A stretch of 64,000 bases of DNA from Steroidobacteraceae bacterium. Its GTDB lineage: Bacteria; Pseudomonadota; Gammaproteobacteria; Steroidobacterales; Steroidobacteraceae. Below are positions 1 to 64,000 of the stretch, piece after piece. The notes under the pieces are model-generated. The model did not search any database and had not been told where the DNA came from. It saw only the letters and a list, made by a program, of their open reading frames with translations. The first letter of the stretch is position 1. Each line of letters starts with the position of its first letter. The translations under genes and the position numbers were made by a program. Location: positions 1,816 through 65,815 of the forward strand of contig DATMMK010000029.1 in the NCBI GenBank assembly GCA_035569755.1, read 5' to 3'.

Positions 1-44
1 TCCATCAGGCGTCGGGCCAGGTCGTCGATCCGCAGTGAATCCAT
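1..44 (-). CDS. 5' end of a gene running off the left edge (MDSLRIDDLARRLM...). Possibly a UbiK/YqiC-like accessory factor.
   Basis: ATG at 44-42 on the minus strand, with AGGAG (rc of 51-55) 6 nt upstream. Only 14 codons are visible. The N-terminal IDDLARRL resembles UbiK-family N-termini from memory. Confidence 0.3.
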   Translation of the reverse strand, partial: MDSLRIDDLARRLM

Positions 45-169
45 CGCAAGCTCCTAGCTCAGCCCCGCTGCTCCGCTTTGGCGCAGCCGCAGGGCGCCAC
101 GCCCCAAAATAGTGCGGCGTCGCGCCATCTGCGCGTGCAAGTGCGCGGAAAGTGCGCCCCGCCGGTAAG

Positions 170-185
170 TGGCACGGAAGCTGCA
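170..185 (+). promoter_or_regulatory. sigma54 (-24/-12) promoter upstream of amtB
   Basis: TGGCACGGAAGCTGCA matches the consensus TGGCAC-N5-TTGCA, with GG and GC spaced exactly as in -24/-12 promoters. It lies about 115 nt upstream of the amtB ATG. A direct repeat AAGTGCGC sits just upstream at 139-146 and 150-157. Confidence 0.6.
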
Positions 186-298
186 CCTCGTGCGCAGGGC
201 CCGAGCTTACGCGCCCGCGTACGCCCGTGCAGAACGCATTTGCGGCGCGAGCGATACGAAATGCCCGCGACGCGCTTCGCACACACTCCGGAGAGACT

Positions 299-1729
299 AT
301 GCCGACCGCAGCCCATGCGACCCGAATCCCCGCACGCCGCAGTCCCGCCTGGCTCGGCCTGGCGCTGACCCTCGCGCCCGCGCTCGCCCTGGCCGATACG
401 CCCGTACCCAACAAGGGCGACACGGCGTGGATGCTCACCTCGACCGCGTTCGTGCTGCTGATGTCGGTGCCGGCGCTGGCGCTCTTCTACGGCGGGCTGG
501 TGCGCACCAAGAACATGCTGTCGGTGCTCATGCAGGTGTTCGTCGGCTTCTCCCTGATCACGGTGCTGTGGTGCGTGTACGGCTACTCGCTCGCCTTCAC
601 GCAGGGTAACGCGATCATCGGCGGCTTCAGCCGGCTGTTCCTGGCCGGCACCTTCAACTCCCGGACCGGAGTCTTCTCGACCGCGGCGACCTTCAGCCGC
701 AACACGCCGCTCTACGAGCTCGTCTATGTCGCTTTCCAGGCGACCTTTGCCGCCATCACCTGCTGCCTGATCCTCGGCTCCATCGTCGAGCGCATCAAGT
801 TCTCCGCCGTGCTGCTGTTTCTCGTGCTGTGGTTCACCTTCAGCTACCTGCCGGTGGCCCACATGGTGTGGTACTGGCCGGGACCGGACGCCTACACCTC
901 GAGCGACACGGCCGCCGCGGTCAGCGCCACCGGCGGCCTCATCTGGCAGTGGGGTGCGCTCGACTTCGCCGGCGGCACGGTCGTGCACATCAACGCCGGC
1001 GTGGCGGGCCTGGTCGGCGCCTTCGTGCTCGGCAGGCGCGTCGGCTTGGGCCGCGAGCCGATGGCCCCGCACAACCTGACGCTCACGATGGTCGGGGCAT
1101 CGCTCCTGTGGTTCGGCTGGTTCGGCTTCAACGCCGGCTCCGCCCTCGAGGCCAACGGCTCGGCTGCGCTCGCCTTCATGAACACCTACCTCGCAACGGC
1201 CTGCGCGGTGCTCTCGTGGATGACGGCCGAGTGGCTGCTGAAGGGCAAGCCCTCGATGCTGGGCGCAGCCTCCGGCGCGGTTGCCGGGCTCGTGGCCATC
1301 ACGCCGGCCGCCGGCAACGTCGGCATTCCCGGCGCCTTCGTCATCGGGCTCGGCGTCGGGGTCGCGTGTCTGTGGGGCGTCACGGGCCTTAAGCGTCTCA
1401 TCAGGGCCGACGACTCGCTCGACGTCTTCGGCGTGCACGCCGTGGGCGGGATCTTCGGCGCGCTCATGACCGGCATATTCAACGCACCCGCGCTCGGCGG
1501 GCCCGGCTCGACCGTCGACTGGGTCAAGGGCACGAGCGGATATCCAGGTGTCGCCACCCAGTTCTTCATCCAGCTGAAGGCGGTCTGCCTGGTCCTGGTG
1601 TGGACAGCGGTCGTGGCCTTCGCGGCCTTTTATGTCGTGAAGCTCGTGGTGGGACTGCGGGTGCCGGAAGAAGAGGAGCGTGAAGGGCTCGACATCACCT
1701 CCCACGGCGAGCGGGCCTACGACCTCTAG
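299..1729 (+). CDS. amtB: ammonium transporter (Amt family)
   Basis: ORF 152..1729. ATG 299 has GGAGAG 4 nt upstream. A signal-like N-terminus ends in ALALA. Amt motifs are present: AWMLTSTAFVLLMSVPALALFYGGLVR, FAGGTVVHINAGVAGLV, WFGWFGFNAGS, DVFGVHAVGGIFGAL. Confidence 0.93.
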   Translation: MPTAAHATRIPARRSPAWLGLALTLAPALALADTPVPNKGDTAWMLTSTAFVLLMSVPALALFYGGLVRTKNMLSVLMQVFVGFSLITVLWCVYGYSLAFTQGNAIIGGFSRLFLAGTFNSRTGVFSTAATFSRNTPLYELVYVAFQATFAAITCCLILGSIVERIKFSAVLLFLVLWFTFSYLPVAHMVWYWPGPDAYTSSDTAAAVSATGGLIWQWGALDFAGGTVVHINAGVAGLVGAFVLGRRVGLGREPMAPHNLTLTMVGASLLWFGWFGFNAGSALEANGSAALAFMNTYLATACAVLSWMTAEWLLKGKPSMLGAASGAVAGLVAITPAAGNVGIPGAFVIGLGVGVACLWGVTGLKRLIRADDSLDVFGVHAVGGIFGALMTGIFNAPALGGPGSTVDWVKGTSGYPGVATQFFIQLKAVCLVLVWTAVVAFAAFYVVKLVVGLRVPEEEEREGLDITSHGERAYDL

Positions 1730-1876
1730 ACCGACGGCCCGGAACGGTTGAGCTGGCGCCTGCGACGCCGCCTTTGTATGGTGTGAGCCTGAGCGGACCC
1801 TGCAGCGCGGCCGTGTGACGGACTTCAAGGGCCGGCGGGCAGGGGACCCCCCATACTGGCCTGCGGAGGCCCTTTT

Positions 1877-2413
1877 ATGCTGCGACTGGTATCGATCACC
1901 GCCCTCGTTCTTGCCGGAGTGTGCACCGTGGCCCGCGCGGATGTGTTCCGCTGGGTCGATACGGACGGGATCGTGCATTACAGCGACGTGTGGGTGCCGG
2001 GCTCGGTGGTCGTGAAGACCGCCCATCCCCATCCGGACGCTCCCGCGGCGAGTGCGCCGCGCACGGCGGGCAATCGCGCCAACGAGCAGCTCGGCGACCA
2101 GGCCAACCAGCGCGCCGTGCAGCAGGATGTCGCCAAGGCGCGCGATCAGCAGTGCCGCTGGGCCAAGGATCGCTACATGAAGGCGATCGCGTCGCGGCGT
2201 GTCTACAAGGAAGGCAAGGACGGCGAGCGCGAGTACATGTCGGATACCGATGCCGACGGCTATCGCGCGCAGGCGCGCAAGGACGTCGAGCAGGCCTGCG
2301 GCAACGTGCCGGAGTGGAAGCCCGACCAGCCGATCCCCGAGCCGCAACCGATCCCCGAGCCGCAGCCCGTCCCCGAGCCGAAGGTCAACCCGGCGCTCGC
2401 GACCTCGCACTAA
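1877..2413 (+). CDS. secreted DUF4124-like protein with a C-terminal (Q-P-I/V-P-E-P)x3 repeat
   Basis: Signal peptide MLRLVSITALVLAGVCTVARA, followed by the DVFRWVDTDGIVHYSD motif typical of DUF4124. Confidence 0.75.
   Translation: MLRLVSITALVLAGVCTVARADVFRWVDTDGIVHYSDVWVPGSVVVKTAHPHPDAPAASAPRTAGNRANEQLGDQANQRAVQQDVAKARDQQCRWAKDRYMKAIASRRVYKEGKDGEREYMSDTDADGYRAQARKDVEQACGNVPEWKPDQPIPEPQPIPEPQPVPEPKVNPALATSH
2327..2380 (+). repeat. 3 x 18-bp in-frame tandem repeat (cagccgatccccgagccg and variants)
   Basis: Read directly: units at 2327-2344, 2345-2362 and 2363-2380 encode QPIPEP QPIPEP QPVPEP. Confidence 0.85.
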
Positions 2414-2545
2414 GCGGCGCCCCGTCGGCCGCGGCGCTGCGCATCCAGGCTGCAGCGATTCCGTGCAGTCGCGCTTTCGCTCTATAGTGTCGTTCCGCGG
2501 CCGGGCCGGCCGCACGAGGTGCATTGCCGCACCGGGTGCTAACGA

Positions 2546-3463
2546 GTGATGCGCGCAGGCTTCGTCGGACTCGGCGCCATGGGCATGCACATGGCGCGCA
2601 ACCTCCACCGCAGGGGACTGCTCACTGCGGTCTGGAACCGCACCCCGGCCAAGGCCAGCGCGCTCGCTGCCGAGCTGCGCGTGGCCGCTCCCGCCACGCT
2701 CGCCGAGCTCGCCGGCCAGGTCGAGGTGGTCGTCTCCTGCGTGTCGGCCGATGCGGACGTCCTCGAGGTCGCGCAGGGCCTCGCGCCCGGATTCAAGGCG
2801 GGCAGTCTCATGCTCGACTGCTCCACCGTGAGCGCCGAGACCGCGCGCCAAGCCGACGAGCTCCTCGGGCGCAAGGGCGTCGAGTTCCTCGACTGCCCCG
2901 TGAGCGGGGGCATCGAGGGCGCGCGCGACGGCACGCTCGCCATCATGGCGGGTGGGACGCCGGCCGCCTTCGAGCGCGCCCGGCCGGTGCTCGAGGCGCT
3001 CGGCAAGACCATCAGCCTGTTCGGCCCGGTCGGCGCGGGCCAGGCCGCCAAGGCCACCAACCAGATCATGTGCGCCGGCATCATCGAGGCGGTCGCCGAG
3101 GCGATGGCGTTCGCGCGCGCGCAGGGGCTGCCGCTGCCGATCCTCATCGACACGCTCGGCAAGGGCGCCGGCTCCTCCTGGTACTTCGTGCATCGCGCGC
3201 CCAACATGGCGAAGGGCGCCTACCCGGCGGGCTTCCGCGTCCGGCTGCACCAGAAGGACCTGCGCATCTGCCACGAGATGGCGGCGCGCTTCGGCGTGGA
3301 GCTGCCGGTGGTGGAGCGCATGCTGGCCGAGTACGCCGAGCTGGTGGCGCGCGGCTATGGTGACGAGGACATCTCCGCCACATTCCGCCTCAAAGAGGAG
3401 CTGTTCGAGCGCACCAACATCATGGGCGTACCGCCGCTGCGTCCGCCGCCGCGCACTCCATGA
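2546..3463 (+). CDS. NAD(P)-dependent oxidoreductase, 3-hydroxyisobutyrate / 6-phosphogluconate dehydrogenase-like family
   Basis: N-terminal Rossmann motif GFVGLGAMGMHMARNL. The overall beta-hydroxyacid dehydrogenase pattern is present (MLDCSTV, DCPVSGG, GAGQAAKATNQ). The stop overlaps the next gene's ATG (ATGA at 3460-3463). Confidence 0.85.
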   Translation: MMRAGFVGLGAMGMHMARNLHRRGLLTAVWNRTPAKASALAAELRVAAPATLAELAGQVEVVVSCVSADADVLEVAQGLAPGFKAGSLMLDCSTVSAETARQADELLGRKGVEFLDCPVSGGIEGARDGTLAIMAGGTPAAFERARPVLEALGKTISLFGPVGAGQAAKATNQIMCAGIIEAVAEAMAFARAQGLPLPILIDTLGKGAGSSWYFVHRAPNMAKGAYPAGFRVRLHQKDLRICHEMAARFGVELPVVERMLAEYAELVARGYGDEDISATFRLKEELFERTNIMGVPPLRPPPRTP

Positions 3464-4551
3464 ACGCGACTGAAGACGAACGGCGCTCGCTCTATCTCCC
3501 CGACTTCTGCACCCAGCGCACGACGCTCGCCATCGTCCTGATCGTCGAGCTCACCGCCTTCGTGCTGACACTGGCACGGCAGAGCATCGTGGTCGATTTC
3601 TGGACTGACCTGGTGCGCACCTCGCTGTTCCTCCTGTGGATCGGGATCACCGGCGCGGGGCTGCTGTGCGTGCTGCGCCGTTACCTGATGCGCCTCAGCG
3701 CCGCGGCGGGCTCGGCCGCCGTGCTCGGCCTGATCGCGGCGCTGGTGGCGCTCATCTCCGCGTGCGCGTACCTGATCGGCCGCTCCCATCTGGTGACCGA
3801 TACCGGCGCCGCGGCGCTCTTTCCCAGGAACCCGGTGAGCTTCGCGCTGCGCAACGTCTGGATCGGGCTGGTGGTGACCGGGCTCGCGCTGCGCTACTTC
3901 TACGTGGCACACGAATGGCGCCGCAGCATCGAGCTGCGCGCCGCCGCCCGCGTGCACGCATTGCAGGCGCGCATCCGCCCGCACTTTCTCTTCAACAGCA
4001 TGAACACCATCGCCGCCCTCACGCGCAGCGACCCGCCGCGCGCCGAGAGCGCGGTGCAGGATCTGGCCGACCTGTTCCGCGCCACCCTGAGCGACAAGTA
4101 CAGCACCATCACGCTGGCGGAAGAGCTGGAGGTGGCGCGCACCTACCAGCGCATGGAGCAGCTGCGCCTCGGCGAGCGACTCGCGGTCGACTGGAAGACC
4201 GACTCGCTCCCGGGCAGCGCGCTGGTGCCCGGCCTCACGATCCAGCCGCTGCTCGAGAACGCCATCTATCACGGCATCGAGCCGCGCCCCGAAGGCGGCC
4301 GTGTGACCATCAGCGGCGAGATCAGCTCCGGGCTCATCACCATCGTGGTACGCAATCCGCTCGGCGCGGGTCCACAGCAGCGCGACGGCAACCGCCTGGC
4401 GCTCGCCAACATCCGCGAGCGCCTCACCCTTCTCTATGGCGAGCGGGCGCTGATGAAATCCGGGGCCTTCGACGGCGAATACATCGTCACGCTGCGCTTC
4501 CCGCTCCTTGAGCGACAGTCGGCGCCGCCGGCCGCCGCCTTCAGCCCGTGA
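3460..4551 (+). CDS. algZ: LytS/AlgZ(FimS)-type sensor histidine kinase
   Basis: LPDFC motif near the N-terminus, several TM helices, the His_kinase box RIRPHFLFNSMNTIAAL, and an HATPase region QPLLENAIYHGIE...GNRLALANIRERL. Confidence 0.82.
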   Translation: MNATEDERRSLYLPDFCTQRTTLAIVLIVELTAFVLTLARQSIVVDFWTDLVRTSLFLLWIGITGAGLLCVLRRYLMRLSAAAGSAAVLGLIAALVALISACAYLIGRSHLVTDTGAAALFPRNPVSFALRNVWIGLVVTGLALRYFYVAHEWRRSIELRAAARVHALQARIRPHFLFNSMNTIAALTRSDPPRAESAVQDLADLFRATLSDKYSTITLAEELEVARTYQRMEQLRLGERLAVDWKTDSLPGSALVPGLTIQPLLENAIYHGIEPRPEGGRVTISGEISSGLITIVVRNPLGAGPQQRDGNRLALANIRERLTLLYGERALMKSGAFDGEYIVTLRFPLLERQSAPPAAAFSP

Positions 4552-5291
4552 GCGCGCCGCTACTCAAGGTGCTGATCGTCGACGACGAGCCGCCGGCGCG
4601 CGTGCGGCTGCGCAGCCTCCTCGGCGAGATCCCGGAGGCGGCGGTGGTGGGTGAGGCGGTGAGCGGCGCGGAAGCGCTGGCGCTCACGCACGATCTCGCC
4701 CCGGACATCGTGCTGCTCGACGTGCGCATGCCGGGCATGGACGGGCTCGAGGCGGCGCGCCACCTGAACACGCTCGAGGAGCCGCCGGCCATCATCTTCA
4801 CGACCGCCTACGACCAGTACGCGGTCGAGGCCTTCGAGGCGCACGCGGTCGGCTACCTGCTGAAGCCGGTGCGCAAGGAGCAGCTCGCCGCGGCGCTGAC
4901 CCGCGCCGGACGGCTGACGCGCGCCCAGCTGCAGAAGCTCGCGGCCGCCGGCGGCGAGACGCGCCGCACGCACATCGCGGCGCGCACGCGGGCGGGACTG
5001 AAGCTCATCCCCATCGAGGAGGTGCACTACTTCCTCGCCGACCGCAAGTACACCACGGTCGCGCACGCGAACGGCGAGGACCTGATCGAGGACTCCCTGC
5101 GCCTCCTCGAGAGCGAGTTCGCCGCGGCCTTCGTCCGCATCCACCGCAACGCGCTGGTCGCGGTGAAGCAGCTCGAGCGCATCGAGCGCGACGCCGACGG
5201 CCAGTACTTCGTGCGGCTGCGTGGCTCGCCGGCGCCGTTGGCTGTCAGCCGGCGGATGGCCGGAGAGCTCAAGGACCGCTTCAGGATCTAG
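4548..5291 (+). CDS. algR: LytTR-family response regulator (AlgR-like)
   Basis: Receiver domain VLIVDDEPPAR...DIVLLDVRMPGMDGLE, and a C-terminal LytTR domain (IPIEEVHYFLADRKYTTV...FVRIHRNALV). The GTG start overlaps the algZ stop (GTGA). Confidence 0.88.
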   Translation: MSAPLLKVLIVDDEPPARVRLRSLLGEIPEAAVVGEAVSGAEALALTHDLAPDIVLLDVRMPGMDGLEAARHLNTLEEPPAIIFTTAYDQYAVEAFEAHAVGYLLKPVRKEQLAAALTRAGRLTRAQLQKLAAAGGETRRTHIAARTRAGLKLIPIEEVHYFLADRKYTTVAHANGEDLIEDSLRLLESEFAAAFVRIHRNALVAVKQLERIERDADGQYFVRLRGSPAPLAVSRRMAGELKDRFRI

Positions 5292-5330
5292 GGAGCACAC
5301 CCCCCCCGCGCCGCTGGCTCTAAGCAGTAA

Positions 5331-5369
5331 AGTATATTTGTATACTATAGGCTTTTTTGATATAGTATA
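5331..5369 (+). promoter_or_regulatory. hipBA promoter/operator: nested inverted repeats in an AT-rich island
   Basis: AGTATA(5331-36)-TTTG-TATACT(5341-46), and TATACTATA(5341-49)-N11-TATAGTATA(5361-69). A possible -35 TTGTAT (5338-43) and -10 TATAGT (5361-66) are separated by 17 nt. The hipB ATG lies 7 nt after the -10 with no SD. Confidence 0.5.
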
Positions 5370-5373
5370 TTTT

Positions 5374-5751
5374 ATGAAATCTGCTTCAACTGACCGATTA
5401 CCCCCGGCAAGCCTGGATGCCCTGGCGAAGCTCGGCGCCGACCTTGCCGTTGCCCGGCTGCGCCGGCGTGAGTCCCTCGCCTCCTGGGCCGCCCGCATGG
5501 GAGTGAGCGTGCCGACCCTCATGAACATGGAGGCGGGCGAGCCGTCGGTCAGCATCGGCATCTACCTGACGGCGCTATGGCTGATCGGCAAGGACTTGAG
5601 CGTCGGCGATCTCGCGGCGCCTGAACACGACAGCGGCGCGATCGAGCTCGAGGTGCGTGAAGCCGTAGAGCTCGGGAAGACTCGCGCGCGCGATGCGCGG
5701 GCCGCAGCGCAGACCCGCAAGCAACGTCGGCAAGTCACACATGAGAAGTAA
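5374..5751 (+). CDS. hipB: XRE-family HTH antitoxin (HipB-like)
   Basis: First ATG after the AT-rich island. HTH segment SLASWAARMGVSVPTLMNMEAGEPSVSIGIYL. Overlaps the HipA-like gene by 11 nt. Confidence 0.7.
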   Translation: MKSASTDRLPPASLDALAKLGADLAVARLRRRESLASWAARMGVSVPTLMNMEAGEPSVSIGIYLTALWLIGKDLSVGDLAAPEHDSGAIELEVREAVELGKTRARDARAAAQTRKQRRQVTHEK

Positions 5752-7036
5752 TCCGTCGCGCTTCGACAATCTGTGGCTCTTCTATCTGGGCGACCCGTCC
5801 GCCCCGCGTCTCATCGGCGAGCTGCGGTATCTGCAGCTCACTCGCGGTGTCTCGCTCACCTATGCGCAAAGCTGGATCGAGTCGGGCTTTCGGCTCAGCG
5901 AGGATCTGCCGCTCACCGCGAACGAAGCCGCGCCGCGCGAGCCGGGACGGGCCGCCGGCGCGGTGGATGATGCGCGCCCTGACCGCTGGGGCGAGCGCGT
6001 GATCCAGTTTGTCGATCGCCCCGCGAGACTCTCTCTCATGGAGTATCTGTATTTCGCAGGCGACGATCGCTTCGGAGCCCTGGGTGTCTCCACCTCGCCG
6101 GATCAATATCTGCCGCGCGAAGCCGCTCCGATCCCACGACTCGAGGCCGCACAGGCCTTAAGTGACGTGATGCGAAAGATCTCGGCGAAAGAGGCTCTCA
6201 CCACGCAGGAGCGGACGATCGCGCACGCGGGCGGAAGCCTGGGTGGCGCAAAGCCCAAGGCGCTCATCCGCATCGACGGGGAGGAATGGGTCATCAAATT
6301 TTTTGCCGGTGAGCCGACCGATGGGCCGCTCATCGAGCACGCCGCCATGACCCTCGCCCTGAAGGCCGGTATTCGTGCCGCTGAGACGCGTGTGGTGAAC
6401 CTCGCCGGTGAGCACGCAATCGTCGTGCGTCGCTTTGACCGCGCGGGCAAGACCCGCTTGCACTCGCTATCGGCCGGTACGGTGTTGCGTGCGCTCTTCC
6501 CGCACAACCCGGATCTGGGCTACCCGGCCCTTGCTCAGGCACTGCGACGCAGCGGCGAGACCGCCGAGAGCGCCAACGTTCAGCACATGCGCGAGCTCTT
6601 TCGGCGCATGGTGTTCAACATCCTGATCGACAATACGGATGATCACGAGAAAAACCACTCGCTCATCTACCTGCCCGCATCCCGGGCGGGGAGACTGCAT
6701 CTGGCCCCAGCCTATGACGTGCTGCCCACCAATTCAGGTCAGGGACACCAGGAGTTCACCGTAGGGACGCAGGGGCGCGAATCGACCCTGAAGAATGCCA
6801 TATCACAGTGCGCGCTCTTCGACTTATCCAACGAAGAGGCCGCTCAGGCAGTGCTCGAGATCATCGCGGTAGTGGATGGCTGGAAGGATCACTTCGAGTC
6901 GTGCGGGATCACGGGCTCGGATATCGACAATCTCGCCGATCGCCTCGATGGCGAGGAGCCTCTTGCTCAGCGTCGAGGCTTCGCGCCGCAGGATTACGCC
7001 GGACCCGCCCGGCGCCAGCGTCGAAAGCCGTTCTAG
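5741..7036 (+). CDS. hipA: HipA-family serine/threonine kinase toxin
   Basis: N-terminal HipA-coupling region (LWLFYLGDPSAPRLIGEL, RWGERVIQ), P-loop-like GGSLGGAKPKAL, catalytic loop IDNTDDHEKNHS, and APAYDVLPT. Confidence 0.88.
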   Translation: MRSNPSRFDNLWLFYLGDPSAPRLIGELRYLQLTRGVSLTYAQSWIESGFRLSEDLPLTANEAAPREPGRAAGAVDDARPDRWGERVIQFVDRPARLSLMEYLYFAGDDRFGALGVSTSPDQYLPREAAPIPRLEAAQALSDVMRKISAKEALTTQERTIAHAGGSLGGAKPKALIRIDGEEWVIKFFAGEPTDGPLIEHAAMTLALKAGIRAAETRVVNLAGEHAIVVRRFDRAGKTRLHSLSAGTVLRALFPHNPDLGYPALAQALRRSGETAESANVQHMRELFRRMVFNILIDNTDDHEKNHSLIYLPASRAGRLHLAPAYDVLPTNSGQGHQEFTVGTQGRESTLKNAISQCALFDLSNEEAAQAVLEIIAVVDGWKDHFESCGITGSDIDNLADRLDGEEPLAQRRGFAPQDYAGPARRQRRKPF

Positions 7037-7063
7037 CCTCCGGTAGCTCGACCGCGCCGCGGC

Positions 7064-9487
7064 CTATTTCATCCTGTAGTTCAGCTCGAGACCGATGGTG
7101 CGCGGCGGCGCGACCGTCGCGCGCTGGAAGGTCGGGATACCGACGTTGATCTGGTAGGCGTTGCTGATCTGCGCCAGCTTGTCGCCCAGGTTATTCACGA
7201 AAAACACCGCCGACCACCTGTCGCCCTCGACGCCGGCGCGCGCGTTGAGCAGCTGGTAGGACGGGATCGTATAAAGGGCGGCAGTCACTTCCTGACGCGA
7301 GGTCACGTAAGTGTCCTCGATGCGCGAGACGAAGGTCATGCCGTTGGAGAGCGGCACCCGATAGGAGAGCGAGGTGTTCGAGGTCATCTTCGGCACGTCC
7401 TGCACCTCGAGGCCGTTGGCCGCGATGACGCCCGGCAACACCGTGCTCGGATCGAAGAACGCGTGCGTGTAGGCGGCGTTCGCGGCAAACACCAGCCCCG
7501 GCGCAACCAGCGCGTCGAGCTCGAGCTCCGCACCCTTGATGTTGGCATCGCCGGTGTTGGTCGAGAAGTTGAAGCCGCAGGACATCGGCACGAACTGCTG
7601 GGCGGCGGTCCACTTCGAGTAGTAGATCGAGCCGTTCAGCACCAGGCTGCTGTCCGCGGTGCGCCACTTCTCGCCGAGCTCGTAGGTCCAGACGGTGTCC
7701 GGGTTGAAGGTGTTCGGCGCCGGCACGAAGCCAGTCGTGCCGTAGATCGCCTGCAGATTCGCCTCGCACGCGGGACCCAGGCCCACGCTGCCGACGGGCA
7801 CCGGCTGATTGGCACCGCCAGGGCGGAAGCCCTTGGAGGCGGTGCCGAAGAGCAGCAGGTCCTTGCCCGGCTCATACGCGAGGTTGAGCTTCGGATTGAA
7901 ACCCTGGTCCTTCTCGTTGTTGGTCAGGGTCGAGACGGTGTCGCTGCCGGTCGAGCTCAGGTACCCCCAGACACTGGTCGTGACCTCGTTGCTGAAGGAG
8001 TAGCGGCGCAGCCCCGCGGTCACGGTCCAGTGCGGCGCGAAGCGGTAGGAGGCCTCGCCGAAGACCGAGTTCTGGATGATCTTGGTAGGCTGGTACTGCA
8101 CGAAGGCGTTACCGGTGCCGAAGATCGGCGCGGCTCCCGGCTGCAGCACGAACAGGTCCCAGTCGGACTCGAAGTCCTGGTAGAAGTACCCGAGCAGCCA
8201 CTTCAGGTCGGTGTCGCCGGAGGAGGCCAGGCGCACCTCCTCGGTCGTCTGCCACGACTTGTCGTCCTCGAGCGGCGTCGGGGTCGTCGGGCCAGGAGCG
8301 CAGTTGGCCGGGTCGGGGTAGATCGGAAGCGGAATGGGGCAGCCCGCGAGCGGGCCGCCGACGCCCGCAAGCGTCGTGAGCACCCACTGCAGCTCCTCGG
8401 TGCCGTCCTGGCGTATCAGCTCGTCGCGGTTCCAGTACGAGGTCACCGAGGTGAAATCCGCCCAGGGAAAGTGATACTGGATGTTGAGGCTGCCGATGTC
8501 GATGCGGTCCGTGAACGGCTCGGGCAGGTTGAAAGCCTGATAGTTGGTGTAGGTCCCCGGATCAGTGTCGATCTGGCTCAGGCCCCCCTGGTAGACGTTC
8601 TGATAGAAGAACGACCCGCTGATCGACAGGTTGTCGGTGGGCTTCACCAGCAGCGTGGCGCGCGCGCCGGTCAGCTTCTCGGTATTCACGCCGGGGAACT
8701 GCTGCCCGATGGGCGCCGCGGCGACCTTGCCGCGGTTGGGGCAGAAGCCGCTCGCATCGCAGCCGGTCTCGAGCGGGAAGTCGGGCGCGGCGATGACGAT
8801 ACGGTCGATCCAGCCGCTGTCGTACTCGTAGGTGCCCACGATGCGCAGCGCCGCCGCGCCGCCGCCGAACGGCAGGTTGATCATGCCGCTCTCGCCGTTG
8901 TTGAAACCGTTGCCGCTGCCGCCGTCGTAGGCGGACGCGAACAGCTTGCCGGACAGGTCGAAGGCGTTGAGATCCGGCTGGTTGGTGACGACCTTGATGG
9001 TGCCGCCCATCGAGCCCGATCCGTACAGCGTACCCTGCGGACCGCGCAGCACCTCGACGCGATTCAGGTCGTAGAGGTTCGGATCGATGACGACTTTGCC
9101 GTTCTGCGCGGCCGCCGGCGCCGACATCGGCGTGTCGTCGAGATAGAAGCCGACGGTCGCGGAGTTGCCGCCGGAGGAAGTCATGCCGCGCATCTCGAAC
9201 TCGGTCTGCCCGGCGCCGCTCGTTTTCATGGAGATGCCGGGCACCGTCTGGGCGAACGCAGTGAAGTCCGTAAAGCCGCGCTCCTCGAGCTCCCTGCCGG
9301 TGACGGCGGTGATGCTGATCGGCGTGTCCTGCACGGTGGAAGTGCGCTTGGTCGCCGTCACCACCACCTCCTGCAGCGCCGAGACGTTTTCCACGCCCGC
9401 CTGCGGCTGTTGCGCGAGCACATCAGTGAGGAAACTCAGGCCGGCGACCGCGGCCGACACGACCGGGACGCATCCGCTTCGATTCAT
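7064..9487 (-). CDS. TonB-dependent outer-membrane receptor
   Basis: Signal peptide, then a TonB box/plug (EVVVTATKRTSTVQDTPISITAVTGRELEERG, VEVLRGPQGTLYGSGSMGGTIKV). Followed by a long beta-barrel with a C-terminal LELNYRMK. Confidence 0.9.
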   Translation of the reverse strand: MNRSGCVPVVSAAVAGLSFLTDVLAQQPQAGVENVSALQEVVVTATKRTSTVQDTPISITAVTGRELEERGFTDFTAFAQTVPGISMKTSGAGQTEFEMRGMTSSGGNSATVGFYLDDTPMSAPAAAQNGKVVIDPNLYDLNRVEVLRGPQGTLYGSGSMGGTIKVVTNQPDLNAFDLSGKLFASAYDGGSGNGFNNGESGMINLPFGGGAAALRIVGTYEYDSGWIDRIVIAAPDFPLETGCDASGFCPNRGKVAAAPIGQQFPGVNTEKLTGARATLLVKPTDNLSISGSFFYQNVYQGGLSQIDTDPGTYTNYQAFNLPEPFTDRIDIGSLNIQYHFPWADFTSVTSYWNRDELIRQDGTEELQWVLTTLAGVGGPLAGCPIPLPIYPDPANCAPGPTTPTPLEDDKSWQTTEEVRLASSGDTDLKWLLGYFYQDFESDWDLFVLQPGAAPIFGTGNAFVQYQPTKIIQNSVFGEASYRFAPHWTVTAGLRRYSFSNEVTTSVWGYLSSTGSDTVSTLTNNEKDQGFNPKLNLAYEPGKDLLLFGTASKGFRPGGANQPVPVGSVGLGPACEANLQAIYGTTGFVPAPNTFNPDTVWTYELGEKWRTADSSLVLNGSIYYSKWTAAQQFVPMSCGFNFSTNTGDANIKGAELELDALVAPGLVFAANAAYTHAFFDPSTVLPGVIAANGLEVQDVPKMTSNTSLSYRVPLSNGMTFVSRIEDTYVTSRQEVTAALYTIPSYQLLNARAGVEGDRWSAVFFVNNLGDKLAQISNAYQINVGIPTFQRATVAPPRTIGLELNYRMK

Positions 9488-9631
9488 GTTATTGCTCCCC
9501 AGGACGGGCTGCGTTTTGTTCGGGCAATGCTACCCGATGCCCCCTAGGGGTGACACCCTATGTGGTGCGCAACATACACATGACGGAAACGTTCAAACAG
9601 GCGCTCGGCGGCGCCGGGCGGAGGCAGCGCC

Positions 9632-10999
9632 CTAGAGGATGTAGCGACTCAGGTCCTCGTCCTTGACGAGCTTGCCGAGGTGATCGTCGACGTACTTCGC
9701 GTCGATGGTGACCGCGCTCGCGCCCGGCGCACCGCCCGTGCCCTGCCCCTCCTGCGCTGCGGCCTCGTAGGAGACGGTCTCGAGGAGGCGCTCCATCACC
9801 GTGTGCAGGCGCCGCGCGCCAATGTTCTCGGTGCGCTCGTTGACCTCGAAGGCGATCTCGGCGATGCGGCGTACGCCGTCCGCGGCAAACTCGACCGTGA
9901 CGCCCTCGGTCGCCATCAGCGCCCTGTACTGCGTGGTGAGCGAGGCGTCGGGCTCGGTGAGGATGCGCACGAAGTCGCCCACTTTGAGCGATTCGAGCTC
10001 GACACGGATCGGCAGACGACCCTGGAGCTCCGGGATCAGGTCCGAGGGCTTCGAGAGGCTGAAGGCACCCGAGGCGATGAACAGCACGTGGTCGGTCTTC
10101 ACCGGGCCGTACTTGGTCGCCACCGTCGAGCCCTCGACCAGCGGCAACAGGTCCCGCTGCACGCCCTCGCGCGACACGTCGGCCCCGAGCGTCTCCTGGC
10201 GGCGCGTCACCTTGTCGATCTCGTCGATGAACACGATGCCGTTCTGCTCGGCGTTGGCGAGCGCGCGGATCTTGAGCTCGTCCTCGTTGATGAGCTTGCC
10301 GGCCTCTTCGTCGGTGAGGAGCTTGAGCGCCTCGCGCACCTTGACCTTGCGGGTGCGGGTGCGGTTGCCGGCGAGGTTCTGGAACATCGACTGCAGCTGC
10401 TGCTGCATCTCCTCCATCCCGGGCGGCGCCATGATCTCAACGCCCATCGGCACGGCGCGCATCTCGATCTCCACCTCGCGGTCGTCGAGCTCGTGCTCGC
10501 GCAGCATCTTGCGGAATTTCTGCCGCGTCTCGGAATCGCGCGCGTGGGCCGGCTCGTCGGTGGAGAAGCCCATCATGCGCGGCTTCGGCAGCAGCGTGTC
10601 GAGCACGCGCTCCTCGGCCGCATCGAGCGCACGCTCGCGCACCTTGGCCATCTCCTGCTCGCGGGTGATCTTAACCGCGACGTCGGCCAGCTCCTTGACG
10701 ATCGAGTCGACGTCGCGGCCGACGTAACCCACCTCGGTGAACTTGGTCGCCTCGACCTTGACGAACGGCGCGTTGGCGAGCTTGGCCAGTCGCCGCGCGA
10801 TCTCGGTCTTGCCGACCCCGGTCGGGCCGATCATGAGGATGTTCTTGGGCGTGATCTCCTGGCGCAGCGGCTCCTCGACCTGCATGCGGCGCCAGCGATT
10901 ACGCAGCGCGATCGCCACGGCGCGCTTGGCCGCGTCCTGGCCAATGATGTGCTTGTCGAGCTCCTGGACGATCTGCCGGGGCGTGAGTGCGGAGGACAT
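9632..10999 (-). CDS. hslU: ATP-dependent protease ATPase subunit HslU
   Basis: [38 protein letters not shown], Walker [25 protein letters not shown]. Confidence 0.97.
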
Positions 11000-11003
11000 G
11001 TGC

Positions 11004-11576
11004 TTACCTGGACTCCCTGCCCTTGGCTGCGTTCAGCTCCTCGATGCTGAGGCTGCGGTTGGTGTAGATGCAGATGTCGGCGGCGATGTCGAGCGAGCGC
11101 TCGACGATCTCGCGCGCGCTCAGGGTCGATCCCTCGAGCAGCGCCCGTGCGGCGGCGAGCGCGTACTGGCCGCCGGAGCCGATCGCCGCGACGTCGTGAT
11201 CGGGCTCGATCACATCGCCGTTGCCCGAGATGATGAAGAGCTTCTCCGGATCGCCCACCAGCAGCAGCGCCTCGAGGCGCCGCAGGTAGCGGTCGGAGCG
11301 CCAGTCCTTGGCGAGCTCGATGGCGGCACGCGTCAGGTTGCCGTACTTCTCGAGCTTGCCCTCGAAGCGCTCGAACAGCGTGAAGGCGTCCGCGGTGCCG
11401 CCGGCGAAGCCGGCGAGCACCTTGTCGCCGAACAGCCGCCGCACCTTGCGGGCGTTGCCCTTCATGACGGTGCTGCCGAGGGTTACCTGGCCGTCGCCCC
11501 CCAGGGCGACGGCGCCGTTGCGGCGGACGCCGAGGATGGTGGTGCCGTGAGGATTGAAGACTGCCGGGTCGTTCAT
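11004..11576 (-). CDS. hslV: ATP-dependent protease subunit HslV
   Basis: The internal ATG at 11576 gives [21 protein letters not shown]... with the catalytic Thr in the GTTI context. The upstream part of ORF 11004..11756 overlaps xerC and is not coding. Confidence 0.94.
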
Positions 11577-11631
11577 AGCTGACTCAAAAGGGGTGACGAT
11601 TCCGCGGGAGCGGCGGATTCGAGGCTCGACT

Positions 11632-12576
11632 TTAAGCCTTTCGGCGCGCCCGCGGGTGTGCAGCGTCGTAGATGCGGGCCAGGTGCTGGAAATCAAGGTG
11701 GGTATAGATCTGGGTGGTGGAGATGTCGGCGTGCCCGAGCAGCTCCTGCACGCCACGCAGCTCCCCGCCCGACTCGAGCAGATGCGAGGCGAAGGAATGC
11801 CGGAACATATGCGGATGGACGTGCACCCCTAAGCCCTGGCGCCTCGCCCAATAGTCGACGCGCGTCTGGATCGCACGGGGCCCCAGGCGCTTGCCCGAGC
11901 GCCCGACGAAGAGCGCCGGCTGGTCCGCGGCCGCGAGCGCCGCCCGCTCCCCGAGCCAGGCGCGCAACGCCCCGAGCGCCAGCCTTCCCACCGGCACGAT
12001 GCGCGACTTGCGGCCCTTGCCGAGCACCCGCACGGTGCGGTCCCGGAGATCGAGGTCGGCGAGGTCGAGTCCGACCAGCTCCGCGAGCCGCAGGCCCGAG
12101 GAGTAGAGCAGCTCCATCAGCGCGCGGTCGCGTGCCGTAAGAGCTCCGCCCGCGGGAATCTCCAGCAGCCGCCCCATCTGGTCGGCATCCAGGGTATGCG
12201 GCAGGCGCCGTGCGGTCTTGGGGGCGCGCACCTCGAGCGCCGGATTGGCGCGCACGCGCCCGGCGCGCCGGGGCCGCCTGCCGCGCGCGCTCGCGGCCGG
12301 CGCCTCGCGCAGCAGGAATTCGTAGAAGCTGCGCACCGCCGACAGCCGCCGCTGGACGCTGCGCGGGCTGAGGCCCCCGGCGTGCGAGTGGGCGGCAAAA
12401 GTGCGCACGTGCTGGCTGTCGAGGGCGCCCCAGTCGGCGACTCGCATCCGGTCGCAGAACTTCACCAGCGCCCTCAAGTCGCGCGCGTAGGCCGTATCGG
12501 TATGCGCCGACAGCCGCCGCTCGAAGCCGAGGTAGCGGCGGAAGCGCGCGAGGCACGCCAGTGCCGCCGGATTCAT
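11632..12576 (-). CDS. xerC: site-specific tyrosine recombinase XerC
   Basis: N-terminal SAM-like domain ([21 protein letters not shown]). Catalytic motifs [49 protein letters not shown]. Canonical dapF-DUF484-xerC synteny. Confidence 0.9.
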
Positions 12577-12608
12577 CGGGTATCGGCGCGCCGCGGGCTC
12601 GCCACCCG

Positions 12609-13316
12609 TCAGGCCGCCTCGGTCGCGGTCAGCGCATCCGCGATCAGGTCCGCCATGCGGGCGAGAAACTCGGTGCTCATGCCCGGGTGGAAGCGCTCGC
12701 GATCGACGCTGCCAAGCGCCAGCAGGCCGATCGAGCCCTTCGGACCGAGCGGCACCAGCGCCACCGAGCCCATCTCCGGGCCCTCGGGGCCGAACAGGAA
12801 CTCGCGCTGCGAGTCGCGCGCCTGGCCGCAGCGCGGCTTGCCGCTCGCGAACAGGCTCTCGAAGGATTTGAGGTTCGGATCGACGGCGGACACGACGCGC
12901 ACGAACTTCTGCTCCGGCAGGCCCGCGGGGGGATCGATCAGCACCAGCGCCGCGTGGAACGCGTCGAAGTCCTCGCGCAGCCCCGCCTCGATGCGCGCGA
13001 TCGCCTCGGCACGCGGCACCGCGCGCAGCAGCCGCCGCGTGAAGCGGTGCAGGCGCTCGGCGATGGCGTCGTTGGCGCGGGCGGTGTGCAGCAGCTCGGC
13101 GAGCTTGCCCTCCACGGCCGCGAGCTTTTCGCGCAGCACCTCGATCTGGCGCTCGACCAGCGAGACGGCGGCGCCGCCGCGCGCGTGCGGGAGCTTCAGG
13201 CGCGCCAGCACCGGCTGATGGCGCTCGAAGAAATCGGGATTGCGCTGCAGGTAGGCGGCGATCGTCTCCTCCTCCGACTCGATTGCGCTGAGACCCCGGG
13301 CTTCTCTCGTTGTCAT
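12609..13316 (-). CDS. DUF484 (YigA-like) protein
   Basis: AAYLQRNPDFFERHQPVLARLKLPH...SLVERQIEVLREK is the typical DUF484 N-terminus. Located between dapF and xerC. Confidence 0.85.
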   Translation of the reverse strand: MTTREARGLSAIESEEETIAAYLQRNPDFFERHQPVLARLKLPHARGGAAVSLVERQIEVLREKLAAVEGKLAELLHTARANDAIAERLHRFTRRLLRAVPRAEAIARIEAGLREDFDAFHAALVLIDPPAGLPEQKFVRVVSAVDPNLKSFESLFASGKPRCGQARDSQREFLFGPEGPEMGSVALVPLGPKGSIGLLALGSVDRERFHPGMSTEFLARMADLIADALTATEAA

Positions 13317-13335
13317 GATTTCGGACCTCGCCTTT

Positions 13336-14163
13336 CTAGAGCTCGACGTGACCTTCGAAGGAGACCTCGGCCGGGCCGCTCAGCCAGATGTGCTCCCCGT
13401 GGCCCGCCCAGTTTACGCGCAACTCGCCGCCGCGCACCCGCACGCGCACTTCGGGGTCGATGAGCCCGCGCCGCCGCGCCACCGCGGCCGCGGCACACGC
13501 GCCCGTGCCGCAGGCGAGCGTTTCGCCGGCGCCGCGCTCGTAGACGCGCAGCTTGAGGTGCGTGCGGTCGACGATCTCGAGGAACCCGGCGTTCACACGC
13601 CGCGGGAAGCGCGCATGCCGCTCGATTGCCGGTCCCAGCGCGCCGACCGGCGCCGCCTCGACCGAGGCAACCACCAGCACGGCGTGCGGGTTGCCGAGCG
13701 ACACCGCGCCGATCTCGAGCGTGCGTCCGTCGACCTCGAGCGGATAGGGATCGGCCTCGGCGGGCGCGTCGAACGGCAGCGAGCGCGGATCGAAGTTGGG
13801 GACCCCCATGTCGACCGAGACGCTCGCCGCGCCGCGGACCTCGGCCTCGACCACCCCCGCCGGGCTGTCGAGCGTCACCCGGCCCCCGCGGGTACGCCCG
13901 CGGCGGTGCAGGAGCGCGGCGATACAGCGCGCGCCATTGCCGCACTGCTCGACCTCGTCACCGTCGGCGTTGAAGACGCGATAGAAGACGGCGGTGCCGG
14001 CGCGCCGCGGCGGCTCGAGGACCAGCGCCTGATCGAAGCCGACGCCAGTGCGGCGCTCGGCGAGCGCCCGGAGGCTCGCGGGCTCGAGGACCGAATCGGG
14101 GGGCGCATCGAACACGACGAAGTCATTGCCGACCCCGTGCATCTTCGTAAAGGCGATGCGCAT
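13336..14163 (-). CDS. dapF: diaminopimelate epimerase
   Basis: The internal ATG at 14163 gives MRIAFTKMHGVGNDFVVFD. Catalytic Cys contexts EQCGNGARC and ETLACGTGACAAA are present. Confidence 0.93.
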   Translation of the reverse strand: MRIAFTKMHGVGNDFVVFDAPPDSVLEPASLRALAERRTGVGFDQALVLEPPRRAGTAVFYRVFNADGDEVEQCGNGARCIAALLHRRGRTRGGRVTLDSPAGVVEAEVRGAASVSVDMGVPNFDPRSLPFDAPAEADPYPLEVDGRTLEIGAVSLGNPHAVLVVASVEAAPVGALGPAIERHARFPRRVNAGFLEIVDRTHLKLRVYERGAGETLACGTGACAAAAVARRRGLIDPEVRVRVRGGELRVNWAGHGEHIWLSGPAEVSFEGHVEL

Positions 14164-14218
14164 GCGGTGCTGAGAATGCCATGTCCGGAAAATCGCCGCA
14201 GGCGATTTTTCCCATGAA

Positions 14219-14647
14219 TCAGCGCAGCGCCGCACGATCCCGGAACAGGCAGCGGTCCATCACGGTGAAGATCCCGGCGCCGCGCGCACGCTGCGCCGCC
14301 GCCGCGTCGATCACACCGTCCTGCAGCCACAGCGCCGGAAGGCGGAAACGGATGCAGTCGGCGACGATGCCGGCGACGTGCACGGGGCGGCGGAAGACCT
14401 CGACGATGTCGACGCGCTCGCCGTGCTCCAGCACCTCCGGGAGCTGCTCGAGCGAGGCGACCGCTGGCTCACCGAGGACGACCTCCGCGGCCGGTGTCAC
14501 CGGGATGATGCGATAGCCGAAACGCTTGAGGGCGCGCGCCACGCCGTGGCTCGGCCGGGTCGGGTCGCGTGACAGGCCGACGACGGCGATGGTATGGGCG
14601 CTGCGCAGGAGCTTCGCGATCTCGTCCGTGGAGGGGTTCTCGAACAC
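14219..14647 (-). CDS. CoA-binding domain protein (YccU-like)
   Basis: GTG at 14647 preceded by AAGGAGA. IAVVGLSRDPTRPSHGVARALKRFGYRIIPV is typical of the CoA_binding_2 family. Confidence 0.78.
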   Translation of the reverse strand: MFENPSTDEIAKLLRSAHTIAVVGLSRDPTRPSHGVARALKRFGYRIIPVTPAAEVVLGEPAVASLEQLPEVLEHGERVDIVEVFRRPVHVAGIVADCIRFRLPALWLQDGVIDAAAAQRARGAGIFTVMDRCLFRDRAALR

Positions 14648-14732
14648 CGCGTCTCCTTGGCCAGGGTGATCTCTAGCGTCTAGTCTATTCGTCCTTGGGT
14701 CAGGTGATTGTTGCAGTGAAAGGCGCGGGCAA

Positions 14733-15785
14733 TTGTCCGACGAGCATAGCGTACGCATCGAGCCCCACGGCCGCACGCTGCGGGTAGCCGCCGGAGAGCC
14801 GGTGCTGCAGGCGGCACTCGCTGCCGGGCTCAATCTCCCGCACAGCTGCAAGTCCGGCCATTGCAGCTCCTGCCGCGCGCGCCTCGTCAGCGGGGAGATC
14901 CACTATCCGCACGGCCGCCCGCTCGGCCTCACCGCGCAGGAGGCCGCGAGTGGCCAGGTGCTGCTCTGCCAGGCGCGACCGCGCTCGGATCTCGTGGTCG
15001 AAGCGCGCCTCATCGCGAGCGTGGCGGACGTCGAGATCAAGACGCTGCCGTGCCGGATCGCGCGCCTCACGCCGCTCGCCGCCGACGTGCTCGAGGTGCT
15101 GCTGCAGCTGCCGGCAGTCGAGCGGCTGCGCTTTCACCCGGGTCAGTACCTCGACGTGCTGCTCGAGGGGGGCCGGCGGCGCAGCTTCTCGCTCGCCTGC
15201 CCGCCCCACGATGCCGGGCTTCTCGAGCTGCACGTACGGCGCGTCGCCGGCGGCGGCTTCACGCAGCGCCTGTTCGGCTCCCCCGCCGACGGCGCGCCCG
15301 CGCTCGGCCCCGGCGCGCTGCTGCGCATCGAGGGGCCGATGGGACAATTCAGCTACCAGGGGGGAACCTCGCCCATCATCATGGTGGGCGGCGGCACCGG
15401 CTTCGCGCCGCTCAAGTCGATGCTGCGGCACGTGCTCGAGACCGGCATCCGGCGCGACATCCACTTCTACTGGGGCGCGCGCCACGTCGCCGATCTCTAC
15501 GAGGAGCAGCGCGTGCTCGGCTGGACGGTGAGCCACAGCCAACTCAAGTTCACCGCGGTGCTCTCGGAGGCGACCCGTGCCGAGGCCACGCACCACCGCA
15601 CCGGCTGGGTGCACGACGCGGTGCTTGCCGACTACCCGGACCTGAGTGCCTTCGAGGTCTACGCCGCCGGACCCCCGGCGATGATCGAGGCGATGCGCTC
15701 GAGCTTCCCGCGGCACGGCCTCAGCCCGCAGCGCCTCTACTTCGATTCCTTCGATTACGCGCCGGATGCGCGGCCGCGCCGCTAG
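14733..15785 (+). CDS. 2Fe-2S ferredoxin / FAD / NAD(P)H oxidoreductase (AscD or CDP-6-deoxy-delta-3,4-glucoseen reductase-like)
   Basis: Plant-type ferredoxin cysteines C-x4-C-x2-C (HSCKSGHCSSCRARL ... LLCQA), FAD motif RSFSLA, NAD motif MVGGGTGFAPLKS. TTG start taken from the ORF track. Confidence 0.82.
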   Translation: MSDEHSVRIEPHGRTLRVAAGEPVLQAALAAGLNLPHSCKSGHCSSCRARLVSGEIHYPHGRPLGLTAQEAASGQVLLCQARPRSDLVVEARLIASVADVEIKTLPCRIARLTPLAADVLEVLLQLPAVERLRFHPGQYLDVLLEGGRRRSFSLACPPHDAGLLELHVRRVAGGGFTQRLFGSPADGAPALGPGALLRIEGPMGQFSYQGGTSPIIMVGGGTGFAPLKSMLRHVLETGIRRDIHFYWGARHVADLYEEQRVLGWTVSHSQLKFTAVLSEATRAEATHHRTGWVHDAVLADYPDLSAFEVYAAGPPAMIEAMRSSFPRHGLSPQRLYFDSFDYAPDARPRR

Positions 15786-15827
15786 CTGCGGCGGGTGGAA
15801 GTCGCCCCTGCTATCCTGCCCGCTCCC

Positions 15828-16946
15828 ATGAGCGCCAGCGCGCCAGCGAGTCATGCCGCGATCACCGGCTGGGGAAAATGCCTGCCCCCCGCGGTGCTCA
15901 GCAATCAGGATCTGTCAACCATTCTCGACACCAGCGACGAGTGGATCTTCACCCGCACGGGCATCCGCGAGCGGCGCATCTCGCACGTGGGCCTGGGCGA
16001 GCTCGCCTGGGTCGCCGCCGCGCGCGCGCTCGCCTGCGCCGGCATCGACGGCAGCCGCATCGAGCTCATCGTCTTCGGCAGCTGCAGCTACGACGACCAG
16101 GTCCCCAACATGGCCTCCGGCATCCAGATGCGCATCGGCGCACGGGGCGCGGCGGCCTACGACATCAACACCGCCTGCACAAGCTTTCTCTACGGCCTGT
16201 CGACCGCGACGGCGCTCATCCGTACCGGCGTGGTACGCAACGCGCTGGTGATCGGCGCCGAGCTCATCTCGCCCTTCATGGACTGGAGCGACCGGGACGT
16301 TGCGGTGCTGTTCGGCGACGGCGCCGCGGCGGTGGTGCTCGAGGGGAGCGCCAGCGCGCAGGGTCTGCTCGCTGAGAAGCTCGGCTGCTATGGCGAGGCG
16401 CGCGAGATCCTGCGCGTCCACGGCATGGGCGGCCGCTACGCCAACCGCGGAACGCTCTACGGTGTCACGCGCTGGCAGTTCGAGGGTCAGGAGATCTTCA
16501 AGCGCGCGGTGCAGGGCATGTCGGGGGCATGCGAGGAGGCCCTGGCCCGCATCGGGGCGCGGCCTGAGGACGTCGAGCTCGTGGTGCCGCACCAGGCGAA
16601 CCTGCGCATCATCGAGGCAGTCGCCAAGCGCGCGCACCTGCCTATGGAGCGGGTCTACGTGACCGTGCACCGTTACGGGAACATGTCGGCGGCCACGGTG
16701 CCCGTGGCGCTGTGCGAGGCGCTCGAGGCGGGACGCGTGCGCCCGGGGGCGCTGCTGCTGATGCCGGGCTTCGGCGGGGGCCTGTCGTTCTGCGCCCACG
16801 CGGTGCGCTGGGGAACGCGCACGACACCGCTCGGATCGTCCGCGGCCGAGCTGCCGCCGAACGAGCGTAGCGCGCTCGAGCTCATCCAGGACTGTCTCGC
16901 ACGCAAGATCCGCCCGGCGCCGTCGACCGCAGAGCCGTTCGCCTGA
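15828..16946 (+). CDS. beta-ketoacyl-ACP synthase III (FabH)-like condensing enzyme with a C-terminal extension
   Basis: DEWIFTRTGIRERR. Catalytic triad contexts: Cys NTACTSFLYGL, His VPHQANLRII, Asn YGNMSAATVP. The start is uncertain (GTG 15795 or ATG 15828). Confidence 0.83.
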   Translation: MSASAPASHAAITGWGKCLPPAVLSNQDLSTILDTSDEWIFTRTGIRERRISHVGLGELAWVAAARALACAGIDGSRIELIVFGSCSYDDQVPNMASGIQMRIGARGAAAYDINTACTSFLYGLSTATALIRTGVVRNALVIGAELISPFMDWSDRDVAVLFGDGAAAVVLEGSASAQGLLAEKLGCYGEAREILRVHGMGGRYANRGTLYGVTRWQFEGQEIFKRAVQGMSGACEEALARIGARPEDVELVVPHQANLRIIEAVAKRAHLPMERVYVTVHRYGNMSAATVPVALCEALEAGRVRPGALLLMPGFGGGLSFCAHAVRWGTRTTPLGSSAAELPPNERSALELIQDCLARKIRPAPSTAEPFA

Positions 16947-16962
16947 AGGGCGGCGGCCGGGA

Positions 16963-17073
16963 TCAGCGCTTGCGGGCTTTCTTCTTTTTCTTCGCCGGGT
17001 CTTTGGGGCGCGACTTGCCGAAGGACCCCTGATAGATCTTGCCGCGGCGCGTGCGCGGATCACCCTTACCCAT
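16963..17073 (-). CDS. 30S ribosomal protein bTHX (36 aa)
   Basis: MGKGDPRTRRGKIYQGSFGKSRPKDPAKKKKKARKR closely resembles Thermus THX ([23 protein letters not shown]...), recalled from memory. GAGGGGAG lies upstream of the ATG. The longer track ORF 16963..17331 is an artefact. Confidence 0.72.
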   Translation of the reverse strand: MGKGDPRTRRGKIYQGSFGKSRPKDPAKKKKKARKR

Positions 17074-17095
17074 GAAAACCACTCCCCTCAGTACG

Positions 17096-17138
17096 AAAAA
17101 GGCCGGCCGCCGATGCCGCGAGGCACTGACGGCCGGCC
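17096..17138 (-). terminator. intrinsic terminator after the RRM protein gene
   Basis: On the minus strand: GGCCGGCCG, a 20-nt loop, CGGCCGGCC, then TTTTT. It starts 14 nt after the TAA at 17153-17155. Confidence 0.6.
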
Positions 17139-17152
17139 TTAGGCTGTGCAGC

Positions 17153-17440
17153 TTACCAGCGCTTCGGCCCGCCGCCGCCGCCGCGGTTGCCGCCGCTGGT
17201 GCGCTCCTGCGCCTCGTTGACCCGCAGCGGACGCCCGCCCAGGTCCTTGCCGTTGAGGTTCTGGATGGCGCGCGAGGCATCGGCGCGCGACATCTCGACG
17301 AACCCGAAGCCACGCGGCCGGCCGGTGTCACGGTCGGTGATGAGGCTTACGGACTCGACGGTGCCGTGCTGAGCGAACAGCTCGCGAACCTCGGCGTCAG
17401 TGGCGGAGAAGGGCAGGTTGCCTACATAGATCTTCGTCAT
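17153..17440 (-). CDS. RNA-binding protein with an RRM (RNP-1/RNP-2) domain and a Gly-rich tail
   Basis: RNP-2 KIYVGNLPF, RNP-1 RGFGFVEM, C-terminal GGNRGGGGG. GGAG lies upstream of the ATG. Confidence 0.9.
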   Translation of the reverse strand: MTKIYVGNLPFSATDAEVRELFAQHGTVESVSLITDRDTGRPRGFGFVEMSRADASRAIQNLNGKDLGGRPLRVNEAQERTSGGNRGGGGGPKRW

Positions 17441-17698
17441 GCAATCAGACTCCTGAAATCAAACACACTACTGGCAGGAGTGCTGACCGGAGACCGATTG
17501 AATCGTCGGCGCGCACGCTGCCACCTGGTCGGGAACGATTCGGCTTTTCAGACTCGGAAGCCAACTCGCAAACGAGGCGGGCGGCAAGCGGCAGGAAAGG
17601 GAAAGGTCACGAACCGGCGCGGACGATACCCCAAGGGCGGGCCGCGATACAAGCGCGTCCGTGTGGCGCGTGCGCTACCGCCCACTCAGGCGGCCGCC

Positions 17699-17791
17699 TC
17701 AACCACCTGACATAACCGACAGGCAGACGAGCAGCAGCAGCACACCGAGTGCGGCGGCGACGGGGAACAGCGGGCGCGGGAAGATGAACAT
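17699..17791 (-). CDS. candidate 30-aa hydrophobic small protein (MFIFPRPLFPVAAALGVLLLLVCLSVMSGG)
   Basis: Hand-translated ATG..TGA ORF containing one predicted TM helix. Divergent from the LysR gene, 86 bp away. Only a weak AGGG lies upstream, and no homolog is recognised. Confidence 0.22.
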   Translation of the reverse strand: MFIFPRPLFPVAAALGVLLLLVCLSVMSGG

Positions 17792-17847
17792 AGTCGCGCT
17801 ACCCTAAGCCCCGCCGCTGTCAAGAAAAACAAGCTAATCACGAATTT

Positions 17848-17870
17848 ATTGTTCCGAAATACCATACAAT
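17848..17870 (+). promoter_or_regulatory. LysR-type dyad (ATTGT-N13-ACAAT) in a divergent promoter region
   Basis: Read directly. AT-rich, 8 nt upstream of the LysR ATG at 17878. Confidence 0.35.
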
Positions 17871-17877
17871 AGGTGGG

Positions 17878-18807
17878 ATGGACCAGCTGCTCTGCATGAA
17901 GAGCTTCACGCGGGTGGCGGAGCTGCATTCCTTCACCCGCGCCGCGGACGCGCTCGGCGTGTCGCGCGCCGTGGTCAGCACCCACGTGGCGGAGCTCGAG
18001 CGGCACTTGCGCTGCCAGCTGCTCCATCGCACCACCCGCCGCGTCGGGCTCACCAGTGACGGCGCCGAGTACCTCACGCGCTGCCAGCGGATCCTCAGCG
18101 AGCTCGCCGCGGCGGACGAGGCGCTGCGCGGCACGCGCCTCGCGGTGGCCGGCAGACTCCGGGTCGATGTGCCGACAGTGTTCGGCAACGCACTGCTGAT
18201 CCCGGCGCTGCCGCGCTTCACCGCGCGCTACCCGGAGCTGCAGCTCGAGGTGCAGCTCAACGACCGGGTGATCGACCTCATCGAGGAGGAAGTGGACCTG
18301 GTGGTGCGGGTCGGGCGCGTCAGGGAACCGCACCTCATCGCACGGCGTATCGTGAGCACGCGCCTCATCACCTGCGCCGCGCCCGCGTACCTGCGCGAGC
18401 ACGGCATTCCGGCCGACCCAGACGCGCTGCGCCAGCACAAGCTCATCGGCCACCTCGGCACCACCAGCCACCGGCCGCAGAAGTGGCTGTTCCAGCGCGG
18501 CGCAGTGCGCCGCCAGCTGCAGCTGCCCTTCAGTGTCGCCTTCAACGCCGCCGAGGCGCGGATCCTGGCGGCGGTGCGCGGCGCCGGCATCGTGCAGTCG
18601 ATGGACCTGCTGGTCGCGGAAGCCCTCGCCGTCGGCAAGCTCGAGGTGGTGTTGAGCGAGTGGTCGGCTCCGGGCGCGGCGATCTCCGTCGTGTGCCGCA
18701 GCGCCGTGCGCAACTCTCCCCGCATCCGCGCGTTTGCAGATTTTGCCGCGGAGCTGCTGCTGCAATACCGGCGGCGGGTGGACGCGCTGCTCGAGGCGGC
18801 AGGCTAG
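17878..18807 (+). CDS. LysR-family transcriptional regulator
   Basis: N-terminal HTH MKSFTRVAELHSFTRAADALGVSRAVVSTHVAELERHL, followed by a LysR substrate-binding domain. Confidence 0.88.
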   Translation: MDQLLCMKSFTRVAELHSFTRAADALGVSRAVVSTHVAELERHLRCQLLHRTTRRVGLTSDGAEYLTRCQRILSELAAADEALRGTRLAVAGRLRVDVPTVFGNALLIPALPRFTARYPELQLEVQLNDRVIDLIEEEVDLVVRVGRVREPHLIARRIVSTRLITCAAPAYLREHGIPADPDALRQHKLIGHLGTTSHRPQKWLFQRGAVRRQLQLPFSVAFNAAEARILAAVRGAGIVQSMDLLVAEALAVGKLEVVLSEWSAPGAAISVVCRSAVRNSPRIRAFADFAAELLLQYRRRVDALLEAAG

Positions 18808-18821
18808 TTGAATGGGCCGCC

Positions 18822-21218
18822 TCAGCGCTTGGGGCGCCCGGTGAGCTCCCCGAGCGCGCGCAGCTGTGTGATCGTCCCCTCCGAGGCCGGCAGCAGCTGG
18901 TTGGCGCGGCGCACGAACGGCGCGACCTCGGCCACCGGCAGCGGCCGGCTGATGAGATAGCCCTGGGCAAAATCGCAGCCGAGGCGGCGCAGCAGGCTCC
19001 AGGCCTCGGCCTCCTCGACCCCCTCGGCGACCACCTGGAGGCCGAGCGTATGGCCGAGCTCGATGGTCGAGGTGACGATGCTCGCGGCCCCGGTGAGCGC
19101 CTGGCTGATGAGCGAACGGTCGATCTTCAGCTCGTCCACCGGCAGGAGCGAGAGCTGCGACAGCGAGGAGTGGCCGGTGCCGAAGTCGTCGATCGCAAAG
19201 CGCACGCCGGCGATGCGCAGCAGCTGCATGTTGCGGGCCGCGCCCTGCGGGTCGCGCATCACCGCGCTCTCGGTGATCTCGAGCAGGAGCGAGGCGGGAT
19301 GCACGGAGTGGCTGCGCAGCAGCGCGAGGATCTGGTCGCCGAGCTCCGGGTCGAGGATGTCGGGCGCCGAGAGGTTCACGGCCAGCTGCACCTCGAGCCC
19401 CTCTTCGCGCCACTCCCCCAGCTGGCGGATGGCGGTCTTCAGCACCCAGTCGGTGAGCCGGCGCGAGCCGCCGGTGCGCTCGGCGAGCGGCACGAACTCG
19501 CCCGGCGAGACCGGCCCGAGCTGCGGGTGGGTCCAGCGCACCAGCGCCTCGAGACTGCGCACCGTGCGCGCCGCCATGGTGACCAGCGGCTGATACACCA
19601 GCGTCAGCTGGCCGCCGTCGATGGCCGCACGCAGGTCGGTGACGAGCGTCAGGCGGCGGCGGTGCACGTCGTCCTGACCCGGACGGAACATGGCGACGCG
19701 CGCGGCCGTATCGTGCGCGTCCTCGAGCGCCACCTGCGCCCGCTGCAGGAGCTCCTCGGTCGTGCGGCCGTGTTCGGGCAGCAGGCACACCCCGCAGGCG
19801 ACGTGCAGCTCGAGGCCGACGCCGGCGACGTGAAAACCCGAGTGGATGAGCCCGGCGAGCTGCTCGGCGTAGAGGAGCGAGCGCTCGGCGGTGCAGACCG
19901 GGACGATCACCAGGAACTGCGCCTCGCCGAGGCGCGCCACGGTGTCGTTCTGCGAGACGTTCTGGCGCAGGCGGTGAGCAACCTCGCGCAGCACGTCGTC
20001 GCCCACCGAGAAGCCGAGGGATACGTTGATGTCGCGCAGATTCCGCAGGCTGACCAGGATCAGCGCGCCGCGTGCCTCGTCCGCGGCCTCGTGCGCGACA
20101 CGCTCGAGCACCTGGGTGGCGTACCAGCGGTTCGGCAGGTGCGTGAGCGGATCGTGCTGCGCGTGGAAAGTGATCGCCGCTTCGCGCTCGGCGATGTTCC
20201 GCTGCATCGCGTTGAAGGTGCGGGCGAGGCTGCGGAATTCCTCGCCCCCGGAGACGTCGACGGCGGTCTGGTAGTGCCCCTGCTGGATGCGCTGCGCCGC
20301 GCGCACCAGCTGGCCGATGGGACGTGAGGCGGTGCGGCCGAGAACCGCGCCGACGAGCGCCGCCATGAGGAGCGCGACACCGTCGATCGCCAGCATCGCA
20401 TCGCGCAGCTCGCGGTAGGGCGCCAGCACTTCCCGGTGCGGTTTCAGCAGCCGCACCTCGACCAGATCGCCGGGCGCCTCGAGCGGCCGGGCCAGGGTGA
20501 GATAGTCGGTGCCAGCGAGGCGCACGAGGTGTGGCGACTCGGCGGCCGTGGCGGATCCTGAGGCCGGTCCCGCCGTGGCGAGCAGCTGGTTGCGCTCGTC
20601 GGCGGCGAGCGTGGCCGCCACGTGGGTGATGCCGTCGTGCCCGTACACGGTGAGCGCGACCTGCGAGCCGACCAGGTCGCGGATGCGCTGCGCGAGCGCA
20701 TCGTCGGCGACGAAACCCATCGCCACCCAGGCGCGGGTCTCGGGCGTGCGTACCGGGGCGAGCACCAGCTGATAGGCGCTGGGACCGAGAACCATGAAGG
20801 CCGGCTGGTCACGCGCGCCGGGGTCGCGCAGCAGCTGGGCGATGGAGTTGCTGGCGTCGGCTCCGACCGGGACCGTCGAGGCGATCACGCTGCCACGGGT
20901 ATCGAGCACCATGACCATGTCGGCGCCGACGCGCCGGGAGTTGTTGCGGGCGGCGTCGAGGATCGTGAGCGGGTCCCCGCCCGCCACCGCCTCGCGGAAG
21001 CCGAAATCCGCGGACGTTGCGGACACGCCGTTGGCGAGCTCGCCGGCACGGAAGCGCATCAGCTGCAGCGCCAGCGAGGCCCCCGAGCCGAGCTGCTCCT
21101 TGGCCCGCTGCTCCACGGCTCCGCGGGTGCTGGCGAGGACTGCGGCCAGCGTCACAGTTTGGGTGACGATGACCAGGCCTATGATCAGCACGAGAAGTCG
21201 TTTGCGGAAACTACCCAT
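18822..21218 (-). CDS. membrane c-di-GMP turnover sensor: TM, periplasmic domain, TM, HAMP, degenerate GGDEF, EAL
   Basis: The EAL domain is intact (QPLV...SLEALVRW, NLS, EITES, DDFGTGHSSL, KIDRS, AEGVE, QGY). The GGDEF signature is replaced by LGEAQF (codons at 19914-19928). HAMP region around SRPIGQLVRAAQRI. Confidence 0.9.
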   Translation of the reverse strand: MGSFRKRLLVLIIGLVIVTQTVTLAAVLASTRGAVEQRAKEQLGSGASLALQLMRFRAGELANGVSATSADFGFREAVAGGDPLTILDAARNNSRRVGADMVMVLDTRGSVIASTVPVGADASNSIAQLLRDPGARDQPAFMVLGPSAYQLVLAPVRTPETRAWVAMGFVADDALAQRIRDLVGSQVALTVYGHDGITHVAATLAADERNQLLATAGPASGSATAAESPHLVRLAGTDYLTLARPLEAPGDLVEVRLLKPHREVLAPYRELRDAMLAIDGVALLMAALVGAVLGRTASRPIGQLVRAAQRIQQGHYQTAVDVSGGEEFRSLARTFNAMQRNIAEREAAITFHAQHDPLTHLPNRWYATQVLERVAHEAADEARGALILVSLRNLRDINVSLGFSVGDDVLREVAHRLRQNVSQNDTVARLGEAQFLVIVPVCTAERSLLYAEQLAGLIHSGFHVAGVGLELHVACGVCLLPEHGRTTEELLQRAQVALEDAHDTAARVAMFRPGQDDVHRRRLTLVTDLRAAIDGGQLTLVYQPLVTMAARTVRSLEALVRWTHPQLGPVSPGEFVPLAERTGGSRRLTDWVLKTAIRQLGEWREEGLEVQLAVNLSAPDILDPELGDQILALLRSHSVHPASLLLEITESAVMRDPQGAARNMQLLRIAGVRFAIDDFGTGHSSLSQLSLLPVDELKIDRSLISQALTGAASIVTSTIELGHTLGLQVVAEGVEEAEAWSLLRRLGCDFAQGYLISRPLPVAEVAPFVRRANQLLPASEGTITQLRALGELTGRPKR

Positions 21219-21289
21219 TCAATGCGCTCGAATGCCCATTCGCATCGTAGGCGTCCCGCCCTCGCGGGAGCGAGCAAACAAGTGCGGGA

Positions 21290-21979
21290 ATGAGACCTCG
21301 GGCACGTCCACGCAGTGACAAGACAGCCGTACGGGCGCCCGCCGCTCTGGCGGCGGCGGCGCTGTGCGCGCTGAGCGCCGGACCGCTCGCCCGCGCCGCC
21401 GTACTGGTCGTCACGGTGCAGGCTTCCGACGGCCGGGCGCTCCCCGGCGCCGTCGTGACGGCGCGCCCCCTGGACGCGCCGGAGCGCAAGCCCCAGCCCG
21501 TCAAGGCGGTCATGGACCAGGTCAACCGCGCCTTCGCACCGGACCTGCTGGTGATCCCGGTCGGCTCCACGGTGACGTTCCCGAACACCGACTCGGTGAG
21601 CCACCAGATCTACTCGTTCTCTCCCGCCAAGCGCTTTCAGCTGCCGCTCTACCGCGGCACGCCTTATCCGCCCGTGCATTTCGACCAGGCGGGGATCGTC
21701 ACGCTCGGCTGCAACATTCACGACGAAATGGTCGGCTATCTCCTCGTGACGGACGCGCCCTACTACGGGCGCACGGACGCGAAGGGCGCCTGGTCGAACG
21801 ACCTGGCGCGCGGCCGCTATCGCATCACCATCTGGCATCCGCGCCTGCGCGATGCGGCCGCCGACCTCGAGCGCGAGCTCACGGTCGGTGAGGCCGACCG
21901 TGCCGAGCTCACCCTGCGGCTGACTAAGTCTCTCGCCCCTGCGCCGCTCGACGACCGACCGCATTCCTGGGATTACTGA
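21290..21979 (+). CDS. secreted cupredoxin (type-1 copper protein; family often annotated as methylamine-utilization-like)
   Basis: Arg-rich signal peptide. Candidate copper ligands H105 (VSHQIY) and C141-N-I-H144-D-E-M147 (codons 21710-21730), with amicyanin-like C-x2-H-x2-M spacing. Confidence 0.72.
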   Translation: MRPRARPRSDKTAVRAPAALAAAALCALSAGPLARAAVLVVTVQASDGRALPGAVVTARPLDAPERKPQPVKAVMDQVNRAFAPDLLVIPVGSTVTFPNTDSVSHQIYSFSPAKRFQLPLYRGTPYPPVHFDQAGIVTLGCNIHDEMVGYLLVTDAPYYGRTDAKGAWSNDLARGRYRITIWHPRLRDAAADLERELTVGEADRAELTLRLTKSLAPAPLDDRPHSWDY

Positions 21980-21981
21980 CG

Positions 21982-23208
21982 ATGTTGCGTCTTGCCCGGT
22001 TGCTCCTGCCGCTCGCCTCCCTCGCGCTCGCCGCCACCGCGCGGGGCGACGGCTGGGAGCTCGACCTCGACGGGCGCCTGGTGAGCTCCGACGCCAATCC
22101 CTCCTACACACAAGGCGGCATCAGCGGCGTGCGCTTCGATCAGGATCAGTCGGGCCTCCGGCTCGGACGCGCGCGCCTCGCGCTCACCGAGTCGCTCGGC
22201 GAGCTCTGGAGCGTGCATCTCGATGCTTCCGCGTGGGGCGACCACGACCGCATCCCCGTCGGCCTGACGGAAGCCTACCTGCAGTTCCGCCCCTACCCGT
22301 TCGCGTCCGGCTACCGCCTGCGCCTCAAGGCCGGCGCCTTCTACCCGCCCGTGTCGCTCGAGAACCGCGCCGCCGGCTGGGAATCGCCCTACACGCTCTC
22401 CTACTCCGCGATCGACAGCTGGCTCGCGATCGAGGTGCGCACGATCGGGGTCGAGGCCACCCTCGACTGGCTCGGCAGGCGGCAGGGCCACGACTTCGAC
22501 CTCGGGGTGACCGGCGGCGTGTTCGGCTGGAACCAGGGTGCGGGCGGCTTCATCGCCGGCGATGGCTTCACGCTCACCGACCGCCAGACTCCCTACGGCG
22601 GGCGCGTGGGCCTGGCGGGTGACCCGGTGCTCTTCAACTTCGAGCCGTTCCGCCAGTTCGACGGGCGCGCCGGCGTCTACGGCGGCCTCGAGCTGCGCTG
22701 GCTCGATCGCGTGGTGGTCCGGGCGCTGCGCTATGACAACCGCGCCGACCCGACGGCTCTCGACAACGCCAGCTTCGCCATCGCCTGGGAGACGAGCTTC
22801 GACAGCTTAGGCGTACGCGCCGAGACCGCCGACGGCTGGACCGGGATCGTGCAGGGGCTGAAGGGCGATACGGCCATCGCGCCGGGAGGCTTTTACCTCG
22901 ACTGGCCGTTCAAGGCGCAGTACGCGCTGGTGGCGAAGCAGTGGGGCAAGAACATGCTCAGCCTGCGCTACGACCGCTTCGAGGTCGACGCCGGCAGCTC
23001 CGCCGGGAGCGACGGCACCGAGACCGGGCACGCGTGGACCGCGGCTTACGTCTTCACGCCCGATGCGCACTGGCGCTTCACGCTCGAGTGGCTGCGCGTG
23101 ACGAGCAACGCCTACTACCGCAACGATGCCTTCGGCCTGCCGGCGCTCGCCACCGAGACGCAGCTGCAGCTCGCGGTGCGCTACGCGCTCGGCTCGGCGA
23201 CGTATTGA
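21982..23208 (+). CDS. putative outer-membrane beta-barrel protein (function unknown)
   Basis: Signal peptide MLRLARLLLPLASLALAATARG. Alternating-pattern sequence rich in G/Y/W/D. C-terminal ...RYALGSATY with a terminal aromatic residue. Only 2 nt after the cupredoxin stop. Confidence 0.55.
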   Translation: MLRLARLLLPLASLALAATARGDGWELDLDGRLVSSDANPSYTQGGISGVRFDQDQSGLRLGRARLALTESLGELWSVHLDASAWGDHDRIPVGLTEAYLQFRPYPFASGYRLRLKAGAFYPPVSLENRAAGWESPYTLSYSAIDSWLAIEVRTIGVEATLDWLGRRQGHDFDLGVTGGVFGWNQGAGGFIAGDGFTLTDRQTPYGGRVGLAGDPVLFNFEPFRQFDGRAGVYGGLELRWLDRVVVRALRYDNRADPTALDNASFAIAWETSFDSLGVRAETADGWTGIVQGLKGDTAIAPGGFYLDWPFKAQYALVAKQWGKNMLSLRYDRFEVDAGSSAGSDGTETGHAWTAAYVFTPDAHWRFTLEWLRVTSNAYYRNDAFGLPALATETQLQLAVRYALGSATY

Positions 23209-23280
23209 GCGCGCCGCGGTCCGCGCGTGTGACCCCGCTGAAGCGATAGTGAACCAAATGGTTCAGTGTCGCGCGGGCGG

Positions 23281-24339
23281 CTACCGATAGCGCGCCAGGA
23301 TCTTCTCGAGTCCCTTCGAGCCCGGCGACAGCGCCTCGTAAGGCAGACTGTTGAGCGGCGCCGCCGGCGTCGAATTCACCTGATGGAACTCGTGCTGCGC
23401 GGTCTCGTCGAGGAATAAGAGCCCGGTGAGGTATTCCCCGGCCTTGATGCGCTCCTGGATGTGGGCCTGGGCGGCGGCGCGATTGGTTGGATCGTAGGCG
23501 GCGTCGAGCTTGCGCAGCACGATGCGGCTGCCGTCGTGCATCACCACCGGGACGGCCTCGCCTTCGCGATACTCGACACTGATCTCGCGCTCGGGGGGCA
23601 CGAAGTCCGCCTGCACCGCCGGCTCGTAGTGCTCGCGCGTATAGGCGTAGCTCTTGGTCGAGCCCTCGTGGTCATTGAAGGTGACGCACGGCGAGAGCAC
23701 GTCGATCAGCGCGAAGCCGCGGTGCCTGAGGCCCGCCTGGATGAGCGGCACCAGCTGGTGCTTGTCGCCGGAGAAGCTGCGCGCCACGAACGAGGCGCCG
23801 AGCGTCATGGCGAGCAGCACCGGGTCGATCGGCGGCTGCACGTTGGTCTCACCCTTCTTGGCCCGGGTGCCGATGTCGGCGGAGGCGGAGAACTGCCCCT
23901 TGGTGAGGCCGTAGACGCCGTTGTTCTCGATGATGTAGAGCATGTCGAGGTTGCGGCGGATGGCGTGGCAGAACTGCCCGAGCCCGATCGAGAGCGTGTC
24001 GCCATCGCCCGAGACGCCGATGTAGCTCAGATTGCGGTTGGCGGCATTCGCCCCCATCGCGATCGAGGGCATGCGGCCGTGCACGGAGTTGAAGCCGTGG
24101 CCGCCGGAGACGAAGTAGGCAGTGGTCTTGGACGAGCAGCCGATGCCGGAGAGCTTCACCACGTTCTGCGGCTCGAGCGACAGCCCCCAGCTCGCCTCGA
24201 CGATCGCGGCGGTGATCGAGTCGTGCCCACAGCCGGCGCACAGGGTCGAGAGCGCCCCCTCGTAGTCGCGGCGGGTGAGTCCCAGCGCATTGCGCGGCAG
24301 CGAGGGGTGGGCGACCTTGGGCTTGGCGATGAAAGTCAT
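23281..24339 (-). CDS. korB: 2-oxoacid:ferredoxin oxidoreductase beta subunit (TPP-binding)
   Basis: LCAGCGHDSI, GIGCSS, GDGDTLSIGLGQF (TPP motif), NNGVYGLTKGQ. Confidence 0.92.
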   Translation of the reverse strand: MTFIAKPKVAHPSLPRNALGLTRRDYEGALSTLCAGCGHDSITAAIVEASWGLSLEPQNVVKLSGIGCSSKTTAYFVSGGHGFNSVHGRMPSIAMGANAANRNLSYIGVSGDGDTLSIGLGQFCHAIRRNLDMLYIIENNGVYGLTKGQFSASADIGTRAKKGETNVQPPIDPVLLAMTLGASFVARSFSGDKHQLVPLIQAGLRHRGFALIDVLSPCVTFNDHEGSTKSYAYTREHYEPAVQADFVPPEREISVEYREGEAVPVVMHDGSRIVLRKLDAAYDPTNRAAAQAHIQERIKAGEYLTGLLFLDETAQHEFHQVNSTPAAPLNSLPYEALSPGSKGLEKILARYR

Positions 24340-24345
24340 AGGGTG

Positions 24346-26187
24346 TCAGCCATGGGCCGATGCGTCGCGCAGCTGCGCCGCGCGCTCGGGCTGGAGCTCC
24401 GCGAGCACCCCATCGACGATGAACGCCGAAGAGATGGGAAGCCCCGAGTAGTGCAGCAGCGAGCGCAGCTTGGATTTTTCGACCGCGGTCTCGAGCGTCA
24501 GGAGCGAGCGCAGCTGGGCGTCGCGGTTCTGCTCGACGACGAACAGCCGCTCGTGCGCGGCCAGGAATTTCTCGACGTCCTCACTGAACGGGAAGGCACG
24601 CACCCGCATGTAGTCGACGGCGACGCCGCGGCGCGCGAGCACGTCGCGCGCCTCGTGGATGGCGCCGTCGCAGCTGCCGACCGAGACGATGCCGATCTTC
24701 GAGTTCGCGGTCGCATCGATCACCGCGCGCGGCACCATGCGCTTCGCCGTGGCCCACTTGCGCAGCAGCCGGTCGAGCACCAGCTGGTACTCGGCTGAGT
24801 CTTCGGTGTAGGCGCCATATTGGTTATGCCCCGAGCCGCGCGCGAAGTACGCCGCCTTGGGATCGACGCCGGGAAGCGTCCGGTAGGCGATGCCGTCCTC
24901 GTCGAGGTCGAGGAAGCGGTAGAACTTCTTGAGCTTGAGGACTTCCTCCTTGCCGAGAACCTTGCCGCGGTCGGGCCGGTAGCTGTCGTCCCACTTGAGA
25001 TCGCGGCACATCCAGTCGTTCATGCCGATGTCGAGATCCGACAGCACCAGCACCGGAGTCTGCAGCCGCTCGGCGAGGTCGAAGGCCTGGACCGCCATGT
25101 AGAAGCATTCCTCGGGGTTGGCCGGATAGAGGCACACGTGGCGCGTGTCGCCGTGCGAGGCGTAGGCGGCGAGCATCAGATCGCCCTGCTGGGTGCGAGT
25201 CGGCATGCCGGTGGAGGGGCCGACGCGCTGGATGTCGAAGATCACCGCCGGCACCTCGGCGTAATAGGCGAGACCCAGGAACTCGTTCATGAGCGAGATG
25301 CCGGGGCCCGAGGTCGCGGTGAAGGCGCGTGCGCCGTTCCACATGGCGCCGATCGCCATGCCGATGGCGGCGAGCTCGTCCTCCGCCTGGATGAAGGCGA
25401 AGTTCTTCTCTCCCGTGTCCTTGTCGACACGCGCGCGGTCGGCGAACATCTTGAACGCGTCCATGAGCGAGGTGGACGGCGTGATGGGGTACCAGGCCGC
25501 GACCGTGGCGCCGGCGAACAGGCACCCGAGGGCCGCCGCCGTGTTGCCGTCGATCATGACGTGCCCGGCGGTGCCGTCCATCTTCTCCACGCGCAGCGGC
25601 AGCGGGCACTCGAAGTGCTCGCGCGCGTAGTCGTAGCCGAGCTGGATCGCCTTCATGTTGCTCTCGACCAGCTGCGGCTTCTTCGCGTAGGTCTCGGCGA
25701 GCAGCTCGCGGATGCGCGCGATATCCAGGTCGAGCAGCGCAGCCAGCACCCCTGCGTAGCAGATGTTCTTCATCAGGATGCGGGTGCGCACGCCGTTGAA
25801 GCTCTCGTTGCAGAGCTTGGCGAGCGGCACGCCGAGCACGGTGATGTCGTCGCGCTTCAGCAGCGCCGGCCGCGGCCAGGTGGAGTCGTAGACCAGGTAA
25901 CCGCCCGGGGCGACGTCCCGCGCGTCGCGCGTGTAAGTCTCGGCGTTCATGGCCACCATGATGTCGACGGTACCGGCGCGCGCCACGTAACCCGCGCGCG
26001 TGACGCGGATCTCGTACCAGGTGGGCAGGCCCTGAATGTTCGAGGGAAAGTAGTTCTTGCCCATCACCGGAATGCCGCTCCTGAAGATCGACTTCATGAG
26101 CAGCGTGTTGGCGCTCGCCGAGCCGGTGCCGTTCACCGTGGCGATCTTGATGGTGAAATCGTTGACGCGTGCAGCTGTGGGGGACAT
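24346..26187 (-). CDS. korA: 2-oxoacid:acceptor oxidoreductase alpha subunit
   Basis: The internal ATG at 26187 gives MSPTAARVNDFTIKIATVNGTGSASANTLLMKSIFRSGIPVMGKNYFPSNIQGLPTWYEIRV. The track ORF extends further 5' only as read-through into the upstream gene. Confidence 0.92.
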   Translation of the reverse strand: MSPTAARVNDFTIKIATVNGTGSASANTLLMKSIFRSGIPVMGKNYFPSNIQGLPTWYEIRVTRAGYVARAGTVDIMVAMNAETYTRDARDVAPGGYLVYDSTWPRPALLKRDDITVLGVPLAKLCNESFNGVRTRILMKNICYAGVLAALLDLDIARIRELLAETYAKKPQLVESNMKAIQLGYDYAREHFECPLPLRVEKMDGTAGHVMIDGNTAAALGCLFAGATVAAWYPITPSTSLMDAFKMFADRARVDKDTGEKNFAFIQAEDELAAIGMAIGAMWNGARAFTATSGPGISLMNEFLGLAYYAEVPAVIFDIQRVGPSTGMPTRTQQGDLMLAAYASHGDTRHVCLYPANPEECFYMAVQAFDLAERLQTPVLVLSDLDIGMNDWMCRDLKWDDSYRPDRGKVLGKEEVLKLKKFYRFLDLDEDGIAYRTLPGVDPKAAYFARGSGHNQYGAYTEDSAEYQLVLDRLLRKWATAKRMVPRAVIDATANSKIGIVSVGSCDGAIHEARDVLARRGVAVDYMRVRAFPFSEDVEKFLAAHERLFVVEQNRDAQLRSLLTLETAVEKSKLRSLLHYSGLPISSAFIVDGVLAELQPERAAQLRDASAHG

Positions 26188-26207
26188 GGGCGTTCGGGTC
26201 CGGGAGT

Positions 26208-28025
26208 TCAGGCGATCTTCTTCGCGGCCGCGCGCGGTAGCGCCTGCGGCTGGTCCGCGGCGAGCGGCCACTTGAGCTCGGATTTCTGCATGTCCCAGGC
26301 CGCGGTCGGACAGCGCTCGGCGCACAGTCCGCAGTGCACGCACAGATCCTCGTCCTTGACCATCACACGGGCGGTCTGGGGGAGCGCCGCCGAGACGTAC
26401 AGCGCCTGCGCCAGATTCTTCGCCGGCGCCTTCAGGCGCTGGCGCAGCTCCGCCTCCGGCCCGTTGTGCGTGATGGTGAGGCAGTCCACCGGGCAGATGT
26501 CGAGGCAGGCGTCGCACTCGATGCACAGCTTCGCCGTGAACACCGTCTGCACGTCGCAGTTGAGGCAGCGCTGCACCTCCTGCTCGACCTGCTCGGCGGT
26601 GAAGCCGAGCTCGACCTCGATGTTGAGCTTCTTGAAGCGCTCCTTGATCGACACGTGCGGCATCAGTCGCCGCTCGACCGGCGTGTAGTCGTTCGAGTAC
26701 GACCACTCGTGCATGCCCATCTTGCGGCTCTGCAGGTTGATACCGGGCGCCAGCCGCTCGGTGAGCGCCTCGCCCTGGCAGTGACGGTGGATGGAGATCG
26801 CCGCCTGGTGGCCGTGCTCGACCGCCCAGATGATGTTCTTCGGCCCGAAGGCCGCGTCGCCGCCGAAGAACACGCCCGGGCGCGTCGACTGGAAGGTCAC
26901 TTTGTCGATGACCGGCACGTCCCACTTGTCGAACTCGATGCCGAGGTCGCGCTCGATCCAGGGGAAGGCGTTCTCCTGGCCGATGGCGAGGATCACGTCG
27001 TCGGCGGGCAGGAATTCCTCAGCCGTGACGCGCTCGGCGGTGATGCGCCCGGCGCCGTCGAGCTCATACTCCATCCGCTCGAACAGCATGCCGCTCAACT
27101 TGCCGCCCTCGATGACGAACGCCTTGGGCGCACGGTTGACGAGGATCTCGACGCTCTCCTCCTCGGCGTCCTCGAGCTCCCACGCGGAGGCCTTGAAGAA
27201 CGCGCGCGGCTTGCGCGCCATGACCTTGACGCTCTCGGCGCCGAGCCGCAGGCTCGTGCGGCAGCAGTCCATGGCGGTGTTGCCGACGCCGATGATGAGG
27301 ACGCGCTTGCCGACCTTGTCGATGTGGCCGAAGGCGACCGACTCGAGCCAGGCGATGCCGATGTGAATGTTGGCGGCGCCCGCCTCGCGCCCCGGGAGCG
27401 TGAGCTCCTTGCCCTTGGGCGCTCCCGAGCCGACGAATACCGCATCGAAGCCGCCCGCGCCGAGCAGCTCGCGCAGGCTTGCGACCGGCGTGTTGAGCCT
27501 GAGATCGACGCCCATGCCGGTGATCATCGCGATCTCCTCGTTGAGCACGGCCGCCGGCAGGCGGAACGAGGGAATGTTGGTGCGCATCAGCCCGCCGGGC
27601 TCACCGTACTGCTCGAAGATGGTCACTGCGTAGCCGAGCGGCATCAGATCGTTGGCGACGGTGAGCGAGGCGCAGCCCGCACCGATCAGGGCGACGCGCT
27701 TGCCGTTCTTCACCCGGGGGATGACGGGCAGGCGGCCCGCGACGTCGTCGCGATGATCGGCCGCGACACGCTTCAGCCGGCAGATGGCCACCGGCTTCTG
27801 CTCGATGCGCCCGCGGCGGCACGCCGGCTCGCACGGGCGGTCACATACGCGTCCGAGGATGCCGGGGAACACGTTCGAGTGCCGGTTCACCATGTAGGCG
27901 TCGGTGAAGCGGCCCTGGGCGATCAGGCGGATGTACTCGGGAACATCGGTGTGAGCCGGGCAGGCCCACTGGCAATCCACAACTCGATGGTAGTAGTCGG
28001 GATGGGAAGTGTCGGTCGGTTCCAT
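26208..28025 (-). CDS. GltD-like NAD(P)H-dependent FAD oxidoreductase fused to a 2x[4Fe-4S] ferredoxin domain
   Basis: N-terminal Fe-S cysteines (CQWACP, CDRPCEPAC). Dinucleotide folds VALIGAGCASL and VLIIGVGNTAMDC. C-terminal CLNCD...CIECDACLDICP and CVHCGLCAERCP. ATG at 28025. Confidence 0.85.
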   Translation of the reverse strand: MEPTDTSHPDYYHRVVDCQWACPAHTDVPEYIRLIAQGRFTDAYMVNRHSNVFPGILGRVCDRPCEPACRRGRIEQKPVAICRLKRVAADHRDDVAGRLPVIPRVKNGKRVALIGAGCASLTVANDLMPLGYAVTIFEQYGEPGGLMRTNIPSFRLPAAVLNEEIAMITGMGVDLRLNTPVASLRELLGAGGFDAVFVGSGAPKGKELTLPGREAGAANIHIGIAWLESVAFGHIDKVGKRVLIIGVGNTAMDCCRTSLRLGAESVKVMARKPRAFFKASAWELEDAEEESVEILVNRAPKAFVIEGGKLSGMLFERMEYELDGAGRITAERVTAEEFLPADDVILAIGQENAFPWIERDLGIEFDKWDVPVIDKVTFQSTRPGVFFGGDAAFGPKNIIWAVEHGHQAAISIHRHCQGEALTERLAPGINLQSRKMGMHEWSYSNDYTPVERRLMPHVSIKERFKKLNIEVELGFTAEQVEQEVQRCLNCDVQTVFTAKLCIECDACLDICPVDCLTITHNGPEAELRQRLKAPAKNLAQALYVSAALPQTARVMVKDEDLCVHCGLCAERCPTAAWDMQKSELKWPLAADQPQALPRAAAKKIA

Positions 28026-28205
28026 TCGAGCCCTATGCGCCCTCGGGGATCGAGAGTATAGAGGCGCGCGGCGGCTTGTGACCGTCGTTAACACACACGT
28101 AATGCGCATCCAATCTCAGGTTCTACAGCGCAAACGGCCGCGGGTCCCAGTGATGCTGCGGTGCAGCAATTCTACCTCATCGCGACTGCCTATACTCCGC
28201 CTCCC

Positions 28206-28580
28206 ATGCCGGATCTGATCGCCACCGAGCTCAGGCTCCGCCGTGCTACGCGGGTGCTCGAGGTGAGCTTCGCCGACGGCAGCCGCTTCGAGCTGCCCTT
28301 CGAGTACCTGCGCGTGCACTCTCCGTCCGCCGAGGTACAGGGGCACGGGCCGGGACAGGAAGTGCTGGTGCTCGGCAAGGAGAACGTCGGCATCCGCGCG
28401 GTCGAGCCCGTGGGGCAATACGCCGTGAAGCTCGTCTTCGACGACGGGCACGACACCGGGCTCTACACCTGGAAGTACCTGCACGAGCTCGGCCGCGAGC
28501 GCGCGGCGAGGTGGGCGCGCTACGAGGAGCGGCGGGCGCAGGCGCGCTCGAACGCACCGCCCGCATCGCGCAAGCCCTGA
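28206..28580 (+). CDS. DUF971 protein (gamma-butyrobetaine hydroxylase-like N-terminal domain)
   Basis: LEVSFADGSRFELPFEYLRVHSPSAE...YAVKLVFDDGHDTGLYTWKYLHELG is the typical DUF971 pattern. Located upstream of ubiE, as in many proteobacteria. Confidence 0.8.
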   Translation: MPDLIATELRLRRATRVLEVSFADGSRFELPFEYLRVHSPSAEVQGHGPGQEVLVLGKENVGIRAVEPVGQYAVKLVFDDGHDTGLYTWKYLHELGRERAARWARYEERRAQARSNAPPASRKP

Positions 28581-28589
28581 AAAGAAGAC

Positions 28590-28613
28590 GGGCCGGACAT
28601 TGCTGTCCGGCCC
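28590..28613 (+). terminator. perfect 10-bp GC hairpin after the DUF971 gene, with no U-tract
   Basis: GGGCCGGACA-ttgc-TGTCCGGCCC, 9 nt after the stop codon. An A-run precedes it, so it could also serve the opposite strand. Confidence 0.4.
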
Positions 28614-28741
28614 GCCTGTGCAAGACCCCCCTGAACGGGCGGGATCATAGCGCATCGGCCGCAGGAGGGTGCAAGCCGCGTAAAGCGAAGTGAGAGGTCG
28701 ATCGACTAGAATGCGTCTCATCACTCACCTCCGCGCACACC

Positions 28742-29491
28742 ATGGCCGACGAGCGCTCCACTGACTTCGGCTTTCAGCGCGTGTCGCTCGGGGACAAGGC
28801 GCGACGCGTGCGCGGCGTCTTCGATTCGGTCGCAGACCGCTACGACCTCATGAACGACCTGATGTCGGCCGGTACGCACCGCCTGTGGAAGCGTTTCACT
28901 CTGGCGCTCGCGAATCTGCGTCCCGGGCAGCGCGCGCTCGATGTGGCCGGCGGCAGCGGCGATCTCGCGGCGGGGCTCGCACGGCAGGTGGGCGAGCGCG
29001 GCCTCGTCGTCCTCACCGACATCAACGCCGCCATGCTGGCGCGCGGGCGCGACCGCCTGATCGATGCAGGGGCCGCCGCCAGTGTCGCCTGCGTTCAATG
29101 CGACGCCGAGCGGCTGCCGTTCGCAGCGGGCACCTTCGACTGCGTCACCATCGGCTTCGGGCTGCGCAACGTGACCGACAAGGCCGCGGCGCTCGCTTCG
29201 ATGCGCCGTACGCTCAAGCCCGGCGGGCAGTTGCTGGTGCTCGAGTTCTCGCACCTCAAGCTCGCCGCCCTGAAGCCCCTCTACGACGCCTACTCGTTCC
29301 GCGTGCTGCCGCTCCTCGGGCGCTACGTGGCGGGCGATGAGGCGAGCTACCGTTACCTCGCCGAATCGATCCGCATGCATCCCGACCAGGAGACGCTGCT
29401 CGCGATGATGCGCGACGCCGGCCTCGAGGGCTGCCGCTACTACAACCTCTCCGGCGGCATCGTCGCCGTGCATCGCGGCTACCGGTGCTGA
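28742..29491 (+). CDS. ubiE: ubiquinone/menaquinone C-methyltransferase UbiE
   Basis: [46 protein letters not shown] motif [11 protein letters not shown]. Confidence 0.95.
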
Positions 29492-30093
29492 GCGCGACTC
29501 TCGGGCAGCTCCTCAACCGCGGCCTGCCGCGCTCGGTGCGCGCGCGGCAGCTCACCGCCGAGCTCGCCGGCCGGAGCCTTGCGCTCGAGGTGCGCGGCTT
29601 CGGCAGGCTGCGCCTCGAGTCGAACGGCGTGGAGCTCGCCGTCACCCCGGGCGGGGGCGCGGCCGATGCCGAGCTCGCCGTCGGCCCCTTGAGCCTGTTC
29701 GCGCTCGCCGGCGCCGGCGCGCAGGCCGCCGTGCAGCGCGGCGATGCGGCCATGTCGGGCGATGCCGAGATCGCGGCCAGGTTCCGCGAGCTCCTGACGC
29801 TACTCAAGCCCGACCCGGAAGAAGAGCTCTCGCTCGTGCTCGGCGACGTGGCGGCGCACCGGCTCGCCCGCCTCGCCTCACTCGCCGCGGCCTGGGGCTC
29901 GCGGGCCGCCGACACCGCCTGGCGCAGCAGCGCCGATTACCTCGCCCACGAGCGCGCCGATCTGGTGCCGCGCCACGAGGGTGAGCAGTTCCTGCGCGGC
30001 GTCGAAGCGCTGCGCGAGGACCTCGATCGCCTCGCCGCGCGCATCGAGCTGCTCGGGCGGCGGCGCGGGCCGCAGCGGTCGCGCGCGTCGTGA
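29485..30093 (+). CDS. ubiJ: SCP2-domain ubiquinone biosynthesis accessory factor UbiJ
   Basis: Position between ubiE and ubiB. GTG start overlapping the ubiE stop. The N-terminal pattern LNRGL...[10 protein letters not shown] is consistent with UbiJ. Confidence 0.68.
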
Positions 30094-31727
30094 AGGCCCG
30101 GGTATTGCTGCGGCTGCTCGCGATCCAGCGGGTGCTGCTGCGGCACCGCCTGGACGAGTACGTCCGCGCCACTCATCTATATAGGCCGCTGCAATTCCTC
30201 CTGTACCTGTCGCCGGACGTGTGGCTCGAGCGGCGCCGCGGCGGCGCGCGCGGCGAGCGGCTGCGGCTCGCGCTGGAGGAGCTCGGGCCGATCTTCGTGA
30301 AATTCGGGCAGGCGGTCTCGACGCGCCGCGACCTGCTGCCCCCCGACATCGCCGACGAGCTCGCGAAGCTCCAGGACCGCGTGCCGCCCTTTGACGGCGC
30401 CGTGGCGCGCCAGCTGATCGAGGCGAGCTACGGGCGGCCGATCGCCGCCGTGTTCGCCGCCTTCGATGAGACCCCGCTGGCCGCAGCTTCCATCGCCCAG
30501 GTGCACCTGGCAAGGCTGCCGGACGGCCGCGAGGTCGTCGTCAAGGTGCTGCGCCCGCAGATGCGCGCCGTCATCGAGCGCGACCTCGAGGTGCTGCACG
30601 CGCTCGCCGACCTCGCCGAGCGCTACTGGCACGAAGGGCGGCGGCTGCGGCCGCGCGAGATCGTGGCCGAGTACCACAAGACGGTGCTCGATGAGCTCGA
30701 TCTCATGCGCGAGGCCGCCAACGCCTCGCAGCTGAAGCGCAACTTCGCCGACTCCGACCTGCTGTGCGTCCCCGAGATCCACTGGGACTACTGCCGCACC
30801 GACGTCATGGTGATGGAGCGCATCCACGGCGTGCCGATCAGCGACATGGCGGCGCTCCGGGCCGCGGGCACCAACATCGCGCGCCTCGCCGAGAACGGCG
30901 TGCGCATCTTCTTCACCCAGGTGTTCCGCCACAATTTCTTCCACGCCGACATGCATCCGGGGAACATCTTCGTCATCGTCGATGACCCGCAGCGGCCGCG
31001 TTACGCTGCGGTCGACTTCGGCATCGTCGGCACGCTCGCTCCGCGCGACCAGCACTATCTGGCCGAGAATTTCCTCGCGGTGTTCGACCGCGACTACCGG
31101 CGCGTCGCGCAGCTGCACCTCGAGTCGGGCTGGGTGCCCCCCGGCACGCGCATCGAGGAGATGGAGTCGGCGGTGCGCACCGTACTCGAGCCGATCTTCG
31201 ACCGGCCGCTGAAGGACATCTCCTTCGGGCGGATACTGCTGCGGCTGTTCGAGATCTCGCGGCGCTTCGACATGAGAATCCAGCCGCAGCTGCTGCTGCT
31301 GCAGAAGACGCTGCTCAACGTCGAGGGCCTGGGACGGGAGCTCTACCCCGAGCTCGACATCTGGAGCACCGCGAGCCCGATCCTGCGCGAGTGGATGCGC
31401 GAGCGCACCAGCGTGCGTGCCATCTTCGCGAGCGTGCGCGCCCACGCGCCCGAGATCCTCGACACGCTGCGCGAGCTCCCGGCGCTGCTCGCGGCGCAAC
31501 TGCGCCGCGGCACGGAGCCTCCCGAGCGCGCACCCCCCGGCGCCGGGCTCGCGGAGCTGCGCGCGGAGCTGCGCCGCGAGGCGCGGCGCCGCGACCTGGT
31601 GACGCTCGGCGCCGCGCTGCTGCTCGGCGGACTCGTGTCGCTCGCCGTCTCCGGCGGCCACACCGTGGCCGGCTGGGCCCTGGTCGCCGCGGGCGCCATC
31701 GCGGCGCTCGCCGGCCTGGGACGCTGA
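30090..31727 (+). CDS. ubiB: ubiquinone biosynthesis atypical kinase UbiB
   Basis: LEELGPIFVKFGQAVSTRRDLLPPDIADELAKLQDRVPPF, AAASIAQVH, FFHADMHPGNIF, two C-terminal TM helices. The GTG start overlaps the ubiJ stop. Confidence 0.95.
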   Translation: MKARVLLRLLAIQRVLLRHRLDEYVRATHLYRPLQFLLYLSPDVWLERRRGGARGERLRLALEELGPIFVKFGQAVSTRRDLLPPDIADELAKLQDRVPPFDGAVARQLIEASYGRPIAAVFAAFDETPLAAASIAQVHLARLPDGREVVVKVLRPQMRAVIERDLEVLHALADLAERYWHEGRRLRPREIVAEYHKTVLDELDLMREAANASQLKRNFADSDLLCVPEIHWDYCRTDVMVMERIHGVPISDMAALRAAGTNIARLAENGVRIFFTQVFRHNFFHADMHPGNIFVIVDDPQRPRYAAVDFGIVGTLAPRDQHYLAENFLAVFDRDYRRVAQLHLESGWVPPGTRIEEMESAVRTVLEPIFDRPLKDISFGRILLRLFEISRRFDMRIQPQLLLLQKTLLNVEGLGRELYPELDIWSTASPILREWMRERTSVRAIFASVRAHAPEILDTLRELPALLAAQLRRGTEPPERAPPGAGLAELRAELRREARRRDLVTLGAALLLGGLVSLAVSGGHTVAGWALVAAGAIAALAGLGR

Positions 31728-33098
31728 GTGCAGCGCGACCTCACGCAAGGGTCGATCCCCTTGGTCCTCTACAGGTTTGCGCTGCCGATCCTGTTCGCCA
31801 ACGTGCTGCAGTCCCTCAACGGCTCGGTGAACTCCGTGTGGGTGGGGCGCTTTCTCGGCGAGGCGGCGCTCACCGCGACTTCCAACGCCAACACGGTGAT
31901 GTTCCTGCTGATCGGCGCGGCCTTCGGCGTGGCGCTCGCGGCCACGATCCTGGTCGGCCAGTGCATCGGCGCCAACGACATCGCCGAAACCAAACGCGTG
32001 GTCGGCACCAGCGCCACCTTCTTCACCGGCATCTCGGTCGCGATGGCGCTCGCGGGCCTGACGCTGTGCCGGCCGCTGCTCATCGCCATGAGCACGCCCG
32101 CCGACTCGCTCGACCTCGCGGTGGCCTACATGCGCGTGATCTTCCTCGCGCTCCCCTTTCTCTATCTGTACGCCTACGTCGGCGCGATGCTGCGCGGCGC
32201 CGGCGACTCGAAGACGCCCTTCTACTTCATGCTGCTGTCCGTCGGCCTCGACATCGCGCTCAACCCGGTGTTCATCTTCGGCGTGGGTCCGATTCCGCGC
32301 CTCGGGATCGCGGGCTCGGCGCTCGCCACTTTCGTCGCCCAGGCCGTGAGCCTCACCGCGCTCATCCGCCACCTCTACCGGCGGCGCCACCTGCTGGTGC
32401 TGCACAGTGACGAGCTCGCGCTCTTGAAGGTCGACTGGGCGGTGGTCGCGACGCTGGTAAAGAAGGGCCTGCCCATGAGCGCGCAGATGCTGGTGCTGTC
32501 GCTCTCCGGCGTGCTCATGATCACCCTCGTCAACCGCTTCGGCGTCGACACCACGGCCGCGTTCGGCGCCGCGCTGCAGCTGTGGAACTACATCCAGATG
32601 CCGGCGTTCGCGGTCGCCATGGCGATGTCGGCCATGACGGCACAGAACGTCGGCGCCGCCAAGTGGGACCGCGTCACGCAGATCGCGCGCGTCGGGGTGT
32701 TCTACAACGTGGTGTTGTGCGGCGGGATCGCGCTCGCGATGGAGCTGCTCGACCGGGAGCTGTTCGCGCTGTTCCTGCCGGCCGGCTCCGCGGCGCTCAC
32801 CCTCGCCTCGCACCTGAATCGCGTGGTCACGCCGTCCTTCGTGTTCTTCGGCGTGGCGGTGGCGCTGTTCGGCGTGGTGCGCGCTACCGGCGCCGTCATG
32901 GCGCCACTCGTCATCCTCACTATCACGCTGCTCGTGGTGCGCTTCCCGCTCGCGGAGCTCTACCTCGACCGCTACCAGGTGGACGCCGTGTGGTGGAGCT
33001 TCCCGATCTCATCCGCCCTCTCGGCACTGCTCGCGGTGCTCTATTACCGCTACGGCGGCTGGCGCGGCGCACACATGATGCCGGCGGGCGCGCGCTAA
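31728..33098 (+). CDS. MATE-family efflux transporter
   Basis: Twelve-TM pattern and the N-terminal LYRFALPILFANVLQSLNGSVNSVWVGRFLG. Starts at the nucleotide after the ubiB stop. Confidence 0.9.
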   Translation: MQRDLTQGSIPLVLYRFALPILFANVLQSLNGSVNSVWVGRFLGEAALTATSNANTVMFLLIGAAFGVALAATILVGQCIGANDIAETKRVVGTSATFFTGISVAMALAGLTLCRPLLIAMSTPADSLDLAVAYMRVIFLALPFLYLYAYVGAMLRGAGDSKTPFYFMLLSVGLDIALNPVFIFGVGPIPRLGIAGSALATFVAQAVSLTALIRHLYRRRHLLVLHSDELALLKVDWAVVATLVKKGLPMSAQMLVLSLSGVLMITLVNRFGVDTTAAFGAALQLWNYIQMPAFAVAMAMSAMTAQNVGAAKWDRVTQIARVGVFYNVVLCGGIALAMELLDRELFALFLPAGSAALTLASHLNRVVTPSFVFFGVAVALFGVVRATGAVMAPLVILTITLLVVRFPLAELYLDRYQVDAVWWSFPISSALSALLAVLYYRYGGWRGAHMMPAGAR

Positions 33099-33192
33099 GC
33101 CGCGCCGCCCACTCAACGGGGCATTGGCCGGCGGCGCGCAGGTATAAGATCCGGGGGTCGACGCTCAGTCCCGCATAGTGCAAGGAGGCGCC

Positions 33193-34182
<990 letters not shown>

Positions 34183-34186
34183 TGAG

Positions 34187-34897
34187 CTACTCCGGCGGCG
34201 CCTCGCGCGGTTCGATCCACAGGGCCTGTGCCCGCCCGCAGAGCTCGCCCTTGCCGTCGAAGAGCGCCGTGCCCGCCTCGTGCTTGCGCCCGCTCGAGCC
34301 GATCTGCCAGCCGACCACGGTGCAGGATTCCCCGACGTGCACCCGCCGGTCGACGTGCGCGGTGAACTCCGCGAGCAGCATCATGCGGTCATCGGGCGCG
34401 ACCGCGTAGTAGCCGGGACAGTCGAGCGCCGCCGACATGAATTCGGCGTGCACCTTGCCGTCGCCGCTGTCGAGCGAGGCATCCGGAACCCAGGGCGCGG
34501 CGACCAGGCCGCGCTCGGCGAGGGGGCCGGCGAACACCCGCATGCCGTCGCCGCGCACGCGCTGCGTGCCGCACACGAAGCAGGTCGGGAAGCGGTGATA
34601 GCGAAAACCGGCGTAGCGGCGCGAGGCTTCCACTGCCTCGAGGTAGTCGGGCGCGGGCGGCGCGGCGAGATCGAGCAACGCAGGGCGCGCTTCCCCGATC
34701 GCCTCGGTTCCGTTCAACAGCCGCAGTACCCCCTGCGGGAGCTCCTCGACGCTGAGCGGGGTATCGAGCGGCGGCGGGCGGATGAGGCGCACGGTCACGG
34801 TGCGCGCCGCGCAACCGGCCACCACGCCGGCGAAATAGCCACCGTTCGCGGAAGCCGGCGGCCCGCAGAAACGCGACGCTATCCTTACGGTCTTCAT
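34187..34897 (-). CDS. hotdog-fold (PaaI/thioesterase-like) protein, last gene after trpA
   Basis: The internal ATG at 34897 gives MKTVRIASRFCGPPASANGGYFAGVVAG. The PTCFVCG...GDGMRVFAGP motif is recalled from hotdog-fold thioesterase-like proteins. Starts 29 nt after trpA. Confidence 0.5.
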   Translation of the reverse strand: MKTVRIASRFCGPPASANGGYFAGVVAGCAARTVTVRLIRPPPLDTPLSVEELPQGVLRLLNGTEAIGEARPALLDLAAPPAPDYLEAVEASRRYAGFRYHRFPTCFVCGTQRVRGDGMRVFAGPLAERGLVAAPWVPDASLDSGDGKVHAEFMSAALDCPGYYAVAPDDRMMLLAEFTAHVDRRVHVGESCTVVGWQIGSSGRKHEAGTALFDGKGELCGRAQALWIEPREAPPE

Positions 34898-34926
34898 GCG
34901 CGGGGGGCCCCCAGAATGAGCGCGCT

Positions 34927-35721
34927 CTACCGCGCGCGCAACTCGCGCAGCCAGGCGGCCGGATCCTCGCCGCGCTCGAGCACCTCGACGAGCGCCGAGC
35001 CGACCACGACACCGTCCACGTGGCCGCGCAGCCGCTCGACCTGCGCGCGCGTGCGGATGCCGAACCCGGCGCACACGGGGAGCGCGGCGCCCGCGCGCAC
35101 CCGCTCGAGGTAGGCGATCACCTCGTCCGGCACGGCGACGTTGCGCCCGGTGGTGCCGGTCATGGTGACCGCGTAGACGAACCCCTGGCTGCCGGCACAC
35201 AGGGCCGCGAGGCGCTCGGGCTCGGTGACCGGGGTGACCATCTGCACCAGCGCGATCCCGCAGGCGCCGAGCGCCGCCTGAAGCTCGCTCGCCTCATCGA
35301 GCGGCAGGTCCGGCACGATGAAGCCCGCGATTCCGGCGCGCGCGGCGCTGTCGGCGAGCGCGCTCACCCCGAAGGCGAGCAGCGGGTTGAGATAGCTCAT
35401 GAGGAGGAGCGGCGTGCGCACGGCCTCGAGCCGCGCCACCTCGCTGAGGATCCAGCGCAGCGTCACTCCCTGGGAGAGCGCCGCGAGGCTCGCGCGCTGG
35501 ATGGTGACGCCGTCGGCCATGGGGTCCGTGAACGGCACGCCGATCTCGACCACGTCGGCGGCCGCGGCGACCGCCTCGAGGTGGGCGCCAAACTGCTCGC
35601 GCCGGGGGAAGCCCGCCGTCAGGTAGGCGACGAGTGCGGGCCCGCCGCGCGCTGCAGCGGCGCGGATGGCGCTCGTGATGCGCTGGTGCGGAATCTCCTG
35701 CGGGCGCTGCCGCGAGCTCAT
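34927..35721 (-). CDS. trpA: tryptophan synthase alpha chain
   Basis: LVAYLTAGFP, EIGVPFTDPMADGVTIQ, GFGIRT. The ATG overlaps the trpB stop (ATGA at 35718-35721). Confidence 0.93.
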   Translation of the reverse strand: MSSRQRPQEIPHQRITSAIRAAAARGGPALVAYLTAGFPRREQFGAHLEAVAAAADVVEIGVPFTDPMADGVTIQRASLAALSQGVTLRWILSEVARLEAVRTPLLLMSYLNPLLAFGVSALADSAARAGIAGFIVPDLPLDEASELQAALGACGIALVQMVTPVTEPERLAALCAGSQGFVYAVTMTGTTGRNVAVPDEVIAYLERVRAGAALPVCAGFGIRTRAQVERLRGHVDGVVVGSALVEVLERGEDPAAWLRELRAR

Positions 35722-36959
35722 GGCGCCTGGCTCGCGAGCAGCGTCTGCTGCAGCGTCGGCATGTCCTTGTCGCCGCGCCCGGAGAGGCACACGAGCACGG
35801 TCTCTCCCGGGTGCTCGCGTGCCCAGCGCTCCGCCGCGGCGAGCGCGTGCGCGCTCTCGATCGCCGGCAGGATCCCCTCGCACTCGCTCAACGCGCGCAC
35901 CCCCGCGAGCGATTCCTCATCACTCGCCGTCTCGTAACGCACTCTGCCGACCGCGGCGAGCAGGGCATGCTCGGGCCCCACGCCCGGGTAGTCGAGCCCC
36001 GCGGAGACCGAGTGCGTCTCCTGGATCTGGCCATCCGCATCCTGCAGCAGCATCGAGTAGGTGCCGTGCAGCACCCCGGGCCGCCCGAAAGCGACGGTCG
36101 CGGCATTCTCGCCGAGCCCGGCGCCACGCCCGCCGGCCTCGATGCCGATGAGGTCGACGGTGGCATCGGCGATGAACGCATGGAAGGCGCCGATCGAGTT
36201 CGAGCCGCCGCCGACGCAGGCGATGAGCGCATCGGGCAGCCGCCCGGTCGAGCCGAGCATCTGTGCGCGCGCCTCGCGCCCGATCACTGCCTGGAGCTCG
36301 CGCACCAGGTAGGGATAGGGGTGGGGCCCGACGACCGAGCCGATGAGGTAATACGTTCCGAGGGGATCCGACACCCAGTCGCGCAGCGATTCATCGATCG
36401 CGGCGCGCAGCGTCCGGTCACCGCTCGTGACCGGCACGACGGTGGCGCCGAGGAGCCGCATGCGCCCGACGTTCGGGGCCTGACGCTCCATGTCGATCGC
36501 GCCCATGTACACCGTGCACGGGAGCCCGAGCCGTGCACAGGCAGCGGCGCTCGCCACGCCGTGCTGCCCCGCGCCGGTCTCGGCGACGATGCGCCGGGCA
36601 CCGAGGCGGCGCGCGAGCAGCGCCTGACCGATGGCGTTGTTGATCTTGTGGGCGCCGGTGTGGGCGAGGTCCTCGCGCTTGAGCCACACCTGCGCACCCC
36701 AGCGCGCGGAAAGGCGCGCCGCGTGGGTGAGCGCCGTGGGCCGCCCGGCCCAGGAGGTGAGCTGGCCGGCGAGCTCCGCCTGGAACTCGTGGGTCTGCAG
36801 GTGTTCGCGCACGCCGCGCGCGAGCCGCTCGAGCGGCGGAATGAGCGTCTCGGGGACGTAACGTCCGCCGAAGGGGCCGAAACGGCCGCGCTCATCGGGG
36901 AGCTTGCCGGCGATCAGCGCCGCGAGCATTTTCTTCGCTTCAGACGGTGCGACACTCAT
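35718..36959 (-). CDS. trpB: tryptophan synthase beta chain
   Basis: GRFGPFGGRYVPETL, LKREDLAHTGAHKINNA, ETGAGQHGVA, GGGSNSIG. Confidence 0.97.
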   Translation of the reverse strand: MSVAPSEAKKMLAALIAGKLPDERGRFGPFGGRYVPETLIPPLERLARGVREHLQTHEFQAELAGQLTSWAGRPTALTHAARLSARWGAQVWLKREDLAHTGAHKINNAIGQALLARRLGARRIVAETGAGQHGVASAAACARLGLPCTVYMGAIDMERQAPNVGRMRLLGATVVPVTSGDRTLRAAIDESLRDWVSDPLGTYYLIGSVVGPHPYPYLVRELQAVIGREARAQMLGSTGRLPDALIACVGGGSNSIGAFHAFIADATVDLIGIEAGGRGAGLGENAATVAFGRPGVLHGTYSMLLQDADGQIQETHSVSAGLDYPGVGPEHALLAAVGRVRYETASDEESLAGVRALSECEGILPAIESAHALAAAERWAREHPGETVLVCLSGRGDKDMPTLQQTLLASQAP

Positions 36960-36968
36960 GAGGGATCC

Positions 36969-37571
36969 TCAACCGTGGTCAATGGCGGCCGCGGCGCGCG
37001 CCGCGGCGACGAACTGTGTGATCTTGAGCGGGCTCTTCACGCCGGGGCGCGCCTCGACGCCGCTCGAGACGTCGACCCCGAAGGGGCGAACGGTGGCGAT
37101 CGCCTGAGCGACGTTGGCGCAGTCGAGCCCCCCGGCGAGCACGAGCTGCGTGCTGCGGGAAAGACGCCGCGCCGCGCTCCAGTCGCTCGCCGTGCCGCTG
37201 CCGCTCGCGGGCCCCTCGAAGAGGATCCGCGGCGGGAGCGCCGCCGCGCGCTCTGCGGCGCGCACCACGGGCAGCAGCTCGAGCGATGGCGGCAGGCGCA
37301 GCGCCCCCAGATCGGCCTCATCCGTCTGCAGCACGTCCGGCCGGAAGACGCGCAGCAGCTCATCGAGCGCGGGCTGCCCGGGGTGGCGGGTCACGGCGAT
37401 GCAGCGCACCCGGCCGCGCGCCGGGCGCGCCAGCTGCGCGGCCGCTTCCGGGGTGAGCTGCCGCGGCGATGCGGCGAACACGAAGCCGATCGCGTCCGCT
37501 CCCGCCTCGAGCGCGGTCGCGATCGCATCCGGGGTCGTCATGCCGCAGATCTTGATCCACATCGCAGCCAC
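36969..37571 (-). CDS. trpF: phosphoribosylanthranilate isomerase
   Basis: MWIKICGMTTPDA...GADAIGFVF, LAGGL, GVDVSSGVE. An alternative ATG lies at 37562. Confidence 0.88.
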   Translation of the reverse strand: MAAMWIKICGMTTPDAIATALEAGADAIGFVFAASPRQLTPEAAAQLARPARGRVRCIAVTRHPGQPALDELLRVFRPDVLQTDEADLGALRLPPSLELLPVVRAAERAAALPPRILFEGPASGSGTASDWSAARRLSRSTQLVLAGGLDCANVAQAIATVRPFGVDVSSGVEARPGVKSPLKITQFVAAARAAAAIDHG

Positions 37572-37584
37572 GCCCCCCTGAAGC

Positions 37585-38415
37585 TCAGTGCGCCGCGCGC
37601 GCGGCGCGCCCGGCGCGCAGCAGTGCCGCGGCGAGCCCTTGCGGGTCCGTGCCGCGCATGAGCGCGCTGCCGACCAGCGCGAGAGAGTAGCCGGCGGCCG
37701 CGACGCTGCGTGCGCCCTCGGGCGTGGCGACGCCGCTCTCGGCCACGCGCGGTACCCCGGCCGGCAGCAGCGGGGCGAGCTCGAGGAGGCGCGCCGGCAC
37801 CACCTCGAGGGTGGCGAGGTCGCGGCAGTTCACCCCGGCGAGCAGCGCCGTCGCACCGCGCCGCCCCTCGACGAGCTCATGCATCAGCGCGATGTCATGC
37901 GCGTCGAAGGCCTCGAGCAGCACGAACAGTCCGAGTGCCAGCGCGCAGTCGATGAGCGCGCGCGTGTCCTCCCTCGGCAGCATGCGCAGGATCACCAGCA
38001 CCCCGCCGGCGCCCGCCGCGCGTGCCTCGAACACCTGATAGGGATCGACGAGGAAGTCCTTGCGCATCGCGGGCACGCCGAGCGGCGCGAGGACCTGCGC
38101 CGCGGCGCCGAGGTGCGCGAGCGAGCCGTCGAAGCGGCTCGGCTCCGTGAGCACCGAGACCGCGGCGGCGCCGGCGGCCGCATAGGATGTCACCCGTGCC
38201 GCGAGGTCTTCGTTCGCGGGCCTGAGCTCGCCCGCCGCCGGCGAGCGCAGCTTCATCTCCGCGATGAGATCGAAGCCGCTCGCATCGAGCTTGAGCGGCG
38301 GCGCCGCGGGCGTGGCGCGCGCGGCCGACTCGAGCCCCGCGAGCGAGCGGCATCTGGCCGCGGCACGCACCCGCTCGCGGCTGCCGGCGGCCATCTGCTC
38401 GAGGAACGCGCTCAA
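37585..38415 (-). CDS. trpC: indole-3-glycerol-phosphate synthase
   Basis: IAEMKLRSPAAG, VSVLTEPSRFDGS, MRKDFLVDPYQ, GVNCRDL, VAESGV. The TTG at 38415 overlaps the trpD stop (TTGA). An alternative ATG lies at 38394. The upstream part of the track ORF is inside trpD. Confidence 0.85.
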   Translation of the reverse strand: MSAFLEQMAAGSRERVRAAARCRSLAGLESAARATPAAPPLKLDASGFDLIAEMKLRSPAAGELRPANEDLAARVTSYAAAGAAAVSVLTEPSRFDGSLAHLGAAAQVLAPLGVPAMRKDFLVDPYQVFEARAAGAGGVLVILRMLPREDTRALIDCALALGLFVLLEAFDAHDIALMHELVEGRRGATALLAGVNCRDLATLEVVPARLLELAPLLPAGVPRVAESGVATPEGARSVAAAGYSLALVGSALMRGTDPQGLAAALLRAGRAARAAH

Positions 38416-39458
38416 GCGGGACTTCCGCGGCCGGGGCCGGCCGGCGCCCGCGCGCGCAGTGCCGCGAGCAGCTTTGCCGCCGCCCCGTCCTCGAGCGCCG
38501 CCCGGGCACGCGCGATGCCGGCGCGCGGCTCGGCCGCCACTCCCGCCACCTCGAGCGCGAGCGCCGTGCCGAGCAGCAGGCAGTCGCGATGCGCCCCGTG
38601 GTCCGTCCCGGTGAGCACCGCCTCGAGCGCGCGTGCGTTGTAGGCGGCATCGCCGCCGGCGAGCGCTGCGGCCGCACATTCGGCGAGCCCGTAGTCGGCC
38701 GGCTCGCGCACGGCGACGGTTACCCGCTGCGGGCGCACGTCGAACACCGTGAAGGCGCCGACCGGCGTCGGCTCGTCCCAGCCGCCCGCGCCGTGCACGA
38801 CGAAGGCACGCTCGATCGGTAGTCCCGCGAGCGTATCAGCCATGAGGCGCGCGACCTCGACACTGTAGGCGCCGATCAGGTGCAGCGGCGGCTGCGCCGG
38901 GTTCACGAGCGGACCTAAGATGTTGAACACGGTGCGCACGCCGAGCGCGGCGCGGATCGGCGCGACCCTTGAGGTCGCCGGGTGATAGTGCGGCGCGAAG
39001 AGATAGGTGAACCCGGTGGCGGCGAGGCAGGCGCCTGCGGATACGCCGTCGGCCGGGATCGCCACACCGAGCGCCTCGAGCACATCGGCGCTGCCGCAGC
39101 GGCTCGAGACCGAGCGGTTGCCGTGCTTCACGACCGGCACCCCGCAGGCGGCGGTGAGGAGCGCGGTACCGGTGGAGATGTTGAGGCTCCCCGAGGCATC
39201 GCCGCCGGTTCCGACGATGTCGATGGCGCGCATATCTGCCGGGATGTCGGGACGGCGCGCCAGGCGGCGCATGGTGAGCGCGAAGCCGCGCACCTCATCG
39301 GCCACCACGCCCTTGGTCGAGAGCGCCGCCAGCAGCGCCCCCGCCATGGCGGGGGCGAGCTCGGCGCTCGTCAGGTGCGCGAGCAGCTCCTCGGCCTGCG
39401 CCTGGCTCAGGTCGCGCCGCTCGGACAGCTGCTGCAGCAGCTCACGCGGCGCCGGCAT
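38412..39458 (-). CDS. trpD: anthranilate phosphoribosyltransferase
   Basis: [43 protein letters not shown], and further TrpD motifs. Confidence 0.93.
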
Positions 39459-40056
39459 CGGCGGCTCCCCGCTGGCCCGCGGAGTAGGTGAGGAAATTCT
39501 CGAGCAGCTTGGGTCCGGCGGGCGTCAGGATGCTCTCGGGGTGGAACTGCACTCCCTCAACGGTGAGCGTGCGGTGGCGCACCGCCATGATCTCGCCCTC
39601 ATCGGTGCGCGCCGTCACGGCGAGTACCTCAGGGAGCGACTCGGGAGCGGCGATCAGCGAGTGGTAGCGTCCGACCTCGCAGGGCTGGGGCAGGCCTGCG
39701 AACAGGGCGCTGCCGTCGTGGCGCACCAGCGAGGTCTTGCCGTGCATCAGGCGCGCGGCGCGCACCACCTTGCCGCCGAACACCTCGACGATCGACTGAT
39801 GCCCGAGGCATACGCCGAGCACCGGAATGGAGCCCGCGAAGGCGCGGATCATGTCCATGGAGACCCCGGCGTCGTACGGGGTGCCGGGACCGGGCGAGAT
39901 GCACAGGTGCGTGGGCGCGAGCGCGAGCGCCTCGGACGGGGTCAGGGCGTCGTTGCGGTAGACGCGCACCTCGGCGCCGAGCACCAGGAACGCCTGCACC
40001 AGGTTGTAGGTGAAGGAGTCGTAGTTGTCGATGAGCAGGAGGCGCGGTTGCCTCAC
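39442..40056 (-). CDS. trpG: anthranilate synthase component II (glutamine amidotransferase)
   Basis: [22 protein letters not shown] (catalytic Cys), QFHPES. The GTG start overlaps the trpE stop (GTGA). Confidence 0.93.
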
Positions 40057-41438
40057 AGCCCCTCCTCGGCGAGCTCGAGCGCGCGCACCATGGCGCCGCT
40101 CTTGGCGAGCACCTCCTCGTGCTCGGTGCCCGGGACGCTGTCGGCGACGATGCCGGCGCCCGCCTGGTAGCTGTACTCATCGCCCGTGAACACCAGCGTG
40201 CGGATGGTGATCGCGTGGTCCATGTCGCCGCGAGCGCCGAAGTAACCGACCGTACCGCCGTAGAGGCCGCGGCGTACCGGCTCGAGCTCGTCGATGATCT
40301 GCATGGCCCGCACCTTCGGTGCGCCGACGAGCGTGCCGGCCGGGAACGCCGCCGCGAACAGGTCGAAGGCATCGCGCCCCTGACTGAGCTCGCCGTGCAC
40401 CCCGCTCACCATGTGCATGACGTGGCTGTAGCGCTCGATGGCGCGATAGGGATCGACCGTGACACTGCCGGCGCAGGCGACCCTGCCGAGATCGTTGCGG
40501 GCGAGGTCGACGAGCATCACGTGCTCGGCGTTCTCCTTGGGATCGGCGCGCAGCTCGCTCTCGCGCGCCAGGTCAACCGCCGCATCCGCGCCGCGCGGGC
40601 GGGTGCCGGCGATCGGGCGCAGCTGTGCCCGGCGGCCGGAGAGCTTCACCAGCGCCTCGGGAGATGAGCCCACCACCGCCACGTCGCCGAGCGCGCAGTA
40701 GTACATATAAGGAGACGGGTTGATGAGGCGCAGGGCGCGGTACGCCTGGAACGGGTCGAGCGCGTGGCGGCCGGAGAAGCGGCTCGCCAGCACCATCTGG
40801 TAGACATCGCCCGCGGCGATGTACTCCTGTGTGCGCCTGACGCCCGCCATGTAGGCCTCGCGTGTCCAGGCCGCGGCCGGCGGCGAGTAGCGCCCCGCGC
40901 GGCGGCCGTTCGGCAGCGCCCCGCGCAGCGCCTGGATCACCTCGCGGCGCAGCGCGCGCCGCTCGGCCTCATCCCCGGCATGGGCGAGCGCGATGCCACG
41001 CGTCAGGTGATCGAACACCAGCACCGAGCGCGGCGCAACGTAGTGGAGCACCGGCACGCCGTGATCGGTGCGCGCGCGCGCCGGCAGCCGCTCGAAGTAG
41101 CGCACCACGTCGTAGGCCGCGTAGCCCACCAGGCCGCCGGCGAGCGGCACGCCCGGGAACTCGGGGCGCGGCTGCGGCGCGGCGGCGAGCGCGGCGCGCA
41201 GCCCCGTGAGCAGCTCCGCGCCGTCGGCGGGCGGCGCACGGCGCTCGGACCCTATCGTGAGCCCCGCCTCGTCGAGCCGTACCTCGAGCCCGTCGCCGAA
41301 GCCGATGAAGGAGTAGCGGCCGAGCCGCTCGCCGCCTTCGACGCTCTCGAGCAGGAAGCGCGGCGCGAAGGCGGCGAGCTTCATGAACGCCGAGACCGGC
41401 GTGTCGAGGTCACCGGTGATGTCGAAGGCCGTCTGCAA
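40053..41438 (-). CDS. trpE: anthranilate synthase component I
   Basis: [20 protein letters not shown], and the C-terminal chorismate-binding domain ([21 protein letters not shown]). I place the start at TTG 41438, with GGAG 9 nt upstream. The track ATG at 41492 lies in the loop of the attenuator terminator. Confidence 0.88.
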
Positions 41439-41467
41439 AGATCGAGGCTCCAAAAAAGACGCAAGAC

Positions 41468-41506
41468 AACAAAAAACCCATCCCGGGGTCATCCGGAGAT
41501 GGGTTT
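41468..41506 (-). terminator. trp attenuator intrinsic terminator
   Basis: On the minus strand: AAACCCATCTCCGG-atgacc-CCGGGATGGGTTT, followed by TTT G (six consecutive T in total). Located between the leader ORF and trpE. Confidence 0.75.
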
Positions 41507-41563
41507 CTGGTGCCGTTAAATCGCTTTGAGTCGCGGGAAAAAGCTAACCGTCAGCCCACTCCG

Positions 41564-41611
41564 TCATGAGGGGCGCCACCACCAGGAAGTGCTGACGGGC
41601 CGCTGCGACAT
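41564..41611 (-). CDS. trpL: trp operon leader peptide, 15 aa: MSQRPVSTSWWWRPS
   Basis: Hand-translated: atg tcg cag cgg ccc gtc agc act tcc tgg tgg tgg cgc ccc tca tga. Three consecutive Trp codons lie at 41576-41584. The C-terminal WW(W)R-x-S-stop layout mirrors E. coli TrpL (...GWWRTS). Confidence 0.75.
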   Translation of the reverse strand: MSQRPVSTSWWWRPS

Positions 41612-41621
41612 GTTGCGAACG

Positions 41622-41650
41622 AGTATCCCTGCGGGCAAGCAGGGCGTCAA
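41622..41650 (-). promoter_or_regulatory. candidate sigma70 promoter for trpL-trpE
   Basis: TTGACG (41650-41645), 17 nt, GATACT (41627-41622). The leader ATG is only 10 nt downstream of the -10, implying a near-leaderless transcript. Alternatively the promoter lies further upstream and AGGGA acts as a distant SD. Confidence 0.35.
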
Positions 41651-41658
41651 GCACCGGC

Positions 41659-42021
41659 CTACTTGCGGCACACCGCCTCGATGTTGTTGCCGTCCGGGTC
41701 GAGGAGGAACGCGGCGTAGTAATTCGGGGCGTAGTCCGCGCGGATGCCGGGCGCGCCGTTGTCGCGCCCGCGCGCCTTGAGCCCCTCGCGGTGGAAGGCA
41801 TCCACCGCGCTGCGCGTGCTCGCCTCGAAGGCGACGTGCACCAGCGAATGCGCGAGCTGCGCATCGCCCGCGAGCCAGAGCGCCGGTGCCCCTTCCGGGC
41901 CGAAGCCGGCGGTCGACTCGTCGGCGAATGCCAGCACGAGCCCCAGGGGCGCGAGCGCCGCGGTGTAGAAGCGCACGCTCGCGTCCAGATCCTTCACTTT
42001 GAGGCCGATGTGGTTGTACAC
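41659..42021 (-). CDS. VOC/glyoxalase-family protein
   Basis: GTG at 42021 preceded by GGGAGGG. VYNHIGLKVKDLDASVRFY...HVAFEA...YYAAFLLDPDGNNIE is a typical VOC fold pattern. Confidence 0.8.
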   Translation of the reverse strand: MYNHIGLKVKDLDASVRFYTAALAPLGLVLAFADESTAGFGPEGAPALWLAGDAQLAHSLVHVAFEASTRSAVDAFHREGLKARGRDNGAPGIRADYAPNYYAAFLLDPDGNNIEAVCRK

Positions 42022-42113
42022 GGGTCTGCCCTCCCTGCTGGGGGGCCGATGATGAACTCCGGCGCGCCCTTTCGCTAGAATGCGCGCCCGGCGTAACCTA
42101 GAAAGCAAACCCC

Positions 42114-42527
42114 GTGAGCTTCAAAGAGCTGCTCGAGAGCTGGCGCGAGACGGCGGCCGCGCCGCGGAGCGCCAGCACCTTCGCCGTGAATCTGCCGCTC
42201 GACGAGGCGGCACAGCTCGCCGCTCTCGCCGAGATGTTCCCGGGACGGGCTCCGGAGCAGCTGATCACCGAGCTGCTCGGCGCGGCGCTCAGGGAGCTCG
42301 CCGCCGCGATGCCCTACGTCGCCGGCAAGCGCGTGATCTCGACCGACGAGCAGGGCGACCCCATCTACGAGGACGTCGGCCCCACGCCGCGCTTCATGGC
42401 ACTCACCCGCACACACCGCCGCGACCTCGAGGCGCAGCGCAAGGAAGCCGGCCGCGCGCGGCCGCCCGCGGGCGCGAAGGCCGCGAGCCGCGCGCGCAAG
42501 TCCACCCGGCGCCGCCCGCGAGGCTGA
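42114..42527 (+). CDS. hypothetical protein with a basic C-terminal tail
   Basis: GTG-initiated ORF with coding-like composition, ending 4 nt before yajQ. No family recognised. Confidence 0.45.
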   Translation: MSFKELLESWRETAAAPRSASTFAVNLPLDEAAQLAALAEMFPGRAPEQLITELLGAALRELAAAMPYVAGKRVISTDEQGDPIYEDVGPTPRFMALTRTHRRDLEAQRKEAGRARPPAGAKAASRARKSTRRRPRG

Positions 42528-42531
42528 GGCC

Positions 42532-43014
42532 ATGCCCTCCTTCGACGCCGTCTCCGAGCTCAACCAGCATGAGGTCGCGAACGCCGTCGATCAGGCGAAC
42601 CGCGAGCTGTCACAGCGCTTCGACTTCAAGGACACGGGGGCGCGCTTCGAGCTCAAGGAATTCACCGTCACGCTGCACGCGCAGGTCGACTTTCAGCTCC
42701 GGCAGATGCTCGAGATCGTGAAGCTCCGTCTCGGCAAGCGCGGCGTCGATCTGAAGTGCCTCGAGGTGAAGGAGCCGCAGACGACGCTCGCCACCGCGCA
42801 CCAGGAGGTGCTGCTGCGCCACGGTATCGACGCCGAGACAGCTAAGCTCCTCACGCGCCTCATCAAGGACTCGAAGCTCAAGGTGCAGGCGAGCCTGCAG
42901 GGCGATAAGGTGCGGGTGAGCGGCAAGCAGCGCGATGACCTGCAGGCCGCGATGGCGCTGCTGCGCGGCGCCAAGCTCGACCGGCCGCTGCAGTTCAATA
43001 ACTTCCGGGATTGA
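42532..43014 (+). CDS. yajQ: YajQ-family nucleotide (c-di-GMP)-binding protein
   Basis: MPSFDAVSELNQHEVANAVDQANRELSQRFDFKDTGARFEL, and the C-terminal LQFNNFRD. Confidence 0.92.
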   Translation: MPSFDAVSELNQHEVANAVDQANRELSQRFDFKDTGARFELKEFTVTLHAQVDFQLRQMLEIVKLRLGKRGVDLKCLEVKEPQTTLATAHQEVLLRHGIDAETAKLLTRLIKDSKLKVQASLQGDKVRVSGKQRDDLQAAMALLRGAKLDRPLQFNNFRD

Positions 43015-43918
43015 GGCGCGCGATCGCCCGGCACAGCGCCTCGGTGGCATCGAGGACACTCGGACCGAGGCGGCTCAGACCCTGATCCTCGAAGGCGAGC
43101 AGCCGGCCGCCGCGCACGGCGCGCAGCGTTCCGAAGCGCTTCCAGTCCGTGAGCCAGCCCGCGCTCTCACCGGGCGGCCCCGCGGCGATGATGATGTCCG
43201 GATCGCGGGCGATGACCGCCTCGATGTCCACCACCGGCCCCGCCTCGGGGAGGTCGGCGAACACGTTGCGCGCGCCGCAAAGCTCGAGCGCATCGGTCAT
43301 CAGGTGCTGGCCGCCGACGGTGTAGATGGGACGGTTCCACACCTCGAGCAGCACGCTCGGATGCCGGCTCCCGGCCTCGACGCCCGCGTAGCTGCGCTCG
43401 AGAGCCGCGAGGCGCGCCTCGATGCCGCGCGCCGCGGTCTCGGCCTGTGTTGCGGTGCCAGCCAGTATGCCGAGCCGCCGGATCGACGGCGCGAGATCCC
43501 TGAGGCGCTGTGCCTGCTGCTCGTACACCGGGATGTCGAGCCGTGCGATCTTCTCGCGCTGTGCAGGGTTGCCGCCCGAGGGCCAGGCCACGACCACCTC
43601 GGGATGTATCCGCACCAGCCGCTCGAGATCGATCGAGACGGCATCGCCGATCCGTGTCACGCGCTGGGCCTCGGGCGGCACGTCCGAGTATTCGACCGTG
43701 GCCACCACCTCGGGCCCTGCGCCCGCGGCAAACAGCATCTCGGTGCCGCCGGGAGACAGGCTCACGATGCGCAGGGGCGGCGCGCGCACGGTCACGGTGC
43801 GCCCGCTGTCGTCGGTCACGGTGCGCACCGCGGCTGGCGCGGCCGGTGCCGCGCTCGCCGCGGCGCTGGCGGCCGTCACGATGGCCAGGAGAACGATGCT
43901 TGAGGGGAGTCTGGGCAC
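42995..43918 (-). CDS. periplasmic cobalamin/siderophore-type substrate-binding protein (BtuF-like)
   Basis: Signal peptide, RIVSLSPGGTEMLFAAGAG, and the class III SBP pattern. The 3' end overlaps yajQ convergently by 20 nt. Confidence 0.78.
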   Translation of the reverse strand: MPRLPSSIVLLAIVTAASAAASAAPAAPAAVRTVTDDSGRTVTVRAPPLRIVSLSPGGTEMLFAAGAGPEVVATVEYSDVPPEAQRVTRIGDAVSIDLERLVRIHPEVVVAWPSGGNPAQREKIARLDIPVYEQQAQRLRDLAPSIRRLGILAGTATQAETAARGIEARLAALERSYAGVEAGSRHPSVLLEVWNRPIYTVGGQHLMTDALELCGARNVFADLPEAGPVVDIEAVIARDPDIIIAAGPPGESAGWLTDWKRFGTLRAVRGGRLLAFEDQGLSRLGPSVLDATEALCRAIARLNPGSY

Positions 43919-43978
43919 GGCGGCTCCTGCGGCGTGTGATCATGACACACGAGGCGCTGCCCCCCGCCGCTCGCTCCC

Positions 43979-44545
43979 CTAGGCCGCGCGGGTCTCGGCC
44001 AGCGCCGCCTCCCCGCCGCTGCCCTCGAGCACCCGTGCCACCGCATGCACGGTCGCGGCGATGCGCACCGCGCTCTGCACCGCCTCGCGCTCGAGCCCGT
44101 GCTGGCGCAGCTGCCGCTCGTGCGAGGCGACGCAGGTGCCGCAGCCGTTGATGGCCGAGACCGCGAGCGACAGCAGCTCGAAGTCAGCCTTGCCTATCCC
44201 GGGGTTGCCGAGCACGTTCATGCGCAGGCGCGCCGGGAGCTTGGCGTACTCGCCGTCCTCCACCAGGTGCAGAAAGCGGTAGTAGACGTTGTTCATGCCC
44301 ATGATCGCCGCCGCGGCATGCGCGGCGGTGACGTGCGCGGCATCGAGATGCGCAGCGGCGAGCGCGCCGAGATCGCGGGCAAAGGCCGTGTTGCGCGAGG
44401 CGAGGGCGCTCGCGAGCGCCACCCCCCAGATCTGCCGCTCGCTGAGTCCCGGGGCCCCGGCGGGCGTCAGCACGCTCCCTAAGTTCAGCTGCAGGTCGCG
44501 CGCGTACGCGGGGAGCGACTCGCGAACGGCTTCGAGGGTCTTCAC
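43979..44545 (-). CDS. ahpD: alkyl hydroperoxide reductase AhpD (carboxymuconolactone decarboxylase family)
   Basis: [13 protein letters not shown]...[11 protein letters not shown] CxxC motif. Starts 1 nt after ahpC. Confidence 0.9.
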
Positions 44546-44546
44546 G

Positions 44547-45086
44547 TCAGGCCGCCTTCAGGGTCTCTTCGCCCTTCTGCCAGTTGCAGGGACAGAGCTC
44601 ATCGGTCTGCAGCGCATCGAGCACCCGCAGGACTTCCTCGGGGCTGCGGCCGACGGAGAGGTCGGTGATGTAGACGAAGCGGATCACGCCCTGGGGGTCC
44701 ACGATGTAGGTGGCGCGCTGCGCGACGCCCGCCTGCGGGTCGAGGATGCCGAGCGCCGTGGAGAGCTCGCGCTTGATGTCCGAGAGCATCGGCAACGGCA
44801 GCCCCTTCAGCTCGGCCCTCTCGCGCCGCCAGGCAAGGTGCACGAACTCACTGTCGACGCTCACGCCGAGCAGCTGCGCATCGCGGGCGCGGAACTCGCG
44901 CTCGAGCTTGCCGAAGGCGGCGATCTCGGTGGGACACACAAAGGTGAAGTCCTTCGGCCAGAAGAACACCACCTGCCATTTGCCGGGGAAGCTCTCGTGG
45001 GTGAAGGGCTGGAACGCCGTGCCGGCATCGCTCGAGACGACGCCGGTGAGCGCGAACTCGGGGAAACGCTGGCCTATGCCTGACAT
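44547..45086 (-). CDS. ahpC: peroxiredoxin AhpC
   Basis: The internal ATG at 45086 has AAGGAGA upstream. [15 protein letters not shown] (peroxidatic Cys) and the resolving Cys context DELCPCNW. Confidence 0.95.
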
Positions 45087-45155
45087 GCTCGGATCTCCTT
45101 CGGGGACAGTGAACGGCCTTGCGGCAAGCGCGCGATCCTGCGGGATCCGCCCCTT

Positions 45156-45203
45156 ATCAATCCAATCGATTGATTTTATAATCTCGATAGACGCTATATA
45201 TCG
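45156..45203 (+). promoter_or_regulatory. AT-rich dyads in the ahpC-oxyR divergent region (candidate OxyR operator)
   Basis: ATCAAT-N7-ATTGAT (45156-45174), containing the palindrome AATCGATT. ATAG-acg-CTAT (45187-45197). CGATA-N9-TATCG (45185-45203). Confidence 0.45.
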
Positions 45204-45222
45204 GAACGGAAGGACGCCCGGC

Positions 45223-46122
45223 ATGGCCGCGGAACTCAAGCTCAAGGACCTGCGCTACCTGGTGGCGGTGGCCGACCAGCGGCACTTCGGCCGCGCCGCC
45301 GCGCGCTGCTTCGTCAGCCAGCCGACGCTCTCCTCGCAGCTGAAGAAGCTCGAGCAGGCCCTCGGCTTGCAGCTCATCGAGCGTGCCCCGAACAACGTCT
45401 CGCTCACCGAAGTCGGCGAGCAGATCGTGGCGCGTGCCCGGCGCATCATCGAGGCGAGCGAGGAGGTCGTGGCGCTCGCGGCCGGCGCGCGCGACCCGCT
45501 GGCGGGGAAGCTGCGCGTCGCGCTGCTGCCGACCATCGGACCTTATCTGCTGCCGCAGGTGATGCGGGCGATCCGCAAGGGCCTGCCGCGGCTCGAGCTG
45601 CGCCTCTACGAGCACCAGACGGCGGCGATGCTCGAGAAGCTCCGCGACGGCGAGCTCGACCTCGGGATCCTGGCGCTGCCGGTGGAGCTCGCCGGGCTCG
45701 AGGCGCGCGAGCTCTACCGCGAGGCGTTCACGGTCGCCCTCCCCGAGCGCCACCCGCTGGCCGCGCGCGCGGCGCTGCGGGCCGCGGATCTCGAGGGCGA
45801 GACGCTGCTGCTGCTCGAGGAGGGACACTGCCTGCGCGATCAGGCGCTCGAGGTGTGCGGCGCGGCCAGCGTGAGTGAGCGCGAGGACTTTCGCGCGACC
45901 AGTCTCGAAACGCTGCGGCAGATGGTGGCCGCGGGCGCCGGGGTGACACTCTTACCCGAGCTCGCGAGCCGCGGCGCTTACGGCAATGCGCGCGGCGTGC
46001 GCGTGCGCCCCTTCGCGCGGCCGGCCCCGGTGCGGCGCATCGGCGCGGTGTGGCGCAAGACGACCGCGCGAGGAGCGGCCATCGAGGCGGTGGCGCGCCT
46101 CATCGCGGAACACGCGCAGTGA
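45223..46122 (+). CDS. oxyR: LysR-family peroxide sensor OxyR
   Basis: LKDLRYLVAVADQRHFGRAAARCFVSQPTLSSQLKKLE. Redox cysteines in EEGHCLRDQALEVCG, with the C-x8-C spacing of OxyR C199/C208. Divergent from ahpCD. Confidence 0.9.
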   Translation: MAAELKLKDLRYLVAVADQRHFGRAAARCFVSQPTLSSQLKKLEQALGLQLIERAPNNVSLTEVGEQIVARARRIIEASEEVVALAAGARDPLAGKLRVALLPTIGPYLLPQVMRAIRKGLPRLELRLYEHQTAAMLEKLRDGELDLGILALPVELAGLEARELYREAFTVALPERHPLAARAALRAADLEGETLLLLEEGHCLRDQALEVCGAASVSEREDFRATSLETLRQMVAAGAGVTLLPELASRGAYGNARGVRVRPFARPAPVRRIGAVWRKTTARGAAIEAVARLIAEHAQ

Positions 46123-47036
46123 CCGCGGCGTATACGCCCTCCGCGGCGGCACCGGCCGCAGTACCCGAGCCCGTGACGATCGCCGCGCGCGATGGCCGCC
46201 TGCTCGCCGGGCTCTGCCTGGAGGCGCCCGCGGCGCGCGGCGCGCTCGCCATCAACGGCGCGACCGGCTTTCCGCGCGAGTTCTATCTCAAGTTCGCCCA
46301 CTACTGTGCGCAGCGCGGCTACCACGCCCTGGTCTACGACTACCGCGGCATGGGTGCCTCGGCGCAGAGCCCGCTCGCGGCGGAGCCCGCACGCATGAGC
46401 GAGTGGGGGCTGCTCGACATGCCGGCGGCCCTCGAGTGGCTCGAGCGGCGCTTCGGCGGCAAGCCGCTCATCACCCTCGGGCATAGCGTCGGCGGGCAGC
46501 TCATCGGCTGCATGTACAACCAGGCCGTGGCACGCGCGCACGTCATGGTCGCGACCTCGATCGGTTACTGGCGCGGCCAGCGGGTGCCGTTCCGCTACCT
46601 GGCCCTGCTCTTCTGGAGGCTCTACGGCCCGCTCGAGGTGAAGACCCGCGGCTACGTGCCGCGCGGCGCGTTGTGGCGCGGCGATGCGCTGCCCGCCGGT
46701 GTGTTCCTCGAGTGGCGCAAGTGGTGCCTCAGGCCTGCACACTTCGCGCCGGATCTCGTCGGTGACCGGGAGCACGGGCCGTTCGCCGCGGTGCGCGCAC
46801 CGGTCCTTGCCCTCAGCTTCAGCGACGATCCCATCGCGACTCCGGAGGCGGTCGATGCCCTGCTCGCGCTCTATCCCAACGCGGCGATCGAGCGGCGCCG
46901 GATCACGCCGGCGGCGGCCGGTGTGCGCCGCATCGGCCACCATGGCTTCTTCGCGGAGCGGCATCGCGAGTCGCTGTGGCGCGCCGCGCTCGACTGGATC
47001 GACGGAGTCGTTTGGAGTCCCATCTCAGCCGAGTAA
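46119..47036 (+). CDS. alpha/beta-fold hydrolase
   Basis: The GTG start overlaps the oxyR stop (GTGA). Nucleophile elbow GHSVGG. YDYRGMG. Confidence 0.72.
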   Translation: MTAAYTPSAAAPAAVPEPVTIAARDGRLLAGLCLEAPAARGALAINGATGFPREFYLKFAHYCAQRGYHALVYDYRGMGASAQSPLAAEPARMSEWGLLDMPAALEWLERRFGGKPLITLGHSVGGQLIGCMYNQAVARAHVMVATSIGYWRGQRVPFRYLALLFWRLYGPLEVKTRGYVPRGALWRGDALPAGVFLEWRKWCLRPAHFAPDLVGDREHGPFAAVRAPVLALSFSDDPIATPEAVDALLALYPNAAIERRRITPAAAGVRRIGHHGFFAERHRESLWRAALDWIDGVVWSPISAE

Positions 47037-47128
47037 GCAATATATAATCAAAGATCTAGTCAAAAATTATATAACTAATTGAAATAACTAATATCATAAT
47101 CATTATATATCTAGTCTAAAATCTAGTC
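47037..47128 (+). promoter_or_regulatory. 92-bp AT-rich island with direct repeats immediately upstream of the HTH-HipA gene
   Basis: By my count, 18 G/C in 92 nt. ATCTAGTC occurs three times (47054-61, 47109-16, 47121-28), and the last copy abuts the ATG. ATAACTAAT occurs twice (47071-79, 47084-92). TAAAAT (47117-22) is -10-like. No SD. Confidence 0.6.
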
Positions 47129-48481
47129 ATGCCCACGGCTGAAGACATCGCTGAACGACTGGCCCTCGGGACGAGCTCTGTTGCCTCGCTGGCGCAGGCG
47201 ATGCAGATCTCGCAGCCCACAGTGACCCGAGCGCTGCGCGAGCTCGAGCGCCGGCACCGCGTTGTCCGTATCGGCACCACCCGTGGTGCCCGCTATGCGC
47301 TGCGGCGACCCGTCGCGACACTCGGTGCGAAGTGGCCCGTTTATCGCATCGATGAGCAAGGCACCCCGCACGAGTTGGGGAAACTAAACGCCATTCATCG
47401 CGACAGTTACTACATGCCCGCAGGGCCTGCGCGAATCCGGGGTCTCTTCGAGGGCACTCCGTACTACTTGCAGGATGCGCGGCCGGCCGGGTTCCTCGGA
47501 CGCGCCGTTGCAGCTGTGTATCCGGAGCTCGGGCTACCTCCCAGAGTAGTCGACTGGACAGACGAGCACTTCCTCGTCTACCTCACGCAGCGCGGCGCCG
47601 ATGCGACCGGCAATCTGATCGTCGGAATCGAATCCCTCAATCGCTATCTCGACGCGAGCCAGGCGCCGCCCGTCGTGTCCACCGAGAACCGTCCTGCCAG
47701 ATATCCCCAGCTTGCAATCGCCGCAATGGCAGGGAAGGCGCGGGGATCGTCCGCGCACGGCGAACATCCGAAGTTCAGCGTCTGCGTTGCCGACGGCGAT
47801 CGCCGCTCGCACATGCTGGTGAAATTCTCCCCAGCGCAATCGACCCCGACAGGCCGGCGGTGGGCTGACTTGCTCACCGCTGAATTCATCGCGCATCGCG
47901 TGCTCGATGAGCATGGCATCGCAGCCTGTCGTTCGACACTCCTGAACTGCGGCGATCGCGTCTTCCTCGAATGCGAACGATTCGACCGCGTCGGTGCAGA
48001 CGGCCGACACGGTACCGTGTCGTTGTTAGCCGTCGATACCGCCCGCTACGGCAGTGTGGACAACTGGACGGCGTGCGCGGAGCGGCTGCTTGCCGACGCA
48101 TTGCTCACGAGCGAGGACGCTGAGCGGATCCGATTCCTCGATGCGTTCGGCGCGCTCATCGGGAATACGGATCGCCATCTTGGCAACGTCACGCTGTTCG
48201 ACCACTACGAGGGGCTCTTCGAGCTCGCACCGACATATGACATGCTGCCGATGCTATATGCGCCGGAGAATGATCAGCTGGTCGATCGTGAGTTTAAGCC
48301 GCCCTTGGCCAGGGCCGAGTGGCTCTCGGTCTGGCCGCCTGCTCGCACGCTCGCCGCGGCTTACTGGCAACGGTTGACGCAAGAATCCAGGTTGAGCGCA
48401 GATTTCCAGAATCTCTGCGCGCGAAACTTCGCGGCGCTGCAGACGATGCCGCTGCGCGGCGCACGCCCGGCTGGCGGCTGA
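47129..48481 (+). CDS. HipA-family kinase with a fused N-terminal winged-HTH domain (YjjJ/HipH type)
   Basis: N-terminal LAQAMQISQPTVTRALRELERRHRVVRIGTTRGARYAL. Kinase motifs GSSAHGEHPKFSV, ECERFDR, IGNTDRHLGNVT, APTYDMLPM. Confidence 0.8.
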   Translation: MPTAEDIAERLALGTSSVASLAQAMQISQPTVTRALRELERRHRVVRIGTTRGARYALRRPVATLGAKWPVYRIDEQGTPHELGKLNAIHRDSYYMPAGPARIRGLFEGTPYYLQDARPAGFLGRAVAAVYPELGLPPRVVDWTDEHFLVYLTQRGADATGNLIVGIESLNRYLDASQAPPVVSTENRPARYPQLAIAAMAGKARGSSAHGEHPKFSVCVADGDRRSHMLVKFSPAQSTPTGRRWADLLTAEFIAHRVLDEHGIAACRSTLLNCGDRVFLECERFDRVGADGRHGTVSLLAVDTARYGSVDNWTACAERLLADALLTSEDAERIRFLDAFGALIGNTDRHLGNVTLFDHYEGLFELAPTYDMLPMLYAPENDQLVDREFKPPLARAEWLSVWPPARTLAAAYWQRLTQESRLSADFQNLCARNFAALQTMPLRGARPAGG

Positions 48482-48530
48482 TGCAGTGAAATCGCACCGC
48501 TGAGCGGGTCGCGCCGCCAAAGGCTCTGCG

Positions 48531-49472
48531 TCATCGCGAATTTGCTGCCGTCGGCGCTCGTGTTCTCGAGGCGCGCGCCAGTGCGATGCCGCTCAGCACG
48601 ATGAGACCGCCCAGCAGCTGCACCGGCCGCAGGCGCTCATCGAGCAGCAGCCAGGCATACACCGTTGCGGCGATCACCTGCAGATAGAGTCCGAGCGAGC
48701 CGAGGGTCGCCGGCAGGTGCGCGAGCGCGTAAGCGATCAGGCTCTGCCCGAGCGCCTGGGCCGAGAGCGCGAGGGCTGCGAGCATGAGCCAGCCGTGGGC
48801 GCTGCGCGGCAGAAACTGCTCGCCCATCACGAACGGCAGCGGCAGTAGCAGCAGGCTGAAGACGAGGGTGCTCGCGAACATGACCGCGCCCGTACCGTGA
48901 CGGGCGCGCAGGCGCGCCACGGCGAGAATGTAGGCGGCGTAGAACCACGCGGCGCCGAGCGCCAGCAGATCGCCGCCGAGCGCGTGGCTGCCGGCGCGCA
49001 GCTTCGGGCTCACCATGAGCACCAGCCCGCCGAAGGCGAGCAGCGTCGCGAGCAGGAAGCCGAGGCGCGGGCGCTCGCCCCAGAGTGCCCAGGCGAGGAT
49101 GCTGACGACGAGCGGTGCGGTGTTCGCCTCGAGGCTCGAGGCCGCGACCGAGGTGCGCATCAGCGAGAGGTGATAGAGCGCGATGTCGGCGGCAAAGAAC
49201 ACGCCGGCCCACAGGAACCCGGGATCGAGGCGGGCACCGCGGCGTCTCGCGGCGCCCACCCCCACCGGTGTGCGGCGCTCGAGGAGCGCCCACAGCGCGA
49301 GCGGCGGCAGGGCGAGCGCGCCGCGCCAGAACGCGCTCGCCACCGGGCCGGTGTCGGCGAGCCTCACGAAGATGCCCGAGCTGCCGATCGCCAGCGCACC
49401 GGCCAACAGCGCCAACAGGGCGGGAAGTTCCGAGCGCTCGGGTTCTGTCATGACGGGAAGTGGAGAGATCAT
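48531..49472 (-). CDS. DMT (EamA-like) family transporter
   Basis: Ten-TM pattern with two EamA-like halves. An alternative start lies at 49451. Confidence 0.83.
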   Translation of the reverse strand: MISPLPVMTEPERSELPALLALLAGALAIGSSGIFVRLADTGPVASAFWRGALALPPLALWALLERRTPVGVGAARRRGARLDPGFLWAGVFFAADIALYHLSLMRTSVAASSLEANTAPLVVSILAWALWGERPRLGFLLATLLAFGGLVLMVSPKLRAGSHALGGDLLALGAAWFYAAYILAVARLRARHGTGAVMFASTLVFSLLLLPLPFVMGEQFLPRSAHGWLMLAALALSAQALGQSLIAYALAHLPATLGSLGLYLQVIAATVYAWLLLDERLRPVQLLGGLIVLSGIALARASRTRAPTAANSR

Positions 49473-49510
49473 AGTCGGTCGCGCGCGGAACCGTCTGGCA
49501 TAATCACCGC

Positions 49511-49969
49511 ATGCGCGGCGCGAATCTCCTGCTCGTCCTCGGCGCCGCCGTCGCGACGCTCGTGGCGTTGCCCTCGTACGCGCAGCCGGGCGCCGATGCG
49601 GGCACGCTCACCGTCAGCGACGCCTGGGTGCGTGCCGTCCCGGGCGCGGCGGTCGCGGCCGCCTATATGACGCTGCACAACGGCGGCCCGCGGGTGGTGA
49701 GCGTCACCGGCGTACGCTCGGCGCTGGCCGGGCACGCGATGATTCACGAGTCGCAGCTCGTGGGCGGTGTCTCCACCATGCGTGTGCATGAGCCGCTGAC
49801 CATCTCCCCCGGCGCGAGCGTCGAGCTCAAGCCCGGCGGGCTGCACGTGATGCTCAACGATCTCGCCCGCCCGCTCGCGCTCGACGAGCTGGTGCCGCTC
49901 GAGCTGCTGCTCGCAGGCGGGGGCCGCGTCGCGGTGAGCGCGCGCGTACGGCCGCTGAGCGCCGAGTGA
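49511..49969 (+). CDS. periplasmic copper chaperone PCu(A)C (DUF461)
   Basis: Signal peptide, AWVRAVPG...AAAYMTLHN, H-x-M...M motifs (HAMIHES, STMRV), LKPGGLHVML. Confidence 0.87.
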   Translation: MRGANLLLVLGAAVATLVALPSYAQPGADAGTLTVSDAWVRAVPGAAVAAAYMTLHNGGPRVVSVTGVRSALAGHAMIHESQLVGGVSTMRVHEPLTISPGASVELKPGGLHVMLNDLARPLALDELVPLELLLAGGGRVAVSARVRPLSAE

Positions 49970-51264
49970 GCTTCGCAGACGCTCCCCGCGATCACGTCAC
50001 CCCCTACGATCGCTTCGCCTGGAGCGATACGCAGATCGAGGAGTGGCTGGTCGCCGGGGCGCACGCCGCCGAGCTCGGCGCCTATTTCGGCGCCGCCGAG
50101 TACCGCGCGCTGAAGGCGCTCGCGCGGCGCGCGCATCGCAACCCGCTCGGGGCGAACGCGCTGCGCGTGCTGGTCGTGCCCGGGATCATGGGCTCGCAGC
50201 TCGGACTGAAGCGCGCCGCACCGCAGCCGGACGACATCGTGTGGCTCGATCCCTTCGACATCCAGCAGGGGCGGCTCAGCGTGCTCAGGGTGGGGGGAGG
50301 AGCCGCAGTCGTGCCGCTCGGCGCCGTACTCTTCTCGCACCTGCGCCTGAAGCTCGCGCTGCGCGCGCGCGGCTTCGCCGCCGAGTTTCACGACTACGAC
50401 TGGCGGCTCGGGGTCGCCGAGCTCGGGCGCGCGCTCGCCGGGCGCGTGGCGACGGTGGAACGCATCGCCATCGTGGCGCACAGCATGGGGGGCCTCGTCG
50501 CCCGGGCCGCGCTGCGGCATCCCGCGACGCGGCACGTCGCCCGCCTGGTGCTGCTCGGCACGCCGAACTTAGGCTCCGGCGCCGCGGTGCAGGCGCTGCG
50601 TGGCACCTACGCCGTGGTGCGCAAGGTGGCGCGCCTCGCCGCGCAGCCCTCCGCCGAAGCGCTCGCGACCGAGGTGTTCTCGAGCTTCCCGAGCCTCTAC
50701 GACATGCTGCCGACCGGAGACTGGAGCGGCCGCGCGGACCTGCTCGATGCCGCGGCCTGGCCGCGCTCGGGGCCGCAGCCGCACGCGGAGCTCCTCGAGC
50801 AGGCGCGCGCCACCCGCAGCCTCCTCGCGCCGCCCGATGCGCGCTTTGCGGCGATCATCGGCGTCGGCGAGGAGACCGTCACCGCGGTCACGCAGCGGCG
50901 CGACGACTTCATCTACACCCTCTCCCGCCACGGGGACGGCTCGGTGCCGGCGGCGAGCGCGGCGCTCCCCGGCGCACCGTGCGCGTACGCGCGCGTGGCG
51001 CACAGCGATCTCACGCGCGACCCGCTGGTGGCCGCGGCGGTGGTCGACTTCCTCGAGCGCGGCGCCACTGCCCGGCTGCCGTCGCGCTGGACGAGCGCGA
51101 GCCGCGCGGCGGCGCGGGTGAGCGACTCCGAGCTGCGCCGCACGCACGCCGACAAGGTCGACTGGAGCGCGCTGTCGCCCGAGGCGCGCCGCGCGTTCCT
51201 GCAGAACCTCAACGAGCCGCCGCGGTTCAAGCTGCGCGTGCCGCGCAGCCGCACGAAGCGCTGA
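49966..51264 (+). CDS. alpha/beta hydrolase, LCAT/lipase-like
   Basis: PGIMGSQL, the nucleophile elbow AHSMGGLV, LGTPNLGS. The GTG start overlaps the PCuAC stop (GTGA). Confidence 0.62.
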   Translation: MSFADAPRDHVTPYDRFAWSDTQIEEWLVAGAHAAELGAYFGAAEYRALKALARRAHRNPLGANALRVLVVPGIMGSQLGLKRAAPQPDDIVWLDPFDIQQGRLSVLRVGGGAAVVPLGAVLFSHLRLKLALRARGFAAEFHDYDWRLGVAELGRALAGRVATVERIAIVAHSMGGLVARAALRHPATRHVARLVLLGTPNLGSGAAVQALRGTYAVVRKVARLAAQPSAEALATEVFSSFPSLYDMLPTGDWSGRADLLDAAAWPRSGPQPHAELLEQARATRSLLAPPDARFAAIIGVGEETVTAVTQRRDDFIYTLSRHGDGSVPAASAALPGAPCAYARVAHSDLTRDPLVAAAVVDFLERGATARLPSRWTSASRAAARVSDSELRRTHADKVDWSALSPEARRAFLQNLNEPPRFKLRVPRSRTKR

Positions 51265-51266
51265 GC

Positions 51267-51285
51267 CACGGCGCCGCGCGCCGTG
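51267..51285. terminator. 8-bp GC hairpin between convergent genes
   Basis: CACGGCGC-cgc-GCGCCGTG. No U-tract. Confidence 0.35.
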
Positions 51286-51304
51286 CGCAGGTCACGAGGT
51301 CTCC

Positions 51305-52213
51305 CTACCCGAGCGCGGCGGCGATCTCCTCGCGCTGCCGTGCATCGGGCAGCCGGCCGCGGCCGGCGGCGAGATTGTCCTCGAGATGCGCGACGCTCGC
51401 GGTCGCCGGGATGATGCAGGTGACCGCCGGATGCGCGGCGATGAACTTGAGGATGAGCTGTCCCCAGCTCGTCGCATCGAGGTCGGCGGCAAAGGCCGGC
51501 AGCGGTTTGCCGCGGATCCTGCCGAACACCCCGCCGTCCTCGAACGGGCGGTTGATAAGCACCGCGACGCCGCGCTCGGCGGCGAGCGGCAGCAGACGCC
51601 GCTCCGCCGCGCGCGTCAGCGGCGAGTAGTTGAGCTGCACGAAGTCGAGCCGCTCGCGGCTCACGATGCGCTCGAGATCCGCCTGGCCGCTCACCGTGTA
51701 GTGCGTCACGCCGACGTAGCGCACCCTGCCGGCCGCCTGCCACTCGCGCAGCGTCGCGAGCTGGGTGTCGAGATCGAGGAGGTTGTGCACCTGGATGAGG
51801 TCGAGGGGCTTGGCCCGCAGCTGCTGCTCCGAGTGCGTCATCTGCTCGATGCCGGCGCGCGCGCCGCGCGTCCAGACCTTGGTGGCAAGGAAGGCGCGCG
51901 CATGCATCTCGGGCGTGAGCAGCTCCCCCAGCACCCGCTCGGCGGTCGAGTACATGGGCGAGGTGTCGATGAGGCGTGCCCCGCGGGCGAAGAAGGCCTC
52001 GAGCACCGCGGCGAGCGGCGCGCGCTCGGCCGCCGTGACACCGACCTCGAAAGTACGCGAGGTGCCGAGCCCGATGACCGGGATCTCCTCGCCGCTCGAG
52101 GGGATCCGTCGCGAGATCGGGGCGGCGGTGGTACTGGCGGCGGTCCTCCCGGCACGGCTCATGGTGGCGGCGGTCACGGCGGCGGCGCTGCGCAGCAGCT
52201 CACGGCGGTTCAC
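51305..52213 (-). CDS. aldo/keto reductase with a Tat-type signal peptide
   Basis: The GTG at 52213 overlaps the upstream stop (GTGA) and gives (M)NRRELLRSAAAVTAATM. The AKR core follows (IGLGT, IDTSPMY, VHNL). Confidence 0.83.
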   Translation of the reverse strand: MNRRELLRSAAAVTAATMSRAGRTAASTTAAPISRRIPSSGEEIPVIGLGTSRTFEVGVTAAERAPLAAVLEAFFARGARLIDTSPMYSTAERVLGELLTPEMHARAFLATKVWTRGARAGIEQMTHSEQQLRAKPLDLIQVHNLLDLDTQLATLREWQAAGRVRYVGVTHYTVSGQADLERIVSRERLDFVQLNYSPLTRAAERRLLPLAAERGVAVLINRPFEDGGVFGRIRGKPLPAFAADLDATSWGQLILKFIAAHPAVTCIIPATASVAHLEDNLAAGRGRLPDARQREEIAAALG

Positions 52214-52728
52214 GGCGAGCGGACCCGCTCCCACACCACGGTTCGCACCGTCGGCTTACCCGTCGCCGGATCGCGCGAAGGCTGGGTGGTGAGCGTCAGG
52301 CGATCGCCCTCGAAGCGGTAGCTGCGCACGTGGGACTCGCCCGTGCGCGTCTCGTCCCACGAGACCTCGATGTGATGGGTGACCGTATGAGCGGCGGGGT
52401 CGAGCGTGTAAGTGCCGGCGTATGCGAGCAGGCTCGTGAGCAGCGCCTGCGCCTCCGCGGGAGTCGCCACGGGACCGGCGGGCCTGCTGCGGCCGGTGCC
52501 GGCGATGATGACGATCATGCGTCCGTCGCGCCCGTACTCGATATACCCCGAGGGGTGAGCGCCCATCACATCGGTGCGCGTCCCCGCGGCCACGTCCTCG
52601 CCGACGTAGGAGACGAGCTTCCAGGTCCCGAGGATCTGCTCCGCGGCGGGAGCTTCGGCGGCCGCCTGTGCCGGCACCCCGGCGGCCGCCACGAGCGCCA
52701 GGGGAGCGAGCAGCGTCAATCGATTCAT
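52210..52728 (-). CDS. secreted lipocalin-like domain protein
   Basis: The internal ATG at 52728 gives the signal peptide MNRLTLLAPLALVAAAGVPAQA, followed by ILGTWKLVSYV, typical of lipocalin-like domain proteins. Confidence 0.6.
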   Translation of the reverse strand: MNRLTLLAPLALVAAAGVPAQAAAEAPAAEQILGTWKLVSYVGEDVAAGTRTDVMGAHPSGYIEYGRDGRMIVIIAGTGRSRPAGPVATPAEAQALLTSLLAYAGTYTLDPAAHTVTHHIEVSWDETRTGESHVRSYRFEGDRLTLTTQPSRDPATGKPTVRTVVWERVRSP

Positions 52729-52774
52729 GGCCGGATCTCCTCGCGCCGCGGCCGCCCGCCGGCGCGCCACGCCT

Positions 52775-54553
52775 TCAGATGAGTGCCGCCTCGGTCTCCA
52801 CGACGCTCGCCGCGCCGCTCTCGACCACGCGCGCGAGCGCCTCCGCGGTCGGCAGCACCTGGGCGGCGTAGAACGCCGCAGTGTGGATCTTGGCCGCGTA
52901 GAACTCGCGCTCCGCTCCGTCCATCTTGTCCTCGGCGAGCGCGGCGGACTTCGCGAGCAGCCACCCGCCCGCGACGTAGCCACACAGCTTGAGATAGGGC
53001 ACCGACACGGCCTGCGCGAGCTCGGGGCGCGTCGCGAGCGCCCTGCCGAGGGAGTGCGTCGCGCGGGCGAGGGCCGCGACGGCCGCGCGTGCCGTGCGGC
53101 ACGTGCCATCGACCAGCTCCTCGGTGGCAGCCAGTCCCTCGAGCTCGCGATCCATCGCGCTGAGCAGGGCGCTCATCGCCGCTCCCCGGTCACGGGCGAT
53201 CTTTCGCCCGATGAGATCGTTCGACTGGATCCCGGTGGTGCCCTCGTAGATCGTGGTGATGCGCACGTCGCGCATGTACTGCGCGGCGCCGGTCTCCTCG
53301 ATGAAGCCCATGCCGCCGTGGACCTGCACGCCGATCGAGGTCACCTCGTTGCCGATCTCGGTGCACCAGCCCTTGACGATCGGGGTCAGGAGCTCGCCGC
53401 GCGCCTGGGCGGCGGCGCGCACCGCCGCATCCTCGCTCGCCGCGGCGAGATCGAACTGCATCGCGGCATAGAGCGTGAGGGCACGCGCGGCCTCGGTCTG
53501 CGACTTCATCAGGAGCAGCATGCGCTTCACGTCCGGGTGATTGATGATCGGCGCGGCGCTGCCGCGCTCAGCCCCGGGAGGACGGCCCTGCACGCGCGTC
53601 CGGGCCCACTCCGCGGCACGCTGGAAAGCGCGCTCGCCGACCGCGTAGCCCTCGCTCCCGACCGAGAGCCGGGCGCTGTTCATCATGATGAACATGTACT
53701 CGAGGCCGCGGCCCGGCTCGCCGATGAGGTAGCCGAGGGCGCCGGCCTTCTCGCCGAAGGCGAGCACGCAGGTGGGGCTCGCGTTGATGCCGAGCTTGTG
53801 CTCGATCGAGAGGCAGCGCACGTCGTTGCGCTCGCCGAGTGAGCCGTCGGCGTTCACCAGCACCTTCGGCACGACGAAGAGCGAGATGCCCTTCACCCCG
53901 GACGGCGCCCCCTCGATGCGCCCCAGCACCATGTGGATGGTGTTGGCGGTGAGGTCGTGATCGCCCCAGGTGATGAAGATCTTCTGACCGAAGAGCCGGT
54001 AGTGATCGCCCTCGGGCACGGCGCGCGTACGCACCTGCCCGAGATCCGAGCCCGCCTGCGCCTCGGTGAGCACCATGGTGCCGCTCCACTCGCCCTTCAC
54101 CATCTTCGGCAGGTAGCGCGCCTTCTGCGCCGCCGAGCCCGTGAGCTCGAGGGCGTGCACCGCCCCGTGCGTCAGCATGGGACCGAGCTTGAAGGCGAGA
54201 TTGGCCGAGCCCCAGAACTCCCCGACCGCGCTCACCAGCACGCGCGGCACCGGCTGGCCGCCGTACTCGGGGTCGGAGCCGAGCGCCGGCCAGCCGCCGG
54301 CCACGAAGCGCTCGTAGGCGGCGCGGAAACCCGGCGCGGCGACGACGCCGTTGGGCGTCCAGCGCGCGCCTTCGGTGTCACCGGGGCGGTTGAGGGGATC
54401 GAGCACGTCCTCGGCGAAGTGCGCGGCTTCTTCGAGCACCGAGCGGCCGAGCTCGTCGGAATATTCCGCGAAGCGCGGGTAGCGGCTCAGTGTGCCCGCC
54501 CCGAGCAGCTCCTCGAGCACGAAGCGCATCTCCCGAAGTGGTGCACGGTACAT
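52775..54553 (-). CDS. long-form acyl-CoA dehydrogenase (about 590 aa, FadE-like)
   Basis: ATG at 54553. MYRAPLREMRFVLEEL, WSGTMVLTEAQAGSDL, FITWGDHD, IYEGTTGIQ. Confidence 0.92.
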   Translation of the reverse strand: MYRAPLREMRFVLEELLGAGTLSRYPRFAEYSDELGRSVLEEAAHFAEDVLDPLNRPGDTEGARWTPNGVVAAPGFRAAYERFVAGGWPALGSDPEYGGQPVPRVLVSAVGEFWGSANLAFKLGPMLTHGAVHALELTGSAAQKARYLPKMVKGEWSGTMVLTEAQAGSDLGQVRTRAVPEGDHYRLFGQKIFITWGDHDLTANTIHMVLGRIEGAPSGVKGISLFVVPKVLVNADGSLGERNDVRCLSIEHKLGINASPTCVLAFGEKAGALGYLIGEPGRGLEYMFIMMNSARLSVGSEGYAVGERAFQRAAEWARTRVQGRPPGAERGSAAPIINHPDVKRMLLLMKSQTEAARALTLYAAMQFDLAAASEDAAVRAAAQARGELLTPIVKGWCTEIGNEVTSIGVQVHGGMGFIEETGAAQYMRDVRITTIYEGTTGIQSNDLIGRKIARDRGAAMSALLSAMDRELEGLAATEELVDGTCRTARAAVAALARATHSLGRALATRPELAQAVSVPYLKLCGYVAGGWLLAKSAALAEDKMDGAEREFYAAKIHTAAFYAAQVLPTAEALARVVESGAASVVETEAALI

Positions 54554-54573
54554 GGGCGGTCCCTCTGTGGTCC

Positions 54574-55503
54574 TCAGGCGCGGGCGGCAGCGGGCGTGGC
54601 GAGCGCCGGAACGATGTTCGCGGCCAGGAAGTCGACGAACTGCTGCACGCGCGGGTCGGATTCGAGTGCGGCCGGGTAGAGCGCGTAGAGCGCATCCGCC
54701 GGCGGTACCGTCCACTCCGGCAGCACGGGCTTCAGGCGCGCGGTCGCGAGCCCCTGGCGGCAGAGGAACTCCGGCAGCAGCCCGACGCCGAGCCCGGCGG
54801 CGGTTGCAGCGTGCAGCACCGCCGGATCATCGACCGCGAGCTTGGGGACGAACGGCACCTCGGCGCGCTGCGTGCCGCGCGAGAGTGTCAGGCGAAACTC
54901 CGGCTGCCCGGAGAGCTCCGGCGTCAGCATGTCGTGCGCACGCAGATCGTCCGGCCGGGCGGGAATGCCGCGCTGCTGCAGGTAGGCGGGCGTGGCGGCA
55001 AGCAGCGCCGGCGGCGCACCGAGCAGCCGCTGCGTGAGCGCGCCGTCGGCGGGCGGGCGCGTGCGCACGGCGACGTCCCAGGCGCCCGCGGCGAGCTGCT
55101 GCGCGTCGAGCGCGACGTCGAGTGGCACGTGCGCGAAGGCCTCGAGGAAGCGCGGCACGAGCGGCGAGAGCAGCACGCGCCCGTAGGTCGGATCCGCCAC
55201 CACCCGCAGCGGCCGCCCCTCGGGGCTGAGGAGCCGGGAGATCGCGCTACGCGCCTGGTCGGACTCCTCGCCGACCCGGCGCGCGTGCGGGTAGACGAGC
55301 CGGCCCGCCGAGGTGAGGGCGATGCGGCGCGTGGTGCGCTCGAGCACCCGGGCCCCGAGCGCCTTCTCGAGGTCCGCGACCGCGCGGCTCACGGCCGCCT
55401 TCGGCACCCCGAGCGCGCGGGCCGCGGCCGAGAAGCCGTTGAGATCGACGACCTTGGCCAGCATCGCAAGTTGGGCGGGCGTCCAGATCTGGCTCATGAC
55501 CAA
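54574..55503 (-). CDS. LysR-family transcriptional regulator
   Basis: HTH LAKVVDLNGFSAAARALGVPKAAVSRAVADLEKAL. Divergent from the DUF1993 gene. Confidence 0.88.
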   Translation of the reverse strand: MVMSQIWTPAQLAMLAKVVDLNGFSAAARALGVPKAAVSRAVADLEKALGARVLERTTRRIALTSAGRLVYPHARRVGEESDQARSAISRLLSPEGRPLRVVADPTYGRVLLSPLVPRFLEAFAHVPLDVALDAQQLAAGAWDVAVRTRPPADGALTQRLLGAPPALLAATPAYLQQRGIPARPDDLRAHDMLTPELSGQPEFRLTLSRGTQRAEVPFVPKLAVDDPAVLHAATAAGLGVGLLPEFLCRQGLATARLKPVLPEWTVPPADALYALYPAALESDPRVQQFVDFLAANIVPALATPAAARA

Positions 55504-55608
55504 TTCCCGTTGGCGCGCCGTTGCATTGTTTCACCCGAGAGGCACGCGCGCCAGCCCTCCCGCAGCTAGAATCGGCGACCCCCGCTCAGACGATTCGAAA
55601 GGCCGCCC

Positions 55609-56121
55609 ATGAAGATCTCGATGCACGCCATGTCGGTGGATGTCTTCACGCGCGCGCTCGGCAATCTCTCGGCCTTTCTCGAGAAGGGCCAGGCGCACGC
55701 CGTGCAGCGCAAGTTCGAGCCCGCGGTGCTGCTCGGCTCGCGGCTCGCGCCCGACATGCATCCGCTCACCCGTCAGGTGCAGCTCGCGAGCGATATCTCC
55801 AAGAACTCCGTCGCGCGGCTCGCCGCGCAGGAGCCGCCGCGCTTCCCGGACACCGAGGCGAGCTTCGAGGAGCTGCACGCGCGCATCGCGCGCACCCTCG
55901 ATTACCTCAAGGGCGTTCCGGCGAGCGCGCTCGAGGGAGCGGAGACGCGCGACATCAAGCTCCCGGCGCGCGGCGATCGCACACTCGAGTTCAAGGGCCT
56001 CGAATTCCTCGAGCACTGGGCGATTCCCAACGTGTTTTTCCACGTGACGACCGCCTACGCGATCCTGCGCCACAACGGCGTCGAGCTCGGCAAGAGCGAC
56101 TTCCTCGGCGGCGCGCGCTGA
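55609..56121 (+). CDS. DUF1993 protein
   Basis: FTRALGNLSAFLEKG...LAPDMHPLTRQVQLASD...NVFFHVTTAYAILRHNGVELGKSDFLG is typical of DUF1993. Confidence 0.85.
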   Translation: MKISMHAMSVDVFTRALGNLSAFLEKGQAHAVQRKFEPAVLLGSRLAPDMHPLTRQVQLASDISKNSVARLAAQEPPRFPDTEASFEELHARIARTLDYLKGVPASALEGAETRDIKLPARGDRTLEFKGLEFLEHWAIPNVFFHVTTAYAILRHNGVELGKSDFLGGAR

Positions 56122-56369
56122 CGATCCGCGCCCCGCGGCCAACAGGCGGCCGCGCGGTTGCGGCGGTGAGGAAACGCGCCCGTCTCTCGGCGCTGCGGCG
56201 CGTGCGCTTCCAATATGACAAATGAAGGCGGCAATCTGTCGCCTTTTGCGAACAAACGCGAGCGAAATCACGGCAGCATGTCCGCCGGACTGCCACCCTT
56301 TCAGCGGAGGGAAAGCGCTGCGCCTGCACGGCGCGCGCTCGGGTCTCAGTCCGGAACCGGGAAGAACCT

Positions 56370-58613
56370 TTGCTGCAGAAATTCAGGGCCGCGCGCGCGG
56401 CTGCCACCCCCGCGTCCGTGCCGACACTTGCACCGGCGGTGCCGCACGGGCCGGCGACGGTCGAGTCTCTCGGCCAGCAGCTGCGCGAAGTCCTGCCCGC
56501 GCGCCGGCTGCAGTCGGTTTCGCTGTGCGATCACGAAGCCAACGTGCTGTGGCTCTCCGAGGGCGCGCTCGGACCCGACGAGCACGTGCTGGTGGTGGAA
56601 GCCCTCGAGGTCCTCACCGCCGATCCCGCCATCCCCTGCCACGAGACCGCCGTCGAGGACGGACGGCTCGCCGTCTTCCTGCCCGTCCGCGCCCCTACGG
56701 GGAGCCTGGTAGGCGTCGCCATGATCCTCGCCGACAGCAAGTCCGTCGGCGATGACACGCTCGAGCGGCTGACCGCGGCACCGGTGCGCTCGATCATGCA
56801 GCGCCTCGCGGTGGCGCTGAAGCCCTCCTCAGCTCACGGAGCCGTCGCCTCGATCGCTCACGACCCTGTGCCTCTCGAGCCCGAGGAAGTCGCGAGCGCG
56901 ATCAAGGCCGCCGTGGCCGGCGAAGCCGCAGAGCCCGCGGAAGCCCTAGAGACCTTCGAAGATCCCAAGCCGGCCGCGGCTTTCGCGGCCGAGATCGAGC
57001 TCGCACTCGCCCCCGAGGCCGAGCCTACCCGAGCGCCGAGGCGGGCCGTGCCGACCGCCGCACCTGCAGCCGCCGACGGCCTCTCCGAATCGGGCATCAC
57101 CGCGGTCGAGATCGCCAACCTGCTCGAGCTCGAGCTCACCCCCGAGGAGGAGGAGTTGCGGCCCGCACCCGCGCGCGCCGCCGCGGCGGCACCCTCGAAG
57201 CAGGTGGCCAAACCGGTGGCCGCCCCGCCCGCGGCCAGCGAGCCCGCCATCGACGACTCCGGGATGCTGAAGCTCGAGTTTCTCGCCGAGCCGCCGGTCG
57301 TGCAGCCCGCAGCGAATCCCACCGCCGTCGCGAAGAAACTCCAGGCGGCCTCCAAGGCGGCCGAGGTCGCGCCGACCCGTGCCCCGCGTCCGCTGCCTGC
57401 CCCGGTGGCGCGCCCGAGCGCGGCGGCCGCAAAGGGCAAGGCGCCGGCACCCGCCGCACCGCCCGTAGCGCGCAGTACGGGACCGGCGCTCGTGCCAGCA
57501 CTGCCCGCACGCAGCCCTTTCGAGCCCGTTCCGGCTCACGCGCGGCTCAGCCTTGAAGCGAGCGACGACGTGGTCGTGCTCTTCGACTCCGACCCGGCCG
57601 AGGTGCCGGCGCGCCCAGCGCCCGCGGCGCCCGCGCCCCCCAAAGCACCGCCCGCCCCTCAGGCGCGCACCGCTCCACCGGCCCGGCCCGCCGCGCAGCC
57701 GACGCGCGTGCCAGTCGCGCGCAGCGCACCCGCGGTGCGCACCGCGACCACCGCCCGTCTCACGCCCGCCGCGCCACGGCCGCAAGCGGCGCGTCCCCCG
57801 GCTGCCGCTCCCGCGCCGGCTCCGGCGGCGGCTCCGCCACGCGCTCCGGCGCCCGCGGCGGCCGCTCCGATCGCTCCCCCGGCAGTGGCGGCGCCCCCGA
57901 CGAGCCCGGCCCTGGACCTCGTTCCCTTTGCGAAGCTGCGTGCCGGCGGTCAGAGCCGGCGCTTCCAGGTGCAGCCGCGCGCATCGGCTTCACAGCGCGA
58001 TTCCGCCGCGCTCGATGAGCAGACCGTGCAGGAGCTGCTCAGCTGGCTCGGCGCCAACCGCGCGCTCTGGAACGGCGTGCCGACGAGCTTCACGGTGAAT
58101 CTCTCGATCGCGACTCTCGAGGACGAGCGCTTCCTCACGAAGGTCGGCGCCGCGCTCAACACTCACGGCATCGCCGCCGAGACGCTCGGCTTCGAGATCG
58201 CCGAGTCGCTCTGCGGGCAGCAGCGTGCCAAGGTCGAGCGCTTCTTCGCCCAGTGCGAGAAGCTCGGCGTCTGGATCGCCATCGACGACTTCTCATTCGA
58301 CTCCCAGATGCTGCCGCTGCTGCGCTCGAAGGCGTTGCGCATGCTGAAGCTCGACGCGCGGCTCACGGCGGCGGCGCTGCGCGACAAGCTCTCACAGGCC
58401 ATGGTGGTGGCCTCCGTACAGGCAGCCAAGGTGCTCGGCATCCATTGCTCGGCCAAGAAGGCCGACTCGCACGCCTCGCTCCAGTACCTCGCTGCAATTG
58501 GCCTCGACTACGCCCAGGGCACTGCGCCTACCAGGACTGTGCCCCTCGAGGCGATCGCGACGATCGTCGATTCCCGCTCCAGCGGGAAGCCGACTCCAGA
58601 AAATAACGAATAA
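56370..58613 (+). CDS. 747-aa protein: small N-terminal sensory-like domain, about 350 aa of Ala/Pro-rich low complexity, and a degenerate EAL-like C-terminal domain
   Basis: TTG start from the ORF track. The C-terminal region keeps the EAL-family landmarks FTVNLS, GFEIAES (58191-58208), IAIDDFSFD (58275-58301), LKLD and DYAQG. It lacks the EAL/ExL signature and the EGVE motif. Confidence 0.68.
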   Translation: MLQKFRAARAAATPASVPTLAPAVPHGPATVESLGQQLREVLPARRLQSVSLCDHEANVLWLSEGALGPDEHVLVVEALEVLTADPAIPCHETAVEDGRLAVFLPVRAPTGSLVGVAMILADSKSVGDDTLERLTAAPVRSIMQRLAVALKPSSAHGAVASIAHDPVPLEPEEVASAIKAAVAGEAAEPAEALETFEDPKPAAAFAAEIELALAPEAEPTRAPRRAVPTAAPAAADGLSESGITAVEIANLLELELTPEEEELRPAPARAAAAAPSKQVAKPVAAPPAASEPAIDDSGMLKLEFLAEPPVVQPAANPTAVAKKLQAASKAAEVAPTRAPRPLPAPVARPSAAAAKGKAPAPAAPPVARSTGPALVPALPARSPFEPVPAHARLSLEASDDVVVLFDSDPAEVPARPAPAAPAPPKAPPAPQARTAPPARPAAQPTRVPVARSAPAVRTATTARLTPAAPRPQAARPPAAAPAPAPAAAPPRAPAPAAAAPIAPPAVAAPPTSPALDLVPFAKLRAGGQSRRFQVQPRASASQRDSAALDEQTVQELLSWLGANRALWNGVPTSFTVNLSIATLEDERFLTKVGAALNTHGIAAETLGFEIAESLCGQQRAKVERFFAQCEKLGVWIAIDDFSFDSQMLPLLRSKALRMLKLDARLTAAALRDKLSQAMVVASVQAAKVLGIHCSAKKADSHASLQYLAAIGLDYAQGTAPTRTVPLEAIATIVDSRSSGKPTPENNE

Positions 58614-58716
58614 ATTCAGCTTCTTCAGGGTCCGGGTGCGACGAAGCGTGGCTCCGGCGCGCCGGGTCGGCCGACGCCCGCAACGACAGATGCCCTAAGC
58701 TCCCCCGACGGGCCCC

Positions 58717-59853
58717 ATGAAGATGCCGACGCTCGAGCAATTCCGTAAGAACCGCAACGTGCTCTTCTGGAGCCTGCACGCGGCGTTCTGGGCTGCGTAC
58801 GGCATCACGCAGTACGTGGGCGACATCTTCTACGCCTACGGCTCCTCCTCGAGCTGGGGACTGCTGCTCCTGATCGTCGCGGGCGCCGGCTTCGTGCTGT
58901 CGGCGCCGATGCGCTACATCTACCGGCAGCTCTGGGGCCGCCAGCCGCGCACCATCGTCGTCAGCGTGCTCCTCACCTGCTACATCACGGCGCTGGCGCT
59001 GCGCCTGGTGATCAACCTCTTCTACCGGGAGCTCATCGCGCCGGACTGGGAGGTGAAGACGCTCTTCGAGCTCTTCGGCGGCGCGCTCTCGACGGCGTAT
59101 CTGCTCCTGTGCTGGAGCGTGCTGTACTTCGGGATCAAGTTCTACGAGTCCAAGCGGCAGCAGGAGGAGGCGATGCTGAAGGCCGTGGCGCTCGCGCAGG
59201 AGGCGCAGCTGAAGATGCTGCGCTACCAGCTCAACCCCCATTTCCTCTTCAATACGCTGAACGCCATCTCGACGCTGATCCTCGACAACCAGAACCGCAA
59301 GGCGAACCAGGCGGTGGCGCGACTGTCGGAGTTCCTGCGGTACACCCTCGACCAGGACCCCATGAAGAAGGTGACACTGCGCCAGGAGATCGAGGCCCTC
59401 GACCTGTATCTCGGCACCGAGCGCTTGCGCTTCGGCGAGCGGCTGCGCCTCGAGTACGCGATCGAGGGGGAGGCACTCGATGCCCTGGTGCCGAGCCTGC
59501 TGCTGCAGCCGCTGCTCGAGAACTCTCTGAAGTACGCGGTGTCATCGCGCGAGCAGGGCGGCATGGTGCGCATCGAGGGCCGCACGCGCGAGGGGCTGCT
59601 CGAGCTCTCGGTCATCGACGACGGCCCCGGGCTCCCCGACGGGCCGCCGCCGGGCGACCGCCGCGGCGTGGGGCTCGCCAACACGCGCGAGCGGCTCAAG
59701 GTGCTCTACGGCGACAGCTGCCGCTTCGCGGCGCTCAACAGTCACCCGGGACTTCGGGTCGATATGGCGCTGCCGCTAGAGACCGCACCGCCTGAGGAGC
59801 GCGCCGCGCAGCGGGCGCTCACCGCGCGGCTTTCGGGAGGTGTCCACGCATGA
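58717..59853 (+). CDS. LytS/YehU-type sensor histidine kinase (second copy in the window)
   Basis: Multiple TM helices, LRYQLNPHFLFNTLNAISTLI, LLLQPLLENSLKYAV, GVGLANTRERL. Confidence 0.85.
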   Translation: MKMPTLEQFRKNRNVLFWSLHAAFWAAYGITQYVGDIFYAYGSSSSWGLLLLIVAGAGFVLSAPMRYIYRQLWGRQPRTIVVSVLLTCYITALALRLVINLFYRELIAPDWEVKTLFELFGGALSTAYLLLCWSVLYFGIKFYESKRQQEEAMLKAVALAQEAQLKMLRYQLNPHFLFNTLNAISTLILDNQNRKANQAVARLSEFLRYTLDQDPMKKVTLRQEIEALDLYLGTERLRFGERLRLEYAIEGEALDALVPSLLLQPLLENSLKYAVSSREQGGMVRIEGRTREGLLELSVIDDGPGLPDGPPPGDRRGVGLANTRERLKVLYGDSCRFAALNSHPGLRVDMALPLETAPPEERAAQRALTARLSGGVHA

Positions 59854-60671
59854 AGGTGCGCACGATCATCGTCGACGACGAGGTACTGTCGCGGCGCGGG
59901 CTCGAGATCCGCACGCGCGAGCTGGCGGACTTCGAGATCGTGGCGCAATGCGCCAACGGCCGCGAGGCGCTCGCCGCCATCCAGCAGTACAAGCCGGATC
60001 TGGTGTTCCTCGACATCCAGATGCCGGCCATGTCGGGCTTCGAGGTGCTGGCACACCTGCCGCAGGAGTCGTTTCCACTGGTGGTGTTCGTCACCGCCTA
60101 CGACCAGTACGCGATCCAGGCGTTCGAGGCGCGGGCCATCGACTACCTCCTGAAGCCCATCGACGAGGAGCGCTTCGCCGAGGCGGTGGAGCGGGTGCGC
60201 GAGCACCTGCGGGCGCGCAGCGCGGCGGCGCAGCGCGACCGCCTCATGCAGATCATCGCCGAGATCACCGGCTGCGGGCAGCTCGCGCTCGATGAGCTGC
60301 TCGAGCACGGCCGCAAGGCGCTCGGCGGCGGGCGGCCCGAGGTGCTGCCGATCCGCCAGGGGCGCGAGACGGTGCGGGTGCCGGTCGCTCGCATCCAGTG
60401 GGTCGATGCGGCCGGCGACTACATGTGCATCCACGTCGACGGCGAGACTCATATCCTGCGCGGCACGATGAAGGAGCTCGAGGAGCTGCTCGACCCGAAG
60501 CTCTTCCAGCGGGTGCACCGCTCGACGATCGTGAACCTGCGCCTGGTACGGAGCCTGCGCGCCCACATGAACGGCGAGTACTTCCTCACCCTCGAGAGCG
60601 GGCACGAGCTGAAGCTCTCGCGCACCTACCGCGACAAGATCGAGTACTTCCTCTCCGGCTCGACCACCTGA
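59850..60671 (+). CDS. LytTR-family response regulator (second copy)
   Basis: TIIVDDEVLSR...DLVFLDIQMPAMSGFE, then LytTR (IQWVDAAGDYMCIHV...FQRVHRSTIVN). The ATG overlaps the kinase stop (ATGA). Confidence 0.9.
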   Translation: MKVRTIIVDDEVLSRRGLEIRTRELADFEIVAQCANGREALAAIQQYKPDLVFLDIQMPAMSGFEVLAHLPQESFPLVVFVTAYDQYAIQAFEARAIDYLLKPIDEERFAEAVERVREHLRARSAAAQRDRLMQIIAEITGCGQLALDELLEHGRKALGGGRPEVLPIRQGRETVRVPVARIQWVDAAGDYMCIHVDGETHILRGTMKELEELLDPKLFQRVHRSTIVNLRLVRSLRAHMNGEYFLTLESGHELKLSRTYRDKIEYFLSGSTT

Positions 60672-60812
60672 AGCGCAACCCGCCCGTACCCCGCGGGAGA
60701 GGCACTCGCGGCTTAAGACAAGTGAGAACTGCGTCACACGCGGGTGAGCCCATCCGCGATCTGTGAGCCACCCCGACGCCGCCACCCGACCGCACCATTA
60801 GTTTGGCGGCGT

Positions 60813-62474
60813 ATGGAAGCCACGTCCCGCCCACCCCTGGAATCCCTGCCCGATCTGCCGGTGGAGGAGCCGGCCGACGCCCCCGCGCCCGACACGGCGT
60901 CGACTCAGACCCTGCTGCAGCCCGAGGCACTCCTCGCGCTCGACGACGAGCCAACCATCCCCGGACTCACCGAAGCGCCGATGCCCGAGCTTCCGCAGCT
61001 GCTCGAAGTCGACCCCGATGCACCGCTCACGCTCGAGAGCAGCTTCGAGGTCGACCGGATGCTGTCGTCGTCCCCCCCGTCCGCGCCCGTGGCGCAACCA
61101 CCCACGGTGCGTGCCGCACCCGTCGAGCCCGAGCTGACTCTTTTTCCGGATACGACAGCGCGCGTGAAGAGCGCCGCGCCCGAACGCGCGCCGACGCCGC
61201 CGGGCGCGAGACCCGCGCCGGCTGCGAAGAGCGGCGATGCCCCGCCACCGGCCGCACCCGCACTGGTGCCGCTCGCGCGGCGTGCCTCGATCAGTGCCGC
61301 CGCCGAAAAGCTCGCCGCCGCGGCCGCAGCGGCCGCCGGCGCCAGCGCACCGCAGGGCGTGGCGAAGCCCTCGCCCCCCATCGCTCCCGCTCCCACGGTC
61401 GTGCCCGTGAGGCCACGCATGGCCCCAACGGAAGCGGCCGCGAGCGTCACGCCGATCGCCAGAAAAGCCGTAGCCCCGGTGAGCGCCTCTCCGGCGACGG
61501 CGGAGGTGCCGCCCGCACCCGCCCCGCCCGCAGCGGCGGCGGATGCTCCATCTCTGGCGAGCTGGGCGAGCGCGCGCGCGGCCGCTGCCTCATCCGCCAG
61601 GACCGCGGCAGGCACCGCGCCCCGCCCGACTGCACCCGCGGCGAAGGCTGCGCCGCCCGCTGCCACCGAAAGGCCGCGTGCCGCCGCACCGGCGGCAGTG
61701 CCCCGGCCGGCGCCCGCTCCCGCAGTACCCCCGCCGGCGGCAACACCCCTGCCGGCCGCAACTCCCGCGCGGGGAATGGACCGCGATTTCATCGCCCGCA
61801 ACCAGGTCGTCGACCGCTATTTCTCGGGCAAGCTCCCGATCAAGGCGGCGACTGAGTTCGAGCGCTACTGCAACGAGCACCCCGAGCTGCTCGATGAGCT
61901 CGGGCTGCCCGAGCGCGTGCACGCGGGACTGCGGCTCCTCGAGGCGAGCGGCAAGCCCGAGCCCTGGCAGGAAGCACCGAAGCCGATCTGGCAGAAGCCG
62001 GCGTCGATCCTCGGCATCGCCGGACTCGCCTTCGTCCTGATGCTCGCGCTCGCGATCGTCGTCGCCGGGAGCTCCGCCAAGAGCCGCAAGATCCTCGAGC
62101 TGCAGCGCCAGGTGGCCGATCGAACGCTCGATGCGGCGACCAGCACCCGCATCATCCGCCTGCTGCCGAGCCGCGCGGGGGCGACCAACACGCCCGCCAT
62201 CGTGATCGGCGATGGCGCGGCGAAGCTCGTCGACTTCCGCATCGACGAGTCGCGCTCACCTTATAAGGATTTCCGCATCACCATCGACCGCCTCGACCAG
62301 GGGCGCGTGATGATCATCGACAATCTCACCAAGGATTCCAACGGCCACCTGCGGGTCGCCGTCAACAGCTCCGCCTTCGGCCCCGGGAACTACCTGCTGA
62401 CCATCGAGGGGCTCACCATGCGCCTCGAGCCGCAACCGGATTCCTGGGTGACGATCGGCATCGCGCAGCGCTGA
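60813..62474 (+). CDS. 553-aa single-pass membrane protein: about 300 aa Ala/Pro-rich N-terminal region, an anti-sigma-like helix, a TM segment and a beta-rich periplasmic domain
   Basis: ATG 60813 chosen; the track ORF starts at 60744. VVDRYFSGKLPIKAATEFERYCNEHPELLDEL resembles anti-sigma N-terminal domains but has no cysteine pairs. TM segment ILGIAGLAFVLMLALAIVVAG. No family recognised for the C-terminus. Confidence 0.58.
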   Translation: MEATSRPPLESLPDLPVEEPADAPAPDTASTQTLLQPEALLALDDEPTIPGLTEAPMPELPQLLEVDPDAPLTLESSFEVDRMLSSSPPSAPVAQPPTVRAAPVEPELTLFPDTTARVKSAAPERAPTPPGARPAPAAKSGDAPPPAAPALVPLARRASISAAAEKLAAAAAAAAGASAPQGVAKPSPPIAPAPTVVPVRPRMAPTEAAASVTPIARKAVAPVSASPATAEVPPAPAPPAAAADAPSLASWASARAAAASSARTAAGTAPRPTAPAAKAAPPAATERPRAAAPAAVPRPAPAPAVPPPAATPLPAATPARGMDRDFIARNQVVDRYFSGKLPIKAATEFERYCNEHPELLDELGLPERVHAGLRLLEASGKPEPWQEAPKPIWQKPASILGIAGLAFVLMLALAIVVAGSSAKSRKILELQRQVADRTLDAATSTRIIRLLPSRAGATNTPAIVIGDGAAKLVDFRIDESRSPYKDFRITIDRLDQGRVMIIDNLTKDSNGHLRVAVNSSAFGPGNYLLTIEGLTMRLEPQPDSWVTIGIAQR

Positions 62475-62501
62475 GCACCTGAGCTTCCTGCTGATTCGTG
62501 C

Positions 62502-64000
62502 TCAAGCACGCAGCGTCGTCAGCGGCGGCTGATTGACCACCGAGCGCGTCGCGAGCCAGCCGCCCGTCGCCACCAGCAAGGCTCCTCCCACGACGCCGAC
62601 CCCCCAGGGCGTGAGATCGAACGCGTAGCGGAGCTCGAGCCAGCGCGTCGTGAGGAAGTAGGCGGCGAGCGAGGCGCCGGCCGCGGCGATCAGCCCGGAA
62701 AGCAGCCCCAAGGTCACGAACTCCGCGAGCACGCCCTGCACCACGGTGCCGCGACTCGCGCCGAGAGTGCGCAGCATCGCGCTCTCGTAGCGCCGCTCGT
62801 CGCGGCTCGACTGCACCGCCGCGAGCAGCACCGTGAGGCCCGCGAACAAGGTGAACACGAACACGCTCTGCACGGCGAGCGCGGCCTTGTCGAGCACCGC
62901 GCGTACCTGCGCGAGCAGCTCCTCGATGTCGAAGATCGAGACGCTCGGAAAACGGTGCGCGAGCTCGGCGAGCGTGCGCGCAGTCCCCGGGGTGAAGTAG
63001 GCGCTCGTCATGTAGGTACCGGCCATGCGGTCCAGCACCCCGGGCGCGAACACGATGAAGAAATTCGGCCGGAAGCTGTCCCACTTCACCTTGCGGATGC
63101 TCGCCACCGTGGCCTCGATCGTCTCGCCGCCGACGTCGAAGGTCAGCCGGTCGCCGAGGCCCACCCCGAGCGCCTCCTGGAACTCGGTCGCGAGCGACAC
63201 GAGCGGCCTGCCGGCGTCGGCTTGCGTCCACCAGCTCCCGGCGATGATGCGGTTGTCGCTTCCTAGGTCGGTGGTCCAGGTGAGGTTCTGCTCGCGCGTC
63301 GCGAAACCCTCCTCCTCTCCCCGGCCGGCGCGGCGCCCCTCGCCGACCGCGCGTCCGTTGATGGCCGTGAGCCGCCCGCGAATCATGGGAAGCACACGCG
63401 TAGTGCGCGCACCCTGCGCCTCGACGAAGCGGATGAAGGCGTCACGCTCGGCGGGCGGGATGTTGATGAAAAAGTAGTTGGGCAGATCGGGGGGCAGCGT
63501 GCGGCGCCAGTCGCTGTTCAGGTCGTCGCGGATGATGCCGAGGAGCAGCAGCACCATGATGCCGGCGCCGAAGGCCACGAGCTGCACCACGCTCTCGGTA
63601 CGGCGGCGGCTCAGGTTCGCCACCCCGAAGCGCCACGCCACTCCCACCCGCCCCCGCAGGCGTCCGGCGAGCAGCACCAGGGCGGTGCCGGCGAGTGCCA
63701 GCGCCCCGACGAACAGCGCGAGCCCGACGGCCAGATAGAGGAAGAGCCGGGCATCGCGCACCACCCAGTAGATGAGGAAGGCCACTACCGCGACCGCCGG
63801 GCCGAAGGCGAGCAGCACGAGCGGCGGCGGCGGTCCGACGTCGCGCCGCAGGACGCGCAGCGCCGGCACGCGCGTCAGCTGGATGAGCGGCGGCAGCGCA
63901 AAGCCGGCGAGCACCGCGATCGCCGTCATGAACCCGAGCGCCAGCGGCGCGGCCCCGGGCGGCGGGAGCTCGGTCACCGCGAGCAGCCCGCGGATGGTGC
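62502..64000 (-). CDS. FtsX-family ABC transporter permease (YbbP-like), 5'-truncated by the window edge
   Basis: The frame stays open upstream of the track start at 63977 (TIRGLLAVTELPP...). Repeated 4-TM FtsX modules and a large periplasmic loop are present. Confidence 0.8.
   Translation of the reverse strand, partial: TIRGLLAVTELPPPGAAPLALGFMTAIAVLAGFALPPLIQLTRVPALRVLRRDVGPPPPLVLLAFGPAVAVVAFLIYWVVRDARLFLYLAVGLALFVGALALAGTALVLLAGRLRGRVGVAWRFGVANLSRRRTESVVQLVAFGAGIMVLLLLGIIRDDLNSDWRRTLPPDLPNYFFINIPPAERDAFIRFVEAQGARTTRVLPMIRGRLTAINGRAVGEGRRAGRGEEEGFATREQNLTWTTDLGSDNRIIAGSWWTQADAGRPLVSLATEFQEALGVGLGDRLTFDVGGETIEATVASIRKVKWDSFRPNFFIVFAPGVLDRMAGTYMTSAYFTPGTARTLAELAHRFPSVSIFDIEELLAQVRAVLDKAALAVQSVFVFTLFAGLTVLLAAVQSSRDERRYESAMLRTLGASRGTVVQGVLAEFVTLGLLSGLIAAAGASLAAYFLTTRWLELRYAFDLTPWGVGVVGGALLVATGGWLATRSVVNQPPLTTLRA

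What the first reader, a model, noticed from the sequence alone, without database searches (positions are those of the whole stretch)
41468..41650. Unannotated 15-codon Trp-rich leader peptide plus intrinsic terminator: a classical ribosome-mediated attenuator in front of trpE
**Leader ORF.** On the minus strand, between the VOC gene and trpE, there is a short ORF: atg tcg cag cgg ccc gtc agc act tcc TGG TGG TGG cgc ccc tca tga (41611..41564). It has three consecutive Trp codons, and its tail W-W-W-R-P-S-stop mirrors E. coli TrpL (...G-W-W-R-T-S-stop).

**Antiterminator.** One nt after its stop codon lies GGAGTGGG (41562-41555). This can pair with CCCAtCTCC in the 5' arm of a strong hairpin.

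**Terminator.** The hairpin is AAACCCATCTCCGG / CCGGGATGGGTTT at 41506..41474, followed by a T-run.

**Interpretation.** This gives the mutually exclusive 2:3 versus 3:4 pairings expected for trp attenuation. The element is below the ORF-track length cut-off and would be missed by gene callers.
Basis: partly seen in the sequence, partly recalled or inferred. Interest (0 to 1): 0.62.

Follow-up and report, generated by a model that had tools for sequence, protein, structure and literature searches.

The report
Tryptophan leader-peptide attenuator before trpE
A tiny gene with three tryptophan codons, followed by competing RNA hairpins and a transcription stop signal, sits in front of the tryptophan-synthesis operon of an uncultured Steroidobacteraceae soil bacterium; it is a well-conserved but expected example of the classical "stalled ribosome" switch known from E. 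coli.

Summary
The minus strand carries a 15-codon ORF (MSQRPVSTSWWWRPS, 41611..41564). GGAGTGGG begins one nt after its stop codon. A -22.8 kcal/mol hairpin plus U-tract lies at 41508..41471. All of this precedes trpEGDCFB(A).

The interpretation, a ribosome-mediated trp attenuator, is strongly supported:
- All 51 members of one TrpE clade carry the same layout: promoter, Trp-run ORF, region 2 and terminator. The clade holds Steroidobacterales-like Gammaproteobacteria, five Acidimicrobiia and one Eisenbacteria genome. None of 30 other TrpE loci carries it.
- The best complement of the terminator's 5' arm lies 9-13 nt after the last Trp codon in 46 of 49 sequences. Cognate pairs bind better than swapped pairs (p = 0.0004).
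- In constrained folds the antiterminator forms in 43 of 48 sequences when a ribosome is stalled on Trp. It cannot form once a ribosome covers region 2, which is a consequence of the geometry and not an independent result.

- The start codon lies 6-11 nt after the -10 box and has no Shine-Dalgarno sequence, so the leader ORF is probably leaderless.
- Rfam's Trp_leader model does not detect the element.
- Leader and operon appear to have crossed phyla together.

This is a known mechanism in an uncatalogued sequence family. Regulation itself is untested.

The parts
41622..41650 (-). Sigma-70-type promoter: -35 TTGACG (41650-41645), 17-nt spacer, -10 GATACT (41627-41622)
   Evidence: It is the only promoter-like site in 41000-42200, against 0.0 expected. 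TTGAC[GC]-17/18-[GC]ATACT is conserved at the same place in about 43 of 50 relatives.
41564..41611 (-). Leader ORF trpL: 15 codons plus TGA, MSQRPVSTSWWWRPS*. There is no Shine-Dalgarno sequence, and the ATG lies 10 nt after the -10 box.
   Evidence: An in-frame Trp-run ORF is present in 49 of 50 aligned relatives.
41576..41584 (-). Three consecutive Trp codons (TGG TGG TGG), the sensing site where the ribosome would stall when charged tRNA-Trp is scarce
   Evidence: These are invariant or nearly invariant columns in alignment A1.
41586..41598 (-). Region 1 (window version): CCGTCAGCACTTC. It pairs with region 2 and its 3' flank (41562..41548), making the anti-antiterminator.
   Evidence: It appears in the MFE folds. 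In the ribosome-free nascent RNA of the window, the expected number of region 2 pairs to ORF positions upstream of the Trp run is 5.1. It lies inside the footprint of a ribosome stalled on the Trp codons.
41548..41563 (-). Region 2: core CGGAGTGGG (41563..41555) plus CTGACGG (41554..41548). It pairs either with region 1 or with region 3.
   Evidence: The 2:3 duplex has 9 bp with one bulged U, at -15.9 kcal/mol. 90.2% of cells are paired across 50 sequences, against 36-61% when the partner is slid. The cognate-versus-swapped test gave p = 0.0004.
41493..41508 (-). Region 3: 5' arm of the terminator (AGAAACCCATCTCCGG), shared between antiterminator and terminator
41468..41486 (-). Region 4: 3' arm of the terminator (CCGGGATGGGTTT, 41486..41474) followed by the U-tract TTTTTTGTT
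   Evidence: The hairpin folds at -22.8 kcal/mol, z = -4.1. 88.4% of cells are paired, with 20 double-change cells, reached by 0 of 500 shuffles.
41436..41451 (-). trpE translation initiation region: GGAG (41451-41448), 9-nt spacer, TTG start (41438-41436). It lies outside the terminator.
   Evidence: The tblastn matches of relatives begin at residue 1 of the TTG-started protein. ATG or TTG starts sit at the aligned position in relatives.
35718..41438 (-). Regulated operon: trpE (40053-41438), trpG (39442-40056), trpD (38412-39458), presumed trpC (about 37585-38679), trpF (36969-37571), trpB (35718-36959).
   Evidence: NCBIfam hits. The presumed trpC frame was not confirmed here.

Best explanation
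This is a ribosome-mediated (leader-peptide) transcription attenuator that sets read-through into trpEGDCFB(A) according to the supply of charged tRNA-Trp.

Proposed sequence of events (inferred):
1. Transcription starts a few nucleotides after the -10 box GATACT.
2. A ribosome initiates on the ATG at or within about 3 nt of the 5' end, without a Shine-Dalgarno sequence, and translates MSQRPVSTSWWWRPS.

When Trp-tRNA is scarce:
- The ribosome stalls with one of the three TGG codons (41584..41576) in its A site.
- Its footprint covers region 1 (41598..41586, and the codons after the Trp run) but leaves CGGAGTGGG (41563..41555) free.
- That segment pairs with CCCA(U)CUCCG (41503..41494) as soon as it is made.
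- The terminator's 5' arm is then occupied, so RNA polymerase reads into trpE.

When Trp-tRNA is plentiful:
- The ribosome runs to the TGA, which ends 1 nt before region 2, and physically covers region 2.
- Region 3 therefore pairs with region 4, and the -22.8 kcal/mol hairpin plus U-tract terminates transcription.

When no ribosome is present, region 1 holds region 2 and termination also occurs.

What is shown: the sequence features, their conservation, their pairing potential and their spacing.

What is inferred: the transcription start, translation of the ORF, and the response to tryptophan.
For: Anatomy in the window:
- The ORF, the Trp run, region 2 one nt after the stop, the terminator and the promoter are all present.

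Context:
- The element sits directly upstream of a trp operon.
- It travels with trpE and not with the upstream gene. The VOC gene is shared only with the closest relative L001, whereas trpG follows trpE in all 50 relatives.

Conservation:
- The Trp-run ORF, GGAGTGGG-like region 2 and terminator occur upstream of trpE in every member of one TrpE clade. That is 51 of 51, counting L039, whose longer linker kept it out of the statistics.
- The same layout occurs in none of the 30 other TrpE loci retrieved.

Terminator:
- 88.4% of cells are paired.
- There are 20 double-change cells, a count reached by 0 of 500 shuffles.

Antiterminator:
- 90.2% of cells are paired, against 36-61% with slid partners.
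- The best complement of the terminator's 5' arm in the whole leader lies 9-13 nt after the last Trp codon in 46 of 49 sequences.
- Cognate region 2/region 3 duplexes are 1.6 kcal/mol better than permuted ones (p = 0.0004, with one representative for each of 24 distinct region 3 sequences).
- Coordinated changes are visible. Examples are CCCACCUC with GAGGUGG in Acidimicrobiia, and CCCAUCCCC with GGGGAGGG in L041.

Region 1:
- In nascent RNA without region 3, region 2 is predicted to pair with ORF codons in 42 of 48 sequences.

Geometry:
- With a 28-nt ribosome mask on the second Trp codon, 2:3 forms in 43 of 48 nascent RNAs.
- With no ribosome it forms in 20 of 48.
- At equilibrium the terminator wins in 45 of 48, so the switch is kinetic, as in E. 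coli.

Precedent:
- Leaderless trpL ORFs with WWW are documented in Sinorhizobium meliloti (PMC7298713) and Streptomyces lividans (PMC8079986).
Against: - There are no expression data.
- Fixed-column covariation for the antiterminator is not above the shuffle control, because the columns are nearly invariant. The simple 1:2 helix is no better than a slide of +1. Support for these two helices therefore rests on register-free and thermodynamic tests, and those do not correct fully for phylogenetic relatedness.
- The result of 0 of 48 antiterminators with a ribosome over region 2 follows by construction from the mask.
- In the window itself, a ribosome stalled on the third Trp codon would already touch region 2. 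The expected 2:3 pairs fall to 2.7, against 9.0 for the second codon.
- Rfam Trp_leader gives no hit, even at E <= 10.
Confidence: 0.88

Rival explanations
1. The hairpin is only an ordinary intrinsic terminator or insulator ending the upstream VOC-family gene. On this view the WWW ORF and the GGAGTGGG complement are chance features of a GC-rich spacer.
For: The hairpin lies about 150 nt downstream of the VOC stop on the same strand. Long ORFs are common by chance at 70% G+C.
Against: - The VOC gene is upstream only in the window and in L001. The whole promoter-ORF-region 2-terminator module is nevertheless kept in front of trpE in about 50 genomes with other neighbours.
- A conserved promoter lies between the VOC gene and the ORF.
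- The Trp codons are invariant.
- The region 2 position is fixed relative to the Trp run in 46 of 49 sequences.
Confidence: 0.02
2. The leader ORF acts mainly at the level of translation or mRNA stability, for example through ribosome loading or re-initiation for trpE, or through Rho-dependent polarity. On this view it does not work through the intrinsic terminator switch.
For: Short leader ORFs have been proposed to boost translation of downstream genes by re-initiation (PMC4833913). No direct termination data exist here.
Against: - The leader stop codon is 126 nt upstream of the trpE start, far outside the 10-13 nt re-initiation distances discussed in that paper.
- The trpE Shine-Dalgarno sequence (41451-41448) lies outside every predicted helix.
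- A strong hairpin with a U-tract, and a complement to its 5' arm, are the conserved features.
Confidence: 0.04
3. The element is an attenuator and has a second job. The terminated leader RNA of about 140 nt, and/or the 15-aa peptide, would act in trans, as rnTrpL and peTrpL do in Sinorhizobium meliloti.
For: - Regions 2, 3 and 4 are unusually invariant, with 10 invariant and 22 nearly invariant columns across 50 sequences from three phyla.
- There is precedent for a leaderless trpL transcript with trans functions (PMC7298713, PMC6614838).
Against: - The three-way constraint on region 3, which must pair with both region 2 and region 4, already explains slow change.
- The peptide outside the WWW-R-x-x tail is not conserved.
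- All seven trp genes sit in one operon here, so there is no second trp operon needing co-regulation in trans as in Sinorhizobium.
- No targets were sought.
Confidence: 0.08

Closest known systems
Escherichia coli trp operon attenuator (trpL; Yanofsky model; Rfam Trp_leader RF00513)
   Same: - A short ORF with tandem Trp codons near its end.
- A stop codon just before region 2.
- Four regions giving 1:2, 2:3 and 3:4 pairings.
- An intrinsic terminator before trpE.
- A kinetic rather than equilibrium switch.
- Relatives of the window share up to 20 identical nucleotides (GGTGGTGGCGCACTTCCTGA) with an annotated E. coli 'Trp leader region'.
   Different: - It has three Trp codons where, from my own knowledge of the canonical K-12 sequence, E. 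coli has two.
- It has no Shine-Dalgarno sequence, and the start codon lies 6-11 nt after the -10 box, so it is probably leaderless.
- Regions 2-4 are unrelated in sequence to those of E. coli.
- The Rfam covariance model gives no hit, even at E <= 10 in the window and E <= 5 in 15 relatives.
- trpC and trpF are separate genes, and no TrpR-type operator was seen.
Sinorhizobium meliloti trpL / rnTrpL attenuator upstream of trpE(G)
   Same: The transcript begins at the ATG of trpL, so the mRNA is leaderless (PMC7298713). The remaining shared features are from my own knowledge of that system and were not read in the cited papers: a leader peptide with WWW near its C-terminus, and ribosome-dependent transcription attenuation of trpE.
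   Different: - In S. meliloti only trpE(G) is attenuated, and the released RNA and peptide have trans functions (PMC6614838, PMC7298713). Here a whole-pathway operon follows and no trans function is indicated.
- No sequence similarity between the two was tested.
Actinobacterial leaderless trpL attenuators (Streptomyces lividans trpL1 MFAHSTRNWWWTAHPAAH; Corynebacterium glutamicum trpL)
   Same: - A leaderless leader ORF with WWW, followed by hairpins and a U-rich stretch before trpE (PMC8079986).
- The window's own family includes five Acidimicrobiia (Actinomycetota) members with the same layout.
   Different: - The Streptomyces element precedes a monocistronic trpE.
- Its sequence relationship to the family described here was not tested.

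Membership tests
Ribosome-mediated (leader-peptide) trp transcription attenuator (mechanistic class) | A short ORF upstream of the first biosynthetic gene, with tandem codons for the regulating amino acid near its 3' end | tested here: met
   MSQRPVSTSWWWRPS. WW or WWW ORFs occur in 49 of 50 aligned relatives.
Ribosome-mediated (leader-peptide) trp transcription attenuator (mechanistic class) | An intrinsic terminator (GC-rich hairpin plus U-tract) between the leader ORF and the structural gene | tested here: met
   The hairpin folds at -22.8 kcal/mol, z = -4.1. 88.4% of cells are paired, with covariation reached by 0 of 500 shuffles.
Ribosome-mediated (leader-peptide) trp transcription attenuator (mechanistic class) | An antiterminator helix that uses the terminator's 5' arm and is mutually exclusive with the terminator | tested here: met
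   - The window helix has 9 bp at -15.9 kcal/mol.
- 90.2% of cells are paired, against 36-61% when slid.
- The position is fixed in 46 of 49 sequences.
- Cognate beats permuted partners, p = 0.0004.
- Fixed-column covariation alone is not significant.
Ribosome-mediated (leader-peptide) trp transcription attenuator (mechanistic class) | A region 1 within the ORF that sequesters region 2 when no ribosome is stalled | tested here: inconclusive
   Folding predicts it in 42 of 48 sequences and in the window. However, the register differs between sequences, and a single fixed helix is no better than a slid control.
Ribosome-mediated (leader-peptide) trp transcription attenuator (mechanistic class) | Spacing such that a ribosome stalled on the regulatory codons frees region 2, while a ribosome at the stop codon or beyond covers it | tested here: met
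   - Region 2 starts 9-13 nt after the last Trp codon.
- The stop codon lies 1-4 nt before region 2 in 26 sequences. The ORF reads through region 2 in 22 sequences.
- 2:3 forms in 43 of 48 sequences with a stalled-ribosome mask.
Ribosome-mediated (leader-peptide) trp transcription attenuator (mechanistic class) | The leader is translated, and read-through responds to charged tRNA-Trp | not testable with these tools
The genome is a metagenome-assembled genome (85% complete, 94 contigs).
Rfam Trp_leader (RF00513) | A match to the family covariance model at or above its gathering score | tested here: not met
   There is no hit at E <= 10 in window 41000-42100, and none at E <= 5 in 15 relatives.
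Leaderless leader-ORF attenuators (S. meliloti trpL, Streptomyces/Corynebacterium trpL type) | The transcript 5' end coincides with, or lies within a few nt of, the leader start codon, and there is no Shine-Dalgarno sequence | tested here: inconclusive
   The start codon lies 6-11 nt after the predicted -10 box in about 43 of 50 sequences, and 10 nt after it in the window. The intervening CGTTCGCAAC has no purine-rich motif. The transcription start itself is not mapped.

The most novel reading that the evidence does not exclude
The near-invariance of regions 2-4 across three phyla reflects a second function. On this reading the prematurely terminated, leaderless trpL RNA of about 140 nt, or its WWW peptide, acts in trans as rnTrpL and peTrpL do in Sinorhizobium. 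The whole cassette of promoter, leaderless leader and operon would then be a horizontally mobile, self-regulating trp module that works in Gammaproteobacteria, Actinomycetota and Eisenbacteria alike.
Probability: 0.08. Interest if true: 0.55.

Novelty: new member of a known kind. Interest (0 to 1): 0.3.

Why it matters
- **Annotation.** The element gives a correct start for trpE (TTG 41438, not the ATG in the terminator loop). It adds an unannotated 15-codon gene and a regulatory RNA to Steroidobacterales genomes.
- **A gap in Rfam.** The Trp_leader model misses a well-conserved trp attenuator family found in at least about 50 species. Alignment A1 and model R1 could seed a new family.
- **Evolution.** The leader is inherited strictly with one TrpE clade that spans three phyla. 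This is a tidy example of a cis-regulatory switch moving together with its operon, and of a three-way pairing constraint freezing an RNA sequence.
- **Mechanism.** Nothing new is implied. Earlier notes of this scan show that WWW leaders are common in many phyla.

Tried and rejected
- **Rfam scans.** Permissive thresholds on the window and on 15 relatives gave only chance hits and no leader family.
- **Fixed-column covariation.** It was not above the shuffle control for the antiterminator, and not above the slid control for a single 1:2 helix. I replaced these with register-free tests.
- **Covariance model R1 on 300 Gammaproteobacteria.** The sample holds about one genome per family.
  - True hits came only from the window's own family and one other family of the same order (L083, L084).
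  - The five weak hits (E between 1e-4 and 1e-3) have no Trp-run leader, and I rejected them.
- **Other attenuators in the same genome.** I scanned for runs of His, Phe, Leu, Thr, Cys and other residues followed by a terminator.
  - Only the trp leader stood out.
  - A 'GWW' candidate on contig C18 lies inside an aldehyde-dehydrogenase coding region, and I rejected it.
- **Terminator of the upstream gene.** I rejected this reading because the upstream gene differs in 49 of 50 relatives.
- **Literature.** A search for Steroidobacter plus attenuator found no paper.

Full report
**1. The observation**

- The ORF 41611..41564 reads ATG TCG CAG CGG CCC GTC AGC ACT TCC TGG TGG TGG CGC CCC TCA TGA, which is MSQRPVSTSWWWRPS*.
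- One nucleotide after the stop lies GGAGTGGG (41562..41555).
- The hairpin AAACCCATCTCCGG / CCGGGATGGGTTT (41506..41474) is followed by T6 and more T-rich sequence.
- The hairpin folds at -22.8 kcal/mol, against -11.8 +/- 2.7 for shuffles (z = -4.1, 0 of 200 as good).
- TGGTGGTGG occurs three times in the 64-kb window, against 0.24 expected.
- A sigma-70-like promoter, TTGACG-17-GATACT (41650..41622), is the only such site in the 1.2 kb scanned, where none is expected.

The downstream genes on the same strand are trpE, trpG, trpD, trpF and trpB (NCBIfam). A presumed trpC lies between trpD and trpF. The gene upstream is a small VOC/glyoxalase-like protein.

**2. Whose genome, and is the element conserved**

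TrpE relatives retrieved from one genome per species are mostly Steroidobacteraceae and unclassified Gammaproteobacteria metagenome-assembled genomes, at 63-94% identity. They also include one Candidatus Eisenbacteria genome and five Acidimicrobiia. The window's own assembly is 2.7 Mb in 94 contigs and 85% complete.

The 260 nt upstream of trpE in L001-L050 show the same modules in the same order:
- a TTGAC[GC]-17/18-[GC]ATACT promoter;
- an ATG 6-11 nt after the -10 box;
- an ORF of 14-36 codons with WW or WWW;
- a GGAGTGGG-like segment;
- a variable linker;
- the hairpin (A)ACCCATCTCCGG...CCGGGATGGGTTTTTT.

The upstream VOC gene is shared only with the closest relative, L001, whereas trpG follows trpE in all 50. 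The module therefore belongs to trpE and not to the upstream gene.

**3. The three helices**

On the MAFFT alignment A1 (50 sequences):
- *Terminator (3:4).* It is paired in 88.4% of cells. It has 20 double-change cells, which none of 500 shuffles reach.
- *Antiterminator (2:3).* It is paired in 90.2% of cells, against 36-61% when the 3' partner is slid by 1-3 columns. Its columns are almost invariant, so fixed-column covariation is not above the shuffle control.
- *A single fixed 1:2 helix.* It fares no better than a slide of +1.

I therefore used register-free tests.
- *Position of region 2.* For each sequence I took the terminator's 5' arm from its own fold and asked where in the whole leader its best complement lies. 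In 46 of 49 sequences it starts 9-13 nt after the last Trp codon. In the other three (L023, L026, L038) the best duplex falls elsewhere or is extended, involving the Trp run itself in L023 and L038.
- *Cognate versus swapped partners.* Cognate region 2/region 3 duplexes are more stable than permuted pairs. The means are -15.45 and -13.85 kcal/mol, with p = 0.0004 using one representative for each of 24 distinct region 3 sequences.
- *Coordinated changes.* These are visible by eye.
  - Acidimicrobiia have region 3 CCCACCUC with both region 2 and region 4 as GAGGUGG.
  - L041 has CCCAUCCCC with GGGGAGGG.
  - L040 uses GGGGAUGG.
  - L004 and L012-L016 lose the bulge.
- *Region 1.* In nascent RNA ending before region 3, region 2 is predicted to pair with ORF codons in 42 of 48 sequences.
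  - In 36 sequences the partner is the two or three codons after the Trp run (CGC-ACU-CC / GGAGUG).
  - In 9 sequences, including the window, the partner is the codons just before the run.
  - In the window this is 41598..41586 with 41562..41548, 13 bp.

**4. Geometry and mechanism**

Region 2 begins 11 nt after the last Trp codon and 1 nt after the stop in the window. I masked 28 nt, from 15 nt upstream to 12 nt downstream of the first A-site base.
- In nascent RNA lacking region 4, the antiterminator forms (at least 5 expected pairs) in 43 of 48 sequences when the ribosome sits on the second Trp codon.
- It forms in 40 of 48 on the third Trp codon, and in 20 of 48 with no ribosome.
- It forms in none when the ribosome is at the stop or over region 2. 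That last result follows from the mask and is not independent evidence.
- In full-length RNA at equilibrium the terminator wins in 45 of 48 sequences. The choice must therefore be kinetic, as in E. coli.

Two sub-types exist.
- In 26 sequences, including the window, the stop codon lies 1-4 nt before region 2.
- In 22 sequences the ORF reads through region 2 and stops 17-42 nt later.

Both sub-types put an unstalled ribosome on region 2. These steps are inferred from sequence. Nothing here measures transcription or translation.

**5. Leaderless translation**

There is no purine-rich motif before the ATG in the window, where the intervening sequence is CGTTCGCAAC. The distance from the -10 box to the start codon is 6-11 nt in about 43 of 50 sequences. 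With a usual start about 7 nt after the -10 box, this means a 5' UTR of 0-4 nt. Leaderless trpL is documented in two systems:
- Sinorhizobium meliloti, where the 5' end of rnTrpL is the ATG of trpL (PMC7298713);
- Streptomyces lividans, where trpL1 (MFAHSTRNWWWTAHPAAH) is 'transcribed leaderless' (PMC8079986).

I rate the leaderless reading at about 0.6. It needs a mapped transcription start.

**6. Comparison with known families**

Mechanistically this is the Yanofsky-type attenuator. It is not a member of Rfam Trp_leader (RF00513) by that family's own criterion. No hit appears at E <= 10 in the window or at E <= 5 in 15 relatives.

A 60-nt query from L008 found a single place in 28 Gb of E. 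coli genomes. It is a 20-nt exact match lying in an annotated 'Trp leader region' directly upstream of trpE. E = 5 is not significant on its own, but the location is telling. Regions 2-4 are unrelated to those of E. coli.

A covariance model built from A1 was run on 300 Gammaproteobacteria, about one genome per family. It found true copies only in the window's family and one other family of the same order. The weak hits elsewhere lack a Trp-run leader.

**7. Evolutionary context**

Other gammaproteobacterial families have TrpE at most 52% identical to the window's. The Eisenbacteria protein is 65% identical and the Acidimicrobiia proteins are 56-63% identical.

In a quick maximum-likelihood tree, a long branch with SH-aLRT 100 unites the 45 Steroidobacterales-like sequences, 5 Acidimicrobiia and 1 Eisenbacteria sequence. 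It excludes a clade, also with support 100, of 19 other gammaproteobacterial families.

Every member of the first clade carries the leader. None of the 30 other loci retrieved (L051-L080) does. Leader and operon have therefore moved together between phyla. The direction of transfer is open.

**8. Novelty and interest**

The literature search found no description for Steroidobacter. Earlier notes of this scan list many WWW leaders before trpE in other phyla, several of them leaderless. This element is therefore a new member of a known kind.

It is useful for annotation and as a seed for an RNA family. It is mildly interesting for its cross-phylum inheritance and for the frozen sequence of a triply constrained helix. 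It is not surprising to a specialist. I give it an interest of 0.3.

**9. Limits**

- The statistics are not fully corrected for phylogeny.
- The promoter and transcription start are predicted only.
- The tree was built with the quick method.

Noticed in passing
window 41436-41492 (minus strand): The longest-ORF start of trpE (ATG 41492) is the ATGACC loop of the terminator. The real start is TTG 41438, with GGAG 9 nt upstream. Relatives align from residue 1 of the TTG-started protein, and several have ATG at that position.
   Followed up: partly
L001-L050 versus L091-L110 (TrpE proteins); window 40053-41438: TrpE of the Steroidobacterales-like genomes forms a long-branched clade (SH-aLRT 100) with Acidimicrobiia and one Eisenbacteria genome. 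It is separate from 19 other gammaproteobacterial families (at most 52% identity). The leader is present in all 51 clade members and in none of 30 others. This suggests inter-phylum transfer of operon plus attenuator.
   Followed up: partly
L111 197-222 (E. coli isolate EC-TO143, NZ_LS999560.1 2662435-2662460): This isolate's annotated Trp leader region reads AAAGGTGGTGGCGCACTTCCTGA. As I remember the K-12 sequence (AAAGGTTGGTGGCGC...), one T is missing. That would shift the trpL frame and remove the in-frame Trp codons and the stop. It was the only one of 5426 E. coli genomes to reach the 20-nt match. The K-12 comparison rests on memory, not on a tool result.
   Followed up: no
L004, L005-L007, L010-L016, L018, L020, L033, L035, L038-L043, L046, L048 (leader ORFs): In 22 of 48 relatives the leader ORF does not stop before region 2. 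It reads through region 2 (for example ...WWWRTPQPEWAAGC*), so a translating ribosome itself melts the antiterminator partner. The window belongs to the other sub-type, where the stop lies 1 nt before region 2.
   Followed up: partly
L002, L003, L004, L006-L008, L010, L050 (leaders); window 41609-41602 with about 41544-41530: Many leaders begin MSQQ (AUGUCGCAGCAGC). This 5' segment is predicted to pair with a conserved GCUGCU downstream of region 2, forming a long outer stem that encloses the Trp codons and the 1:2 hairpin. It may be a pause or closing stem. In the window the equivalent pairing is weaker.
   Followed up: no
window 41627-41644 (minus strand): The promoter spacer contains an inverted repeat, CCCTGC-N6-GCAGGG. 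It is not conserved in relatives apart from a partial match in L001, so it is probably not an operator.
   Followed up: no
whole genome G000 (genome.fa): A scan for other leader-peptide attenuators found nothing convincing apart from trpL. It looked for runs of His, Phe, Leu, Thr, Cys and other residues in short ORFs followed by a hairpin plus T-run. The assembly is 85% complete, so absence is not proven.
   Followed up: partly

What the first reader, a model, noticed from the sequence alone, without database searches (positions are those of the whole stretch)
56370..62474. Four-gene cluster: degenerate-EAL/Ala-Pro-rich protein, LytS kinase, LytTR regulator and an Ala-Pro-rich anti-sigma-like membrane protein
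A second LytS/LytTR two-component pair (58717..60671, ATGA-coupled) is flanked on the same strand by two unusual large proteins.

**Upstream protein (747 aa).** It has a small N-terminal sensory-like domain and roughly 350 residues of Ala/Pro-rich low complexity. It ends in a C-terminal EAL-like domain that has lost its catalytic signatures.

**Downstream protein.** It has roughly 300 Ala/Pro-rich residues, a cysteine-less segment resembling anti-sigma N-terminal domains, one TM helix and a beta-rich periplasmic domain.

**Interpretation.** LytS/LytTR systems of the AlgZ/AlgR type control type IV pili and surface behaviour, and degenerate EAL proteins such as FimX and LapD are c-di-GMP receptors. 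This arrangement could therefore be an undescribed c-di-GMP-responsive surface or polar-scaffold signalling unit. I recognise no characterised homolog for either flanking protein.
Basis: inference. Interest (0 to 1): 0.7.

Follow-up and report, generated by a model that had tools for sequence, protein, structure and literature searches.

The report
Conserved LytS/LytTR cluster with two disordered partners
Four neighbouring genes, kept together in soil bacteria of the family Steroidobacteraceae, encode an ordinary kinase and regulator pair flanked by two real but uncharacterised proteins with long disordered regions; the layout is new, and nothing shows yet what it senses or controls.

Summary
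Four same-strand genes are present and all four are real coding genes.

- **G1 (56370-58613, 747 aa):** a confidently modelled Roadblock/LC7-like N-domain, a 350-residue Ala/Pro-rich linker, and an EAL-derived C-domain.
- **HK (58717-59853) and RR (59850-60671):** an intact PF06580 histidine kinase and a REC-LytTR regulator, overlapping by ATGA.
- **G4 (true start ATG 60813, 553 aa):** a 320-residue disordered N-region with conserved short motifs, a small helical segment, one TM helix and a periplasmic beta-sandwich.

Most database calls of G4 orthologues (231-232 aa) are truncated. Conservation of frame and motifs across 72 species shows that the long form is real.

The order G1-HK-RR-G4 is kept in 61 of 64 Steroidobacteraceae species genomes. 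G4 is the looser member:
- it has its own conserved promoter-like spacer;
- unrelated genes are inserted between RR and G4 in about a quarter of species;
- its distant relatives lie away from LytS/LytTR genes.

Only the C-terminal two thirds of the EAL fold is detectable in G1. The ExLxR signature region does not align and the general-base Glu is Lys, so c-di-GMP binding is open. I found no link to pili or polarity, and no anti-sigma membership.

Verdict: a lineage-restricted variant of a two-component system with accessory proteins, of moderate interest.

The parts
56212..56299 (+). Conserved non-coding block upstream of G1. It comprises AATATGACAAATG, a terminator-like hairpin with a T-run (56225-56248), tandem CGAAC(A/G)GAA units ending in AATCACGGC (56249-56276), and CTGCCACCCT (56290-56299). 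It probably holds the terminator of the DUF1993 gene and the promoter or operator of G1.
   Evidence: Nearly invariant across 61 species while the flanks vary. The hairpin arms vary in a compensating way in several relatives. No Rfam match. The single-sequence fold is not significant, z = -1.25.
56370..58613 (+). G1, 747 aa, cytoplasmic: Roadblock/LC7-like N-domain, Ala/Pro-rich disordered linker and an EAL-derived C-domain. TTG start; the exact start is uncertain by a few codons.
   Evidence: ORF. GC3 is 0.72-0.96 along the whole frame. All 120 best homologues have both domains, with linkers of 86-304 aa. No TM segment.
56460..56819 (+). G1 N-domain (residues about 31-150) with alpha-beta-beta-alpha-beta-beta-beta-alpha topology and an invariant WLSEGxLGPDEH loop.
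   Evidence: AlphaFold pLDDT 84, pTM 0.76. Foldseek top matches are LAMTOR2/p14 (E 2.5e-5, TM 0.63), MglB and Asgard Roadblock proteins, with GAF-like domains lower. No Pfam hit. The profile finds only fragments of the same family.
56865..57914 (+). G1 disordered linker (residues 166-515; 30% Ala, 21% Pro) with two conserved short motifs: (N/H)DILEFELT near residue 250 and LxLEFLxxPP near residue 300.
   Evidence: Composition and conservation map. The motifs are seen in diverse homologues. The window's linker is the longest seen.
57915..58613 (+). G1 C-domain. About 50 family-specific residues are followed by the EAL-homologous part (about 58065-58565), which keeps N, ExxE, DD, K and Q. The general-base Glu is replaced by Lys and loop 6 is degenerate.
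   Evidence: Pfam EAL profile positions 69-231 only. The PDB profile search aligns from position about 51. hhalign against canonical EALs gives probability 99.1 but only residues 51-217. Invariant columns are listed.
58636..58701 (+). Conserved boxes in the G1-HK spacer: GTGCGACGAAGCGTG (58636-58650) and ATGCCCTAAGCT (58690-58701, with a -10-like TAAGCT). This is a likely separate promoter or operator for HK-RR.
   Evidence: Conserved in 59 species within an otherwise variable spacer of 45-247 nt. Function is inferred.
58717..59853 (+). LytS-family histidine kinase, 378 aa. The hydrophobic N-terminal about 150 residues have no sizeable extracytoplasmic domain. The H-box (NPHF) and the N and G boxes are present.
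   Evidence: Pfam His_kinase E 3.9e-26 and HATPase_c. Hydropathy. PDB 6swj E 1.5e-18.
59850..60671 (+). REC-LytTR response regulator, 273 aa, with start overlapping the HK stop (ATGA).
   Evidence: Pfam Response_reg E 3.8e-24 and LytTR E 3.1e-21. The acidic pocket DDE, the phospho-acceptor Asp in FLDIQMP and the Lys in LLKP are read directly in the sequence. NCBIfam BtsR 172.9 bits against a cut-off of 246.
60722..60771 (+). Conserved elements in the RR-G4 spacer: a CRP/Clp-like palindrome GTGAGAACTGCGTCAC (60722-60737; family consensus TG(T/A)GA-N6-TCACGAA) and CGATCTGTGAGCCAC (60757-60771). This is a likely own promoter or operator for G4.
   Evidence: Conserved in 39 species with a directly adjacent G4. 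It occurs once in the window, which alone is not above chance. The binding protein is unknown.
60813..62474 (+). G4, 553 aa, a bitopic membrane protein.
   Evidence: Gene callers start at 60813. The MEAxSRPxLExLxDLPVEEP N-terminus is conserved. No Pfam or NCBIfam family.
60813..61775 (+). G4 cytoplasmic disordered N-region (28% Ala, 21% Pro) with conserved motifs at residues 1-20, about 72-92, about 152-170 and about 245-260.
   Evidence: The frame is open for at least 250 codons in 69 of 72 species, against 1 and 14 for the other frames. The N-terminal motif is present in 55 species. Conservation map. In P0231, P0233 and P0215 a short linker joins the same N-terminal motif to the conserved module.
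61776..62006 (+). G4 conserved cytoplasmic helical segment (MDRDFIARNQVVxRYxSGxLP...FERxC..HPELLDE...GKPEPWQE).
   Evidence: Highly conserved. AlphaFold gives five short helices at low confidence, pLDDT 46-62. No anti-sigma Pfam hit in this protein or in distant relatives.
62007..62063 (+). G4 single transmembrane helix (residues 399-417).
   Evidence: Kyte-Doolittle peak of 2.96. Long helix in the model.
62142..62468 (+). G4 periplasmic 8-strand beta-sandwich with the conserved motif KDSNGHLRxAxNSSAxGPGxY.
   Evidence: AlphaFold pLDDT 80-92. Foldseek gives only generic Ig-like or cupredoxin-like sandwiches, TM 0.3-0.5.

Best explanation
**Core.** The centre of the locus is a working two-component system. 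A LytS-family kinase has a membrane-embedded N-terminal region and no sensor domain of its own. It phosphorylates a REC-LytTR transcription factor.

**G1.** Kinases of this type usually take their input from partner proteins. I therefore read G1 as the cytoplasmic accessory protein of this kinase or regulator.
- Its Roadblock/LC7-like N-domain would dimerise and dock on a partner.
- Its EAL-derived C-domain is a pseudo-enzyme. It no longer hydrolyses c-di-GMP but keeps a conserved ligand or metal pocket, so it can report a small molecule or hold a protein.

**G4.** G4 is a bitopic envelope protein. Its periplasmic beta-sandwich would read an outside cue and pass it through the membrane to the same kinase. 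It is transcribed from its own promoter and is more loosely attached to the module.

**Shown.**
- The gene structures, the folds of the G1 N-domain and the G4 periplasmic domain, and the loss of catalytic residues in G1.
- The intact catalytic motifs of the HK and RR.
- The conservation of gene order, of the disordered-region motifs and of three promoter-like spacers.

**Inferred.** Every protein-protein contact, the ligand, and the output genes.
For: - **Intact kinase and regulator.** HK and RR have intact catalytic motifs and overlapping genes. The HK has only hydrophobic segments before the kinase core.
- **G1 stays next to HK.** G1 lies directly upstream of HK in every species that has both: 63 loci, median gap 187 nt, only 4 above 400 nt. 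Genes on both sides of G4 are shuffled in the same genomes.
- **G1 architecture is constant.** All 120 best homologues share it. The N-domain is found in no other context.
- **Roadblock fold.** The model is confident and matches MglB and LAMTOR2. A Roadblock protein working with a histidine kinase has a precedent in actinobacterial conservons (PMC13343842, PMC13621833, found).
- **EAL remnant.** N, ExxE, K and Q are invariant. The first Glu of the EGVE motif is always Lys and the second is always Asp. This pattern fits a retained pocket without catalysis.
- **G4 placement.** G4 is adjacent to RR (300 nt or less) in 38 of 53 species and within 10 kb in 61 of 64.
Against: - All evidence for coupling is gene order within one bacterial family (52-97% protein identity between loci). 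Part of it may be plain inheritance.
- DUF1993 upstream and the FtsX/ABC/GDSL genes downstream are nearly as syntenic.
- G4 has its own conserved spacer elements.
- G4 is separated from RR by unrelated genes in 12 of 53 species.
- In L089, G4 stays beside FtsX with no G1, HK or RR within 10 kb.
- The distant relatives of G4 whose contigs could be read are not next to LytS/LytTR genes.
- In L062 the HK is missing and the RR is truncated, yet G1 and G4 remain.
- No interaction was or could be tested.
- No shared motif was found between the two disordered regions.
Confidence: 0.4

Rival explanations
1. G1 is a FimX/LapD-type c-di-GMP receptor, and the four genes form a c-di-GMP-responsive unit controlling type IV pili, surface behaviour or a polar scaffold.
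For: - The C-domain is EAL-derived and catalytically dead, with Glu replaced by Lys at the general base.
- The remaining pocket residues N, ExxE, DD, K and Q are strongly conserved.
- An invariant Q-x3-R pair (FQVxxR) lies about 44 residues before the NLS strand. It could be a degenerate ExLxR; this is my reading, not an alignment result.
Against: - The ExLxR region is not alignable by the Pfam HMM, the PDB profile search or hhalign.
- Three different manual alignments are possible.
- The domain scores far better against active phosphodiesterases than against FimX or LapD. LapD in NCBIfam scores 32.6 bits against a cut-off of 1020.
- Loop 6 is degenerate (DDFSFDSQ).
- There are no pilus, flagellar or polysaccharide genes among the neighbours.
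- The RR is nearest to BtsR, not AlgR.
Confidence: 0.15
2. The gene order is inherited, not functional. HK-RR is an ordinary two-component operon, and G1 and especially G4 are unrelated neighbours. G4 may instead belong with the FtsX/ABC/GDSL (ybbP-ybbA-tesA-like) genes or stand alone.
For: - All 80 loci examined come from one family.
- DUF1993 and FtsX are almost as syntenic as the four genes.
- Conserved promoter-like blocks precede G1, HK and G4 separately.
- G4 lies 100 nt or less from FtsX in 36 of 77 loci and stays beside it when separated from RR in L038, L049, L079, L087 and L089.
- A distant G4 relative (L095) is also convergent with an FtsX gene.
- Distant G4 relatives lack LytS/LytTR neighbours.
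Against: - G1-HK adjacency is never broken by inserted genes, whereas both sides of G4 are.
- In many loci G4 stays beside RR when genes are inserted between it and FtsX (L013, L017, L027, L071, L080-L083).
- The G1 N-domain exists only in this context.
Confidence: 0.3
3. G4 is a membrane-anchored inhibitor of the LytTR regulator. It would work like an ECF anti-sigma factor or like the HdrM/BrsM inhibitors of LytTR regulatory systems, holding the RR at the membrane until a periplasmic cue releases it.
For: - G4 is a bitopic protein encoded directly downstream of a LytTR regulator.
- Its conserved cytoplasmic helical segment has the pattern YLxGxL...FE, which resembles anti-sigma N-termini (my own reading).
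- Membrane inhibitors encoded downstream of LytTR regulators are documented (PMC6193735).
Against: - LRS regulators lack a receiver domain, and their inhibitors carry DUF3021 or DUF2154 (PMC6193735). Here the RR has an intact REC and a cognate kinase, and G4 has no such domain.
- There is no zf-HC2 or RskA hit in G4 or in nine distant relatives.
- There is no sigma factor nearby.
- The helical segment is modelled with low confidence.
- G4 relatives occur without LytTR neighbours.
Confidence: 0.1
4. The Ala/Pro-rich stretches are GC-driven open frames, not translated sequence. In that case G4 is really 231 aa and G1 is two genes.
For: - Most database calls of G4 orthologues are 231-233 aa (98 of the best 120).
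- All six frames hold long ORFs in this 72% GC DNA.
- GC3 falls to 0.70-0.80 within the repeats.
Against: - The in-frame extension is open for at least 250 codons in 69 of 72 species, against 1 and 14 for the other frames. It begins with a conserved MEAxSRP motif in 55 species.
- Four further motifs are conserved at the amino-acid level.
- Variants with short linkers join the same N-terminal motif to the module.
- G1 homologues always have both domains in one ORF despite linker lengths of 86-304 aa.
Confidence: 0.02

Closest known systems
FimX and LapD (degenerate EAL c-di-GMP receptors)
   Same: G1 has a C-terminal EAL-derived domain without catalytic competence, inside a larger signalling protein.
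   Different: - FimX and LapD keep a full EAL fold with an E/KxLxR strand that holds c-di-GMP. In G1 the N-terminal third is not alignable.
- Similarity to FimX and LapD is marginal (E 3e-4 to 5e-4), against E 7e-18 for the active enzyme RbdA.
- G1 has no GGDEF, PAS, HAMP or REC domains. It has a Roadblock-like domain and a 350-residue disordered linker instead.
YdiV/RflP and other EAL-like pseudo-enzymes that act by protein binding
   Same: An EAL-derived domain that cannot hydrolyse c-di-GMP may act on a transcription factor. This comparison rests on my own knowledge.
   Different: G1 keeps N, ExxE, DD, K and Q as invariant or nearly invariant residues. This points to a retained pocket. No binding partner is known.
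LytS-family two-component systems: BtsS/BtsR, LytS/LytR, AlgZ(FimS)/AlgR
   Same: A PF06580 kinase core with HATPase_c, a REC-LytTR regulator and overlapping genes. The short kinase without a GAF or periplasmic domain resembles the AlgZ/FimS layout; that comparison is from my own knowledge.
   Different: - No NCBIfam equivalog cut-off is reached. The best match is BtsR at 172.9 bits against 246, and LytR scores 116 against 375.
- The flanking G1 and G4 have no counterpart in those systems.
- There are no pilus or alginate genes nearby.
Roadblock/LC7 proteins: MglB, LAMTOR2/p14, and CvnB of actinobacterial conservons
   Same: The fold of the G1 N-domain matches (Foldseek E 2.5e-5 to 1e-3, TM 0.5-0.65). 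In conservons a Roadblock protein is encoded with, and works with, a histidine kinase (PMC13343842, PMC13621833).
   Different: - There is no sequence-level match to Pfam Robl_LC7.
- No small GTPase is encoded nearby.
- The domain is fused through a long disordered linker to an EAL remnant, and I found no description of that architecture.
- GAF-like folds also match, at lower rank.
LytTR regulatory systems (HdrRM, BrsRM)
   Same: A membrane protein is encoded just downstream of a LytTR regulator.
   Different: The regulator here has a receiver domain and a kinase. G4 lacks DUF3021 and DUF2154.
Single-pass ECF anti-sigma factors (ZAS, RskA, MucA types)
   Same: The topology is the same: a cytoplasmic helical N-part, one TM helix and a periplasmic domain. 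The YLxGxL...FE pattern is also shared.
   Different: There is no profile match, no zinc motif and no sigma factor gene. G4 also carries an additional 320-residue disordered N-terminal extension.

Membership tests
EAL domain (PF00563), active c-di-GMP phosphodiesterase | Match to the family profile above the curated cut-off | tested here: met
   89.8 bits against a cut-off of 31.3, but only profile positions 69-231 of 236. hhalign against canonical EALs gives probability 99.1 over residues 51-217 of the C-domain.
EAL domain (PF00563), active c-di-GMP phosphodiesterase | ExLxR signature strand and the preceding QP strand | tested here: not met
   Not aligned by Pfam, the PDB profile search or hhalign. 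MAFFT gives conflicting placements.
EAL domain (PF00563), active c-di-GMP phosphodiesterase | General-base Glu of the EGVE motif and an intact loop 6 (DFGTGYSS) | tested here: not met
   AEGVE is replaced by AKK(V/A)D, with Lys nearly invariant. Loop 6 reads DDFSFDSQ.
Degenerate-EAL c-di-GMP receptors (FimX/LapD type) | Binding of c-di-GMP | not testable with these tools
   This needs DRaCALA or ITC. The pocket residues N, ExxE, DD, K and Q are kept, but the ExLxR Arg cannot be placed with confidence.
Degenerate-EAL c-di-GMP receptors (FimX/LapD type) | Specific sequence relationship to FimX or LapD | tested here: not met
   FimX E 5e-4 and LapD E 3e-4, against E 7e-18 for RbdA. NCBIfam LapD 32.6 bits against 1020.
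LytS/LytTR two-component system | PF06580 His_kinase plus HATPase_c kinase with a conserved His | tested here: met
   E 3.9e-26 and 1.7e-7. The NPHF box is present.
LytS/LytTR two-component system | REC plus LytTR regulator with a phospho-acceptor Asp | tested here: met
   E 3.8e-24 and 3.1e-21. The DDE, FLDIQMP and LLKP motifs are read in the sequence.
AlgZ/AlgR, BtsS/BtsR or LytS/LytR orthologue | Reaches the curated equivalog score | tested here: not met
   BtsR 172.9 bits against 246; LytR 116.2 against 375. No kinase equivalog scores above 17 bits.
Roadblock/LC7 (PF03259) | Alpha-beta-beta-alpha-beta-beta-beta-alpha fold | tested here: met
   Model pLDDT 84. Top Foldseek hits are LAMTOR2, MglB and Asgard Roadblock proteins, TM up to 0.65.
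Roadblock/LC7 (PF03259) | Sequence match to the family profile | tested here: not met
   None of the 29 members hits Robl_LC7, even at E up to 10.
Roadblock/LC7 (PF03259) | Partner small GTPase encoded nearby (MglA or CvnD type) | tested here: not met
   None is found among the called genes of the syntenic contigs.
ECF anti-sigma factor | Anti-sigma domain profile match (zf-HC2, RskA and similar) or a HxxxCxxC motif | tested here: not met
   No Pfam hit in G4 or in nine distant relatives. G4 has a single conserved Cys only.
ECF anti-sigma factor | Co-encoded ECF sigma factor | tested here: not met
   None is present in the neighbourhood.
LytTR regulatory system (LRS) | Regulator without a receiver domain, and an inhibitor with DUF3021 or DUF2154 | tested here: not met
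   The RR has a REC domain and G4 has no such domain. The criteria are taken from PMC6193735.

The most novel reading that the evidence does not exclude
G1 and G4 may be a new pair of accessory proteins for a sensor-less LytS kinase. G1 is a Roadblock-fold, EAL-derived pseudo-enzyme on a long disordered tether. It would bind a nucleotide, c-di-GMP or a breakdown product. G4 is a bitopic protein with an equally long disordered arm carrying conserved docking peptides. Together they would assemble a membrane-proximal signalling complex that merges a cytoplasmic second-messenger input with a periplasmic input into one LytTR output.
Probability: 0.15. Interest if true: 0.6.

Novelty: new variant of a known kind. 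Interest (0 to 1): 0.4.

Why it matters
- **If the coupling is real.** It would add a new kind of input device to LytS/LytTR systems, whose signals are mostly unknown. It would also give the first example of a Roadblock-fold domain fused to an EAL remnant, linking two signalling worlds that have not been seen joined: small-GTPase-type platforms and c-di-GMP modules.
- **Annotation.** Hundreds of database entries for the G4 family are truncated to the last 231 residues. They miss a conserved 300-aa disordered arm with docking-type motifs.
- **Limits.** The family is known only from uncultured soil Steroidobacteraceae genomes in the data I could reach. No phenotype or ligand is known. The core is an ordinary two-component system.

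Tried and rejected
1. **GC-driven ORF artefact.** Rejected by the frame and motif conservation test.
2. **Shared docking motif between the two disordered regions.** LEFLxDPPVV in G1 looked like LxLEDPVVDELL in G4. An HMM of the G4 motif scores about 0 bits on the G1 linkers. Rejected.
3. **Riboswitch or known RNA in the conserved leader upstream of G1.**
   - No Rfam hit.
   - The single-sequence fold has z = -1.25.
   - RNAalifold finds no covarying consensus beyond short stems.
   - A terminator-like hairpin remains plausible.
4. **Common operator motif TGCGA-N3-8-GCG(A/T)G upstream of G1 and HK, used as a regulon probe.** It gave 9 matches in the window against 11.5 expected. It is too degenerate to use.
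5. **The CRP-like palindrome.** It occurs once in the window against 0.45 expected. Only its conservation across species is informative.
6. **Placing the EAL motif by sequence.** Three candidates exist:
   - (E/D)(L/V)(L/V)PF at canonical spacing;
   - invariant Q-x3-R with a deletion of about 15 residues;
   - FQVQP read as the QP strand.

   MAFFT, HMMER and hhalign do not decide between them.
7. **The weak hit of the N-domain to 9rc4, a 'virulence factor family protein'** (41 residues, E 6e-4). The fold search does not support it, and I treat it as a local hairpin similarity.
8. **Contexts of distant G4 relatives.** Most contigs were too short to read.
9. **Literature.** I found no paper describing this cluster, a Roadblock-EAL fusion, or Steroidobacteraceae signalling.

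Full report
**What is in the sequence**

The region is 64-80% G+C. It holds four + strand ORFs at the coordinates given.

| Gene | Coordinates | Pfam result |
|---|---|---|
| G1 | 56370-58613 | Partial EAL match, E 2.3e-25, residues 550-718, profile positions 69-231 of 236 |
| HK | 58717-59853 | His_kinase PF06580 (E 3.9e-26) plus HATPase_c |
| RR | 59850-60671 | Response_reg (E 3.8e-24) plus LytTR (E 3.1e-21) |
| G4 | ORF 60744-62474 | Nothing |

- HK and RR overlap by ATGA.
- No NCBIfam equivalog cut-off is reached. The best match for the RR is BtsR at 172.9 bits against a cut-off of 246.
- A paralogous LytS/LytTR pair lies at about 3460-5252, so 'second pair' is correct.
- The same four genes occur on 16 metagenome contigs, where the gene caller starts G4 at ATG 60813, giving 553 aa.

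**Are the Ala/Pro-rich ORFs real?** Yes.

For G1:
- Every one of the 120 best homologues carries both the N-domain and the C-domain in one protein. Their linkers run from 86 to 304 residues, and the window's linker of about 350 is the longest.
- GC3 stays at 0.72-0.96 along the frame.

For G4:
- Of the best 120 database homologues of the C-terminal module, 98 are called as 231-233 aa and so lack the extension.
- In 72 species-level genomes the frame upstream of that 'start' is open for at least 250 codons in 69. The other two frames reach this in 1 and 14.
- The extended ORF begins with MEAxSRPxLExLxDLPVEEP in 55 species.
- Four further motifs are conserved at the amino-acid level.
- Variants exist in which a short linker joins the same N-terminal motif to the module.

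The short calls are therefore truncations.

**Distribution and gene order**
- A scan of one genome per species found relatives of the G4 module in 213 species. The best 80 are all Steroidobacteraceae or unclassified gammaproteobacterial MAGs.
- Of 64 loci with enough upstream DNA, 61 have G1 N-domain, G1 C-domain, HK and RR upstream on the same strand.
- The G1-HK gap has a median of 187 nt and exceeds 400 nt in only 4 of 63 loci.
- RR-G4 is tight (300 nt or less) in 38 of 53 loci. In 12 it exceeds 1 kb. Where I read the spacer, the larger gaps held unrelated inserted genes (a cupin, a short-chain dehydrogenase and others) or a longer disordered arm.
- The whole neighbourhood is syntenic too: DUF1993 upstream, and a convergent FtsX/ABC pair with a GDSL lipase downstream.
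- When gene order breaks, G4 sometimes stays with FtsX (L038, L049, L079, L087, L089) and sometimes with RR (L013, L017, L027, L071, L080-L083).
- An exhaustive profile search finds 728 clusters related to the G4 module. These include 219-232-aa relatives without the long arm.
- The distant relatives whose contigs could be read are not next to LytS/LytTR genes. One is again convergent with an FtsX gene.

G1-HK-RR therefore behaves as the core and G4 as a looser member.

**Regulatory spacers**

Three conserved non-coding blocks stand out against variable flanks.

| Position | Content |
|---|---|
| Upstream of G1, 56212-56299 | Invariant AATATGACAAATG; a terminator-like hairpin with compensating arm changes in relatives and a T-run; tandem CGAAC(A/G)GAA units |
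| Upstream of HK, 58636-58650 and 58690-58701 | Two conserved boxes, the second with a -10-like TAAGCT |
| Upstream of G4, 60722-60737 and 60757-60771 | A CRP/Clp-like palindrome TG(T/A)GA-N6-TCAC(G/A), and a second box |

- I infer three transcription units (G1; HK-RR; G4). This is not shown.
- No Rfam family matches.
- The candidate operator motifs are too degenerate to define a regulon.

**G1 anatomy**

*N-domain.*
- It models confidently (pLDDT 84, pTM 0.76) as alpha-beta-beta-alpha-beta-beta-beta-alpha.
- The best structural matches are Roadblock/LC7 proteins: LAMTOR2/p14 (E 2.5e-5, TM 0.63), MglB and Asgard Roadblock proteins. GAF-like domains rank lower.
- No Pfam profile matches it.
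- A profile search finds it only in this family.
- An invariant loop, WLSEGxLGPDEH, caps the second helix.

*Linker.* It is 30% Ala and 21% Pro and has two conserved short motifs.

*C-domain.*
- It is homologous to EAL domains only from about 10 residues before the NLS strand onwards. This holds for Pfam, for the PDB profile search (best hit RbdA/PA0861 at E 7e-18; FimX 5e-4; LapD 3e-4) and for hhalign against seven canonical EALs (probability 99.1, residues 51-217 only).
- Within that part, N, ExxE, K and Q are invariant and the DD pair is nearly so.
- The first Glu of EGVE, the general base, is Lys. The second is Asp. Loop 6 is degenerate.
- The roughly 50 residues before it are highly conserved in the family but cannot be aligned to the QP and ExLxR strands. 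Three manual placements are possible.

G1 is therefore not an active phosphodiesterase. Whether it binds c-di-GMP cannot be decided here.

**G4 anatomy**
- A 320-residue disordered arm with docking-type motifs.
- A conserved helical segment, modelled at low confidence.
- One TM helix.
- A well-modelled 8-strand beta-sandwich (pLDDT 80-92) that matches only generic Ig-like or cupredoxin-like folds.
- No anti-sigma profile, no zinc motif and no sigma gene.
- The LytTR-regulatory-system criteria (no receiver domain; DUF3021 or DUF2154) are also not met.

**How it most likely works**
- HK and RR have all their catalytic motifs, and the kinase has no sensor domain of its own.
- I therefore read G1 as a cytoplasmic accessory or adaptor. 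It would be a Roadblock-type dimer platform plus an EAL-derived pseudo-enzyme pocket. G4 would be a possible periplasm-facing co-sensor.
- I give about 0.6 to G1-HK-RR forming one module. My stated confidence in the whole four-protein explanation, G4 included, is 0.4.
- The precedent for a Roadblock protein working with a histidine kinase is the actinobacterial conservon (PMC13343842, PMC13621833). Here, however, no GTPase is encoded nearby.
- The main rival is that the gene order within one family is mere inheritance (0.3).
An anti-sigma or LRS-like inhibitor role for G4 rates 0.1, and ORF artefact about 0.02.

**Novelty**
- I found no description of the cluster, of a Roadblock-EAL fusion, or of the G4 family.
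- It is a new, lineage-restricted variant of a known kind: a two-component system with accessory proteins and a degenerate EAL protein.
- Interest is moderate. The architecture is unusual and the annotation correction is useful. The core is ordinary, however, the function is unknown, and the hosts are uncultured in the data I reached.

Noticed in passing
window 61776-62474, and P0121-P0240: Most public gene calls for orthologues of the downstream protein start at the internal Met (MDRDFIARNQ), giving 231-233 aa. They miss a conserved N-terminal arm of about 300 aa. This is a systematic mis-annotation in high-GC MAGs.
   Followed up: yes
window 56212-56299: A block of about 90 nt upstream of G1 is nearly invariant across 61 species. 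It comprises AATATGACAAATG, a hairpin with a T-run, tandem CGAAC(A/G)GAA units (with a 10-nt duplication in L021, L023 and L027), and CTGCCACCCT. No Rfam match. It could be a terminator plus operator, or an unknown leader element.
   Followed up: partly
window 60722-60737: A CRP/Clp-like palindrome, TG(T/A)GA-N6-TCAC, is conserved in the RR-G4 spacer of 39 species. It hints that G4 is under a cyclic-nucleotide-type regulator rather than the LytTR protein.
   Followed up: partly
window 62502-63977 (- strand) and beyond; L001 12653-16447: Downstream lie a convergent 830-aa FtsX permease with an ABC ATPase, and a divergent GDSL lipase. This is the tesA-ybbA-ybbP arrangement as I recall it from E. 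coli. G4 lies 100 nt or less from the FtsX gene in 36 of 77 loci. A distant G4 relative (L095) is also convergent with an FtsX gene.
   Followed up: partly
L062 about 5373-10687: In this species genome the kinase is missing and the regulator is reduced to a fragment (7018-7410), while G1 and G4 remain. This may be natural decay of the two-component core, or an assembly artefact.
   Followed up: no
window 55609-56121: A DUF1993 (DinB/YfiT-like) gene sits directly upstream of G1 in essentially every species. The terminator-like hairpin separates the two. One database protein (P0273) fuses DUF1993 and the G1 N-domain, probably through a miscall.
   Followed up: no
window 3460-5252: This is the first LytS/LytTR pair of the window, at 37% and 30% identity to the pair studied. 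It was not checked for comparable flanking proteins.
   Followed up: no
window 18822-21218 (- strand): A canonical, apparently active EAL protein has the full EALxR, NLS, EITE, DDFGTG, KID and EGVE motifs (E 1.6e-57 to PDB 8arv). It served as an in-genome reference for what G1 has lost.
   Followed up: partly
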